NCBI GenBank assembly: GCA_008632985.1
Contig: QPGO01000033.1
Coordinates: 186,001-250,000, forward strand
From: Psammoneis japonica
Lineage: Eukaryota
Direction of reading: 5' to 3'
Length of the DNA stretch: 64,000 nucleotides
Made by a program: the position numbers and the translations under genes. The notes under the pieces were generated by a model. The model ran no database searches, had not been told where the DNA came from, and saw nothing but the letters and a program-made list of their open reading frames with translations. This document shows, one piece after another, positions 1-64,000 of this stretch; positions within the stretch are counted from its first letter, which is position 1, and each line of letters begins with the position of its first letter.

Positions 1-134
1 ATGGAAGATACAGCGAGCATTTAAAATGATGTAACGTTGATCTAATGCTAGTAGTTTAGAACTGTAATACCTGGGGGAGTTATGAAAGTTGTGTAATGTA
101 TTAATATATTATTTGTTCATTGGAGATTTGAAAG

Positions 135-2352
135 CTAGCGTCGTCCTGTCCAATCAATGTTGCCAACTCCCATGGGTCCAACCGAATGACGGCCCACGTC
201 GTGCACAGATGGCGCCACAGGAGGAGCGGGACGGCGTGTGATAATGTCCACCAACAAGTCAGGTTCCGCCTTCAAGTCCTGTCGTGTTGCGCAAAAAAAA
301 AGCCACAGTGATAATGGTATGTTAGCATGCGGCATCACATTATTTTACACGAAGCAACAAGCAACGATAGGTTCTTTCACAGCGAGTCAACAAGTACCTG
401 TAAGCCATCAGTAATCGCTTGATCATTCAAATTTTGAAGAATAAACTCAAGAGCAATATCCTTGAGACCTGCCGCATTGTGACGATGACTAGCCACAAGA
501 ATTCCAATCACATTGTCGACATTGACATCGCGTCGAATAATGTCTTCGCAGAGAGCCTTTAGTCGATCAAGCTGAAACATTTCACTCATAATGAGGAGGT
601 TGACACCAACATCCAAAGACACGTTTTGCACAGTGTCCGTATACAAGTATTCGAGAACCTTGAGAAAGACAGGATACGACACATCCTTGAGCTCAATCGG
701 AACTCGGCCACCAGCCGACACTCCAGAAGCTACACCGTCTCCGGCGGCAGCCGACGCCTGAATACTCTCCTTCATTCCTCCGCTCACCAGCATGACTCGA
801 AAGTATTCACTCCGTACGGCCAAAATCGCACGATTCGCGTACACCTCTTTTCCTTCCACCAAAAAGGTGACATCCGACAATTCAGGCTGGTTAATGAGCC
901 GCTGCAAATCAGACACCAAAGCCGGGGGCGGAACGCTGACGGGCTTGAGTCGGAATTTGTAAAAGTCGTTCAATACAGTGATGCCATTGTACCTGAAAAG
1001 GAAGAGTATTATGGACCCATAAGTACTGGAGCTTTACCAATACGAAAACAAGAAATCATTTGAAAGACTCACCCGCCAAACACATAGAGACAATTCTCGT
1101 GCACCTGAGCCACGAGCGAAGACCGTCCACTCGGGGCATCGCCATGGGTGCAGTCCACCTCGGTCCAGTGATTTGTCTCAAAGTCGTACGCATACATATC
1201 AGCCAAGCGTTCATTCCCAGAATAGCCTCCATAGAGATACATTTTGTTTTCATAGAGACAACACGAGTGAAAGTAGCGGGGAGATGGCGGTCTCCCGAGG
1301 CACGGCATTTCCGTCCACGTATACGTGGCCAAGTCGCAGGCGAAAAAATCCGCCTTGCGTTCCACCCCATCGTAGCCACCCTGAATGTAAACGTGCGTGT
1401 CATCCTTGGCCCATGCAGGACAGGAGCGGACCGTGGGCAAATCTCCACGAGCCATAATTTGAGTCCACGTATTGGTTCGACAACAAAATTCATACATGTC
1501 ATTGAGCCATCGCGTTCCATCAAATCCACCAAAGAGCACAAATTTGTGATTGTGTACGACAGAGACATATCCAAATCGGCGCGACGGAACGTGCCCACGA
1601 ACCGCGGCTGAAGGTCCTCCCGCGTGTGGAGCAAGCACTTGATCTCCCAGAGCCGAGTTGGTCGCATCCGGTTCTCCCTGTGGATCGGACGAATCCTGAA
1701 TACAGGTCCAACGTTTGGATTCGATATCAAACATCCACAAATCGTTGAGCCACGCATTTCCGTTGTAACCTCCAAACAAGTAGACGCGACTCTCGTCGCC
1801 AATCACTACTCCGTTGTTCTCGCGACAGCCTGGCTTTTCTTCACTCAACACTTGAACCTCCTCCCAGACGCCAGTATCAAAACTATAAGAATAGAAATCA
1901 TCAAGGCGACCAGTGCCTCCGCCGTAGCCCTACGGAGTTGGTAGAAAGGAGTAACATACCGCACAAGTGAGAAAGTTGTGGATTGATAGATGTTGGATGC
2001 AACGTTCAGAATCTGAGTTGGTTTGCGGGGGGGGAGAAGGGGGCACATTGATCAATCAAATCAAAGAACATATATAAATATCCTCCTTCCTCGGCATTGA
2101 ATACATTGATACCCCCCTTTAGACAAAATTTCTTACCCCAAACATGTACAGCCGCCCCTTGACAACCACGCTCGCCGCACCCGATCGGGGCGGTGGCAGA
2201 GCCGAAGACGACGACAAATTCACTCGCGACCACGTCAACGAATGCCGATCTCTCTGCATTCTGCCTCCACGCGGCGGAGGAGGAATGTCCATATTATCGA
2301 GATGATTGTGAGCCGGTACAACGGCTTCTCCAATGCCTCCAAAGTCCGCCAT
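135..2352 (-). CDS. Kelch-repeat + BTB/POZ protein (LZTR1-like), 4 exons (approx. 2352-2137, 1930-1073, 993-398, 282-135)
   Basis: Kelch repeats (LYMFGG, VYLFGGYNG, FVLFGGFDG, YLYGGYSG, LYVFGG) followed by a BTB domain (SDVTFLVEGKEVYANRAILAVRSEYF...LEYLYTD). The ORF pieces join through GT..AG introns. Confidence 0.88.
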
Positions 2353-2601
2353 GGTTCGTGTTCAGTGTGTCCTGCAAGACAATTTTGTGCGCGCAAGCTT
2401 ACCTATTCGAGTTGGCGATACATAGGGCCCTACACGTAGAAAGTGTACCAATTCTACGTGGGTCTTCAGGAATCACCACCAGAAAAAGGTCGAGCGCCCA
2501 ACACTGAAAGAGCGTTTGAGGTGCCGCGGTAGGTGGGGGGAGGTCATTTTTGTTGCAACAGCACTCTACCGTTGTGAACAGAAGCAACTGCGATTGCGAC
2601 G

Positions 2602-3114
2602 ATGAAGTATTCGTTTGTTCTTTACACGCTGTTATGCTTGTTTGCAGAGACAGTGATAGGTCAGAATGTGGAGCAGTGTCGTCAATGGGGATTGGATCCG
2701 TTTCACTTATCGTGCGAAACCTGCGACGTGCTGTCGGCAACAAGTAGTGCTCACGAAAATTGTCTAAAGTGCTGTCAATCCTACAAGACAAACGCCAAGA
2801 GTACACGTCGATATGGATATGCAGCCTTGGCTTATCCAGAGAGGCTTGGGGGCTACTTTGAAGAAATGCAAGGCTTTGTCGAAAATGACTTGGAGGAGGT
2901 TCAACAGAAAAAGGGGAGCGGATTGGAAGCGATTTCGTCTGCCAACTCGTCGCCTTATTTGATACTCATGGATGAAAAACCAAAAGAAAAAACCAAGAAT
3001 GCACATGAGAAATTATCCTTGTATAATGGATACGCAAAGGAAATCATACCGTTGCGTCAATGGAAACGGGACGATATTAAAGAAATGCTATTGGCGCTCT
3101 TGCCTGATGCTTAG
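2602..3114 (+). CDS. Secreted/ER Sep15 (selenoprotein F)-family-like protein lacking the CxU motif
   Basis: Signal peptide, a Cys-rich N-domain (CRQWGLDPFHLSCETC...CLKCC) matching the Sep15 pattern, and a C-terminal PYLILMDE...IPLRQWKRDDIKEML resembling the Sep15/SelM fold. Confidence 0.65.
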   Translation: MKYSFVLYTLLCLFAETVIGQNVEQCRQWGLDPFHLSCETCDVLSATSSAHENCLKCCQSYKTNAKSTRRYGYAALAYPERLGGYFEEMQGFVENDLEEVQQKKGSGLEAISSANSSPYLILMDEKPKEKTKNAHEKLSLYNGYAKEIIPLRQWKRDDIKEMLLALLPDA

Positions 3115-3230
3115 CATCGAACGGAAGGACACGGCAGATATTCGATGATTGTAACTATTTTTTGTGTATCATATTTACAGTATCTGTAGACATCAACAGC
3201 ATCTCATCGAACAATTTTGCAATCCGTAAG

Positions 3231-4663
3231 TCAGTATTTCCTCGCCGCTTCAAAACTGCAATACGTGCAACCTCCCTCCTTTCCACCACATTCTTCTGTT
3301 CCGTGTAGAGCAACATGGTTGTTGTGTCTCATCAAGTCCCATAAAAGCTTCTCTTCGGGGGCCTCGCCCAGAGGCATGCTCGTTCCACCATATTCCGGGG
3401 GGATACTTTCCAAATCAATGAATTCCAGCAAACCATTCAATACATCGTCTTCACCACGCAATATCTTTACCTTGGAAAGAGTCTTCTTGTCCGCAAACTT
3501 CTTGACGACTCTCCATATGAGTTCAAAGTATACTGGTACATTGATGACAAAGATACATCCACTTCGTTCGGGATAATGTTGATTGCAAAAGGCACACGCC
3601 TTGCGAACAAAGGTGACGCACTCTCCGGCAAAATCACGCGGCCGGATACCCTCCAATCAATCACATAGATACTTTGTTGCATGTCATCTCGGCTCACGCA
3701 TTGCCATGTAAATTCCGTCACCATGGCATAGTGTCTCAACAACATGTCCAGAGTCACTCCACCCTTTCGTAGGGCTTTGAGATTGGTTTTGGGTGGCATT
3801 TCAAAATAGGCGGGTTCACCGTTCTTTCCGCGTAAATGAAAATAGTGAGGATAATGTTGCTTGATAAACTCAAAATGATCATGTGGTTCTTGCAGTATTG
3901 TATCCATATGATGCTTCTTTCGCCACTCCAATGTTGCCTGATATCGTTTTTGTGCAAGCACAGGGTTGCCTTTGGCCGCTCTCATGAATCTCAAAGGGAC
4001 GACCTCATCATCATCTTCTTCGTTTTGTTCTTTTAGTTCAGCTACTATGGCAGTCTCATTCACTACAGCCATCGTTCTTTGCTTGCCTACTCGAAATAGC
4101 CGCCAACGAAATCGTCGTGGTGCTTTTGTCGAGTCTTGTTGAGTCATTGCTGTAGTAGTATTTTTCTCCAACGTTATTGTTCCAGCTTGTGATGATGGAG
4201 CATTATCTGATCCATCATGATTTGTTATGCCGAGCGATGCTTTGGAAGTAGCACATGATTCATCCTGTGGTGGCTGTATGGATGAAGCAGCAACCGTCGT
4301 ATGCAATGGCAAAGAATGATGATGAACCGGAGGTGCAACAAATGCCAGAGGATGATGGAAATCATCGACAAGAAACGAAGGAGAGGAATTGCCACCACCA
4401 CCACCACCGCGCATCATTACCAAACTATCCAACCACAATTTTGGTGCATCCATGATTGCTGTTTCGTAATTTTGTTCATCTTGTTCTTCTGGGTAGAGTA
4501 TTGCGTCAAGCAAAGGCGTTCTGCTACTTTTCGACGCGCTCTGGTAAAAGATACCGTCATGTTCACTGCGTTTTCGAATCTCAAAAGCCTCAAACGCAAG
4601 CAATGGGTACAGAATCGGAGTTATACAATAATCTGTCGGTAATGCCAAGCTTGAAGATGTCAT
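3231..4663 (-). CDS. CRAL-TRIO (Sec14-like) lipid-binding protein, apparent 1-nt frameshift near 3657
   Basis: LRFMRAAKGN...TLEWRK, YVID(L)EGI, QHYPERSGCIFVINVP..F..IW, IPPEYGG. Two overlapping ORFs rejoin if one T is restored in a homopolymer. Confidence 0.85.
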
Positions 4664-4905
4664 GTTGTTAAACCTTTGTCAGCAGACGTGAAAGAACTGC
4701 CTGAATAATGAAGCGTTATGACTTCAATCCATTCTCGTGAATCTTGGTCAGAACTCGTCGCCGCAGAACTTGAATGATCTGCGAGTCAGTCGTGGTGGGA
4801 GCTTCAGTCACGAGTTGCGCGGTAACAAAACTGAACAAAGACATTACCGGTAGCCCTAGCTACTCTAGAGAGGGCCCTACTAGCTAGGTTCTATTCTACT
4901 TGTAG

Positions 4906-5259
4906 TAGAGAGAGGCTACCTCATCCTTGCTACGAAGCTTCTAAAACGAAGCAAGTCTTGCGAACTCACTGATTTGATCCTACAGTAGCAACGGATTGGC
5001 TTAACCTTCCTGTACGTAATCGAAAATGCCCATGTTCTTTAAGGGCGTCCTGCCACTGCACAGAAAACGGTATTCGTATGGGTTCACCACGTCTGTTACC
5101 CAAGGTAAAACATGAAAACAAAGATGCTACAGGCAGCTAGCTAGAGAGTAGAGGCTACCTCATCCTTGCTACGAAGCTTCTACAACTAAGCAACACTTGC
5201 GAACTCACTGATCTGATCCTAGTACCTTCCTGTACGTAATCGAAGATGCCCATGTTCTT
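4906..5259. repeat. Imperfect direct duplication of about 120-135 bp (4906-5040 vs 5142-5259)
   Basis: gaggctacctcatccttgctacgaagcttcta...cttgcgaactcactgat...ccttcctgtacgtaatcgaa.atgcccatgttctt occurs twice. Confidence 0.9.
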
Positions 5260-5308
5260 CAAAAGTACTGTGCAGCTGTTAAACACATTTGATATTTTCA
5301 AGGTAAAA

Positions 5309-5917
5309 CTAAACACCGGCCACTGCAGCCATAGCCACAATTGCAGATCCAACAAGTCCAAGATAAACCTTAACAGCGCCACTTCGAATGGAGCTTTGTT
5401 GAGCGTACAATGGATCCCCATTCCTTGCTGTTGCTGATTTTCCAGGAATCTCAAAAATGATTTCAAAATCGTCGTCATCATCACTCTCCGTAGGTGATGC
5501 AGAATTCGAATCACTGGGTGACGCCGATGGTGCTTTCGATTCACTTGGTTTCGCAGTAGGCGTGGCGGTGGGTTCTTCACAATCAGCCGCCCCTTTCTTA
5601 CCCTTGCCGTGCGCACCTCCTTTTCCTCCTTTACCCTTGCCGTGCGACGCGCCCTTGGAAGACGTCCCTTTCTTGCCCTTTGGCGTGTAACACGATGGCG
5701 CACTGGTTGGAGTATCGGTCGGGATCAACGTGGGGTAAAACGAGGGACTTTGTGACGGAAGAGACGATGGTCCTACTGAAGGAGCGGGTGACGGTGGTGC
5801 AGAGGGAGAAGTGGATGGCACCTCGGATGGCGCCACTGATGGAGTCAGAGATATCGGTGTCGCAAGTGTTGAGCCGACACAAAGCAGCAAAAGAATATGG
5901 ATTGCAAAGTCCACCAT
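5309..5917 (-). CDS. Secreted Pro/Ser/Thr-rich, Lys/Gly-rich protein with C-terminal hydrophobic tail (GPI/TM-anchor-like); candidate cell-wall protein
   Basis: Signal peptide MVDFAIHILLLLCVGSTLA, PSxxPS repeats, KGKKG..KGKGGKGG block, acidic patch, hydrophobic C-terminus. Confidence 0.75.
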   Translation of the reverse strand: MVDFAIHILLLLCVGSTLATPISLTPSVAPSEVPSTSPSAPPSPAPSVGPSSLPSQSPSFYPTLIPTDTPTSAPSCYTPKGKKGTSSKGASHGKGKGGKGGAHGKGKKGAADCEEPTATPTAKPSESKAPSASPSDSNSASPTESDDDDDFEIIFEIPGKSATARNGDPLYAQQSSIRSGAVKVYLGLVGSAIVAMAAVAGV

Positions 5918-7269
5918 TCTTTCAAATATCTGTAACAACGAGACAACAATGTTAGACTTCAATAATTGAGATACTCGGCATGTTCGCGGGTATTTCATCA
6001 TTGTGACTACACAAATAGCCATTCAATAGAACTAGAGCTGCACTAGTTGTCATTGTACCTAATCTCACCTTTTGCAATGGTTACAGTAGAGGGCACACTA
6101 GTTGAAAATGTATGAGTCGCCGCAAAAATGAAAAACAGGGCCGGGCGTTTCACGTTGTGCGAAAAGATTCTATCCGTCATCTTGTTATGCTGGCACGTTC
6201 CGTGGGAATCCCGCCACTTTCTACTTCTAATCAGTAAAGCTCAATCGTGAACGTATCAAAAACGCTGCTTTTGGTATTTCGATGACAGATACAATAGGAC
6301 AGCGTATTGATTGGAATCGACAGGAGGAGTGCCATACTGCCTCGACGTGTCCCACGACGCATTTCGGTCGCACACAATCACTTGTAAAACGCCATGCTTA
6401 TTCCGATAATACTTCAGCAACATAGTCTCCATGCAGTGACTGACCCGTCCACATTTCTATGACGTATCCTGTCTTGAATCCTCGCTATTCCATGAAGGAT
6501 GATATACTTTATCACGTCGTTGTTTGAACTGATTTCACAAAAATGAGCGAGATTCGATGTGTACTCCGGCCCGAGTATAGATAGTGTTTGCGACGGTTTG
6601 TTCCAACACTATAGTCTGAGTTGTTCTGTCATGGAATTGCGGAGCACAAACGGCACGCTCTCGGGGTCGTCTATCGATGAGATGATGATGGAAATCTACG
6701 AAAGTACCCAAGCCAATATCATCTCAGTTGCCGTACAGTCGACAATACGCTCAGCTGCTTGGAGAACATTCCTTTGGTGTAGATCATGGTGAGCAGGTCG
6801 CTTCGAAAGGATGGTACTCTAGGGCCTATCGAAATCCCGCCTGACTGTTGGAAAATTGACGGTTGCACGTTTTAGTGAGGCGCAAAAAAAATTTGCGGTT
6901 GGTTCTTGTAAAGAGTGTGAGTGAGTCGAAAGATATATAATAAGAGTTGAATAATCTAATAACATTATTCACTATTTTGGTGGCGTTTAAAAAGTATAAA
7001 ATATATACGCTTCTGAAGTCTATTTAAAATATCTTTCAATTGCCCTTCTGTTCTGTCGATAGTGAGAGCCACGTACGAAACCGGTACGACAGTCAGCGTG
7101 CCGCCAAAATTTGAAACTCAAAAACACGACTGACCCAAACCGCCACTGTACAAAGGCGAGTTCAAAAGGCGTTCATTCGTGACCACAACGCTTCTCATTA
7201 CTTTCCCATCTCTTCACTCGTTGCCTTTGATCGTGCAAAGAAGACTTCTCCGCATAGAGTCTGACCGAG

Positions 7270-7881
7270 ATGAGACCGTTCTTGTGGCTCATCGTAATTG
7301 TGCTTGCGTTGCAAGCATGCGTCGCCGCTGGTTCAGAGTCAAAGTCGAAGTCAAAGTCGTCCAAGGCTCCAAAATCAAAATCATCCAAGACAAAGCTGAC
7401 AAAGGACGTAGGAACAAGTAAGAGTGCGAAATCGAAAACGAGCACGGAAAGTGGGGAGAAAAGCTCGAGCAAGAAAAGTTCGGAGAAGGGCGTGAAAGGT
7501 GTTGCTCGGCCGGCAGCAAGTCCCTCACCTCCAGTCGTAACTGTTCCGACGCCAAAGGGTCCTTTCTTTCCACCAGATGACCCTGACGATGCTTCTCCAG
7601 AAGAGAAATCTCCGATGGAGAAAGAATCCCCAGATGAGCCTGACGATGCTTCCCCAGAAGAGGAATCTCCGATGGAGAAAGAAGAGGATGAATCATCCCC
7701 AGAAGAAGCTGCTGCAGGGACAGAAAAGGCTGAGGATGTTTCACCGGAAGACCCCTCCCCCGACGGGGGCGAAGAAGAGCCCCCAGAAGAAGAAGATACA
7801 CCGTCGCCAACTCCATCACCCACTTGTCTCGAGTGTGATGATGGTTTTACTAGAGCATTGAGACGACGCCAAATCATTTAG
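7270..7881 (+). CDS. Secreted Lys/Ser-rich plus acidic Ser-Pro-rich protein (silaffin-like composition), PTCLECDD motif
   Basis: Signal peptide, KSKSKSSKAPKSKSSK (KxxK motifs), repeated DDASPEEE/KSPMEKE, PSPTCLECDD. The 3' end could be spliced differently. Confidence 0.78.
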   Translation: MRPFLWLIVIVLALQACVAAGSESKSKSKSSKAPKSKSSKTKLTKDVGTSKSAKSKTSTESGEKSSSKKSSEKGVKGVARPAASPSPPVVTVPTPKGPFFPPDDPDDASPEEKSPMEKESPDEPDDASPEEESPMEKEEDESSPEEAAAGTEKAEDVSPEDPSPDGGEEEPPEEEDTPSPTPSPTCLECDDGFTRALRRRQII

Positions 7882-8658
7882 AGGGATTTTCCCGCCTGTT
7901 CTCTCCCCACAGACGACAAATGTACCGTCTGACTGCGGTGTCTTGACAAGAAAAAGCACGTGTTTGTATCGGATGAGAAGTTTCACTGTATGTTGTGGAT
8001 GCCTTCCGAACACTGTTGTTGGTCGACACTATTTCTTTATCATAGAGAGCCTAACAAAGTAGCTGTAGCCTCGATAGATGGCATGTTGCGTGCACCATGA
8101 TATTTATCGCTCGGTTGAGTTGTGGCGGGAAGCAGCGCCTGGATACCCACCCGCTCGCGCGAAATAAAGGCGGGAAGAGTCGTCAGACTTGTGACAATGT
8201 TGTCCTACCGTATGCCTATGGCGAGCGCTGCTTCCTGCTCCGTATTGTCCCTGCTCCTATCCATTCACAATATCATACAGTAGCTCAGGTTGTTTTTTTA
8301 AGTCTATGGCTTCTGTCTGTGGCGAAGTCTGTTGAGAATACGAATACGAAGAATCAAATCAATCAAGGTCGATATAAGAAGAGTACTTTGCCTTCTTGTG
8401 CAGCGCTGAACGCCAAAGCCTGCTCTTTGCTATCAATTTTGAGACTTTCCGTATAAAAAATCACCCGCAATATCTGAAACCTGGCTCATGTCGGATAAAA
8501 AAGAACTGAGCTCTTCAGGTGGGCTCGACGATGCCGGACCGACGTGAGTTCTGTCAACTTTGCTCTAGTCGCTTGAGTTTGCACAAGTGTCCTCTTTGAA
8601 TTCACTCTATTTTTCTTTTCGTCGTTTTGTGTTTTCAAAAAGTGAGGAGTCTCCACTC

Positions 8659-9333
8659 ATGGGTACCGAGAGTCCTGATGTCGAAGCATTTCCACTAACG
8701 GGAACCGAGACTCCTTATGTCGAGGCAGCACCAGTAGAAGATGAGGATGACGATGAATCGAGTAATGTTGGGTCGGAACCAAAATCAATTACAGAATCAC
8801 TTCGCCACATTCTTCTCAAGCGACCACGCCCAAACCCGTGTCTCTTTGTGTTTTATCTCATTTCTGGTGTAGCAGCAATCGACTCACTCTGCCTCTTTTT
8901 GACACAAGTTGTTCCTATTATCATTCAATATCCCACCGTGGACTACCTTTTTGTTGCGTTACGATGTTATGTGGCTGGCTTTTGCGTTGTGTTTATTTTA
9001 GTCGAGGCAAATGCCCCAATCCCATTCCTGCAAGTCAACAATACGTTTCAAAGCTACATTTCGCGAGGATTCCTCTATAGCTTTATCGGATTGATTGGAC
9101 TCGAACAAGCTTACAATGCACGGGTCGAAGAAGTGGTGAAGCATTCTGCAAGCAAATTCCATATTGGGTGGACTCCGTTGTTTATGCAAATCAGTTCATG
9201 GTCTATGGTATGTATTGGCCATACTTATATTCTCATGGGATTGCTCTGTTTGAGACAAGTCCGCGACAAACTATCGGCGGATTATCAAGCGAGTCTAGAC
9301 GAATACCATCGTGGAGAAACTGTTGAAAAGTGA
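8659..9333 (+). CDS. Multi-pass membrane protein, COPI-associated/TVP15-like family
   Basis: Four hydrophobic segments with LRCY..FC..FILVE and SYISRGFLYSFIGLIG, characteristic of the family. Confidence 0.65.
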   Translation: MGTESPDVEAFPLTGTETPYVEAAPVEDEDDDESSNVGSEPKSITESLRHILLKRPRPNPCLFVFYLISGVAAIDSLCLFLTQVVPIIIQYPTVDYLFVALRCYVAGFCVVFILVEANAPIPFLQVNNTFQSYISRGFLYSFIGLIGLEQAYNARVEEVVKHSASKFHIGWTPLFMQISSWSMVCIGHTYILMGLLCLRQVRDKLSADYQASLDEYHRGETVEK

Positions 9334-9880
9334 GAATCATTAGTGCCGGTGCGATATAGCACTTGTCCGTTCCGGTGTTGTATTAATAGTACAGAGATGG
9401 AGCCTATAACGGCACTGCGATGTGTATCGACTTTCAACCCTGAGCAGCTTTCTAGCTAGCTACTTGGAACTTTCGATTTGCGTTCTTTCGTGCTAGCGAG
9501 ATGATCGTACTTATAAATATGGCTAACTTGATCCTCTCAGCCTTTCAATTCTAGTGGATGGATGAATCTGGCTCATTTATCGAGATAAAGGAAGTGTAAA
9601 TGCATAGCTTATCTTTTCACCTCGCTTACTAGCACGCAAGTACCTTCCGAGCACAACAGTTTGTTTATCTTATTCGGTTTCTACTCTAGATTATTTCATT
9701 ACTTCCTACCGTATCTCGAGTCCTGTATGTGCGTTTGCGGCGCGTGGGCGGACAGACGTTTCATATAGCAAATCCGCCCATTTTTGAAGTTTCCGCTTCA
9801 ACAGAAAAAAAAAACAGAAAAACAGAACAATGATGCGGCCGACGGCAGTTTCTCGAATGTATTACTGCTACTTGTAGAGA

Positions 9881-11692
9881 ATGTGTGGTATTGACGTTGA
9901 AATTTTTGGGACACGTCTGGAAAATCTTGGCAGTGATGACAAGGATGTGATTGGTCGACGAGGACCACATGGTTCCATCGTCGTAACTCGAACGTTGTGT
10001 TCAGGCTACCAACTATCCATGAGAGCCACAGTGTTGCATGTGCGTGGGGAGAACATGAAACGTCAACCTGTCCCTATTGAAATCGTTGATGAAGAGCATT
10101 ATTTGTGTTGGAATGGGGAAGCATATGAGATTTTGAATAAAGAATCGGACGACATTGTCTCAAACGACTTGTCCGCACAATCATCACGCAACAACGCCGA
10201 GTCCGATACTGCGATTGTTGCTCAAATGTTGAAAGAAGGAATACAAGACACCGAATTGAATGAATGGGTTTGGAGATGTTCAGAGGAACAAGCTCAAATT
10301 GAGCATGAAACCACAATAAACTTTGATGCAAATTTGACAAAGCCTGACGATGACACGCCATCACCGAATGCGAAATTGCCACTCCGAACAGTTGCTGCCG
10401 TCATGGCGAGAATATGGAATGGCGAATTCACTTTTTGCTTTTCAACCCCAGATGCGTTATACTATGGAAGGGATAGTTGGGGTCGTCGATCCTTGTTGGT
10501 GGCGTCTTCGAGTAGTAGTGAATGTGCCGATTGCAAGAGTGACGATATCTTCTTCAAGCTGGCATCCGTAGCAACCTCTACAAGAGGAGAGAAATGGTCA
10601 GAAGTTCCTCCCGGACGTGTCTATGAGTTGGAACTTGCTACTGGCCACGTGCGTTCCTTAGCGTTGCCATCAGTGCGACCTACTACGCTTCCAATCTCTG
10701 TCAGTAGTTCTTTATCCTACCCGCCTCCGCCATCAGGCGTATCAGCCAACATTTGGAAAGCCTCCTTCGCACTGCAGCAACACCTGACAAGAGCGGTTGC
10801 AAGCCGAGTCTATACCAATCACACGAAAGCATCGAGTGTGGGTATTCTCTTTTCCGGTGGACTTGACTCCGTCGTCTTGGCCTCGTTGGCATGTGAGGTG
10901 TTGCAACAGCAGCAGCAAGGCACGGTGGTGGAACTCTTCAATGTTAATTTTGGTCCCAAAGAAAGCGCCGATCGCAAGGCAGCCATTCAATCCATGAAGG
11001 AATTGAAGACGCTGTATCCACATTTTCCATTGAAACTAATTTGTGTGGATACGCTGGAATGGCAAGACGTCGTACAGCACGACTCGCACCTTCTTCAGCT
11101 CATTCATCCCAAGCATACAGCAATGGACTTGAATATTGGTACAGCACTATGGTTTGCAAGTCGAGGTGTAGGATACGAATGGGTGGATCAAGACAATGGA
11201 AGAGACCAGAGTGGAGCAAAGAATTACACTTCATCTTGTCGAATCGTGCTGGTTGGTATGGGTGCCGACGAACAAATGGGCGGATACGGACGTCATCGCA
11301 AGTGCTTTGCAACGTGCGGAGAGGAGGGACTGCAGGCCGAGCTGGACCGTGATATCCATCGGCTATGGGAACGCAATTTGGGACGTGACGATCGTGCTAT
11401 ATCCGATCACGGCCGTGAAGCACGATTTCCTTTTCTGGATGTCCACGTGACTGACTTTTTGCGGAACCTGCCGGTATCGGAAAAGTGCAACATGAATCTA
11501 GAACCAGGAGTCGGTGACAAGCAAATCTTGCGGCTCATTGCTCATCGCTTGGGGCTGGTCACAGCAGGCGGATTGGTCAAGCGAGCAATACAGTTTGGCA
11601 GTAGAATGGCGCACATGAGTGATACAAAACGATTCAACAGTCGTCGTAAAGCAAGTGGTGAGGCTGAAATACCCGTGATGGGTACGAATTAG
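9881..11692 (+). CDS. ASNSD1: Asparagine synthetase domain-containing protein 1
   Basis: N-terminal MCGI, RRGP, LCWNGE, GRDSWGRRSLL, ILFSGGLDS, GMGADEQMGGYGRH, RNLGRDDR..SDHGREARFPFLD, KRAIQFGSR. Confidence 0.93.
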   Translation: MCGIDVEIFGTRLENLGSDDKDVIGRRGPHGSIVVTRTLCSGYQLSMRATVLHVRGENMKRQPVPIEIVDEEHYLCWNGEAYEILNKESDDIVSNDLSAQSSRNNAESDTAIVAQMLKEGIQDTELNEWVWRCSEEQAQIEHETTINFDANLTKPDDDTPSPNAKLPLRTVAAVMARIWNGEFTFCFSTPDALYYGRDSWGRRSLLVASSSSSECADCKSDDIFFKLASVATSTRGEKWSEVPPGRVYELELATGHVRSLALPSVRPTTLPISVSSSLSYPPPPSGVSANIWKASFALQQHLTRAVASRVYTNHTKASSVGILFSGGLDSVVLASLACEVLQQQQQGTVVELFNVNFGPKESADRKAAIQSMKELKTLYPHFPLKLICVDTLEWQDVVQHDSHLLQLIHPKHTAMDLNIGTALWFASRGVGYEWVDQDNGRDQSGAKNYTSSCRIVLVGMGADEQMGGYGRHRKCFATCGEEGLQAELDRDIHRLWERNLGRDDRAISDHGREARFPFLDVHVTDFLRNLPVSEKCNMNLEPGVGDKQILRLIAHRLGLVTAGGLVKRAIQFGSRMAHMSDTKRFNSRRKASGEAEIPVMGTN

Positions 11693-11729
11693 CTAAGGGC
11701 AGATAAAAACAATGTCAGTTCTGTATTGA

Positions 11730-12569
11730 CTACTTTTTCAGATTAGAATAATCCCGAGCACCAAAGATAGTGCTACCGACTCTGACGTTGGTTGCACCGT
11801 GTTGTATGGCAGCCTCAAAATCACCCGACATGCCCATGCTGAGTTCCAAATTCTCCAGATTCAACTCTTGCTCCGTTTCCTTTTTGCAGTCTACCAAAGT
11901 ATTAAAACATGAAGTATCACCGGGAGCACCAATTGTCATGAGTCCTCGCAACGTTAGATTTGGACAATTCTCTACAACGTGCCGCACGAGATCAATCGTG
12001 GCGGCTCCAGGCTCTACCCCACTTTTCGATTCTTCTCCAGACGTATTGACTTGAACGTAAATGGGCAGCTTTCCTTCCGCATCATCTTTTTGCTCAACCG
12101 CCTTGTCGAGTTTGTTGGCGAGTTTCGCAGTAGCTACAGTTTCTACCACGAGTTGTTTGACATTTTTGACCAATAGATTTGCCTTGTTGGATTGCAAGGG
12201 CCCAATGAAATGCCAAACAATATCTTGCGGCATTTCGGTGGCTTTCCCAACGAGTTCCTGAGCATAATTCTCCCCAAACACCCGATGAGACGAATCGTAT
12301 GCCTGCATAAGCAAAGGTATGGGCTTTGTCTTGGATACTGCTACTAATCGAACATTTATTCCTTCTTTTGAACAATCCTTGATGCGTTGCTTGACTGATT
12401 CCAAGTTGGACGCAACGTTAATCTGCTCTGTTGTTTCTCCACTCATGTTTCGTGTAGACAACGACGCTCGGAAGATTCTGGGCGATCCAACAAGAAATGC
12501 CGATGATATACGAGGACTACTGCATGCAAGAAGAGCCAAGGAGTAACAAGCGCGAGCCGTATTCACCAT
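11730..12569 (-). CDS. PLPBP: Pyridoxal-phosphate homeostasis protein (YggS/PROSC) with N-terminal organellar presequence
   Basis: LVAVSKTKP, FGENYAQEL, WHFIGPLQSNKA, QVNTSGEESKSG, GLMTIG, LSMGMSGDF, VRVGSTIFGAR. Signal-like N-terminus ending in SSAF. Confidence 0.95.
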   Translation of the reverse strand: MVNTARACYSLALLACSSPRISSAFLVGSPRIFRASLSTRNMSGETTEQINVASNLESVKQRIKDCSKEGINVRLVAVSKTKPIPLLMQAYDSSHRVFGENYAQELVGKATEMPQDIVWHFIGPLQSNKANLLVKNVKQLVVETVATAKLANKLDKAVEQKDDAEGKLPIYVQVNTSGEESKSGVEPGAATIDLVRHVVENCPNLTLRGLMTIGAPGDTSCFNTLVDCKKETEQELNLENLELSMGMSGDFEAAIQHGATNVRVGSTIFGARDYSNLKK

Positions 12570-12764
12570 GGGCAGTGGTTCGATCTCACGACGCGAGTGA
12601 GTTGTGACATTGCGAAGATGAATGAGGTGGTTTGCGGCGGGGAGGAGCCGCATCGCGATTCTGGAGTTCTGTGCGTGGCGCGAAAACAGTAAATGGGACT
12701 TAATAACGTCTTCGAGTCACGAGTACATGAGCCATCATTGCAGATTTTTTCTTGAGAGCAATGA

Positions 12765-14436
12765 ATGCCGATGACGGTGTCGATAACATCACAACATCGT
12801 CGCATATGGGCACCATGTGGCGGTCCATTGAAACGAAGAAATATCATATTGGTTATACTTATAGCTTGCGCAGTGTCTGTCTCGTGGCTTGGTCGGATGT
12901 TGATTGCAACCACGAAGAGTACAGCAACAACGCATCATTCCCAGCACGAGTTCTTGACGCATAGCGACCTGATGCTACCCATAACAAAAAGAATATCAGC
13001 GAACAGATCAAAAGACAGACATTTCACTCCATATCATCTACCGAAATTTCTGAAATACCCATTTGACTTTTTGGGAAACGCAACTACTGTCAAACAGATC
13101 CTCCGTCAAAGCCACGTTGCTTCGTTAGATCATTGCAAACTAGAGCCGACCAATTGGACACATTTCACAACGTGGGCGCTACCTATTGTTCAAGATACGA
13201 CAAGAGAAATCATAAAGCACAAGGACTACAGTTACATCTTTCCAAACACAACGATAGAGACACAAATGCCCCAAGAAATGATTTTGGAGTTGCTTGAGAT
13301 GTATGCGACTCACAAGGGATACTGTGACTTTACGAACTTTTATCCGACAGTGCCGGCAATGAGCAATATCGAATCAAAGCTTCGACAAATATCCGAGATA
13401 TCACATCCTTTAGAGTTTGCTCGACTAGCCATTGTCATTTTTGCATTTCAAGACGTACATCACTTGAAGCGGCTCGTTGATGCCTTGTACATGCCGCAAC
13501 ACTACATTGTGATTCATTTGGAGGAACAAACCGACTCTGAATTTGAACTCATGGTATACAATGACATTGTTGGACAATATGACAATGTTGTCGTGGTCAA
13601 GTTTGGAACCGTCGCCTACAAGACGGATAGTGTCTCAATGATTAACTTGAAAATCATGACTTGGCTCGTTCACGACCTACACCTCCAGTATGATTTTCAC
13701 ATTGCATTGGTGGTGCCGTCTTTCCCCTCTACTCAGCCAAGGATCTTTCGCGCCATTTAAAAGCAAGTAACCGTAGTGTTTGGCTGGGACAATTGACCAA
13801 TGCCGGTTTCTTGGGTGATAATGTCACGTCACACGATGCAAGATTGCAGCAAAAGCGACTCTATTACACGCTTGTCACGAGTTCCAAGGTGATGAAACGG
13901 GTATCGAATCGATTGGTTCGGTCTCATGGATTCGATCCAATAATTCCGAGCGACATTAGCCAAGCCATGGTGTTCAAAACAAACTCTGGCAATCAAGCGG
14001 TGTATTCCTATGATGCAGTAAGGAGCCTAGTTTCGTCACCGCGTGTCAAGGAGCTATTTGCCTTGGCCAAATATGGATGCTGTTGCTGCATCGAAGAGCG
14101 GAGTTGGATCGCTGCATTATCCCTAATTGGTCTACGAGAAGAAGCCTTGCAACACGCCGCCATGTTTCAAGTCTGGGGTGGCCAAGAGACGTGCGGTTCC
14201 TCCATGAATAATGCAATTTTGCACGAGAATGCAACGTCATGCTTTTTGCTAGAAGATGCAGCAGCGGGTAGCAATCGAACAAGAGACACGCCACTGTATT
14301 TTGTGGAAATGAAATCATGTCTCGGTTACAGCAAGCCAAACAACGCGGTTTCTTGTTTGCTCGTAAATTTCGTTCCGATCACCCAGGATCCATGGCGCTT
14401 CTCAACGAGATTGAAGAGCAACTGCACCAAAATTGA
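12765..14436 (+). CDS. Type II membrane glycosyltransferase, GT14 (core-2/I-branching, xylosyltransferase-like); two apparent 1-nt frameshifts (about 13710 and 14302)
   Basis: N-terminal TM, LAIVIFAFQD..HLKRLVDALYMPQHYIVIHLE. Restoring the frames gives IALGGAVFPL and a C-terminal GFLFARKF, a GT14 hallmark. Confidence 0.75.
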
Positions 14437-14722
14437 AATCCGCATTCTCTAACTTATGAATGACTTTCTAAAAATTGAAGTTGCTATTCGCTCTCCGCTA
14501 CGTGACGATGCGTCCGTTGCAAAACGACGAGTAATCACTGTTTTCCCCCATACGTTGTTTCCCCGTCCCCAATATCCAGTACACTCTAGATCTACAACTC
14601 GAGCGTCTCTTTGACATTATGTTTTCTTTCCGTTCTTTTTCTTCTTTAGGTTCTATTGAATCCGTTTTTTCTCGTTTATGCGCAATTAAAGGCGACGTGC
14701 GTGACGCGTTGGCCGCAAATGA

Positions 14723-15334
14723 TTAGAAAATATTCCGTAGTGTGACAAAAAACACCGCGGTCGTCAATAACGTTTGCAGAAACAGTACAACCTCGCTGCC
14801 CATCCTGCATGCTCGAGACTTGTTGATGGTGGATATTTGCTCGGTAAATGTCGGATCCGACCCTGATGATGCAGATTGCCCTCCTACCGGCTGAGTTTGA
14901 GGCGATGAGGTGTCTGTTGTTTTTGGATCTCCTGAATCAGACGCCCCTGACACAGGCTTTTCTGTAGACTCCGTTTGCTTGCTCGTAGGACTCGTCGTTG
15001 GTGATTGAGTGCCAATAAGAGCTAACCATGCAATCTCCAAATCGTCGCATTCCAAACAAGTCGGTGCAGGACTTGGACCATCATCTTTTGGTCGATCTGT
15101 TCGTTCAAAAACATTGTTTTTATTGGTTGATACTTTCACAGGATTCTCTTCTCTATGCTCGCCACCCTTTATGCCGCCACTACCCTTTTTGCCGCCGCTA
15201 CCCTTTTTGCCGCCACTACCCTTTTTGCCACCCTTGCCTTTCTTTCCGCCCTTTTTCAAATAACGAATCTCATTCTGTGCCGTGCAAATCCACACGACTG
15301 ACAAAAGCAACATTAACAACAACGACCGTCTCAT
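14723..15334 (-). CDS. Secreted Lys/Gly-rich protein with RXL motif, PTCLECDD motif and C-terminal hydrophobic anchor
   Basis: Signal peptide, RYL followed directly by (GGKKGS)n, PSPAPTCLECDD, and a C-terminus homologous to the 18189-19018 gene. Confidence 0.82.
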   Translation of the reverse strand: MRRSLLLMLLLSVVWICTAQNEIRYLKKGGKKGKGGKKGSGGKKGSGGKKGSGGIKGGEHREENPVKVSTNKNNVFERTDRPKDDGPSPAPTCLECDDLEIAWLALIGTQSPTTSPTSKQTESTEKPVSGASDSGDPKTTDTSSPQTQPVGGQSASSGSDPTFTEQISTINKSRACRMGSEVVLFLQTLLTTAVFFVTLRNIF

Positions 15335-15781
15335 GGTAATCGAAATGCGTGGTATTATACTAATAAAACTAAAAATGGCGCCAACGCTAACAATATACTA
15401 GAACAAATGACGGCTGCTGCTTTCTTCTTGGTAGTCGTAATGAGAACAACAGCAAGATTCGTTTGCCGCATGTCAACCTGATAACGTACAGCCTCTATTT
15501 TTCGAAATGTGGCGCGAAAGATTTTGAAATGAAATTGAATTTTTATCGCATCAAATGCTGTAGTTCTTCATTCTTTTATTAAACATTAAAAATGTATAAT
15601 ACTATGATAAAGCAATTTGTGATATTTATTTAGGTCAAACATTTTGTAACGGAAAACTTTATCCGTTGAACGGCTGACAGGCAGACACAAGAAAACCGAA
15701 AGATCCCGGCCGGCCGGCCGCGTCGGTCCGAGAATCCAGAAAACCAAAACGACGATGCACAAACAAAAATAAGCATGAGAA

Positions 15782-16702
15782 ATGAGCGGCAGGAACCTCC
15801 TTTCTGTAGTGTCGCAACAGCAACGGAATACCTACAAGAAAGATGGTGTGGTTGTACTGAGGGGAATTCTTGACCGCAATCTAGTAGAGCTCGGGAGAAA
15901 AGCAATCACACAGGCGACACGCAACCCCGGACCCCAAGCAGAGTTTATCTATCAAGATTCGACATGGCAAAGCGTGTCTGGATCGTTTCATCAAGAACCA
16001 AAAAGTAGTGATGATTGGATAATGTTTCAAGATCAGTTTAGCGCCAAGCGGTGTCCCGAAATGTCCGACTTTATGCAATCTTCCAATGCGGGTAGGGTGG
16101 CCGCAGAACTAATGGGTTCCAAAACTGCCACGTTCTTTTATGATCATGTGATTTGTAAGAAACTTGTACCAGAGTCGAATTCAACAAATGAAAAAAGCTC
16201 AGGAGATGTCATTCCGTGGCATCAAGATTTACCGTATTGGAACATTGATGGATCTCAAATCGCGAGCGTTTGGATTCCGTTGGATGCTATTCCCGAGACT
16301 GATAGCGTCAAGTGGATCTTGGGTTCTCATCGTTGGGGCTTATTTCAACCGCGGCACTTTGTCGACGCTTCACCATATCAAGGGACGGATGATATGGATC
16401 CCATGCCTGACATTGATGAAATGATTGCGTCAGACAAGGCCGTCGTGAAATCATTTGCCGTCGAGCCGGGTGACGCCATTGTCTTTGATGCACGCATCAT
16501 TCATTGTTCAGGGAGTAATCATGACCCAAGTAAGACCCAGCATCGCCGTGTAGCATTTCGATTTGGGGGTGACGATGCTATTTTTGTTGAGCGAAAAGGG
16601 GAAACTGCCATTCCGACACCAGACATTTTGCATGGCTTGTTTCATGGCGACCCATTGACCTGTGACGCGTTTCCCAGAGTATGGCCTCCAGATGACACGT
16701 AG
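15782..16702 (+). CDS. Phytanoyl-CoA dioxygenase (PhyH)-family Fe(II)/2-oxoglutarate dioxygenase
   Basis: YKKDGVVVLRGIL, PWHQD (HxD), SVWIPLD, GSHRWG, EPGDAIVFDARIIH, RRVAFRF. Confidence 0.9.
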   Translation: MSGRNLLSVVSQQQRNTYKKDGVVVLRGILDRNLVELGRKAITQATRNPGPQAEFIYQDSTWQSVSGSFHQEPKSSDDWIMFQDQFSAKRCPEMSDFMQSSNAGRVAAELMGSKTATFFYDHVICKKLVPESNSTNEKSSGDVIPWHQDLPYWNIDGSQIASVWIPLDAIPETDSVKWILGSHRWGLFQPRHFVDASPYQGTDDMDPMPDIDEMIASDKAVVKSFAVEPGDAIVFDARIIHCSGSNHDPSKTQHRRVAFRFGGDDAIFVERKGETAIPTPDILHGLFHGDPLTCDAFPRVWPPDDT

Positions 16703-17124
16703 GTAGTAAATATGTGTGATAAGACTATTATGCTCTGACTTGTTAGTCCAGTTTTATTTCACTTTGGTTCCCACTGTGCCGGAAAGAGGGACGATGATTG
16801 AAGCATTCTGTAGAGTTGGGAATGCCTCGAATGCCATCATTCTGCTGGAGTCCTTTCTCAAATCTGTCATACAGCACAATCTGCTCCAGAAGTCAACTAT
16901 CTCTTCTAGCGGGGGAGAAAGCGCCTGAACCGATACTCTTCTCATGTCAAATCTTCAACGACCCAAGCGGCCAGTCCGGTAAAGATGAAGCTTCTCAACT
17001 CTATCTCACCTTCCTGTAGTCCTCTGGTACGCGGCCTCCTGTCGGTATATGGGCATATCTCACATTGATCTTTTTAAGAGGATTGCAATTTGTTTCCTCT
17101 AGAGATGATTTCCGGGAGGGCCTG

Positions 17125-17589
17125 CTATTTCATCCTCCTGTCCCTTTTTTGACGTGCAGCCGCATCCTCTACAGCGCGATTGATTCGAGCCGTAGTGTTG
17201 CAACAGATTTGATTCCATCCAAGCATACGTCCATCCGAGAAGAAGGCCCTCTTGGTTGTCGAATCACTGGGTTTCTCCTTGTAGTCTACTACCACCCAGT
17301 TCTGCATGCAGCAACCAAAGAGCCGAATTACACCGCAATTCCTCAGCCAAGTGGCGGTCTGGTGCCAGCATTCTCCTTCAAGGACATCCCAGTCATTGAA
17401 TCGAACAGAAACGATTTCACTGATTTGGACAACCAATTGCTTGTTGATACTCTCGAAGCAGAGCGTGTTGTCCATGTATACATGGAGCTTTCCAACAGAT
17501 TCCATCATTACCACATCACTTCGCCTCATTGGTCGGGAACGGTACCAAACAGCACTGAAAGTTTTGACGGGACACTGATTCATACTCAT
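17125..17589 (-). CDS. Hypothetical protein, 154 aa
   Basis: ATG-initiated ORF with globular-looking composition between known genes. No motif recognised. Confidence 0.45.
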   Translation of the reverse strand: MSMNQCPVKTFSAVWYRSRPMRRSDVVMMESVGKLHVYMDNTLCFESINKQLVVQISEIVSVRFNDWDVLEGECWHQTATWLRNCGVIRLFGCCMQNWVVVDYKEKPSDSTTKRAFFSDGRMLGWNQICCNTTARINRAVEDAAARQKRDRRMK

Positions 17590-18188
17590 GTCGAACCTTG
17601 ATAATATCTCTACAAGCGTTTCAGAACTGAAACAAAAATGTTCACCATTGCGAGGCAGGTTGCCAAGTTGTCAGCGATCGGTTCGCATTTTTCGCGCCTC
17701 AAAAAAAGTGACAAAATCGCGTATCACGAAAGAAAAGGTGATTCCCGCCAGATTCCCGCGTGATAGAGTTTCTCACACCGCTGTTTCGACTCACATGCTC
17801 CGGAGCAGGTTACAGTAGTAGTAGTGCTGCTCAGAAAACAAATAACAAGAACGCGAAACTAGGGAGTAATACTTGGATACCCCACAAAATTCCTTCTATA
17901 ACCAGAAACCAAAAGGCAGTGCTTGACGAGATTGGAACGGCTGTAATAACTATGAAAATCATTCTCTACTACTGTACAAGGCTTTACTCATTGAAACGGG
18001 TGTATTGTGCGAAGGCAGATGACGCGACAATACACCCGTTGCAATGATTGAATTTCCATGGTATTCCCAGCATCTCCCATTCTGACTGGTCATTCTGCAT
18101 CGATGCAGCTTATGTCTTTTTTCCTCACCCCATTTCCCGTTATGAAAATGAAAAGCCCACGCCCGATCGTGCTGCTGTTCATGATTGG

Positions 18189-19018
18189 TTAGAATATGTA
18201 CCGTATCGCGACCCATAATGCCACGGTAGTCAATGTCGTTTGCAGCAACAGGCCGCTATAGAAAAAGCATTCTGTTTTTAGTCTGTATGCTTCAGACTTT
18301 TCGATGGTGGACGATTGTTCGACAAATGTCTGCTCCGGCCCCGACGACGCAGATTGTCCAAACGTTTCGCCTGTTTGTGGGTCTTCGCATTCAAAGCACG
18401 TTGGCGACAACGTGACGATTGCCTTGGGTGCATCCAAAGCTGGCCCAGAGTCAGATTCCTCTACACTGGCTTTAGATTCCTCAACAGATTCCTCTACAAG
18501 GGCTTCAGATTCCTCATCAATGCTCGGTGCTGGGGTCATTGCCGGTGATGAAAAATCGTCACACTCTAAACACGTGGGTGGTGCACTGGGGGACAAAACG
18601 CCGTTTGACGAATCTTCAGAGGGTTCGTGTGGCCTGGCAAAAACATTATTGCCTGACGCTTTCGCAGATTTGCTTTTCGCCTTATCATCACTCGTCGATG
18701 ATTTTGATGGCTTTGTTTTCTTTGGTTTTTTGTCACGATCTTCTTTTTTCTTCGGTTCGTCACGATCTTCTTTTTCTTCGGTTTGTCTCGATCCACTTCT
18801 TTCTTCGGTTTGTCTCGATCCACTTCTTTCTTCGGTTCGTCGTCGCTGCTGCTGCTGCTTCCCCCCTTTTTCCCTCCACCTCCCTTTTTACCCCCACTGC
18901 TACCACCTTTCTTGCCACTTCCCTTTTTGCCGCTCTTCAATTGACGACTTTGACCAAAGGCGCTGCACAACGACAAGGATAGGAACAAGAGAGCGACCAG
19001 TAGCAACCGTCTCATCAT
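18189..19018 (-). CDS. Paralog of 14723-15334: secreted Lys/Gly-rich RXL protein with two PTC(L/F)EC(D/E)D motifs; apparent frameshift in an A-run near 18775
   Basis: Signal peptide, RQL then KSGKKGSGKKGG, PKKEVDRDK repeats, PTCLECDD, PTCFECED, shared tail GQSASSG...TF.EQ.STI.KS.A.R...LQT.LTT......R.IF. Confidence 0.8.
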
Positions 19019-19946
19019 CGTAGCTGGTACCTCTAGAGTGGCAACGTCAATTGTAATAATGCGAATGAATGTTGTCACAGATGAAAAAACGAAAATTGTG
19101 GGCCACAAGATTCAATTTGCCGTCGTGCAATTGCCGATTGCCGATACTATGACAAAGTGTGTGACGAGAGTTGGCTGAGCCACGTCAACCCCACGACCCG
19201 GCGAATTTGGCGCCAAAAATGTCGTTCAATAATCTTAGTGAATGGCTGATAAACAATTACTTATTTCATTTCAAATATGATAGTAAAATTTTACTATTGC
19301 ATAAAAGATAACTCAGTCGTGTTTATTTTGGGTAACGGCTTCGTCTCATACTTAGGTCGCGTTTAATTTTTGCAGTCATGAATATGATTTGGAGTTCCAA
19401 AATAATGGTATCATCCATTTAGAGGTTTCCTTAGTGGTCACGACTCACTCACGCTTTAGAGTTTGGGCAGGCGTAAAAGTCAACAACAACTCATGACTGT
19501 CTGCATTTGTTGCGGACCACACTCTCTCGCTAGGGCCCCTAGTCGAGAGAGCTGAAGAACTCAACTGGTAAAGTAGAGATGCCCAACTATTTGCTTCAAA
19601 GAAACCATCCTGTTTTACTTTATAATATTATGCATTCCGCGTGTCTTCGAATTCCTTACTAGAGTAAAATCTTTCGTACCCGGTAGCTGTACTTGCTCTC
19701 GTCTGACGGTACAGTACAGCGAGAGACAGCACGACCAAAAATCCTTGACATCTCGCTCATGATCATAGTTGTAATTATTGACGAGTTGCGTCGATTGGTT
19801 GATAGTTCCTATGCTGCGGTAAGTATGAGTCCTCACAACTCCATAGTTATTCTGAACGGATGCCTGTCCTTCAACCATAGTCGCTGTTTCCGGTCACCTA
19901 CTAACTGTCACCGCGACGGCGGCGACAGAATGAGGCCCAATCAACC

Positions 19947-21134
19947 ATGACGACAACACTCGCACAGACGCTGAACAAAGCGGCGACGGTTGACTTGTAT
20001 GATGACACAGAGGGACTCTTTGGCGAGCTGATTCATCCGTTTGTGGTTGTGTGTTCGTTGGAAAAAGGTGTGGACCACAACGAGTTGGTTGGAAGAGTTG
20101 ACGAGGTAGATACTGCAGCTGACGCCGTTCCAACGGCACCGATGAAATCGTTAAAGTACAATGCTCTTCCCGATTCATCTGGTGAGGACATTGGTATTGA
20201 GATTGAAAATACATCCGACCAAACTTTGCAAGTCAGATGGTTGGACACCGATGGGCATAGTCCGCCCACTCACATTTGGACTGTTGGGCCCATGTCTAAT
20301 TTTGTGCAGAGCACAAGAGCAGGTCACTTGTTTGTTATATCAGTCATCATACAAAGCGAGTCGGATTTATTTGATTCGGTGCAAGAGCAAGTACTAGGAG
20401 CGTATCGACCCTTTAGACAGCTACCGAGTCGGTCACCTCATTGCATCCTGATTCAGTTGCAGGAAAACTCTGAAAGATATTTGGTCGAGACAATGCTCCT
20501 GGACGGGACAAGGAAGGATGCGCTTATTGTGGCATCATCTGTTCTCGATCCACTATCCAAGGATGGTTGTCCAAAAAGGACTATTGGCACTTTAAAAACA
20601 ATTGTGATCAACATTTTAACCCACCCACAAGATGACAAGTATCGCAGCTTGCGCCTCGGCAACAACAAGATCAAAAAAGACATTTCTTCGTCCTGGGGCG
20701 CCATGCAGTTCTTGCAGGCCTTGGGGTTTCATTCAACATTCCAACCGTCAACCGTAAACATCACGACGACTGGGTCGCAATCCTCGGAAACAACGGAATC
20801 TCCGCCTGAAGAATACCTTTATCTTGCCCAGCCCACTCATGATGATAATGGAGAACAAGTGACATGCCTGCTGTACGCCCGGGAGCTTTTGGACTTGCTG
20901 GAAAGCCGAAGCCACCCCAACTTTGTCGCTGATCTAGCTCCGCCAACTCCATGGCAAAAACCCATGCCAACTAGTGGATCCATCAGCCGGTGGCACAGCC
21001 AAGGTACAAATTTCATTACAGATGAAGAACGATGGGCCAGAACGGAACGGTTTGCGCAAATGCGAAGAAGGGGTTATGGACGGCCTCCTCCTCCAGGTCA
21101 AGCTCCAAGTAGCCGAGGAGCTTGGGGACGATGA
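19947..21134 (+). CDS. Protein with VHL-beta-like domain and PUB domain
   Basis: IEIENTSDQTLQVRWLDTDG...FVQSTRAGHLFVI (VHL beta pattern) and LKTIVINILTHPQDDKYRSLRLGN.KIK....GAMQFLQALGF (PUB). Confidence 0.75.
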   Translation: MTTTLAQTLNKAATVDLYDDTEGLFGELIHPFVVVCSLEKGVDHNELVGRVDEVDTAADAVPTAPMKSLKYNALPDSSGEDIGIEIENTSDQTLQVRWLDTDGHSPPTHIWTVGPMSNFVQSTRAGHLFVISVIIQSESDLFDSVQEQVLGAYRPFRQLPSRSPHCILIQLQENSERYLVETMLLDGTRKDALIVASSVLDPLSKDGCPKRTIGTLKTIVINILTHPQDDKYRSLRLGNNKIKKDISSSWGAMQFLQALGFHSTFQPSTVNITTTGSQSSETTESPPEEYLYLAQPTHDDNGEQVTCLLYARELLDLLESRSHPNFVADLAPPTPWQKPMPTSGSISRWHSQGTNFITDEERWARTERFAQMRRRGYGRPPPPGQAPSSRGAWGR

Positions 21135-21454
21135 TGTCCTGCGAGAGGTCAGTGCAATCGCTACAACATGGTAGATCCGTATCTCACGTGCAAGTCTTTG
21201 AAAGACACAATAATTATAGCAACACCCGCGTGGCTCAGGAGCGCGTTGTGCATTCACCTTTTCTCGATAAAGTCAGAAACTGACCTACCATTAAAACTAC
21301 TAGTCGTGGACAATTTAACTAAAGACTTGTTGTGAAATACATGCCATTCGTTACACAATTAGACGGAAGCAAACCGTGCGCTACAGGTAGGTCCGACGCA
21401 TAATCAGCTATGCGATTCGCCTACCGCTTGTCCGTTCCTTGGCGTGAAGAGCTC

Positions 21455-22930
21455 CTAAACTTCCACTGTATCACTTAGCAATGCACGGTTGCGGCCACTT
21501 TTTCCTTTGAATGGGGATTTTACGCTCTCGGGCAGCTTGGAACGAACCGACTGACGCATTCCTGTGCTGTCGCGGTGGGAGCGGATCATGCTTTGTCCAA
21601 CCTTGGAATGACGATCTTCCGCAAAATAGTAGAGTGAAACCTTTTCCTCCACACCCTGTCCATCGAGTATCGACGCTACATTCTCCGTCCTATTTTTGAC
21701 TTCTTGATCCAGTTCTTCGTCATGCAGCTTGTATCCATTGGTGGCGGAACGTTGGTTTGAAAAAAGGCGACGTCCTTTTGTTGTTGACTTGTTCTTCTTT
21801 TCCACAAGAAGAACTTCTGCTCCCATTTCTTGCTCCTGACCAAGGTCGTCCGTCGACGTGAAGTCCGGCTGTAAATGAACCTCGACATCTTGGAGAGACC
21901 CGTAGGCGTTGCTCTTTTGCGCGTGTCGTACTTGATTGGCGTACTTTTTGGTAAATCCTTTTACCGACCACCTAAACTTGGGGATGAGAAGCTTGGTGTC
22001 ACTTTGTCGCTCCCTCGTGTCTTGGGAAGAATCGTCTTGCGACGAAAAGGAACGGTCCCAGACGATTGCAGCATCAATCTGCGCCCCAAGGTCATGAGAT
22101 TCATTGGATTCGATATCCGAAATGCTTGAGTCAAACACATGAGTCGGTTCGTTTCGAGATACTTCCATACCGTTTTCTTCCTCCTTTATCGAAACTTGAC
22201 GGAGGGAGGATGAGAGCCTCTTGAGCTTGAGCCACTTTTTCGAGACGAGAGGTTTCTTTTGGGGTGGTTTGCGTTGATTCTGGTCCTGCTGTGAGTTCCC
22301 GTAGTCGGCGAGATGCTTACCAGATGCTTTTGAATTCTTGGTAAGAGTTCCTTTCGGAGTCTTGGTAAAAGACCCCTTGTAAGTCTTGGAAATAGATTTG
22401 ACTGGCGACTTCTTGGCTTTCTTGACTTTTTTGGAAGAAATACTTGTACAAGCTCCAGGTACCGTCCAAGTGGTGGTCTTGACTTTCGCACCGGGAGGAA
22501 TGTTCTTGAGGAGGTTGTGGTTGCTCATACTAATACTCGTATTGGAACCGGCCGGCACTGTCCAAGTGGTGGTTTTGCGAGTAACACGACCGAGGCAATT
22601 GGCACTCCTTTGTCCTTCTCCGGCATTATCGCTCTTGTAGGAATCGCTGAATGCCGATTCAAACCCATCGACACTCGTAGGGCTCGTGAGTTTTGACGTC
22701 TTTGTAGACCGTTGCTCTTGACCTCGGTAGGCGTTGTTGGGCTGCGACAATTCTTGCTGCGACGAAGGACTATGCTGCCGATGCTCCTTGGCTTGAGCCG
22801 ACAGTTTTGCAGCCCGGTACTCCATTCGCCTCTTCACGACGCTGTTCTTCGTGCTTGACGATGCATGAAGCAATCGACGTGAGTACTCTTCTTGCCATTG
22901 AGCATCATGTTCGTTCTGGCTTGAAACCAT
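21455..22930 (-). CDS. Hypothetical low-complexity Ser/Lys-rich protein (491 aa)
   Basis: Long ATG ORF with internal repeat KTTTWTVP twice. No recognised domain. Confidence 0.65.
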   Translation of the reverse strand: MVSSQNEHDAQWQEEYSRRLLHASSSTKNSVVKRRMEYRAAKLSAQAKEHRQHSPSSQQELSQPNNAYRGQEQRSTKTSKLTSPTSVDGFESAFSDSYKSDNAGEGQRSANCLGRVTRKTTTWTVPAGSNTSISMSNHNLLKNIPPGAKVKTTTWTVPGACTSISSKKVKKAKKSPVKSISKTYKGSFTKTPKGTLTKNSKASGKHLADYGNSQQDQNQRKPPQKKPLVSKKWLKLKRLSSSLRQVSIKEEENGMEVSRNEPTHVFDSSISDIESNESHDLGAQIDAAIVWDRSFSSQDDSSQDTRERQSDTKLLIPKFRWSVKGFTKKYANQVRHAQKSNAYGSLQDVEVHLQPDFTSTDDLGQEQEMGAEVLLVEKKNKSTTKGRRLFSNQRSATNGYKLHDEELDQEVKNRTENVASILDGQGVEEKVSLYYFAEDRHSKVGQSMIRSHRDSTGMRQSVRSKLPESVKSPFKGKSGRNRALLSDTVEV

Positions 22931-23552
22931 GACTATGTTGCTCTCTTTATTGCTCGACCTGTGTCCTTGTGATTCACAAAGCTACAGAAGATTCTTGATT
23001 GATTGCTCTGCTTGGCGTTGCGTTCTGAGTTCTGACTTACCGATGAGTTGGTTGGGTCATTGTGAGAAGTTCAAGTGAGAAGGCGCACGGCGACGGGACG
23101 GCAGAGAAATAAAGTGTGTTCAAAAGTTCAAAGTGCGGGCTCTCACACAATTCAAAATTGAATATTAAGCTTAGATAACGTAGCTTTTAAATTATTATAA
23201 ACCAGTCGAGTACAAATATATAAATATAGGATTTTCTTCTAATTATCCGATAAATGCACGTCACTATTGAAAACCTGTAGGATTCAAACGCACCCATCCT
23301 AAAGGATCTACAGATCTAAATAAATAATAATTCGCCAATTTTGTTTTTCGAATTCTCGTGCACATGTCTATCTCTAACTAAAGGACAATCATCATCTGCT
23401 TCCTTTGAATCCGTGAGCTCTTCTTTTCGTCTTCTGAATTTCTATGGAGATTTGTTTGGAGGGCCCGAATTGAGAATCAAGCTGCATGTGTTTCCACTCG
23501 ACTGCAAGAGAGCACATTGGTCGCGGAGATAGCCTTGATTATTCGAAGTACT

Positions 23553-23796
23553 TAGAAAATACAATACCAGTGTTTACCACCCAGTACAATGAGTACTCGG
23601 CTCTCTTGTCTGCAAGAGTGTACTCTTTCTTCAGTCCAATCATGTCCCTGGGCGAGAGAGCCTCGATGATAATTACATTCAAAGCACTTAGTAGTTAGAA
23701 GTACAACAGTACCAGTGCCACAGAGCACAAGAAGAACTCGGATCTCTAGTCTGCAAGAGTATACTCTTTTTTCAGTCCAATCGTGTCTCTGGGCGA
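23553..23796. repeat. Diverged duplication (about 100 bp) of the last codons and stop region of the oxidoreductase gene
   Basis: ctcggctctcttgtctgcaagagtgtactctttcttcagtccaatcatgtccctgggcga (23596-23655) vs ctcggatctctagtctgcaagagtatactcttttttcagtccaatcgtgtctctgggcga (23737-23796). Confidence 0.85.
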
Positions 23797-24993
23797 CATG
23801 AAAAACATTGTCTTGTTCTTGACATAGGGTATAACGCGTTTGGTCCAAAAGGCGGACGTATAAAGGACTCCTTGATTCGGACCAACCGTGTTGCAGTACG
23901 CAGCAAAAGGAACTTCATACTTTTTCATCTCGTCCGTTTGGTCCAGTAGAGCAGCCTTGATGTTGTGCCCAAGGGTGTCGGCGGTTCTCATGTAGACATT
24001 TGCAGCGTTTGGAAGCGAAGTACTACAGTCTCCAAAGGCAAAGACTTTACCACTGGATCCAGGCAAACACAGATACTCATCGGTCACAATCCAGCCCTTT
24101 TCGTCTAATGATTCAGGGAAGGATTCCTTCATGAAGGAATTGACGGGCTTGAAACCAATCGTCACGACGGTAACATCGGCATCAATTTCTTTCTTGGAAT
24201 TTTGCAAAACCACCTTTTTCTTGTCTTTACCGGCGTCAACTACCTCTGCCTTTTCATTTAGAATCACAGTCACGCCCAAGCCTTCCAGCATGTCTTGTAC
24301 TGCTTTGGCTGCGGCAGGGCTCATGATTGGACAGAGTTGCGGCGTTGAATGAATGAGGGTAACTTTCGGGGTTTCCTTGTTTGCTTTCCGGGCATATCCA
24401 GCAACGTCTCCCGCCAATTCTGTCCCAATGAGTCCACCTCCAATAATGACGACACTCTTGGCATTCAACAATCGCTCGCCTTCAGCCGCCATGGCCTCGA
24501 GTCGGTGTTGAGCGGTCGCAGCCTCGGCCGATGCATGCAGTCCACGACCCATTCCAGGCCAATGGGAATCCGCGCCCGTGGCGACAGTGCACACGTCAAA
24601 GTTGATCTGGTTTCCATTGGAAAGCACTGCAACTCCATCACTGGTGAGTTTGGTAACTGTAGCTTGGATATGCATGACCTTGTGCTCGTTGCAATAGGGT
24701 TCCAACTTGCACAGAGAGCCTTTCGCCACCCACTCTTCAAAAGGCGATCGGTATGCAGCCCAAAAAACTTCACAATAATCCTTGGGCTCGACTAGAATAA
24801 TCTTGACTTGCTTATCAAATTGACGAATCCCATAAATTGTGGAGAGACCCGCAATGCCTCCTCCAATAATCAAGACTGTCTTGTCGGGAGACGGATCGGG
24901 CTTTTTCGAGCCGCTGAAAAGTTTCCAACCCATTGCTAGTGCTACTCCAATTCCTCCAATAGCCAAGGCCGTTGTTGTTTCTTGGGAGGGCAT
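23746..24993 (-). CDS. AIFM2/FSP1-like FAD-dependent NAD(P)H oxidoreductase with N-terminal membrane anchor
   Basis: VLIIGGGIAG, VATGA, VVIIGGGLIGTELAG, VTLIHS, VFAFGD. Confidence 0.88.
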   Translation of the reverse strand: MPSQETTTALAIGGIGVALAMGWKLFSGSKKPDPSPDKTVLIIGGGIAGLSTIYGIRQFDKQVKIILVEPKDYCEVFWAAYRSPFEEWVAKGSLCKLEPYCNEHKVMHIQATVTKLTSDGVAVLSNGNQINFDVCTVATGADSHWPGMGRGLHASAEAATAQHRLEAMAAEGERLLNAKSVVIIGGGLIGTELAGDVAGYARKANKETPKVTLIHSTPQLCPIMSPAAAKAVQDMLEGLGVTVILNEKAEVVDAGKDKKKVVLQNSKKEIDADVTVVTIGFKPVNSFMKESFPESLDEKGWIVTDEYLCLPGSSGKVFAFGDCSTSLPNAANVYMRTADTLGHNIKAALLDQTDEMKKYEVPFAAYCNTVGPNQGVLYTSAFWTKRVIPYVKNKTMFFMSPRDTIGLKKEYTLAD

Positions 24994-26067
24994 ACTATGA
25001 GGACGATATGTACACAAGCTATGTTCGAGCTAGTGTGAGCGCACGTGCCAACGTCGCTGCGGGGAAGTTCTCGGAATTCATTGGAACACACAACCGCATA
25101 ATAAAGGAGTGCGCGACGAATCGCTCATCGCTCTTTTATCGCTCAATAAGACGCATCGCACATCATGGGACCATGGGCTTCGTCAGGACAGACCGACCTG
25201 CTTTTGTGTCGGTCGCCCGTCTATCTCTCTTGTGCATCATCTCTATGGCCTAGAGTACTCTCTAGAGACGAGAGAGAGAGAGAGGCGAGGCTACCTAATA
25301 ATTCATGATGAGCTGGAAGAAACTTTGAGCTACAGACAGAAAAAAGACTCATGATCAGTTCTTCGCGTCGTACGCCTTTCAGGATTCTGGCAAGCAAATC
25401 CTTCCAGTTTTGAAGATACCCTTGATACTGCCCTTTTTCTATGTTGCAAGAAGATTAGCTTCCTCCGTAGTTGCAGTATTGCCGGACAGTTGGCCAGTGA
25501 TGATCGTTGATACATCTTTTCGCCTTCTCCCGTCGTCTCTGCTGTCGCTGGGCAAGTCACAGTTTGGCCGAAGACAATGCAAGGCAAAACCCCACTCTCG
25601 TTGAAGCGTGCTCCGGTCCGAGTCCTTCGGAGTATGCAAGTTGAGCAGCAAGGTGTCGTGAATGCGACTTTTTGCAACAAGAAATTCAAAGCTGTTGAAT
25701 CTTGTTGGTTTCTCGGTTTCTGTCTATTTGTGTGTTTGATATGATATCAAGTTGAAGGGGAAATTCTTGTTGCGGCAGAAAGAATCCTTTGTTAGGAGCA
25801 ACGTTCTCGCTGAGCTAGTTTTGCCGCATCCATGTTCAGGTCGATGCAAATAGGCAAAAAAACAGGATAATACACCTCGAATGCGACAGACAGAGCTTTT
25901 GAACAAACTGACTTCACACGAAAATCTATCTGGCCATAGAGAGCCTCTACTCCACTCCTCGTTCGCTTGCCTACTTGCGCTGGCCTGGTTCCGATTTGCC
26001 GCGGAGCAGCAAACTTCCACATCCAATCAGATTCATTGTACTCCGAAGTTGCAAACGTCGCAGCACC

Positions 26068-27063
26068 ATGGCCGAAGCTACATCATACGACCCCAAGGTT
26101 CGTTGCTGTGGATGGTGCTACGGAGTTGGAGTCCTCAGCAAGTGCTCCAAGTGCACCCGAGCCTATTGCAGCCGCCAATGCCAGGTAAATGACTGGAAAT
26201 CCGGTGGTCATAAGTTTTGGTGTGGCAATTCTGGAGAGAAGAATACGGACTACGAGATCCGTGACGCGGGAGAGAAGGGACTGGGCCTCTTTGTCAAGAG
26301 AGACATCCTTCGAGGCGAGAAAATTCTGGTGGAAAGGCCTGTTATGGTCCTCCAACCCAACGGAACGTACAACCGCGACGGACTCTCGAACGAAAATGTC
26401 AGAATTGCTGCAATGGCGCTGGCACCGGAGAACGCAGGGTTGAAGGAAAAGTTCGCTATCAACAATGTCAACCTCGGCGGCGACAATGAAGATGCTGGTT
26501 CGGGTCTCTTTGTACATTTCTCTCGAGTGAACCATGATTGTATCGGTAACAGCGAACACTATTTCGACCAGAAGACTGGAGTTAAGCTCCTTGTTGCGAA
26601 CCGCGATATCCCTGCAGGCTCTGAAGTTACCTTTAGTTATGTTAGCAATCAGAATTCAATGGAGAGGGCGCTAAGCCTGGCGCTCCGCGGCTTCCAATGC
26701 ACTTGCCTTGCATGTAGGACACCCGAGCTCGCCGACAAGCTGGACCGCATGCTGGAACTGGATCGCAAGATTTTGCAGCTCGGAAGCACAGGAAGGAACG
26801 AAGCAGCGATTCGAGCTGGCAAATCCCTCATCAAGATTTACGATGAACTGAAAAGCTCCGACTTGCTCTATTCGCGGACGTATTATGACTTGTTCCAGGT
26901 TGCCGTCCCGAAGCGCCAAACGGTGAAGCAAGGTCATGGATTCATCAAGAAAGCCTATGAGCATGCTGTCGTATTTTATGGTCCCAAGTCTGAAGTGGCT
27001 ACCAACTACAAGCAGTATGTTGAACAACCTTCCCTTCACCGTAATTATCGCTGCATCAATTGA
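26068..27063 (+). CDS. MYND zinc finger + SET domain protein (SMYD-like lysine methyltransferase)
   Basis: CSKCTRAYCSRQCQVNDWKSGGHKFWC, KGLGLFVKRDI, SRVNHDCIGN, EVTFSY, FQCTCLAC. Confidence 0.9.
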   Translation: MAEATSYDPKVRCCGWCYGVGVLSKCSKCTRAYCSRQCQVNDWKSGGHKFWCGNSGEKNTDYEIRDAGEKGLGLFVKRDILRGEKILVERPVMVLQPNGTYNRDGLSNENVRIAAMALAPENAGLKEKFAINNVNLGGDNEDAGSGLFVHFSRVNHDCIGNSEHYFDQKTGVKLLVANRDIPAGSEVTFSYVSNQNSMERALSLALRGFQCTCLACRTPELADKLDRMLELDRKILQLGSTGRNEAAIRAGKSLIKIYDELKSSDLLYSRTYYDLFQVAVPKRQTVKQGHGFIKKAYEHAVVFYGPKSEVATNYKQYVEQPSLHRNYRCIN

Positions 27064-27358
27064 CAATAGATTCGCTCCTCATTTGAGACTCTAGCCTTTA
27101 GAATGAAAAGTAAAACGCTTTCTTTGGAATGTAGCTTGCTGGCGCTGGCCACAATAAGTGTATCATGAATGCCGCAGGCATAAAAAGTATGAACAAACAA
27201 GAACAAAGAGACATTGCATGATTGCTTTAATCATAGTTTAACCTACTAAATGCACCAAACTTGAAACTACATCTGCGGCATCTATCAAAGGCTGAATCGC
27301 TGAGATCGTCCACTCCATCAACGCACAACAAAATAGCACGACCACAAATCACACATAT

Positions 27359-29467
27359 TCACGAGTAGAAACGTCCTTGCGCACCATAGGCTGTTGTTTT
27401 CGTCCAGTTATACTTCTCATTCTCCTCGTATTCGAGATATTCCTTCATTACCTGATGGACACGGACAATGTCTTCTTCAAGGTGCTCCACCGTGCGGACC
27501 TTTTCTCGAGTAATCGAGGGAAACGCTGCAAGAACCATTTGCTTAATCACGAGACTGTTGAGATGCGGGTTGTACCCGTTGTCTGCAAGGTAATCTGCGA
27601 CCCACTGACCAAGCTGATCATTGGCTTCTTTGGCGATTTCAGGCTCGCTTTCAATGGCCTTGTTAAACAACTCACAAAACTCGCTCACTTCTTCCTGGCG
27701 TTCGGGCTTTGAGATCTCGGCCAACACGCGGCCCTGCAATGCAACTCTGGAACGGAAGGTTTGTTCCGCGTGCTCACGCAAGCCATTCAAATCCTCCATG
27801 TCTTCTTCGTACGGCTTGACCTTGGGAACAAGTGGCGTCTTGTTGTTCTTGATTCGATCAATGTTGACTAGCCACATTTCGTCCGGGTCGACGAATTCTC
27901 CCGCGAGAGCCTTCTCGATCAGCTCTTTGTCTTCGCCCGGCAAAACTCGCTTGCTTGAAGGGGGCTTTTTCTTTTCGGGTCCATAGTGGGGCTTGCGCAT
28001 GAGCGGTGCATTGATGAGGGCTGCACCAAAACTGATACCGACTCCCGTCCAAATGGCCGTGTTGGTGCTCGTCTGGTCCGCCAATATACCAAATAACCAC
28101 GGCGCCAATGCCATTCCAAAGTTCATGGCCGAGTTGTTGAGACCTTGTACAAATCCAATCTTATCGGGTGGGGCCAAAATGTCCAGCATTGGTCCCGTCG
28201 TGAGCTGACTCCAGACCGTGACGGGAAAGCCGGCATACAAGACAATCACAAATCCCGCAAAGCTGGCCGTGGATGCAGGCGTTACCTCTGTTGCAATGAG
28301 TAGCAGCGCCATGGTCACAATGGCTGTCATGGCATTTCCAACCACACAGGTACCGGCAACACCAATCTTGCGGAAGATGTAGGGCGTAACAAAGGTAGAC
28401 GGTACCACCATGAATGCCACGCACACACTGAGCCACTGATAGCCTGTAACCGACATTATCTGCTCTTCAGGTTGTACGGTAAATGTCTCGAGAGCCAACG
28501 GTGACAGACAGAGAGGAAAAAGCCCTGTCGAACCAAAGTTGTCAGCCAAGGCTCCGCCAATAATGTTCCATAGGGTGCACTGGTCGATCGTCTCTGGCCG
28601 CTGTAATTCCTCCTCTTCCTCTTGTCCTTCTAGAGTAACTTCGGTTCCAATTGGCTGTAGACTAACATCTCCGGGCTCAATAAGCCACCATGAGATTGAA
28701 ATAGCAGAAAGAAACATGAGGCCAGCTCCAACCCAGAGGGCGGAAAACAAACCCGCGCTCTGCATCAGAATCGCAATGATCCCCCCACCCGAATTGCCCA
28801 TGACGAAATTCGCCACAATAATACTGAGCTGTCGTTCCTTTTCCTTCTTGCTGACAAAGACATCCCCAACATAGGCCATGGCAACGGGGAGATTCCCAAG
28901 AAAGAATCCAAAGACTAAATTGGTAATGGCAAAGGGCCAGAACTCGTTTCGTGTAAAGTACTTGGCAATCGATCCCCCACCACTGATCACAGCAAGGACC
29001 AGAAGGACCGGCTTGCGACCGACTCTATCGGAAATTTGTCCCAAAAAGATAGACGCAATTGCCACGCCCAAGAGAGACATCATGGGAAGAAAGTACGTGG
29101 CTGTGTTGAAATCAAACGGATCTGTATCCGGAAAGCTATCCTCGTGTATACCGGGCGAGACCATGAGTGGATAATTGGGATTCAGCATTTTCGTGTTGAT
29201 GGCGCTCGTCATGACGGCAAACTGGAGTGTGTAGAGACTCTTTTGGCGAACGTTCTTGTCTTCAATGAGCTTGTACCGTCGTGGAGTGCTGTACTTGGTG
29301 TTGAGCCAGTCTGTCCAGTCCTGGAGCGAAGATCCGAATTTCCAACTCTCAGCGTTGCCTCCCGAGGCTTTCTCGTCCGAGGTTACAGTCTCTTCGACAC
29401 CCACCTCCACGTCCATGGGTTCCATCCCCTCGGTGGAGTCCATGTCCATAGCATCCTTACTGCTCAT
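27359..29467 (-). CDS. MFS transporter with extended soluble C-terminal domain
   Basis: Motif A GQISDRVGRKPVL, about 12 hydrophobic segments, FGILADQ. Confidence 0.9.
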   Translation of the reverse strand: MSSKDAMDMDSTEGMEPMDVEVGVEETVTSDEKASGGNAESWKFGSSLQDWTDWLNTKYSTPRRYKLIEDKNVRQKSLYTLQFAVMTSAINTKMLNPNYPLMVSPGIHEDSFPDTDPFDFNTATYFLPMMSLLGVAIASIFLGQISDRVGRKPVLLVLAVISGGGSIAKYFTRNEFWPFAITNLVFGFFLGNLPVAMAYVGDVFVSKKEKERQLSIIVANFVMGNSGGGIIAILMQSAGLFSALWVGAGLMFLSAISISWWLIEPGDVSLQPIGTEVTLEGQEEEEELQRPETIDQCTLWNIIGGALADNFGSTGLFPLCLSPLALETFTVQPEEQIMSVTGYQWLSVCVAFMVVPSTFVTPYIFRKIGVAGTCVVGNAMTAIVTMALLLIATEVTPASTASFAGFVIVLYAGFPVTVWSQLTTGPMLDILAPPDKIGFVQGLNNSAMNFGMALAPWLFGILADQTSTNTAIWTGVGISFGAALINAPLMRKPHYGPEKKKPPSSKRVLPGEDKELIEKALAGEFVDPDEMWLVNIDRIKNNKTPLVPKVKPYEEDMEDLNGLREHAEQTFRSRVALQGRVLAEISKPERQEEVSEFCELFNKAIESEPEIAKEANDQLGQWVADYLADNGYNPHLNSLVIKQMVLAAFPSITREKVRTVEHLEEDIVRVHQVMKEYLEYEENEKYNWTKTTAYGAQGRFYS

Positions 29468-29769
29468 GGTTGAGAGCACTATGGGCGGGATCTACTATGT
29501 TATTGATTATGTCGAGTGTTGAAAGTAACTTCAAATTGAAGGTTGTGGTTTGGAGGTTCGGTTGTTGTTGAGCTTGCGACTTGCGACGCGGTGGATACCA
29601 ATGCGCTGCGCGCTTGCATGCTAGATCTACGAAGACTCAATCGCCAACAGCGACATGCTGTGTCATGTTGTGCGCACAGCACCCACTGTACAGCACAGCA
29701 AGTTGGGCTCTTTATGTAAAAGTAAAATGACGCAATGGATGAATCTCGCAATGAATGACATACACTGTA

Positions 29770-32565
29770 GATTGCAATTGCGGTGCTCCTCTTGCCGCAT
29801 GTGATGCCAGCATCATTCGCGCCAAAGCCAGCTGACTTCCTGGGCCTGATGTGATGTCTCATGTCGCTGCCAGTGCCGTTCGTGCCAAACTTGACCAACT
29901 CATCTCCAACACACTGCTGCTGCTGCTGCTGCTGCTTTTGAACTCAGCAAAACAGCAGCTGCCAACAGCCATTGTGAGCTGCTGTCAGCTGTTGCACACC
30001 TGCAGCCAAAAAACAGTGCAACATCAACAACTGCTGCCAACCAACTGCTGCCAACCAACAGCTGATGCTGCACACCTCTGGCTGACCTTTGTTGCAGCAG
30101 CTCGTCCAGCTGGCTTGATTTGCAGCTCACAGGAGCTGCAGCTGGCCACAGCCCCACCACATTTGACTGCTCCCACCCCCTGTGCATGCTGCTCTTGCAG
30201 CAGAGCAAGTGCAGCACACTGCAAGCAGCGAGCACACCGCAGCTCCTCCTTTTTGACACAACTGCGTGCACAAACCACTGGCTGGAACAGCACAATGTCA
30301 AACAACTCTGTTTTTCTGTTGCCCACCCTCTGTCTTTCTTCTCATCTTTTTTGGACAAGGATGACAATGTTGTTGGAGAGAGTGGCCAAACTGGCCATCC
30401 CTTGGCATCTCCAAAAAATGATGGTCTCTGGGGGCAATGATGGCATGCAAAAACCTTGACACATGCAGAAAGCTGTCTTTCCAGCACTTCATCCTTCCCC
30501 TCTGTTCCCCACCTCCTTCTTTGTGGATTGCTGCTGCTGTGCCAATGATGCCACTCACAGATGGTTGGTTGTGGTTCACCCACAAACACAGAGGCAGGTG
30601 GGGGCATGCCCGCTGAACACCTCCTGGCGCATGGCAAGAAGAAGGAGCTTTCAAAAAGCAGAGCTGGCTTCTTGTCCAAGATCTCATTGATGAAGACAAC
30701 AAAGCTTGTGCCATCATCTGAGCAAGACATCACCAACATCCGTGGGAATGAGAGGTCCCACATCTCATTTCAGAAAAAAGAAGTGTGCTTCCTTTTTTCC
30801 CTGTTGGCCAGCATTTTGCCAGCGACACAAAATCTGAAGCTTGCAAGCACCAAAAAAAGCAGAAGCCAGCACTTGAAGAACTCTGAGATCCCCACAGGTT
30901 GCCATTGCCATCTCAAACCTGACGCAAATGGGGAAAAGGTCAACTCGCAGTGTTGAACTGACGTGTTGACAGTGGCTGACAAAGGGAATCTTACAAAGCT
31001 TCCTCCACTCTTGACACGCACATCCTGGCTGCTTTTGTGGCTGTGGTTTGCCTGGAAGTTTATTCGATGTAACTTCTTTCACCAAATGGATTTGGTTTTA
31101 ACAGACACTTCCCAGCACCAATGACAACAGCTCATGTGCGCCAGATGATTCACTCCAAAGAGTGAGAATGCCACTTTTGGTGATGACAGTGTGATGACAA
31201 AGAATGCATTGTCATCAAACAGTCCACGTCAGGAGACAAACATCCATGGACTTCAACTGATTCCGGGTTCTCTCAGACCCTGGTCTAACTTGCTCCAACA
31301 CACAGTCAGGCAAGCCACAGCCTGACACACTTGCTCCATGTGATCATCACAATGGAAGCCAGCTGCGGCCATTTGCATGAACTTGGCACTGCAGTCCACT
31401 GCACACAAAGCAAAAAAAAACAGAGTGTGGAGCACTTCAGCCAAATCTTGTGCACCTTGAATCTGCCATTGAAAGGGGTTGATTCCAATCTTTTGGCAGA
31501 GCCAAAGAGAAGCTGCCCCCTCCTTGAGAAAAATGTGCCAGCCTGCCATGCTTCAATGAATGCCACACTCCTCTCACAAAGGATTTGAAGCAATCTGTGT
31601 GTCGCTGGTGGAATCGGATGATGTCAGGCACAAAAGTTGACAAGGCAGTCAACATGGCATTGCATGGCATCTTTCCAAATGGCACCCTCCTTGAGCTGGT
31701 GTGCACAAGGCCAATCAATTGATGCCTTGCATGAAGGAGTGTGTTGGAACATTGGGGTTTGATGCAGTTTTTGCAGTGGGACAGGCAGAAACCACAATGT
31801 TGCAGTGAATGATGCACTGATGACCATCAACAACATGGCAAGAGTTCATGTTTGCAGCTCATGATGAGTTGCAGGTGTTGTGCTCACCTTTTAGCTTCTG
31901 CACCTCTCCAACATGTCAAATGGTGACAGTGGTGTTGGAGTTGTGTTTGCAACCCAGCATGCAGTGAGTTGGGGGATTGGCGAGACAAGAGTGAGTTGGT
32001 CGGCAAGCCATGAAAGTCTGACAAGAGATCATGAAAGAGGCTGCCCTGAGGCTTTTTCTGTGCGACACTTGAAATGAAATGAGAACTCAGGTGATGTGGG
32101 GCTGTGGTCCATCACGATGCACAAGCAGCCCACGTCAGTGTGCAGCAAGGCAGGGGGCGGGACACCTTGTTGGCACTGCTGCAAAGGACCCTCTGAAATG
32201 TCACCTGTGATGCAGTTGGTGAGTGCTTGTGCTCTGAGGAAGTGCTGATGCTTTGTTTTGGAGTCATTGGAAGAGACAATGGACTGCAGGTGGAAAATCT
32301 CCAACATCAAGATCATCATCGCTGATCAAAACATTCATGGACGCTTGTTTGGATTCTTGGAAACTGCTCAAAGGACATGGTGTTGAGGCAAGACTGCTGC
32401 CACACCTTCCAAGAGAGGTGTGGCCAAACCCAGAGATCTTTGGTCAGTTTTACTGCCACAAGATCAAAAACAATCTTAGCACAAAGCTGAAATCTGAAAC
32501 AGTGGAAGAGTTGTCAGCGGCTTTCAGCAAGGCCAAGGTTGAGCTTGCAGACGGATGTTGCATGT
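29770..32565. mobile_element. Highly degenerate repeat/TE relic, depleted of both TpA and CpG; family not identifiable
   Basis: Abrupt compositional switch to TG/CA-rich sequence, matching the composition of the identifiable TEs in this window. No intact ORF and no termini found. Confidence 0.55.
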
Positions 32566-32668
32566 TTACTGCGCTAGGACGAGCGTGTATGAAAGAAACC
32601 ACACTGCAAGTAAGGAGCAAATGTGTTGTTATAATCAATCTATAATAACGGTTATGCTTCCATCCACT

Positions 32669-33609
32669 TTAGACGTATGGGAAGGGTCCTTGAGTGAGGA
32701 CAGCTTGAGTGACAACACCTGAGAAGGCAAGCATGGCAAGGCGTCCATTCTTGATTTCACGAAGTTGCATCTTCTTGACTTCGTCTTCGGACTTTCCTTC
32801 AAGGAGACCAAGAGGGTCAAGGCCAAAGTCACCAGGCTGGCGTCCACTGCCATTCAACATTTGAATGGTAGCAACGGTGCCAATAACTTCGGCGAGAGAA
32901 ATCCACAACATGAGCTGTCCCATGGCACCCTGCTTAACGAGCGCATCGTGCGCAGTCACCGAGGTGAGACCGGCATATGCCTCTGGAAGAGGGTACATTT
33001 GGAAGCCCAAATCCACTGCGCAAAATCCAGTCCAAGCCAACATACACATGCGTCCGTGCTTGAGTTCAGCCTCGCGAAGAAAGTCCATGGGCACAAAGTC
33101 CGAGAAGCGGAATGGATCAAAGCCAGCCTCGTCGCCAACATATCCCTTAAGATTAGGAGGGTAATCCATAAAGGGGAGAGCCGGGCTCTTTTCTCCAGCA
33201 AGAGCGGTAGATGACCGAGCTATAGATACAAAAAAGAGGAAAGCACACAGATGTGAGAAACTCCACGGGAGAATTATAGGAACGTTTTTGAATAGTATCA
33301 GTACAAAGGGCGAGACTGAAGCATGAACGATGAAAGCCATCAAGTCAAAATGACTCCCCCATCTACCAAAATCATTTCTGATCCAAAGTTTTTCCCAATC
33401 GCAACGTCTGCACCAAGAACAACGTTTCACGCAGACTTGCGCAAGGGGAGTGTAGCGTGCAGTGATTGTCGACTATTTTTCGTCTCGTTCTCTCGTCATT
33501 TTATTGCAACTCTTACAGTTTATACAAAACAATCACACATACCTCCGGTAGAGGCAGGAGCAAAGGCCGAAGCCGCTCCCAAAAAAGACGCAACGATAGC
33601 AAGCTTCAT
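32669..33609 (-). CDS. LHCR: Fucoxanthin-chlorophyll light-harvesting protein, Lhcr type; exons 33609-33543 and 33219-32669
   Basis: MKLAIVASFLGAASAFAP bipartite signal, GT..AG intron in phase, ALPF..GFDPF, LREAELKHGRMCMLA, PGDFGLDPLG, EIKNGRLAMLA. Confidence 0.93.
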
Positions 33610-33857
33610 GTTGGTTCTCGGCTCTTTTGGATGCAGGGGCGACGAAAGCAAGGTCAACGTCACGTGCAATCAGTACCAGATTGTACGTAGCCATGCGGCC
33701 GTAGGTAGCCCTCGTATGTTTTGTTGAAGGCGTTGCTCCCGAAAGATTTGCTTCCCTGTCTGTCGTCCGTGGAAACTTCCTTGCCGCGCTTTGGATGCGC
33801 ATGGTAGTCTACGTCATGATGACGAAGGTATCCTCCAACAGCAGGCAGCAGCATACG

Positions 33858-34156
33858 TACTACGAATTGCAAGACAATTGCGCGATTCACGTGCCCGAAG
33901 GGTGATTGTTGAAATTCGAGCTTCGCGCACGTAGAGCCTGTAGAAAATGTACCAACCAGCCCGAAGCTCCGATTTTCGTAGATCACGTAGGAGAGTACCA
34001 CAAGGTCATTTGATGAAATGACTGGGACCAAAATGAAAATTTTGATACCACATCATACGTAGAATTGACATCTGCGCGAAGGGAGAATGTTGCTTCGGGC
34101 AACGATATTCCACCTTCGGGCACGTGAATCGCGCAATTGTCTTGCAATTTGTAGTA
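33858..34156. mobile_element. MITE-like element (about 300 bp) with about 44-bp terminal inverted repeats
   Basis: tactacgaattgcaagacaattgcgcgattcacgtgcccgaagg (33858-33901) is the reverse complement of 34113-34156 with one mismatch. Confidence 0.75.
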
Positions 34157-34228
34157 GCATGAGCCCAGAGCATCCAGCCTCGTCCGTCCGCAAACATGGG
34201 CAGTCGCATTTCGCATTCCGCATTCACG

Positions 34229-35101
34229 ATGATGAGACTATCCGCTTCAGCGCTTTGTCGTGCAGCGACTACACGCACAACATGGCTAAAGACTCCTCAT
34301 CGTAGCACTCTCAGCAGCCGTACGCTATCTTCTGTCACGCCCCCCGCTGGAACCCCACCTCCGCCTCTCGCGAATCCACCTTCTGAAATCAACGATCAAA
34401 TGGCTCTTGGGATTCAGGATACGACAAGCTTGTATGTCAAATGGGGCATAGCGAAACAGCGTCTTGAAGATATCCGCGATAATCCCGGAGACTCGTCATT
34501 GGTGGACCGGTGGCAGAAAATGATGGAAGCCTTCTTGGGGACTCAGGTGCATGTGTTGGCTGGATTGGGATACACTCCCGATGAACAGGGATTGGCTCTG
34601 TACAATTCTCAATTGGCGCAATTCGTACAGTCAGCATCACCAGAGATTCAGGAACAGCTAAGAATCAAGGGACGTGATACGTGGCGCCAGGTCTTGTCCA
34701 GTGCGTTTGATGTCGACTTGGATCAGATGAAGGAGCTGTCGATTGTGGACGCTCGCAACATGATGCATCAGGTGTCTCTGAAAATGCAAGAAAAGGAAAT
34801 ATTGGAAGCAGTTGCCAAACAATGCGCTTTAATTCAGCCATCAGACAATCCTCAAATCGACATGGCGAAGAAGCACAACGTGATTCAACAAGTGTTGGTG
34901 ACAGAGGTTTATCTGGGTGGTTCTCCTAGTCTAGTGGAACAATGTGGATTCGATCCTGGCGAAAAAGGTTATGTCTATATGCAGTGTATCATGGCAGAGC
35001 ATCAGCAAGATCCACTCGTTGCTCAATACATTGGGACGAGTATGATGAAGATCATGCAAGCGGCGGGGATTGACCTTTCTGGAGCTGCACCTAAACCGTA
35101 A
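34229..35101 (+). CDS. Hypothetical helical protein, probable mitochondrial presequence
   Basis: Arg/Ser/Thr-rich, acid-free N-terminus (MMRLSASALCRAATTRTTW...RTLSS) followed by about 230 aa of globular sequence. Confidence 0.75.
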   Translation: MMRLSASALCRAATTRTTWLKTPHRSTLSSRTLSSVTPPAGTPPPPLANPPSEINDQMALGIQDTTSLYVKWGIAKQRLEDIRDNPGDSSLVDRWQKMMEAFLGTQVHVLAGLGYTPDEQGLALYNSQLAQFVQSASPEIQEQLRIKGRDTWRQVLSSAFDVDLDQMKELSIVDARNMMHQVSLKMQEKEILEAVAKQCALIQPSDNPQIDMAKKHNVIQQVLVTEVYLGGSPSLVEQCGFDPGEKGYVYMQCIMAEHQQDPLVAQYIGTSMMKIMQAAGIDLSGAAPKP

Positions 35102-35409
35102 GCTAAAGATCTTATGAACAAAGCAAACCTTATTTACTGTTAGTATATGTACAAGAATGCCTTCACTCTCGAAAAGCGAGACCACTAGCCAATCCACAAG
35201 TTGTAGCAAAATAAAAAATCACTCGGGGTAACGGCTGGGCTGACAGGGAAACTCTTGATGTGTTCTCGTAATAGCTTGGGAGAACCCTCTGTAGAAATAT
35301 GTATAATATACGCACGACAGAACAAAGGACCACCAGGTACGTAGCGAAAGATGCAAACAAACGTCCAAAGCTCCGTCGCATGATGAAATCGACAAGCAAT
35401 CGGTTGCTT

Positions 35410-37860
35410 CTACACAACGTCAGAATTCTCTTTCATCTCGTCAACTGATGAAGTCTCCTTGCTATCATCACTGGCTGAATGTTGCAATCGTAGCTGAGAG
35501 GTTACTCTTGCATCTCCTTTCCTGCTACCGTCGTGCAGAGATGGAGCACTTCCCATTTGTTGAGCGTGACTGGCGCGCCTGTCGCGTACTTCAGGAGCGT
35601 CTTCTCCACAAAAGAGGGTTCGGTGGCCTTGGATTCTAATCAGAGGCGTCAATACAGCAGAGGCCAACGCCACATACCCCATCGTTTTAAAAGCACTACG
35701 GTAGTCTGATTCTCGAAATAAAAGAGAGAATCCCGTTCCACCAACGTTACCCCCAGCACCGACGACACCCGCAATGGCGCCCGTCACACCCGGATTGACA
35801 TAAGGCACAATGCCAAACGTGGAGCCCTCGGCAGCCTGGACAAACACGCTAAAGATAATCATAACTGCAATCGCACCACCGAGGGCATCCATCTCTGAAA
35901 ACCCAATGATAGTGACGCCCTCCAAAACTAGCGTCACCGTCTGCACCACGAGTCTTCCTCTCATGCCCCACTTAGCATTGCACATGTCCGAGGCAAAGCC
36001 GCCGAATCCACGGGCAAAGAGATTCATCCAGCCAAAAATAGACGCAACCGCAGCGGCTGCCTCGGTGGACTGGCCAAACTCGTCCTTGAAATAAAGCGCT
36101 GCGGCGTTTACCATGGTGATCTCTACCCCAAAGCTGCAGCCGTATTGAATGAGGAGAACCCACGTGTTGAGATTGCCCAAGCCGCTCCCAAAGGCTCGTC
36201 TTGCGCTCACAGACGGTTGAAGACCCTGGCGACGGCGTTTACCATAATTTCCTTTCGGACAGTCGTCAGAACGCCGTACAACTAAAACGGCCATCGACAA
36301 GCACATGATGGCAGGAACGATAAGAACAGTACGCCATGCCTTGTCAGCAGCAGGGTCGACTTCGATTTGTGCCACATCGTCATCCGGCAACTGACCAGCC
36401 GCACCAAAGCTACCGCCATAAAAGATCTTAAAGAGAGGAAACAATAGAGTTCCCATGACGATTTGTGTTACTCCACCACCGAGATTACCCCATCCTGCGA
36501 CAAGGGCATTGGCAGTGCCAGCAACTTCCCAGGTAAACAAGGAGCTGGTCCAGTACTGGCTCGTCACAAAAGCGCTTCCGGCAACACCAATTAAAAGGCG
36601 AAGTATATCAAGGCCCGCTGCGGACTGTATCAATCCCAAAAGCCCCGTGGGAATTGCGCTAATCACCAACGTGCCACACATGACCCACCGAGCACCGTAC
36701 TTATCATTGACGGGTCCGATTAAGATTCTTGTTACTGCGGATCCGGCAACGGCAAGGGTACTGCTTGTCCAAATTTCCCTCTTACTTAGGGAGAGGGATC
36801 GCTGCACCTCCGACAAGAGGGGTGTTATTGCAAACCAGGTGAAGAAGGCAACAAAGAAGGACATCCACGCCAAGTGAAAGACACGCATATGTGGCCGTGC
36901 AAAGGAGTACAACTCAATTTCAACGGCACGATCACCCTGGTTGGGATCCACCAAAAGACTGTAGTTCTCAAATTTTGAATCGTCACTTGCTTGGTGCACA
37001 TAGGGGGATGTTGGGACGTCATCGTCAGCCGCCCCCCGCTTATCTTCGTTGACTCTGCAATCGCTGTACGATGAATCTCCAGCCACATTTTCAATTGACG
37101 TGTCTCTGACACCCTCCCATATGTCAAACGATGAAGAGTTTGAATGTGACGGTAGGTTCTGATTCTCTGAAGTAGGTTCTTCGTCTCTGGTAGGGATTCC
37201 GTGTGAGCCAGCGCTCTCCGTTGACTCTGCTGTTTCAGGAGCTGCTTGGTATGTTTCTTGTTTTGGTGAGCTAATAGGGTTTTCTATTACGCCGTGTTCA
37301 GGCATGGCACTTTCACCCAAGTCCAACTCTTGCACAACAGCTTTGTCTCGAGTAGGACTAAGAACAGGCGACAAGCCCTGACGACGGCTTCTTGCGGTCC
37401 CCCAGGAAACTCGCTTGTGATGATTCGGACTCCAAGAAGCGTTGTTGTTTCTGAATTGACCCGCATACTGGGAAGAAAATTGCGACGAAAGGCGTACCGA
37501 AGAAGCCTCCATGGCTCTTCGGCGCTGTGCTGACATCATAGCTGATCTATTCAAGTGGTGTTCAATCACATCGCCAGCCGCTTTGGACTGGGGTGAAGCT
37601 GTGTAAAATTGTGTGCTCCTATAGGGAGGCTTATCGTCTGGCGCAGAAAAATCCAAGGACGATATTTCTGAGAAAACTTCGTCGTTTACTGTATCATCAC
37701 TCTGAGGGCCACTTTGTTGAGACCTGCTGTCACTCTCGCTGTGCTGAATACTGGCGGGGACGTCAATAACCATCGATGCAAGCTTGTTCCTGCTGTCCCC
37801 GTCCGCAGAGGCATTCCCCAGTCTCTTCGATGCGTCAACTGAGTGGCTATCGCCCTCCAT
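35410..37860 (-). CDS. NRT2: High-affinity nitrate transporter (NNP/NRT2 family) with long N-terminal extension
   Basis: SFARPHMRVFHLAWMSFFVAFFTWF, GTANALVAGWGNLGGG, QYGCSFGVE, MNLFARGFGG..SD, GMRGRL, GSTFGIVPYV, GAGGNVG. Confidence 0.95.
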   Translation of the reverse strand: MEGDSHSVDASKRLGNASADGDSRNKLASMVIDVPASIQHSESDSRSQQSGPQSDDTVNDEVFSEISSLDFSAPDDKPPYRSTQFYTASPQSKAAGDVIEHHLNRSAMMSAQRRRAMEASSVRLSSQFSSQYAGQFRNNNASWSPNHHKRVSWGTARSRRQGLSPVLSPTRDKAVVQELDLGESAMPEHGVIENPISSPKQETYQAAPETAESTESAGSHGIPTRDEEPTSENQNLPSHSNSSSFDIWEGVRDTSIENVAGDSSYSDCRVNEDKRGAADDDVPTSPYVHQASDDSKFENYSLLVDPNQGDRAVEIELYSFARPHMRVFHLAWMSFFVAFFTWFAITPLLSEVQRSLSLSKREIWTSSTLAVAGSAVTRILIGPVNDKYGARWVMCGTLVISAIPTGLLGLIQSAAGLDILRLLIGVAGSAFVTSQYWTSSLFTWEVAGTANALVAGWGNLGGGVTQIVMGTLLFPLFKIFYGGSFGAAGQLPDDDVAQIEVDPAADKAWRTVLIVPAIMCLSMAVLVVRRSDDCPKGNYGKRRRQGLQPSVSARRAFGSGLGNLNTWVLLIQYGCSFGVEITMVNAAALYFKDEFGQSTEAAAAVASIFGWMNLFARGFGGFASDMCNAKWGMRGRLVVQTVTLVLEGVTIIGFSEMDALGGAIAVMIIFSVFVQAAEGSTFGIVPYVNPGVTGAIAGVVGAGGNVGGTGFSLLFRESDYRSAFKTMGYVALASAVLTPLIRIQGHRTLFCGEDAPEVRDRRASHAQQMGSAPSLHDGSRKGDARVTSQLRLQHSASDDSKETSSVDEMKENSDVV

Positions 37861-38110
37861 TGCGGCGTGCTATCTCTCCTGATGAAGTCTCTCACCCATG
37901 TAAATGCACCAATCACATCACAGTGAAACGCAACGTTCACTTCTTGTTTGATGGTCGATTGTCGTGTCAGATCGTGAAATGAAATCAAAGCAACGTATGG
38001 TGCCGTACGCAGGACGTACGGAACGCACGTACTGTACCTGCCGCGCGCGCATACATACATACTTACATGCATACATGCATTTTACAGTCACTAACACTAG
38101 CTCTCTACTG

Positions 38111-40607
38111 CTTCCTCCGGCAAGCGATAATTGTCCACGGCGAAACACCGTGTTATTCTTTTTGGGCCGTATAACGTAGCACCGCTTCCACGCAAGCAGT
38201 CTCGGCAGGAAAAGCATCCACGACCCACGACCAGACATCTCATCAAAACACATGGAACCGCTGATGAGACATGTCGCTCGTGCCGTCAACTGCAACTTCG
38301 TGTGCGACGACACTGCATCATGGACCCTCCTCCACTGCATCCAAGCGTCCACTCAATTGGTGCGTTGGTGCAGGTGGTGCCGGAACACCGCACGGGATGA
38401 CCCGACAGTGAAGGTGGGGTCGGCTGTGTCACGGAATTCAATGCTGCCAATGGCCAAGCGCATGTGCAGCATGCAATCAACAACAGTCTCAGTTTTGACA
38501 TTGTTCCAGGGAGACTCACCCCGGCATCATTGGCTGCAAGTGCTTGTCAGAGATCACCGAATGAAACTCGATGGCCATCAACATTGACGACAGAACAACG
38601 AAGGTGGCTGCACAAGGTCGATTGTGCTCGTGCCAGTGGAAAGGTGAAGGTGAAGAAGGATTCGTGTCACCATGTGTGTGGAGCTGATGGACCACTCCAT
38701 TGTCCCAAGGTTGCAGAGAACTTGTTGTGTCGCAAAGGCGAGGAGTGCTTTCAGAATTGGGAGGTTGCTCTGGACCGAATTCAGGGACAGAACGAAATCC
38801 GAAATTTGCACTGTTGGATTGCTTCCATGACACTCTGCAACGTGCGTTGTCATGTGCATTGTGTGTGTGAGTGTCTGTGCATCAAATGAGTTTGTGCTTC
38901 AATCGCACGTCAATCGTGGGTTCACGCGAAGGACAGATCAATCACACAGAGTTGATCGGATGTCGGAAATTGCAAACATGATCGTACGATGATGTCGACA
39001 TCTTCTGTGTCAATGTCAATCGCATCCGGACAATCTGTTGTCACGATCTCATTCTCCGAAAGGCCTCTTGTCTGTGGGAACAGCACAAATGCCTCAGGCC
39101 ATTGAGAACCCATTCAGAGAAACCCAAAATGATTGAGCAGAAACAAATCTTGTGATTTTCACTTTTCATGCTTGATTCTGCTTTCGTTTGCGACGCGTTC
39201 CAGGTCCAGGTGGGACCTCGCACTGCTGAACTGTGACATCAATGGTTTTTTGAATCACGTTGTATGTTGCGCATGCAGATTTCTACGTGATTTTTTTGAC
39301 ATTTTGTGTCATTTTACGGTGCACTTGTTGAGCGATCTGCCCTGCAACTTTTGACATTTTTTGTTGCAGCGCGATTCTACAACGTCTTAAGAATCGCGTG
39401 GGGCAGGCGCATTTGCAAAAACGTCGAGTGGCAAGAGGCACAATTGTGCCACAAACTTGGCTGTTCATTTGATGTTGAAGACAAACATGTCCATTGATGA
39501 AGTTCTTGCACTGCGGAGCTCGCACGTAGAATCCTGCGGGCCCAATGTCACACGGAGTCCCACCCAGGACTGGAACCCGTCTTACACTTGTTCTTCGAGC
39601 ACAGTGCAGCTCTGTTGGCAAAGTTGGAAGCAGTTGCTCAGAGGGTGGAAAACGACATGGGAAAACGAGTGCGTCTTTGGCGCCAGTGGGGTGACGCAAC
39701 ACCGCACATTGACAAGGTTCTCGTGGCCGGTGTTGATGGTGAATTCTCTCAATGCGGTTGGGAGCTTGCACCACAACCTCCAAACTCCCCACTCACCAAT
39801 GTTGAGGGTGCGCATTTCTTTCCTGCAATGGCCAAGAAGGTCACTGAAGACCAAGGCCTTGAAAGTGGTGGTCGACATTTGCAGGGGGGGCAACTGTGGG
39901 CATCCGTTCGTCGTGTTTATGATTGCCATCCCAAGGGAACAATCGCCCGGTCGTTTGTGCACCACAGTCAAGTGGTGAGTGCTGTTTTTCAGTGTGATGG
40001 GAGGGATGATTTTGCAAAGGATTCGCGATCGCTTCACTGTGGAATTCGGAAGTTTTTTCAGCATGTTGCCAACTCAGAAGAGACGCAGAATCCCGCCGGA
40101 GTGGAGGTGATTTTGAGCACCTTGATCCGGTGGAACAGAGTCCGCGGTGCCCGACGCTGGATGTCATTGGGGATGGGTGCAATCTGGCAGACTTCTTGAG
40201 TGAGAACGAGCTTTCAATGTTGGCGAACAATGTGGGCTGCTCATGTGAGAATGCTGAAGTGCATCTCATGGCGGAGCCAGAACAGAGTCGGGAGCTGTTC
40301 GATGCCGAGGTGCACCTGGAGCAGCACTGTTTTGGAAGGTGCTGTCTCTAGAGAATTGACAGCGTGCACTTGGAACTTGCGCTGGAGCATCTGTGTTGTC
40401 CCGCCATTGTGTCAAGTTGGTGTTTCATTCCGCAGTCGGGCCAAAAGGAGCGATTCAATGGCGAGCTCTAGAAGGTTTTGGTGGTGGCGCGAAAGGTGGC
40501 GCGAAATGGCACATGAACAAAAAAGTGCAGAAGCAGCACCACGATGTGCGGCCCAAAAAGAACAATGCGGTGTTTCCTCGTGGACAGTTGTCGCTTGCCG
40601 GAGGAAG
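38111..40607 (+). mobile_element. Tc1/mariner (plant-mariner/DD39D-like) DNA transposon, decayed, with about 85-bp TIRs and a nested MITE
   Basis: TIRs cttcctccggcaagcga...gaaacaccg...ttctttttgggccg at 38111 and, inverted, ending 40607. Both ends are flanked by TG (inferred former TA TSD). The transposase relic at 39588-40199 contains QWGDATPH and QPPNSPLTNV..AHFFP (cf. QPPNSPDLNVLDLGFF). Confidence 0.85.
39192..39581. mobile_element. 390-bp MITE, copy 1 (TpA-depleted), nested in the mariner
   Basis: About 25-bp TIR gacgcgttccagg.c.aggtgggac. Flanks TTGC/TTAC form a 4-bp TSD with one change. Full-length inverted match to 60939-61328. Confidence 0.92.
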
Positions 40608-41310
40608 TGCTCTAGAGAGTGGCCATCCGCGCAAGTGCAATGATGCCACAGACCATGGCATTTCTTTCTGTGCCGGAACTGGCGCTGATTCTGCACAGCG
40701 CCACATAAAATGCCACATTTTGCGCATGAAAAAAGTGTGCTGGTGATTGATTCTGGCCCCCGACTGCAACGAACTCATTTCCTTGGGGTGCCATTTCCAG
40801 TCGGTTTTCCCTTGTGCACTTCACACGCCCCCGTGCCCAGCGGTTTTTAACGCTTTGCTGTCAACGGAAAAGCAATTGGGGAGCATTGGAAAAATTGGTG
40901 GCGTTGGGGATCAAAATGCCATGTTCATGCCACATTTAGTGCAAAGTGTGGCATTTGTACGGATGACCAACTGCTGGTGGCAGCAGCAGAGAGTACATGC
41001 ATTACATGTGCTGAATGTACGTTTGTCTGTCCGCATTAAAAATTATGACTCAGACATTTGTCCACGATAGTCACATATATGCCTCATGAGTCATTGGATA
41101 AAATTCTCCAGTCATTGTTCGCAATAAAAAAATCTTTAAGACTCAAGAATGGATATTCGATGACTTTCAGATTGCCACAATATTGTCATCAAAAAGTTCG
41201 TTCTCGATGCATGGTGCATCGCATTTTCTGTCTCTAGTGTGCTGGTGTACCGCCAAGAATGACCCTTTAGCTGCATTAAAACAATACTCACCGCTCAACC
41301 AGAGATCAAG

Positions 41311-44300
41311 ATGATGAGATCATTGCAGCGCATTGTCTTCCTTACGCTCCTGGTCCCGACTCGCGGAGGGGATGAAGTGTTTTTACGGCTTCCTTCGTAC
41401 ACTTGTTCCAGTGGCCCATATGTAGGAACATTTCGTACACCAGAAGACTGCGCTGCGGCATCTCTGAGAGACCCTGACTGCAACGGCTATGATATTTCTT
41501 GGAGACTGGTTGGTGGAAACGATGTGAGCTGTTTCAACGGTACTCTTACCTTGCTCTAGTCCACACCCATTCGCTTACTCTCTAGAGTTCCTCGCATTGA
41601 TTCTCTATTGTTGTCATAACAGAAAATGTGCAAATGTTGCAAGCCAAAAGCATTGGGTGAAACAGATGAAATGGCATATTCTCCAACCGATTATTGGGAT
41701 ATATATCAGTACAGACCGCCGCCGGTTCCTCCTCCATTCCCAACGACCGCTCCAAGTGTCCGCATAACATTGTCACCAAGAGGAGACGAAGTATTTTTGA
41801 GGCTTCCTGAGTATAGATGTCCAAACGGAGCATACTTGGGAACATTTGCAACACCGGAAGACTGTGCTGAGGTTGCTCTGAATGACCCTGATTGTACTGG
41901 CTCTGATATTACCTGGAGACTTGTCGGTTCAAGCAAGGTGAGTTTCAATAAGAGTTACTCTGAAGCCAAGGAAGTTATGCATGTTGGCCGACTGACAATT
42001 TTCGTCCTGGCCTCGAATATTGTAGAAGATGTGCTCGTGCTGTTCAGAATTACGTAATGGTGAGACATATGAACAAGCATACACGGCCACTGAATACTGG
42101 GACATTTATCAATACAGACCAGAGCCAATGGCAATACCCAAACGAACGACATCTCCACCGACTCGACGTCCGACGCCGTTGCCAACAACTGCCGAGCCGA
42201 CACCTCTTCCAACGTTGCCTCCAAGTCCTGCTCCTACTCCGTCTCCGACACTACCGCCCACGCCGAAGCCGACGCTGACTCCTACGTCGACACCAACAAA
42301 TGAGTCAACAAAAGCACCTTCAGTTGACAAAAGTTTGGGCTGTATCAATGATCCAGAAGGCTGGCATGACTCGTATGGGGACCAATACGACTGTGTTTGG
42401 TACGCTAGGGACAACAACTGCGAGCAGTACGGAGATTTGTTCAGCAATCTTGGTGCAACAGCGAACAATGCTTGCTGCGCCTGTGACGGGGGCAAAATGG
42501 TTGCTTCGAGAGACTCTGCAGTAACATTGAGCCCGACTCAGCCACCTACTTTTTCTCCACCGCCATGGCCTACTTCTGGACCTACAATGAGCCCCACAAC
42601 ATCAGCTCCGACGGTGCTGCCAACGACTTCTCCCACGTGGACACCTACATCATCTCCCTCAACTCCGCCAACAAGTCGTCCGACACCAATACCAACACTG
42701 AATCCAACAGCTTCTCCAACACAGAACCCAACTTCATCTCCGACATTAAAGCCTACGTCACAGCTTACAATACCCCCAACCTCTTTCCCGACAAAGGCTC
42801 CCACGAATTTGCCTACATCAGCTCCGACAAGGTCACCAACACCGATACCAACGTCTTCTCCGACGGATTCTTCCACCGAGTTGCCGACAAGGGCAACGAC
42901 TGAAATTCCAACTGCAAATCCATCAAAAGATCCGACCCCAACCCCCACAGCACAACCAATTGAGCCCACAATGAGGCCAACGCAAAAGCCAACTCCTCAA
43001 CCATCAAATGCACCCTCTCCAAGCCCAACCCAATCTCCCCGGACACGTGAACCAACAAGCATACCCACAGGGGCACCCACTCAAGTTCTTACACTCGCTC
43101 CAACAACAACGGAACCCACAACGAGACCAACCCAAAAGCTGACATCTAAACCATCAAATGCGCCCTCTCCAAGCCCAACCTTGTCTCCGTCAACTTCTCA
43201 ACCGACTGCACCACCTACACAGCCGCCTAGTCAACCACCAACACTTTCCCCAACTTCGGCGCGAAGCGTTTCAAAAACTGCGAAGCCGACAATAGAGCCC
43301 ATAAGAACTCCACCACGAGGGACTCTTGCACCCACTGCGGCACCAAAGGTGGAAAATTTGGGAAACGGATCGCGTGGTGCGGGGCAATCTTGCTCAAGGG
43401 ATGGGGACTGTAAGTCATCTGCTTGTCGAAGTGGGGTGTGTATGACTTCGTCTGAATGCTATCCAGTGAAGCACAAATTTGGGTCCCAATTTCACCAGAA
43501 CCACGTTAACATTGTCTTTGTGGCGTCGGCCTTTAATACCGAGAGTCACGAAGAATGGCAAAATCAAGTCAACAAGACGTACGCCTTGTTCAAAAACTAC
43601 AACATGTTCTCTGAAAACATTGACGCGCTCAGTTTCTTTCGTGTTGACCCGGAGAGGCTGGACTCAACTTTCTGTGTGGTTGGATGTGCAGGGATAGATC
43701 GATTGTTGTGGTAAGTGGTGGTTGTGTTTGAAGAGACATGGATCTCTCCTTTTTGCTAATTCCGTTCGCCTTTTCACTTTAAAGCTGTGACGTTGAGCGC
43801 GCCCACAGATTATCAAATAAGTGTTCGCCCGTGGGATCGAATGTGCAGACCGTCATCATTCATAACTCCAACGTTTATGGCGGAGCTGGATACACATTTT
43901 CTAACGTGGCAACTACATCCGTGCATCCGAACGCTGCTCTAGTGGCAGTACATGAATTAGGTCACTCGCTGTTCAAGCTCAACGACGAGTACACCTACGG
44001 ACCGGCAACTGACGATGATCCGAATTGTGACTCAACTAGAAAATGCAACAAGTGGAAGGACCTACAAAAAAACACGCCAGCTCCTTATGAACCTGTAAAG
44101 TGCCTGCCTGGGTGCCGCAATGGCAACTTTTTCGTTGGTTCAAAATCCTTCATGGATGTCTTGAATCTTCCTGTAGGCGTGAGTAGCCCTTGTTCTGCAG
44201 CTGCATCTTGGAAAGCCTTCTGCAAGGCTGATCCATAAGCATCCGTCACAAACAAGACTCGCTCAACCTTTTCATTGCCCTTTTTTTGTTCTTTTCGTTT

Positions 44301-44910
44301 CGTTCAGGCTGTGAATGAAAGGTTTACATGTTGTACATATCAAATGCTGACGAAATCGTTTCCATTCTACTGCGACGTCTTTGACTTTTCACCCGGTTAT
44401 CTTCTGAACTATTGCAAAACTAAAGACTATCAACGGTATGGATCAGCAAACTATGAAGTCGAGCCAATGTTGGCGATCCCTGCAAATGCTCAGGAGGCCC
44501 AAAGCAACGCTGAAGCTGAGTATGTGTATGCTTCTGATCCAGTTTTGGTGACAATAACACCCAAGATTCGAAGAAACGGGAAAACGGTTTTTAAGGTGAA
44601 GCAAGCTCGTTTGCCGCCTGGGCCGTTTCCTAGAGCGCAAGTCCACGGTGAATTCTCAAAGTCAAAGGAGGCCGCCAACAAAGGGGTCGATTCGTTGGTG
44701 AGAGTTGTGGTTCTCTACAAAGACGGAAAGGAAACACTTTTATTTTCTCGAAACGTCACAATTGATGTTCCTCTTCCTGATCCTGACGACCCAACGCGGC
44801 AAGGGGACGAGGCAATCTTTGTGTCCCAACAGTCCGACGTTATCGAAGTGGTTTTGAATAAAAAGGGAAGAATCGTGAAGAATGTGCGTGCGCAAATGGT
44901 TGCATTGTAA
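41311..44910 (+). CDS. Secreted multi-domain zinc metalloprotease (M64/IgA-peptidase-like) with two Cys-rich modules and a long Pro/Thr mucin-like stalk; 5 exons (approx. 41311-41523, 41622-41937, 42026-43710, 43785-44179, 44308-44910)
   Basis: Signal peptide, GDEVFLRLP.Y.C..G.Y.GTF.TPEDCA module twice, PT repeats, WHDSYGDQYDC..Y..CC.C.GG module, YGGAG...VAVHELGHSLFKLNDEY (HExxH). Canonical GT/AG junctions. Confidence 0.82.
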
Positions 44911-44988
44911 CAACGTCGAAGTGGTTTTGAATAAAAAGGGAAGAATCGTGAAGAATGTGCGTGCGCAAATGGTTGCATTGTAACAACG
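44843..44988 (+). repeat. Exact 73-bp tandem duplication covering the gene's last codons and stop
   Basis: tcgaagtggttttgaataaaaaggg...gcattgtaacaacg at 44843-44915 and 44916-44988. Confidence 0.95.
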
Positions 44989-45329
44989 AAGCTAAAGCCA
45001 TGGTTTCAGTAAGCTCTACTCTCTATTAGCTCTACTCTAGCTAGGCTCTAGAGTAGAGTAGAAACACCTTTGATACTCGTACTACTGCACTGTGGAAGAG
45101 GCGGAAAGCAATTCAAATATCAGTCGATGATTCGTCCGACTAAAAGACGGAGCAAACCCATCACACATCATCACACATCACACACAACATCAATGTCAGA
45201 GCACTTATTGCAACATCACATCATTGAATTTGGTAGTACTACTCCTAATAGTTACGGATCCTCCGGCAGTTGATCATCCGCTGATAAATAAGAATAAGCA
45301 AAACTTTGGTGCAGCAGCGCTCATCAAGA

Positions 45330-46199
45330 ATGAGCGTTTGGCATAAAACTGCGCGTGCAAGATCTCTTCTTCTGTGGCTCATCTTTGTTCCAGCCCTCGG
45401 ATTTGCGTTTGGCCACACACCGAGGCACTCAATCCCTACTACATTCTCGAAATATGCTAGGGGTGCATCGAAGGATGCACTACTAGAGTCCCTAAGAATT
45501 CGGGGTGGTACGATCATGACTAGCGAGAGTTCCTTGAATGCGAAATTGGCCGATTACAGCGGTGCTGCACGGAGTCTCTTTGGAAATATGCAGAGTCCCG
45601 CTGCTCTTCTGGCGGGTGGGTTGGTTCCTCTAGGTTTACTCGGAGGTCAACTTCCACCCAACAAGGACAGGCCTTTCAACAAGAAACTCCAACGTATCTA
45701 CAACGTTATCGCTGTGCTCTCGCTTAGCAACGAGCTATTGGCAGTCACATACGCAACTGTGGCTTCCAACAAGCTGACAGAGAGTGTTTTGGCCCCATCG
45801 TCGTCTGTCTTCGCCTTGATTAAACGGGACTTTGAGTTGCAATGGGTCGCTGTCAATACGCACTTTATTTGCGGCCTCGTCGGCTTTCTCGCGCTGGTCA
45901 TGATTCGCGCATTAGCTTTGTTTTCTCCCAAGCTCAACGTTGCTGCGGCCTGCACGGCGGCGTCATCTCTCATGGGTATGTTGAGTGTTGTCAACCGTGG
46001 TGTTGCTGCAGGGGATGGTGCAGGACAGGTTCATGGATCAAATCTTCTTACCCTCATGATGAGGTATGTGAGGCTCCTCGTTGCCCAAACAAAGTCCGAT
46101 TTCGGGATCCTGTCCATTGCATCTATCGCGGGAGCCGCGATTTCGTCCATCCTCGTCATTCGAGCTATCCTTGCTCCAGATGATGACGAAGAAGAGTAG
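45330..46199 (+). CDS. Hypothetical multi-pass membrane protein with signal peptide and LRIRGG motif
   Basis: Hydrophobic N-terminus ending in GFAF, an RGG motif at the end of the presequence, about 5 TM segments. Confidence 0.75.
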   Translation: MSVWHKTARARSLLLWLIFVPALGFAFGHTPRHSIPTTFSKYARGASKDALLESLRIRGGTIMTSESSLNAKLADYSGAARSLFGNMQSPAALLAGGLVPLGLLGGQLPPNKDRPFNKKLQRIYNVIAVLSLSNELLAVTYATVASNKLTESVLAPSSSVFALIKRDFELQWVAVNTHFICGLVGFLALVMIRALALFSPKLNVAAACTAASSLMGMLSVVNRGVAAGDGAGQVHGSNLLTLMMRYVRLLVAQTKSDFGILSIASIAGAAISSILVIRAILAPDDDEEE

Positions 46200-46513
46200 T
46201 TTCTCGCATCTTGAAAGCAGGCAATGAAGTTGGATCCAGTAAGACGCCTTCTCTCTTGTAAGCATATGGTAAGGAAGACATCTTGCATAAGTATTTTACA
46301 TATTTATAGCTTTATTCACTTCGTTGAGAGGGGACCATTTTTTCTTTACTCTAGCCCTCACTTCAACCGAAGCGCAAGATAACAGCACACACATATATTA
46401 AGCACAGAACAGTTCTGATGCTCCGTTTGCAAGAATGTTGAAAACACGAGGGAACAGGGCTCTATCTGTCCAATTCAGCCAAGTTGAGCTCGTTTGCGAC
46501 AAAGCATTGTGGC

Positions 46514-49500
46514 CTACTTTTCAAGTTCAGCCAAGTTGAGCTTAGATGCTCCCTTGGGAAGCAATTTGGTTCCCTGGGGCGCAGGCTCAACATGCTCATC
46601 AAAGATCCATTCCTCGCGATCATCCGTATCCGAACCACCGGCCTTGAGTTTACGGCGCAATGCCTTCTCAGCCTCCATGATCAAAAACACGGAAACCATC
46701 ATCAAAATGGTGATACCCCACTGGGTTCCGTCCATGCCGGACATACCAAAGATGGTATCGTTCAAACCAGGCGTGTAGGTCGTGAAGAGCTGAAGCACAA
46801 TGACAATAATGGCGGAATACCACAGAGACATGTTGCCCTTGAAGATGCGGGGGTGGATGGAACTGTTGTAGGTGAAACGAGCACTTGCAGTGATGGCAAT
46901 GGCACCAAAGTCCAACGTGTTGAAGGCCTGGGCACGCTGTTCCTCAAGGGTATAGTCGAGAGAGCGGGCCCAGAAAGAAGACCCGACGACTGCGGCGGTC
47001 AGAGCAATGGTTCCAAGAGCAATACGAAGGAAGAGGTAACGTCCGATGAGGCGCTTTCCAACCCTACGAGGAGGGATGTTCATGATACCATCTTCGGCAG
47101 GCTCGACGGCGCACACAAATCCAAGAGTCACGGCACAGATCAAGTTGGAGTACAACACCTGAATGGCAGTCAAGGGAGTATCTTCAAGACCGAAAGCAAA
47201 ACCAAACAGAACGGAAAGACCCTGAGAGTTGTTGATGGGGGTGTTCACCAACAGCACCTTACGAAGGTTATCCCACACAGTACGGCCCTCACGAACGGCA
47301 GTCACAATGGTGGCAAAGTTATCGTCAGCAAGAATCATTTCGGAAGCCTCACGAGCGACATCGGTTCCCTCTTTACCCATGGCAACACCCATGTCAGCGG
47401 CCTTGAGCGCAGGACTGAAAGTTAAAATGAATCGAAGAAACCGAAGTGTGAGAATGCGAAGCACAACGCAGAGAAATATCCAAAACAAAGCATGTACTCA
47501 CGCATCGTTGACACCGTCTCCAGTCATACTGGCAACTTGTCCTTCTGCTTGGAGTGCCTTCACAATACGGATCTTGTTCTGAGGAGAAGCACGAGCAAAC
47601 ACGTTGTGGGCCATGACGGCCTTACGGAGCTCGTCGTCGTCCATGGCATCCATCTCAGGTCCAGTCACAGCCTCGCTGTATTTTTCATCGACAATACCCA
47701 ACATGTGTCCAATGGCAACGGCAGTATCCTTGTGGTCACCGGTAATCATAGCAACGCGGACACCGGCACCATGGGCTTCTTTGATAGCGGCAACACACTC
47801 TTGACGAGGAGGGTCCATAATAGCACAGAGACCAACCATGGTCAGCCAGGGTTCACTACGTTCATTGACGAACTCAGGTCCAAGCTGCTCTCCGTCGCTC
47901 ACTTCATCCGTATTGATGGATCCACGGCACAAAGCCAAGACACGAAGACCGTGAGAACTGAGGATAGCAATCTGTTCGTTCCAGAAGCGCTTGTCAAGAG
48001 CTTCAATACCATCGCCATCGAACTTGCCGCCCTTAGACTGGTACTTGCACAGAGGGATCATGCGGTCGGGAGCACCCTTGACGTGCACAATGTACTTATC
48101 GGTGAAACCATTGCCATCGACCTCCTCAACCGGAGGGTGGACGGTGGCCATGAACTTGTACTCACTGGAGAAAGGCACTTCAGCGGTGATGGGGGCTGCC
48201 TTCTTCATGTCTTCAATCTCGATACCGGTAAAGTAAGCAGCACGAAGAATGGAAAGCTCGGTGGGGTTACCAATTTCGCCTTCGCGGGTTCCGTTCTCGC
48301 CCAATACACACTTGGAACACAAGATACCTCCGGATAGGACGGACTTGACGTATTCGACAGTGGGTGACTCGCCCTGGTGTTCAGCGTTGGCATCATCATC
48401 GAGTGCGGCGGTGTTGTGGGCGGACTGGTGCGTAGAAATGTTGCTATCGGCGATAGTATCGGCCGCGAAGTGGAAGGAGGAGTCCTTCTTACCACGCTTC
48501 TTCTGGCCACCCATGGGTCCATCAGCGACAACATCCTTCGTCTTGCGGTTCATCTGGTGGTTGGCACGTTCAGCCAAGTACTTGTCGTCGCGAACAAAGT
48601 TGGTGGTGACGCGATCTTTGCTGTGAACATCCACCTTCCAGCGAGAGTCGGCGGTGACAAAAGCGGTGAGGGACATCTCGTTCTTGGTGAGCGTACCGGT
48701 CTTATCGGAACAGATAACGGTGACACTGCCCAACGTCTCGACAGCGGGAAGCGCACGAACAATGGCGTTGTGGTCCGCCATGTTGGACACAGCATAGGCG
48801 TAGACGACGGTGACAATGGCCTCGAGACCCTCGGGAATCATAGCAACGGCTGCAACAAGGGCAATGGCAACGGCATCAATGGCGCTCTCCCCGGTGCTCA
48901 AAAAGGCAATAAGGAAGGTCACGATGGCGCAGAGCACAATGAAGAAGGCGAGCCACTTGGACACAGTGTCAATCTGTTCCAACACAGCGGTCTTCTTCTC
49001 TTCGACTTGGCTCACGAGGGCGTTGATGGTACCAATCTGGGTGTTGTCACCGGTAGCGATGGCAATACCGACTCCGCTTCCCTGAGCAACAAGCGTAGCA
49101 CTGAAGGTCATGTTCTGACGATCTCCAAGAGGAGTCTGGGAAGGATCACCACTCTCAGGCATTGGGATGGGCTCGACGCTCTTATCAATGGGAACGGACT
49201 CTCCAGTGAGTGCGGCTTCTTGACAGGCAAGGTTGGCGGAGGAGATGATACGCATATCACATGGGACCTTGTCTCCCAGGCCAAGCATGACGATATCTCC
49301 GGGAACAAGCTCTTCAGCGGGAAGCATCTTCTCTTGTCCGTCACGAAGAACACGGGCATCACTTGAAAGCATGGACTTGAGGGCCTCAGCGGCTTCTTCA
49401 GCGGAACCTTCTTGGACAATACCGATCCAGGTGTTGACGGAAATCACACCAACAATAATACCGACCTGAATCCAGTTTGTGACCTTGTCGTCGCCATTGT

Positions 49501-49804
49501 CGGCGGTGATGGCGCGAGCAGCAGACACCACAGCAACAATAACAAGAATCAACACCAACACGTTGGCAACCTGAGCCCAGATACGCTCAAGAAGCGTCTT
49601 CTTACGGGCTTCCGTCAACTTGTTAGGACCATACTCTTCGAGGCGCTGGGCGGCTTGGGCGGCGGTCAATCCAACCTCGCGAAGGTTCTCGTCGCACTTG
49701 AGCTCCTTGATGGTAGCCTCGGCAGTCATGACGTGCCATGCCGGTGCTGGAGGCCTGTCCTCGACATTGCCTCCCTTCTTGGAGCCTTTTTCAACGTCGC
49801 TCAT
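46514..49804 (-). CDS. P-type cation-transporting ATPase, type II (Ca2+/Na+-like); one intron at about 47416-47501
   Basis: [57 protein letters not shown]. Confidence 0.95.
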
Positions 49805-50289
49805 GGTTTCTGTTCTTCTTCGGCGGAAAAAACACAGAAAAATGAGACTAATTTGGTCGGAGGGAGAAAAGGGTTTCATCGACGTCATGCTGTGACGTTA
49901 TCATGACGTTTGTACCTACTTCTGTGTAGGTTTTGTACCAATGCATGGTGCAACGTCACCCAAATCCGTTCCCTTTTGCTTTTCTCAGCTTTGAATATGT
50001 TTTAATCTTTTCTTGACGTCATTTTCTCTTGCTGACGGCTCTTACTTTACCAGCGAGCTAGATCGAATTTCAACTTCGTGACGTGTTCATCACGACTGTG
50101 ATCGATCGCTCGAAGACGGGTGACAGAGCGCGCGCGCAACTTGCGCGAAAAATCGAAAAAGATGCCAAACATCAAAAGATCCGTGACATCAAGCGGTTGC
50201 GAGAAAGGCAGTTGACAAGGTTGTTAGAGACAGTGAGATCGAAACAACTCCTTCATTGTCAGCATAAAGAAGTACAGTAGTTATTTATG

Positions 50290-52279
50290 TCAAACATTTG
50301 CGTTGAAGGATTGTGTGTGAAGTTAGCCTGCAACCCAAGAGGGCGGATCTACCATGGATGATTTGCAGATGGAAGCAGTTGACACCAGATTGCAAATGAG
50401 ATGCACTGGACTTTTTAAGTTGGTGGTGCGCAGTGTGCTGCGCATTCAACAATGTGGCAACGACTCGATTCTCTGTCAAGTGGTCACATTTGATCATGCA
50501 ATTCCATCCACTGCAATTCTGCAGTGTCTTCAAATTGTTTTTGCCAGTTTCAAATTGACCACTTCTCAAGCTCCAACCACCACAAGTGCCAGCAGCATGC
50601 AGAGGCACCGCTGGCTGCCACCAGTCATACAAAAAGGCTCCAACCGCCTCGATTGCCAGCAGCGCACAAAATCCAACTGCCTTGACCACCGTCAGCAGCT
50701 GCGCCAGCTCCCACCGCCACCAGCCCCAGTTGTGCACAGGCTCCAACCCTGGCAAGTGCCAGCAGCACACAGAGGCACCCACCGCCATCAGACAAAAATG
50801 CTCCAACCACCTCGATTGCCAGCAGTGCACTCAACCAGTGCCAACCAACCAGCCACACAGGCTCCCACGCACCGCCGCCAGTGCCAGTGGCAGGCACCGC
50901 CACCAGACAACAAGGATCCAATGAGCCCCATTGCTCCAAGCATGCTGTTTTGCACCTTCCACAATGGCAAAACTTCTTGCAGATGTTTTTGACATTGCCA
51001 ACTGACAATGAAGATGAAAACGAGTCATCCATGAATCATGACACAGTCAAAATCATGTGTGGTTCTCAGGGTGGCATGGCACAGCTCATTTCCATGCAAT
51101 TGTTGGATGCTCTCTACAAAGCACAGGAATCTTGTCAAGTTGATGTCATGGGTCTACACAAATGACCAAGAGCCGACCAAGCATTGGACCCCGACTCGTT
51201 GAATGTCTGTGTGTGATTGTGGTGAGTCGGTGTGAAAAGACAGCTCGCCAGTGGCACCAATCCCTGATCCACATGCATTTGAACTCAAGAAGTTGCAGAG
51301 CCAATTGACGCCAACACATGGTCGCCACTTTCGCCAGTGCCTCTTCCTGATTGCATGGATCCACTGCCATGATTGCCAAATTTCTGAGAGACAAGCCAGT
51401 TGGTGTCAATGCACAAACTTGCATCTCTCTGTCATGCGCCATTGCTCCACACCAAAAAATGGAGCACAAGCCATCAAATGACATTCCATCTTTGTGGAGA
51501 ACGTGATGCACCAGTGATCAGCAGCATTTTGTCTCCACAGCGGATGAAGTGGAGTTCTGATGTGTTGCACAGCAACAGCGCAGACTGCGGGATGAGACAG
51601 ATGCAACAAACTGACAGTCATGGAGGTGACGGTTGGTTGTTTTTGAATCAGAGTTTTGTGGATTTCTGTGCATGTGCGTGCTGTCACCCATTTTTTTAAA
51701 GCCCTGGTCTCCATTCCCCGCAACATGAGTTTTTTTTTGCCGGTGTGGTGTTGCCGCATTTCAGTTTTCACCCCAGCCATTGTCATTTCCCTTTTGTTGG
51801 CAGTGCATCACTGACATCCCTCAACTTCTCCTCCACCCATGACTTCACACCTGTTTCTTTCTCAAACGTGCACAACCCTGCCAGTGGCCCCTGTTGATCA
51901 TGAATGACCCTGCCAATGGCTCTTCATCAATGAGATCATGTGTGACCCTTTTTTTGCTTCTTCTCCTTTTTTCTTCAATCGTGCCAGCTGCCGACTGTGC
52001 GTCACTCTGCAGGGTTGCTGAAAGCCAGCAGTTTTGCTGCCATCTTTGACCAGGCACCTGTCATCCTCTTTGCTGATTTTTGCTTTGGTGCGGACTTCTC
52101 CAACCACCCAATCTGTTCTTCATTGCCACCCCCTGCTGGCTGCCACCTCATCCTCCAGCCTGTCTGCCCACGTTGCCGGCCCACCCTTCTTCTTGCCTCC
52201 GCCACCCCCCCCCACCCTCCAACACACCCCAACATCCCAGTTGTTCCAAAAATCTGTGTGGCTGGCTGACAAAAAATTC
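50290..52279. repeat. Degenerate TpA-depleted repeat region with internal direct repeats (about 50586-50900)
   Basis: TG/CA-rich composition. gccagcagca..cagaggcacc...ctccaacc.cctcgattgccagcag occurs twice. Confidence 0.55.
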
Positions 52280-52461
52280 TGCACCGTCCGCGAATTTTCA
52301 TTGCTTGACATGTTTGCAAGAATCCAACGGACAAACACACATGTGTGTCATGAGGGTTCACATTGCTTTTAGCGACAAGACACATTCTGTGCTGGCCAAA
52401 CTTGCCAATGTTTTTAATCGTGAAATGTCAATGGAGAGTTGGTCGTGGAAAGACGTCAACT

Positions 52462-52587
52462 AATCACAAGTCATCACAAGCAATCACAAGTCATCATGAG
52501 CAATCAAAAGTCATCACAAGCAATCACAAGTCATCACAAGTCATCATGAGTGATCACAAGTCATCATGAGTCATCACAAGCAATCAA
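52462..52587 (+). repeat. 10-mer satellite (AAGTCATCAC / AAGCAATCAC); further tracts at about 53069-53125 and 58571-58618
   Basis: Directly visible tandem units. The second tract is split by the Gypsy insertion. Confidence 0.92.
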
Positions 52588-53125
52588 GACAAAAAGTGTC
52601 CACAGACAAACTGACGTGCATGCCAGCCCTTCAAATGATGTGACCGTTGCCTCCACTCTGCAACAGGAAAGCCATCATTGACACATGGCTTTCCCGTTGA
52701 AAGCATTTCGAGATCACATTTATCAGGAGAAGAGGGGCCGTTTGTCGCGCTCTCACTGTCTTGTCAAGTCCAAGAAAAACAAGAGCTGATTGCAACTTGC
52801 ATTGACGATGCCTCAGACTGCCCAATTGCGCGCGCTTCTGGCCCCACACTCACATTTGCAGCACCTGAAGCAGTTGAATTCTTTGTTGTGGCAATCATGG
52901 TTTTACTTTCATGGCTTTGCTGATTGTTGTTTGAACGCCACAGTTGATGCCAGTCAACATCAACGTGTCCTTTCCGTCTTCTGCTGCATCTCGTGTTGAT
53001 GACATTTTTGCACAGACAGACAGCTGGCTGTCCTTCGCACGGGAACCGCACACTCGACTTCCTTGAGTGAAGTCATCACAAGTCATCAAAAGCAATCACA
53101 AGTCATCACAAGCCATCACAAATCA

Positions 53126-53299
53126 TGCAGCAACTCACTCGCACGCTTCTGACATGTGGTGTTAATTTTGGACATTGGATTGATGCAGCCATTTGAGAGG
53201 GCTCGCCAGCACTCGCCAGCGCTCGCTGATGCTTGGGCTCTCCCTCTCTTCGGTCTGCTCACTTCTTTGTTTTGACATCAACCTCAGCTTGAGCTTGCA
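53126..53299 (+). repeat. 5' LTR (174 bp)
   Basis: Direct repeat of 58398-58570 with TG..CA termini. Confidence 0.95.
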
Positions 53300-53329
53300 C
53301 TGCAGCTGCAGTCGATTGTAAAGAGCTGA

Positions 53330-54629
53330 ATGAGAAATGACGATGCAGTTGACAGGCTTGCGAAACAAGAGAAAAGAACTTTGAGAGCGAAGGCAGCGAA
53401 TTGGGCTTTGGAACAAAAACGAGAAAAGGAGACACGAAAACAACGTGAACAGGATTTGGCGATTTGGCTGGCACAACTCGAATCGAAGGTAGAGTGCTTG
53501 AAACAGTTTCTTGGTGGACCAACTTGGCCTGACGAGTGATCGCGAGAGCCTTGGGGAACCGTGCATTTTGCATGCTGCAAAATTTGCTCACTCGGATTTG
53601 GAACTCGTAAAATTGACTCAATCGCATGATGATGGAAGCACGCACACGAAAAAGTGCCCTTGTTTTGACGGAAGCAATGGAATTGAAGCTTTGTTGTTTG
53701 TGGAAGATCGTTTTCATAAACTGGCTGCAAAACTCGAATTCACTGCAGGAGAAGAATTGTTTGATGATTTTGAAGAAGCGTTGATGGATGCAGCTGAAGA
53801 CAAATGGTCCAATCTCACCATGGCGATTCCGGGTGCGCAGAAGACGGCAGCTCGTTTCGACCAAGAGTTGGCTCGTTTTCATTTGTCGCATTGTGAAACT
53901 GAAGCTTGTGACATGATGATTGAATGCTTGCTTGCTCTTAAAAAGCCGTGTGATGTTGAAGTGCAGGCACACGCAGATCGAATGGAAACTTTGGTGTGAC
54001 ACACAAACAAGTTGCTGGGAAATGATCCAGTTGTCACTCAGAACCAAAAGAAGAAGATGATTTTTGACAGCTTCCCTCTGTCATGGCGCGAGATGTGCAC
54101 AAGAGCAGGACGCACGATTGGAAATGACACACTGGCGGAAACAGTCACGCACATGAGCACGGAGAAATCATTTGCGGACAGGAACAAGAAGACGTCGAAA
54201 AAGCGCAAAGATGGACAGAATGAAGGCGGCTCGAATGAGAAGAAAGGCAATCGCATTGACCCAGAATCCCAATGTCCGTTGCACACTCACAATCACAAGT
54301 GGAAAGATTGCGCCATGAATCCCGACTCCAACAACTGCCATCCAAGAACTGATCGTGGCGGTCGTGGATGTGGTGGCCGTGGTGGTCGAGGTGGCGGTCG
54401 CGGTGGAGGTCGTGGTCATGGCGGAAATCAAGGTTGTGGTTGGCAAGGCCGTGGCTGTCAAGGTCGTGGTGGTGGCCAAGGAAATTGTGGCGGTCCAGGA
54501 AACTGCAACTCTGGTGGCAACAGCGGCGAGCATCATGAAGATGGTGGCTCCTGCGTGCAACATCAAAATGACACCCAAACCAATGCAGATGGCGGGTTGC
54601 GGCAGTCTGGCCAGAATGGCTCCTCCTGA
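53330..54629 (+). pseudogene. gag: Gypsy gag relic (frameshifted, with stop codons)
   Basis: Position after the 5' LTR, helical capsid-like segment, CPLH..H.WKDC knuckle, RGG-rich tail. Confidence 0.7.
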
Positions 54630-54833
54630 TGATTGGTCTGCTGAAAGCCATCATCTTGATTCTGTGGGAGGGCCTCATGAGTGTCGAGGTGGAGCGGGAA
54701 GTTTTCGACCTGGTGGTCGCTTCTCGGGACGCGGTCAACACTGACCCAATGAGCTTGAAGAGCTGTCATCCAAGTGTGTCGCTCCTGATTCCCACATGTT
54801 TGATGATTGCACTGACGCACCGATGATTGTCAT

Positions 54834-57800
54834 GTGCATGCTGCTGATTTGTTTGATGATGACGATTTCGAAAATCACACCATGAATGATGAAGACGATG
54901 TGGGACTTGAGTGTGCTGCACCAACCCCAAAAACAAAACCAACCAAACCTTCAAACGTGGTCCCCACAACCTTGTTCGCGGCGCGATTCATTCAAGATGA
55001 GGAAAGCAAGTGCGTGATGCGGGTGTTGCTCGACTCTGGTGGAGCCCACTCAATGATTCATGCTCGGGTGTTGCCAGTTGGAGTGGCACCAGCATTGGAG
55101 GACACAGGACCAATTGTTGCGAAGTTTTGGACATTGGCGGGAGAATTCAAATCCACTCGTTACGTTCGACTGCGGGGTGTGGTGCTCCCTGAATTTGACA
55201 AGACCAAACGTGTTGATGGCATGCATGCGCATGTGTTTGACTCACCTTGCCAGCACGACATGATCTTTAGACAGGACTTCTTGGCGAGAGCAGGTGTCAC
55301 GTTAGATTTCGAGCACGGAATTGTCAAGTGGCTCGATTCAAGCATTGCAATGAAACCTGGAAACCATCGGATTGGCATCCAGCAGTGGCTTGACGACTTG
55401 ACTGATGAGCCAGCTAACGATGATGATGCATGGGACAGCTGCATCCTCGATGCAAAGTATGAGGAGACGTCCCCTTCTGAAGCAGCGTTGGCTCAGAAGC
55501 ATCTCACTGCCAAACAACAAGAAAAATTACGCCTCGCATTGGAAAAACACACTGCTCTTTTTGATGGCACTCTTGGCAAGCATGCTGGCGAAAAAGTTCA
55601 CCTTGACATTGATCCTGACGCTGTTCCTCACCATTCTCGAGCACACACAGTGCCGCACAATGATCTCGAGACTTTCAAACGAGAACTGGATCATTCAGTG
55701 GCTCGAAGCCGGAACAACGGAATGGGCTGCTGGCACTTTTATTCGGCCGAAGAAGGATGGTCGAGTGCGGTGGCTCAGCAATTTTTGGGAACTCAACAAA
55801 GCCCTCAAGCGCAAGGTTTGTCCTTTGCCGATCATTCAAGATGTGCTGCAGAAGAGAGCCGGGTGCAAGTTTTTGACCAAATTGGACCTCTCAATGATGT
55901 GCCACATGTTCAAATTGGATGACGATTCCAAGGACTTGACAACAATCGTGACACCCTTTGGAAAGTGCCGATGCTGCCGTTTGGCAATGGGTCTGAAGCC
56001 GGCTCCAGACATTGCACAATGTTTGATTGAGAAAACTGTGCACGACTTGGACGTTGACGTGCACATTGATGATCTCACTCAATTTGATGACGACTTTGAC
56101 ATTCACCTTGACCGTCTTGACAAACTCTTGCAATGCTTGGAAGAAGCTGGGTTCAAAGTGAATCCCTTGAAATGCGAATGGTGCGTGCAGGAAACGGATT
56201 TCCTTGGGCATTGGCTAACTCCGACTGGAATTCATCCATGGAAGAAAAAGGTGGAGGCTGTCCTGCGAATGCAACCTCCGGAAAACATCAAGCAGCTTCG
56301 TTTGTTCCTTGGCGCTGCAACGCATTGTCGCAGTGTGTGGCCTCAGCGTTCTCACCCATTGAAACCCTTGACAGATCTTACAGGCAAAGGCTCATGGACA
56401 TGGACAATGGAATGTCAGGTGGCGTTCGATGAGATGAAAGCAGTCCTAGTGGCCGAAACATCAACGGCACATCCGAATCACAACAAACCCTTCCACATCT
56501 ACACCGATGCAAAAGTGATTGCCAGATGGGCGCAGTGATTGTACAGGATGGAAAGCCTGTTGCATGCTGGTCTCAAAAGCTCAATGCAGCACAACAAAAC
56601 TGTTCAACGATCGAAAAAGAACTGTTGGCCATTGTCATGTGCTTCCGAGAGTGCCGATCGATGCTCCTTGGCGGCGACTTGCATGCGTTCACTGACCACA
56701 AGAACCTCACCTTTCGCACCTTGAATTCACAGCGCGCACTTCGTTGGCGACTCTTTCTGGAAGACTTTTCTCCTCAGTTTCATTGCATTGAAGGCCGATT
56801 GAATGTCTTGGCTGATTGTTTTTCTCGTTTACCTTGCATGGATCCTCCCTCTGAAGGGAAGAGCTTGGCTCCGGGTAAAGGAACTGTTGTTGATTTTGCT
56901 CCGCTTGATTCGAAGTTGGTGCCGAGTGAGGAACCATCCGAAGTCGAGGATTTCTGCAATGAGGACTTGGAGCTCGGCACGTGCCGTTTCAAGTGTTGTC
57001 GCAACATTGAAAATGAAGGCCACTCACACTTCTTCTCTTTCTTTGTGGATGAGCCGGAACTGTTCGATTCTTTCTTGAATTGCCCTGCGATGCAAGAGAT
57101 GCAGAATCCGATGACGTTACAACGTGTTCAGGAGTGCCAGTTCGAGGACCAACAGTTGAACCAGATGCGCGTTGCTCACCCTGATCGTTTCCTCATGGAA
57201 CATGTGAACAATCGACCGCTTGTGTGTTGTCGCATGCGACTGAATGATCCTCCAGGACAGTGGAAAATCTGTTTGCCGACTGCACTTGTGCCCGACATCT
57301 TGCGGTGGTGTCATCTCGTCCTTGGCCATGCCGGAAGCCAGTGCATGTGTGAAACGATCCAGGCTCATTGTTGTCATCCTGGGTTGCGTTGCATGTGTGA
57401 TGAATGCTCTTGTGCTGATTGCCAACATAACAAAACTTTGGGTCCTGGCCATGGAGAGTCACCCGAGCGAGAAGCTCCATCAACTCCCTGGTTGGAAGTG
57501 GCGGTTGACCTCATTGGCCCATGGAAAATCAAAGCACCGAATGGAGAGATTGAGTTTCGGGCATTGACCTGCATTGATCCTGTCTCCAATCTTGTTGAAC
57601 TTGTGAGAATTGAAAATAAAACTGCCCGACATGTTGCTGACCAATTTGAAAACTGCTGGCTTGCACGCCATCCCAGACCAAATCGATGTGTCCACGACAA
57701 CGGCGGCAAGTTCACCGGGTGCGATTTTCAGATGCTGTTGCAACAAGCCGGAATTGATGATGTGCCGACTGCTTTGTACAACCCTCAAGCCAACGCCATT

Positions 57801-58272
57801 TGTGAACGAATGCACCAGACCATCGGCAATGCATTGTGCACGCTCATTGCTTCTGGCCCACCTCAAAATCTTCAAGATGCAGCTGGCCTCGTGGACGATG
57901 CTTTGGCAACTGCAATGCACGCAACTCGCTGTGCTGTTTCCCGTTCTTTACAGACTTTGCCAGGTGCCATGGTGTTCGGACGTGACATGATCCTAGATGT
58001 CCCTGTGCTGGCAGACTTGTTGACGATCCAAGGCCATCGCCAGATGCTGATCAACGATGATTTGCGAAGAGCCAATGCCAAGAGAAGATCCTGCAATTAT
58101 CAAGTGGGTGATCAAGTTCCAATCAAGTCGGTCGACCCGTCCAGACTCGAGCCTTGTGCTCATGGCCCTTGTCCCATTGTTCAAGTGCATGTGAGTGGCA
58201 CGCTTTGCTTCGTTGAGCTCCTCATGTGGTTGAGCGCCTCAACATTCAGCACCTGATTCCTTTTCGTGGTTG
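54834..58272 (+). pseudogene. pol: Gypsy pol relic: protease, RT, RNase H, integrase (frameshifted, Tyr->Cys/His mutated)
   Basis: VLLDSGG (PR); PKKDGRVR, KLDL, TPFGK, HIDD, FLGH (RT); IYTDA, EKELLAIV, TDHKNL, ADCFSR (RNase H); VAVDLIGP, DNGGKF, PQANAICERMH (IN). Confidence 0.93.
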
Positions 58273-58397
58273 ATCAGGGGGGGTTTTCTTCCCAACACCT
58301 GGGTTTCCTCCTGCCACCGTGATTTCTTTGGGTTTTGGTCCCTGGTTTTGGCCCTTTGCATGATCCTCCAGTTCTTTTGGATCATGGAAGGGAAGAG

Positions 58398-58570
58398 TGC
58401 AGCAACTCACTCGCATGCTTCTGACATGTGGCATCAATTTTGGATGTCAGATTAACGCAGCCGTTTGAGAGGGCTGCCAGCACTCGCCAGCGCTCGCTGA
58501 TGCTTGGGCTCTCCCTCTCTTCGGTCTGCTCACTTCTTTGTTTTGACATCAACCTCAGCTTGAGCTTGCA
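58398..58570 (+). repeat. 3' LTR (173 bp)
   Basis: Direct repeat of 53126-53299, preceded by the PPT. Confidence 0.95.
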
Positions 58571-59106
58571 AATCATCACAAGTCATCACAAGTCATCACA
58601 AGTCATCACAAGTCATCAACAGCCCTCACGACTCAAAACACAGAAAGGCACATGAATGAACAAGTCACAAACAGTGCCATGTTGTTCGCCAAAGAAGACT
58701 GAATTTAACGGACAACCGTTACAAACTGCATGACACCATTCACAAAAATTTCCATTGCATTTGTGTAAATGTTCACAACTGGTAAAAATTTGCGGACGGT
58801 GCAGAGATGGGAGCTGACAGTCGCGACAATGACAGTTTTCTGTTTCCTTCCAGTTTGGGCTGGGCTCTTCATGTGCGCATGACATGCTGCACTCTCATCT
58901 CTTGTTCCCTCTCATTTTGAGAAAACACCCATCTGTCATTGTGGCTTCTCCTCCATGCTGCTCCTCTTCAAAAGAATTTTGGCACTCTCTCCAACAAAGC
59001 ACAAACTTGCCACATTGTTCACAATCATCAATGCGTCTCACACTGCGAGACATTGACTGTCTGTCCTGTGAAAACTGCCTCCAACCCTGAACCCTGATGT
59101 TGCAAC

Positions 59107-59396
59107 CAGGGTTAACCAACTGCAAAGTTTTCTGCAGCAATCAGATTGCAGTCAGTTGATTGCATCGCTGCGATTGCATGGTCTGACGAACAGACTGCAG
59201 CCGTAGAAATCGAGCCATTTTGCTCATTTTAGCTGCAAAAAGAGCTCGAATTTCGATTGCGATCGATTGCAACAGTCGATTGTGATTGCCACCTCGGCTC
59301 TTTCCTGACAATCAGGTCACTGCAATCGAGTTTGCAGCAGTGACTGCAATCAAAGTGAGGCCAATTGCAATCAATCCCAGCAATCGGTTGACACTG
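59107..59396. mobile_element. hAT-type MITE (290 bp)
   Basis: TIRs CAGGGTTAACC / GGTTGACACTG, perfect 8-bp TSD GTTGCAAC (59099-59106, 59397-59404), many internal GATTGC/GCAATC motifs. Confidence 0.8.
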
Positions 59397-60938
59397 GTTG
59401 CAACATGTGAGCCACACACGTGCTTTTCACTTCCTCTTTTTTTTTTAAAGGTGTGAGGTCATCGCACACAAACTGAGCACATTTCTGTGTGATTGATCAA
59501 AGCATGCCTCTGCATCTGTGGTTTGCAAGAAGTGCACAAGCTCTCTGTGTGTGTCAAAAAATGACCTCTTTTTCCATTGGTGTGATTGTTGTTTGCTCTC
59601 CAACAAAAAGAAGCTGCAGAGATTGCACATGTGAAGTCTTGCTTGCTGCTGTCTCCTGCAGATTCCTGCCTGGAGCTGGGGGGTGAGCAGCTGGTGCAAC
59701 AGTGCAATGCTTGGGAGGCACACCAAATGAGCAGAGTGCTCACAAGCCAGGGTGGCAACATTGGCTGCCCAGGCAAAAACAAACCCCATGTGCCACTCAT
59801 GTCCCAAAAGTGGCAAACAAGATGTGTCACAATGGTTTGTGTTGTTGCAATCTTGGCAAGGTGCTGCTCTGGTGGACGTGTTGTTGGCGCTCATTTGTGT
59901 TTGCTGGCCATGCAACTGCCAATGAAACAGGGGGTCAAAGATGACAGAGAGATCATGGAGCAGGGGCTTGTTGAAACAAAATGGCAACTGCTGCAAAATT
60001 TTTAAGTTTTCTCTTGTGTTCATGCAAAGAGCAAAGAAGAGTTCAGGGCAGAGCACACATGTCTTTCAATGCACATGAACAAGTCATTGCAAAAAATGGT
60101 GGTCCATGTGCACTGAAAAATGTGTTTGAATTTTGCAATGCTTTGCACGAAAAAGTGAGTTGGCAAATGTTTTCAGTGCACAAGAGCTCCTGCATGACAA
60201 AAGTGATTTTTGTGGAGCTGGGTGTGCAACAGCTTTGCAGGCAAACATTGTCAAAGACAGTGTCAGCCATTTGTGCACAAGTCAAACAAAATGCCAAGTG
60301 AGATGTGGCAGACACTTGATGCTCACTTGAGCATCACTTGCAGCATCCATCTGGGGATCCATGGCCAATGCATCTTTGGGTTGAGCTGTGTCATTGACAG
60401 CATGGCTGTCAGGCATGGGAGCTGTGCCCAACCAACTTGGATTGGCTTGTCAAAGCATGCCAAAGATCAAACAATTGGCCACAGATGAGGCGGGAGGCAA
60501 AGCAGATCTTGCTCATGGCAAACCAAGCACAACAGCCAGGCAGCAGCTGACATGTGGGTGGCACAAGCTGTCAGGAAGCATTTGGACTTGATGTCAATGG
60601 GAGTCGAATGCTTGCAAGTGCTGGCGCTTCTTTTTGACAAATTGAGCAGATGCTTGGAAGCAACAGGAGAATGGCAGCACCTCCAGAGTGTGTGCTGGCA
60701 GCTGCTGTGGGCAGCGCAGTGGCTGATGAAAACCACGCCAAATCTAGACAAGGTCGTTGATGCCAAACAACAAAACATTTGTGGCAGTTGCTTGCTGGAG
60801 GAGGCAGAGATGGCAGTTTGGGTTCATGTGACAGAGACCACTCTCTTTTCCAGCCCAAACGCACAAACAATTTCATGTTGTGATCAATTGCAAACACCAC
60901 AAATCTTGTTGTGTGCCTTGTTGGCCACATGCCACAGC

Positions 60939-61328
60939 GACGCGTTCCAGCCCTAGGTGGGACTCCGTGTGACATTGGGCCCGTAGAATTCTACGTGCGA
61001 GCTCCGTAGTACGAGAATTTAATTAATGGATATATTTATCTTCAACATCAAATAAACGGCCAAGTTTGTGGTGCAATTATGCCTCTTACCACTCGACGTT
61101 TTTGCAAATGCTCCTGCCCTACGCGATTCTTAAGACATTATAGAATCGCGCTGTAACAAAAAATGTCAAAAGTTGTTGGACGGATCGCTCAATAAATGTA
61201 CCGTAAAATGACACAAAATATCAAAAAAATCACGTAGAAATCTACGTGCGCGACATACGACGTGATTCAAAAAACTGTCGATGTCACAGTTCAGTAGTGC
61301 GAGGTCCCACCTAGACCTGGAACGCGTC
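60939..61328. mobile_element. 390-bp MITE, copy 2 (TpA largely intact)
   Basis: TIRs gacgcgttccagccctaggtgggac / gtcccacctagacctggaacgcgtc, perfect 4-bp TSD CAGC, inverted relative to 39192-39581. Confidence 0.93.
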
Positions 61329-61479
61329 CAGCCTTCCTTGAGAGCAATGCTGACCTTTTGGGATTTCTGTGGCATTGCCGCTTTCAGAAGAGCTTTGTTG
61401 ATGATTGATTGATTTGATTGACAAGACATCACAGGGGCATCTTTGGTGCCTGGGTGGTTTGTGCAATGTTGGGTCCCGT

Positions 61480-61615
61480 GACACAACCTCAGATGATCAA
61501 AAGGGCTCTTTGTTTTGGGGTTGGGGCAACCAAGATTGCAGATTCCCATGACACAACCTCGGATGATCAAAAGGGCTCTTTGTTTTGGGGTTGGGGTGAC
61601 CAAGATTGCAGATTG
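61480..61615 (+). repeat. About 70-bp tandem duplication
   Basis: gacacaacctc.gatgatcaaaagggctctttgttttggggttgggg..accaagattgcagatt twice. The copies differ by CA/TG and CA/CG. Confidence 0.9.
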
Positions 61616-64000
61616 AACCTGTGCAAAGCCAACTCAACAGAGATGCCCATGGGCATGAGACCACAAAAGAGGACGTTTGTGAAAAGAGAGAAAAGAATCT
61701 CAGCAAGAGCTGCTGCAGGGCCAATTGTGGGCTTGTTTGGCACCATGGCATTCTGTTGTCAAACACTTGGTTGTGCAACATGCAGAACACTGACGCTGTC
61801 CTGTGGCAGGAACACCAGTCAAGACTCTTGCAAAAATCCTGCCACAGTCCAAAAAGAGACAGGCTCAACTGGCTCACAAAGAAGCCACAATGCAGATTTC
61901 ACAAAAACACCACAAGGGCACCTGACTGTGACAGAGGCAATAGCTGGGCTGGGTGAAAGACTCCCCCCACCATGCACTGTGAGAGTCCAATGATGACAAG
62001 AAGAATGAGAACAGATCTTGTGAGAGACAATCTGACCAGCACCCCAAGTTCTGACCATCATGCATTGACAAGCTGGGCAATCTGCTGCTGCAATGTGCCA
62101 TGTGTGGCACAAAAAAATGCTTGGTGTGACACACAGGCAAAGTCATCATGGACTCTGTGCCCCTGGAGCTGCAGAAAAGTCTGGTCTTTGGGCCATGGCC
62201 TGTTGGGGTGGTGCTCCAGGGAACTGTGCTGATGCTTGTGTGCCAATTTGCCAAGGTTCCCACTTCAGTGGAGGGGTTCAGTCAAAAACAATCAAATGCT
62301 CACAAATCACTTCAAGCTGTGCTTTTTCTGCTGCTGCTGTGTTTTGACATGCCAGTTGTTGTGCACTCCTGCCCAGGTGCTGGTGGTTGCCAACAACCCT
62401 GCTCAGAGCCAAGACTGCCAGCTGGTGGTGAGCTCTGCAACTCAGAGACACTCAGTGGCATGTCATCCAAGCTGGTTGTGCACAAGCTCCTGCTGCCACT
62501 GCACATGCTGGCAAACCAAAGCATCTTTTGTCATGGCCTTTTGCAGCTTCTTGAGTTTTCCAGGCTCCTGCAAGATGGAGTCAGCACACTCTCCTCATTG
62601 CCTGCTCTGGAGCTCCATCATCAAAGCCTTCAGCATCTTCCTCATCACAGTCATTTGCCAGGGCACAGAGCTTGAGATTGAGGCACCTGTTGTCATTTCC
62701 ACTGACCTGCAGAAGATCCTTGAAGCTGGTTGTTTTGCAAAGAAAAGGAAGAGGAGCCAACAACTTTTGAACTTTGCTTTCTCATCTGCCCCCTGTTCAG
62801 CCAGCGAGTCAAAGCAGGCTTGCCTTGCTTTCAGGAAGGCCTGGCACTTGGGGCGTTTTTTGCCAAACCTGGGAACAAGTGCCTGTGCTGAAAAAGAAGG
62901 TCAACAGAGTTGGAGATGTCTGCCCCAGCTGAAAAGGGAGCTTGGGCTCTTGCTTTGTTTCCACTTTGAACAATCTTGGCCTCTGCATCTCTGGTCTTGA
63001 CAGCATGAGGGAACTCTGCATTCCAGGAGTGAGCCAAGCACAAGTGAGGAGTTGTGAGAAAACAAGAGCAACTTGTTGAAGACTGTGCACTTCTTTTCAC
63101 ACCATCATCACTGGCAAGCCCCGCAAAATGCTTGCAGGTGGCTTGTCCATTTCTGCCAGTGCTTTGTCTGGGTTGGAGCTCTTTTGGTGGCACCTGCCTG
63201 ACACTCCTGTGCAAGAGTGGATGCACAACATTGCCTTGTGTAAAAACTTTCTTGATGTGGTCAGGATCTTCATTGTTTGGATCCCAGCCACATGCTCTTC
63301 TTGAGTCACATCAAGCTGCTGAAGTGATGGGCACACTCCAGGGCCAGGTTTTCTTCCAGCAAGGCACTTTTGATGATGCTGCTCAGCTCACAAAAGAGCA
63401 AGATGCCAGTGGCAGCAAGAGCTGCACTTTTTCTGTGGGGGCACAAGAGTCAAAAATGCAAGAGACATCTTGACGGACTAAATTTTGCACTTCTCTGCAA
63501 GTGATTGCACTTGCTTGCCTGATTGCTGAAAAGCAGCAAGAACAAACAAGAGAGTGTCTGACAAGACTGTTGACACCCCACTCATGACCAAACTTGCAGC
63601 TGGCTGGCTTGCAAAATCCAGCCAGAAATTCATGCTCCTGCTTGGGCACTGTGTCCCAGCACAGACTCATGTTCAACTTTGCCAGCAAAAAGAGCTCCAG
63701 CCAGAGTTTTTTGTTCAAAGAGGAGTTCACAAGGGAGCCCATGGCAAAGCTGCAAAAGACCTGTGTGTGGCCAGCACGTGTGTGTGTGCTCACAAGGCAT
63801 CTGATGGCAAAATTTTGCTGGCTTCCAGAGAGGCCAGAAAACCAACTTCTTTTTTGCCAAAACTTGCCCGCTCAGGTGCTGTTGCATCTCACGTGACTTT
63901 TTGATGACAGCCAACTTCTCAGTTCTTGCACACACTGCAAAAAGCTGATGCATGGCACCACAGTCTGCAGTGTGACCCTCCCCTTCTCTTTCACATTCTG

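Follow-up and report, generated by a model that had tools for sequence, protein, structure and literature searches.

Probable erosion of TpA after insertion in an LTR retrotransposon and other repeats of a pennate diatom

Deaminases can hypermutate mobile elements and leave traces fossilised in genomes, as do animal APOBEC enzymes acting on retroelement cDNA and ADARs acting on repeat RNA. In mutation-accumulation lines of the alga Bigelowiella natans, 230 of 231 hypermutations were A>G or T>C, all at TpA dinucleotides, and the hypermutated target was integrated viral DNA (Mettrop et al., bioRxiv 10.64898/2026.01.13.699255). The available main text of that preprint nowhere uses the words LTR, retrotransposon, diatom or stramenopile, and in the literature we found no diatom or LTR report of TpA hypermutation. 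CpG decay is known for diatom transposons, with methylation cited for P. tricornutum (available part of PMC6604790), and diatom dating by LTR or consensus divergence uses a uniform P. tricornutum mutation rate (available part of bioRxiv 10.1101/2025.10.24.684338). So far the 2026 preprint on B. natans, an alga unrelated to diatoms, is the only report of the TpA-only signature, and diatom repeats would be a new case. Here we analyse a 64-kb stretch of diatom DNA (the window) in which repeats have probably been eroded by chromosomal TpA to TpG/CpA changes after insertion, several-fold faster than by CpG decay.

The element at the centre of this study lies in a pennate diatom's nuclear genome. 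It is a 5.4-kb Ty3/gypsy (Metaviridae) LTR retrotransposon with TG..CA ends, a 5-bp target-site duplication, a polypurine tract and the domain order protease, reverse transcriptase (RT), RNase H, integrase (Table 1). The named relatives that match it best are from two diatoms, Cylindrotheca closterium and Nitzschia inconspicua. Pfam searches gave no match for the Gag-like region or for the region of the protease motif, and the protease was recognised solely by its DSG motif. When the element is removed together with one copy of AATCA, the surrounding minisatellite regains a perfect 10-mer unit; this restored register and the target-site duplication show one insertion event.

Table 1. Features of the element, its LTR pair and the repeat blocks of the window.
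Feature	Position	Strand	Details and basis
TpA-depleted block	29751..32500	.	o/e TA 0.06, CG 0.20, TG 1.98, CA 1.69; no recognisable protein domain
TpA-depleted block	38251..41000	.	o/e TA 0.10, CG 0.78; carries copy a of 390-nt repeat
TpA-depleted repeat domain containing the element	50501..64000	.	TA o/e 0.07 (50501-61000), 0.03 (61251-64000)
Target-site duplication AATCA, 5' copy	53121..53125	+	inside 10-bp minisatellite; same pentamer flanks both LTRs
5' LTR	53126..53299	+	174 nt, TG...CA termini; repeat finding, alignment, direct reading
5' LTR variable patch	53144..53204	+	holds 11/11 substitutions and the 1-nt indel; alignment
LTR site	53144		CG in 5' LTR, TG in 3' LTR
LTR site	53160-61		TG in 5' LTR, CA in 3' LTR
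LTR site	53163-64		TA in 5' LTR, CA in 3' LTR
LTR site	53173-74		CA in 5' LTR, TG in 3' LTR
LTR site	53176-77		TG in 5' LTR, CA in 3' LTR
LTR site	53181-82		TG in 5' LTR, TA in 3' LTR
LTR site	53184-85		TG in 5' LTR, CG in 3' LTR
LTR site	53190-91		CA in 5' LTR, CG in 3' LTR
LTR site	53204		C absent from 3' LTR (1-nt indel)
Gag-like region	53487..54560	+	Cys/His knuckle-like motif and Arg/Gly-rich tail in translation; putative, from position only
Aspartic protease active-site motif (LLDSG)	55026..55040	+	putative; by eye in translation
Reverse transcriptase domain	55780..56215	+	PF00078 E = 4.6e-13; Ty3 RT 4ol8 E = 2.4e-27
RNase H domain	56400..56770	+	PF17919, PF17917; frameshift near 56526-56538 splits domain (ORF layout)
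Integrase zinc-binding and catalytic core	57276..57790	+	PF17921, PF00665
Polypurine tract	58386..58397	+	adjoins 3' LTR; direct reading
3' LTR	58398..58570	+	173 nt, TG...CA termini; repeat finding, alignment, direct reading
Target-site duplication AATCA, 3' copy	58571..58575	+	direct reading

The 5,445 nt of the element contain 28 TA dinucleotides, with 591 TG and 440 CA. Observed over expected ratios (o/e) are 0.08 for TA, 1.63 for TG and 1.39 for CA, with AA at 1.27, AT at 0.98, TT at 1.22 and CpG at 0.76. Of the stop triplets, TGA is abundant across all six frames, whereas TAA and TAG are scarce. Within the in-frame part of the RT, the 11 conserved tyrosine (TAY) columns now read cysteine (TGY) in six cases, histidine (CAY) in four and tyrosine in one, and the catalytic YxDD has become HIDD. 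Conserved columns of other residues in the same part were largely kept (Leu 23/31, Lys 12/15, Trp 7/8). The Cys/His-for-Tyr replacements recur in the comparison with Ty3 RT, and 104 of 120 RT homologues carry no Cys or His at the conserved tyrosine columns. Because tyrosine codons of the interior became Cys/His codons, the direction of change was from TA to TG/CA.

Within the 64-kb window, TA o/e is 0.03-0.10 in four repeat blocks, compared with 0.59 across the 44,250 nt of genic DNA that make up the rest. AA, AT and TT are not depleted where TpA is; CpG o/e across the blocks ranges from 0.06 to 0.78, and their G+C is 0.49-0.51. A pair of 390-nt repeats gives a direct comparison: copy b retains TA at 20 sites that read CA (11) or TG (9) in copy a, and no site shows the reverse, leaving TA o/e at 0.88 in copy b and 0.24 in copy a. 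CG was likewise kept in copy b by 7:1. In related elements elsewhere, TA o/e is 0.56-0.98 at 12 of 13 metagenome loci; TpA depletion was therefore acquired and does not characterise the lineage. The TA-depleted state with Tyr-to-Cys/His replacements also appears in three independent data sets (P0031, P0091 and L009).

The sequence-only reading that drew attention to the locus reported TG/CA changes between the two LTRs, TA surviving in one copy at two of five sites, CpG transitions and a 1-nt indel; the strings it quoted are exact, and our alignment reproduced every one of these features. The LTRs differ by 11 substitutions and one gap column, and all 11 substitutions are transitions within shared YpR steps, none lying elsewhere, for a divergence of 6.4% overall and 0% outside YpR steps. 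By class, three sites are TG/CA, two keep TA in one copy, and three are of CpG type. Taken in order, the five TA-type sites read TG, TA, CA, TG and TG in the 5' LTR and CA, CA, TG, CA and TA in the 3' LTR, such that both strands were hit in each. Unchanged YpR steps number 14 CA/CA, 14 TG/TG and 5 CG/CG. No differences occur in the first 18 nt or the last 95 nt (113 identical nt), and the variable patch is the sole AT-rich portion of the LTR.

Presupposing TA ancestry and an in-situ origin of the LTR differences, 8 of 10 TA site-copies have changed, compared with none of the 182 site-copies outside YpR steps (Fisher p = 1e-12), a disparity that argues against chance; under the same assumptions 3 of 16 CpG site-copies have changed (p = 0.004 against the TA class). 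Likelihood favours a TA over a CG ancestor by a ratio of 1.4e4 for the whole LTR, or 9 if the process was confined to a 49-nt patch. At the three TG/CA sites, TA is thus the preferred ancestor by likelihood and context rather than by an outgroup LTR copy; the earlier description of TA as the parsimonious ancestor is too strong, as a CG ancestor at these sites costs equal steps. The fraction of visible TA sites lost in the LTRs (80%) agrees with that in the element interior (about 90%), and most of the loss can therefore be post-integration. Moreover, TG and CA outcomes are interspersed (runs-test z -1.8 to +1.1 in the repeat blocks), as expected if sites were hit singly and independently on both strands. 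The three CpG changes sit among the TA-type changes, whereas both LTRs retain five further CpG sites; a conversion tract or local targeting would account for this as readily as independent decay site by site.

The family comprises about 80 copy-equivalents (depth about 2,500 vs about 30). Among about 2,121 contig pieces, variation falls at 441 transition and 59 transversion places, and 22 of the 40 variants listed (of 500) are of CpG type (CG vs TG/CA), none of the 40 lying within the LTR. CpG decay is therefore real in this family. At those 40 listed places, most or all contigs differ from the window's letter. Similarity to the window is 99% or more for 415 of the 2,121 pieces, contigs reach 315 kb, and the sequencing run compared contains 63% of sampled words of the stretch.

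Could CpG decay alone have produced the LTR pattern? The three TG/CA sites would then have been CpG, hit on opposite strands in the two LTRs, and the two TA-bearing sites would be C>T changes at CpA or TpG. This account needs no more steps than TA ancestry, has three single-hit CpG sites within the same patch to build on, and draws on the low CpG o/e of some repeat blocks (range 0.06-0.78), the CpG-type share of the listed family variants and a likelihood ratio against it of just 9 for the patch. Yet it must create TA where TA is otherwise being eliminated, it leaves the near-absence of TpA (28 in 5,445 nt) and the loss of tyrosine at 10 of 11 conserved columns unexplained, and it sits poorly with five CpG sites intact in both LTRs, an element CpG o/e still at 0.76 and the whole-LTR ratio of 1.4e4. 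We consider it improbable, and reject 5mCpG deamination as the sole cause: neither the Tyr-to-Cys/His changes nor the TA/TG and TA/CA site classes can come from CpG, whose decay is a second process. A rather more serious alternative, although still unlikely, accepts TA decay but denies that the LTR differences are of in-situ origin, an ectopic gene-conversion tract from a further copy of the family having replaced about 50-60 nt of one LTR, or consensus polishing having made a chimera there. The confinement of all 11 substitutions and the indel to 53144-53204 beside 113 identical nt, the clustering of CpG with TA-type changes, the size of the family and the absence of the window's letters from compared contigs at a number of places all speak for it. 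Against this, an AT-rich patch would concentrate TA sites anyway; 5 TA sites are visible per LTR where 5.3 are expected at the genomic o/e; the fraction of TA lost matches that of the interior; and on this account too the variants would be mutational, having arisen in chromosomal copies.

Retroelements have an RNA stage, and an ADAR-type 5' U preference is noted in the available Discussion of bioRxiv 10.64898/2026.01.13.699255; A-to-I hyperediting of sense and antisense transcripts, fixed through reverse transcription and reinsertion, would exploit both. But one template for both LTRs predicts identical edits, and the LTRs differ at five TA-type sites, which bears out the earlier claim that the changes are not RNA editing of the retrotranscript. 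AA is not depleted (o/e 1.27), and blocks with no recognisable RT are depleted equally, making such editing highly improbable. ADARs are, to our knowledge, confined to animals. Equally hard to credit is a sequencing artefact in which modified bases of repeats were miscalled and TA read as TG or CA in a long-read assembly. The 63% word content of the one run compared would allow it, whereas the contig pieces with 99% or more similarity to the window, together with contigs of up to 315 kb, imply accurate reads, the same state recurs in the independent data sets, and frameshifts and CpG decay co-occur with it. A different chemistry deserves more weight while remaining doubtful, namely modification of the thymine of TpA in silenced DNA, such as its hydroxylation to 5-hydroxymethyluracil or beyond, so that it mispairs with G and yields T>C. 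TpA is palindromic and the attacked base is indistinguishable by sequence alone; dinoflagellates are known to hypermodify thymine, preferentially at TpA. Set against it, 5'-U/T-A is the native context of TadA/ADAT2 enzymes, a point also discussed in the available text of the B. natans preprint.

Post-insertion erosion of TpA in chromosomal DNA, on both strands and far above background, as the sequence-only reading had proposed, thus draws support from the polarity of the RT tyrosine changes, the TpA o/e of the blocks and of relatives, the 20:0 asymmetry of the 390-nt pair and the precedent of B. natans. In the scheme that we favour, the element inserted with a 5-bp duplication into the 10-bp minisatellite and would then have been eroded in place. 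A-to-G changes would strike either strand at TpA, the strand chosen independently site by site. They would outpace the accompanying CpG-to-TpG/CpA decay several-fold, and other substitutions by two orders of magnitude or more. Independent hits on the two LTRs would explain why an ancestral TA is now TG in one and CA in the other, or is left in only one. About 90% of interior TpA would have been removed, turning Tyr codons into Cys/His codons and killing pol, along with 90-97% of TpA in the other repeat blocks of the window. The most likely mechanism would be repeat-targeted adenine deamination in DNA at 5'-TA beside ordinary 5mCpG decay, by a putative DNA-acting adenine deaminase with the TadA/ADAT2-type 5'-U/T-A preference, directed to silenced repeat chromatin; such a system would be a functional mirror image of fungal RIP. 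A wider proposal, which we offer as possible rather than probable, is that diatoms defend themselves by adenine deamination of DNA directed at repeats, with TpA erased from all silenced repeats more quickly than methyl-CpG decays, and that the same system operates in the rhizarian B. natans. If so, it would be an old, widespread and so far unnoticed form of genome immunity in the SAR supergroup and would systematically distort the dating of transposons in these algae.

These observations would extend to diatoms a process so far described in a single preprint on a single alga. Diatoms are a major lineage of phytoplankton and genetically tractable, which brings the enzyme, and the signal that targets it, within reach of a practical experiment. 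The targets of the process also widen beyond integrated viruses to LTR retrotransposons and unclassified repeats, hit near saturation. The LTR pair serves as an internal clock and argues for changes in chromosomal DNA after integration; dating at a uniform rate would overestimate the ages of such elements. The loss of Tyr, TAA and TAG from hypermutated elements would give rise to spurious long ORFs on both strands and mask protein homology, with consequences for repeat and gene annotation in genomes with such hypermutation.

Among known systems, 5mC-driven CpG decay in methylated transposons shares the TpG/CpA products and has acted both in these blocks and at three LTR sites, but it cannot remove TpA or convert Tyr to Cys/His, and is slower here (3/16 vs 8/10 site-copies, on the assumptions above). 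APOBEC and ADAR act before integration, leaving the LTRs alike, whereas these LTRs diverged after insertion; APOBEC gives G>A/C>T and ADAR is not limited to UA, while TA alone is affected here. Like fungal RIP, the pattern is transition-only, dinucleotide-specific, repeat-targeted, chromosomal and on both strands, kills transposons and makes divergence dating unreliable. RIP, however, runs in the opposite direction, from CpA/TpG to TpA with enrichment of TA and A+T, whereas here TA is destroyed and TG/CA enriched; RIP itself was rejected on the depletion of TA and the G+C of the blocks. As far as the available text of the preprint describes B. natans, both cases show A>G/T>C changes only, at TpA only, giving TpG and CpA, and both are restricted to particular foreign or repeat regions. 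The rate in B. natans lies orders of magnitude above background, and would do so here if TA ancestry and an in-situ origin of the LTR differences hold (8/10 vs 0/182 LTR site-copies). They differ in host, B. natans being a chlorarachniophyte (rhizarian) and ours a diatom (stramenopile); in target, here an LTR retrotransposon family and unclassified repeats; and in extent, the TpA o/e of 0.03-0.10 here being near saturation compared with 0.45 in the giant-virus insert of B. natans. Our evidence is historical, read from an LTR pair and tyrosine codons, whereas B. natans provides a real-time experiment.

We found reverse transcriptase (RT), RNase H and integrase domains by Pfam search in the Ty3/gypsy order between two LTRs, and the element RT matched the Ty3 RT 4ol8 at E = 2.4e-27; the integrase region likewise matched integrases. 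Among named relatives, those closest to the RT come from Cylindrotheca closterium and Nitzschia inconspicua elements. The pol region is split over at least three frames. The insertion site is a 10-bp minisatellite, and deleting the element together with one flanking pentamer restores an exact 10-mer unit; since the same pentamer also flanks both LTRs, both derive from a single insertion event. No further copy of the LTR or of the element was detected in the window at E < 1e-5. The region 52000-60000 contains 24 ORFs of 100 aa or longer, many of them long and overlapping on both strands of the dead element because TAA and TAG are nearly absent, making it a trap for gene callers.

Features of the window, in window positions; TA o/e is the observed/expected ratio of TpA
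Feature	Position	Strand	TA o/e	Remarks
Asparagine-synthase-domain protein	9878-11692			Long uninterrupted ORF
PUB-domain protein	19905-21134			Long uninterrupted ORF
Pyridine-nucleotide oxidoreductase	23746-25029	minus		Long uninterrupted ORF
SET/MYND protein	25912-27063			Long uninterrupted ORF
MFS transporter	27359-29491	minus		Long uninterrupted ORF
TpA-depleted block	29751-32500		0.06	
TpA-depleted block	38251-41000		0.10	
TpA-depleted block	50501-61000		0.07	
TpA-depleted block	61251-64000		0.03	
390-nt repeat, copy a	39192-39581		0.24	89% identity to copy b
390-nt repeat, copy b	60939-61328	reverse complement	0.88	89% identity to copy a
Pentamer AATCA	53121-53125 and 58571-58575			Flanks both LTRs; direct reading
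5' LTR	53126-53299			174 nt; TG...CA ends; repeat finding, alignment, direct reading
Polypurine tract	58386-58397			Adjoins 3' LTR
3' LTR	58398-58570			173 nt; TG...CA ends; direct repeat of 5' LTR; repeat finding, alignment, direct reading

The sequence-only reading had described LTRs that differ mainly by reciprocal TG/CA changes, and alignment and direct reading reproduced both its quoted sequences and this pattern exactly. The pair differs by 11 substitutions, all transitions and all within YpR steps (TA, TG, CA or CG) common to both copies, and by one 1-nt gap. At three sites TG in one copy faces CA in the other, with the orientation changing from site to site; at two more, TA is kept in one copy (one TA/CA, one TG/TA). 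The few CpG transitions and single indel also mentioned in that reading correspond to three sites with CG in one copy and TG or CA in the other, and to the gap. Everything else is identical, including every non-YpR position and the remaining YpR steps (14 CA/CA, 14 TG/TG and 5 CG/CG). All differences fall within 53144-53204. Since the pair has an overall divergence of 6.4%, with 0% outside YpR steps, naive LTR dating fails for this element, as the same reading had warned.

If the five sites were TA in the ancestor, change has affected 8 of 10 TA site-copies; the corresponding figures are 3 of 16 for CpG (p = 0.004) and 0 of 182 for all remaining site-copies (p = 1e-12). The genomic TA o/e predicts 5.3 TA per LTR, against the five counted. 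TA loss at the visible LTR sites (80%) is close to that in the element interior (about 90%), so most interior decay can likewise postdate insertion. Since TG and CA outcomes occur together in each LTR, each copy was hit on both strands, in agreement with the earlier claim. RNA editing before reverse transcription, also rejected in that claim, is excluded for the differing sites, as it would yield identical LTRs. The pair thus shows decay acting after integration, on both strands and faster than CpG decay, subject to the possibilities of conversion and chimerism considered below.

Repeats in the window have undergone TA-specific A:T>G:C decay, and its direction is established in the element interior. 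Both tyrosine codons contain TA. Aligning the RT ORF with 120 homologues gave 11 conserved Tyr columns within the in-frame part, at which the element has Cys (6), His (4) or Tyr (1); other conserved residues are mostly kept (Leu 23/31, Lys 12/15, Trp 7/8). The YxDD box reads HIDD, and alignment to the Ty3 RT gives the same replacements. A step from TAY to TGY or CAY is the very change proposed, and it cannot have a CpG origin. Neither Cys nor His occurs at conserved Tyr columns in 104 of the 120 homologues. The whole element has 28 TA, 591 TG and 440 CA dinucleotides (TA o/e 0.08), with TGA abundant and TAA and TAG rare in all six frames. AA (1.27), AT (0.98) and TT (1.22) are not depleted, which rules out GC-biased gene conversion. 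As a composition control we used 13 related metagenome loci: TA o/e is 0.56-0.98 in 12, the remaining one, L009, being TpA-depleted; the TpA-poor state of the element is thus an acquired one.

At the three reciprocal LTR sites, a CG ancestor followed by CpG decay would account for the TG/CA differences equally simply. We surveyed the element family by mapping the contigs of one public run, which contains 63% of the words sampled from the stretch, on the element at 80% likeness. The 2,121 matching contig pieces had a summed depth near 2,500, compared with about 30 for single pieces, or about 80 copy-equivalents. Transitions accounted for 441 of the variant places and transversions for 59; among 40 of these 500 that were listed, all outside the LTR, 22 were CG versus TG/CA, three were TA versus TG, and one adjacent pair was TG versus CA. 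CpG decay is therefore a genuine second process in the family, and for that reason the CG ancestor survives when sites are judged by parsimony alone. In a likelihood comparison of the site patterns, TA ancestry is favored over a CG ancestor combined with CpA>TpA change by 1.4e4 across the whole LTR, but by only 9 when the process may be limited to the 49-nt patch. TA as ancestor, proposed earlier on parsimony, is accordingly upheld at these three sites by indirect evidence (the likelihood, the interior Tyr codons and the composition) and not by parsimony itself.

The clustering of the LTR differences could also have been made by an ectopic conversion tract from another family copy, or by chimeric polishing of a family with so many copies. 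In keeping with either, the three changed CpG sites lie among the TA-type changes, and the five other CpG sites are intact in both LTRs; against them, no part of the LTR but the differing patch is AT-rich, and a concentration of TA sites there is expected in any case. Under conversion or chimerism the variants would still be products of mutation in chromosomal copies, but in-situ divergence of the pair, and any rate estimated from it, would weaken. The earlier claim that the changes followed insertion and far outpaced background presupposes such in-situ divergence, as well as TA ancestry. The observation on the LTR pair is confirmed, and its interpretation as TA decay supported.

Scanning 500-nt windows for TA o/e below 0.25 defined four extended blocks, in all of which TG and CA o/e lie at 1.55-1.98. 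Two lone windows also fell below the threshold (7251-7750 and 18501-19000; TA o/e 0.18-0.21), without a TG/CA excess. The other 44,250 nt are gene-bearing, with a TA o/e of 0.59 and CG of 0.96; positions 1-29500 are gene-dense and ordinary in TA o/e. The best named relatives of the asparagine-synthase-domain and oxidoreductase ORFs come from Fragilaria crotonensis, Cylindrotheca, Nitzschia, Seminavis and Striatella (top identities 44-63%). Together with the relatives of the RT, these diatom matches identify the host as a pennate diatom and rule out Bigelowiella natans. The genic part also contains two identical 73-nt units in tandem (44843-44915 and 44916-44988). Across the blocks, CpG o/e spans 0.11-0.78 and TA o/e 0.03-0.10, so TA has been lost more evenly and more thoroughly than CpG. 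In 29751-32500 and 61251-64000 both are lost (TA 0.03-0.06, CG 0.11-0.20), and YpR steps are nearly all TG/CA. A Pfam scan of 51 ORFs from the blocks other than that of the element returned no credible family and one sub-threshold match (E = 0.002). TG and CA are interspersed in the blocks as for independent events (runs-test z -1.8 to +1.1); strand-coordinated TG-versus-CA tracts were sought there and none was found, leaving long processive single-strand events without support. The minisatellite AAGTCATCAC and its variants (52458-52597, 53070-53125 and 58571-58625) show reciprocity among units like that of the LTRs: the unit junction is CAC|AAG in most units and CAT|GAG in four, and positions 4-5 of GCAATCAC-type units are mostly CA, with one unit each showing TG and TA.

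Between the two members of the 390-nt inverted repeat pair there are 38 transitions and 4 transversions. At 20 sites TA survives in copy b and faces CA (11) or TG (9) in copy a, with no case in the reverse direction; CG is kept by copy b at 7 sites versus 1 in reverse. Copy b retains 27 TA and 28 CG, and its TA content is ordinary, without a RIP-like excess. Copy b is nearly unmutated despite its position between two strongly depleted blocks.

A platform artefact as the source of the signature is argued against by other data sets. The RT homologues P0031 and P0091 have Cys or His at 7 and 4 conserved Tyr columns, respectively; the metagenome contig L009 (1-1591) has a TA o/e of 0.12 and Cys or His at 2 of the 3 conserved Tyr columns of its fragment, and its outcomes differ from those of the window at shared columns. 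The signature thus occurs beyond the Psammoneis assembly, and these environmental relatives suggest that the process acts in other organisms too.

TadA/ADAT2 enzymes act natively in a U33-A34 context. We tentatively propose, at slightly less than even confidence, that TA would decay to TG/CA through a DNA-acting adenine deaminase with a 5'-T preference matching that context, directed to silenced repeats. Thymine modification in place of adenine deamination would leave the same footprint, as TpA is its own complement. In mutation-accumulation lines of B. natans, the reported mutation rate of two integrated viral regions is about 6e-7 per site and generation, with 230 of 231 single-nucleotide mutations A>G or T>C, all 230 on TpA; the agent proposed there is a DNA adenine deaminase of ADAT2-like type, and the authors liken its 5'-T preference to the TadA/ADAT2 context (Mettrop et al., bioRxiv 10.64898/2026.01.13.699255). 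The terms LTR, retrotransposon, diatom and stramenopile are absent from the main text of that preprint, the sole direct precedent that we found; our literature search found no report of TpA loss in diatom repeats. Mutation accumulation in P. tricornutum is described as having the usual GC>AT bias, and a uniform P. tricornutum rate has reportedly been used to date diatom LTR elements (bioRxiv 10.1101/2025.10.24.684338). The process in the element resembles that reported for B. natans in being A:T>G:C at TpA. What is new here is this just-described decay in a diatom host, with LTR retrotransposons as its target and near saturation.
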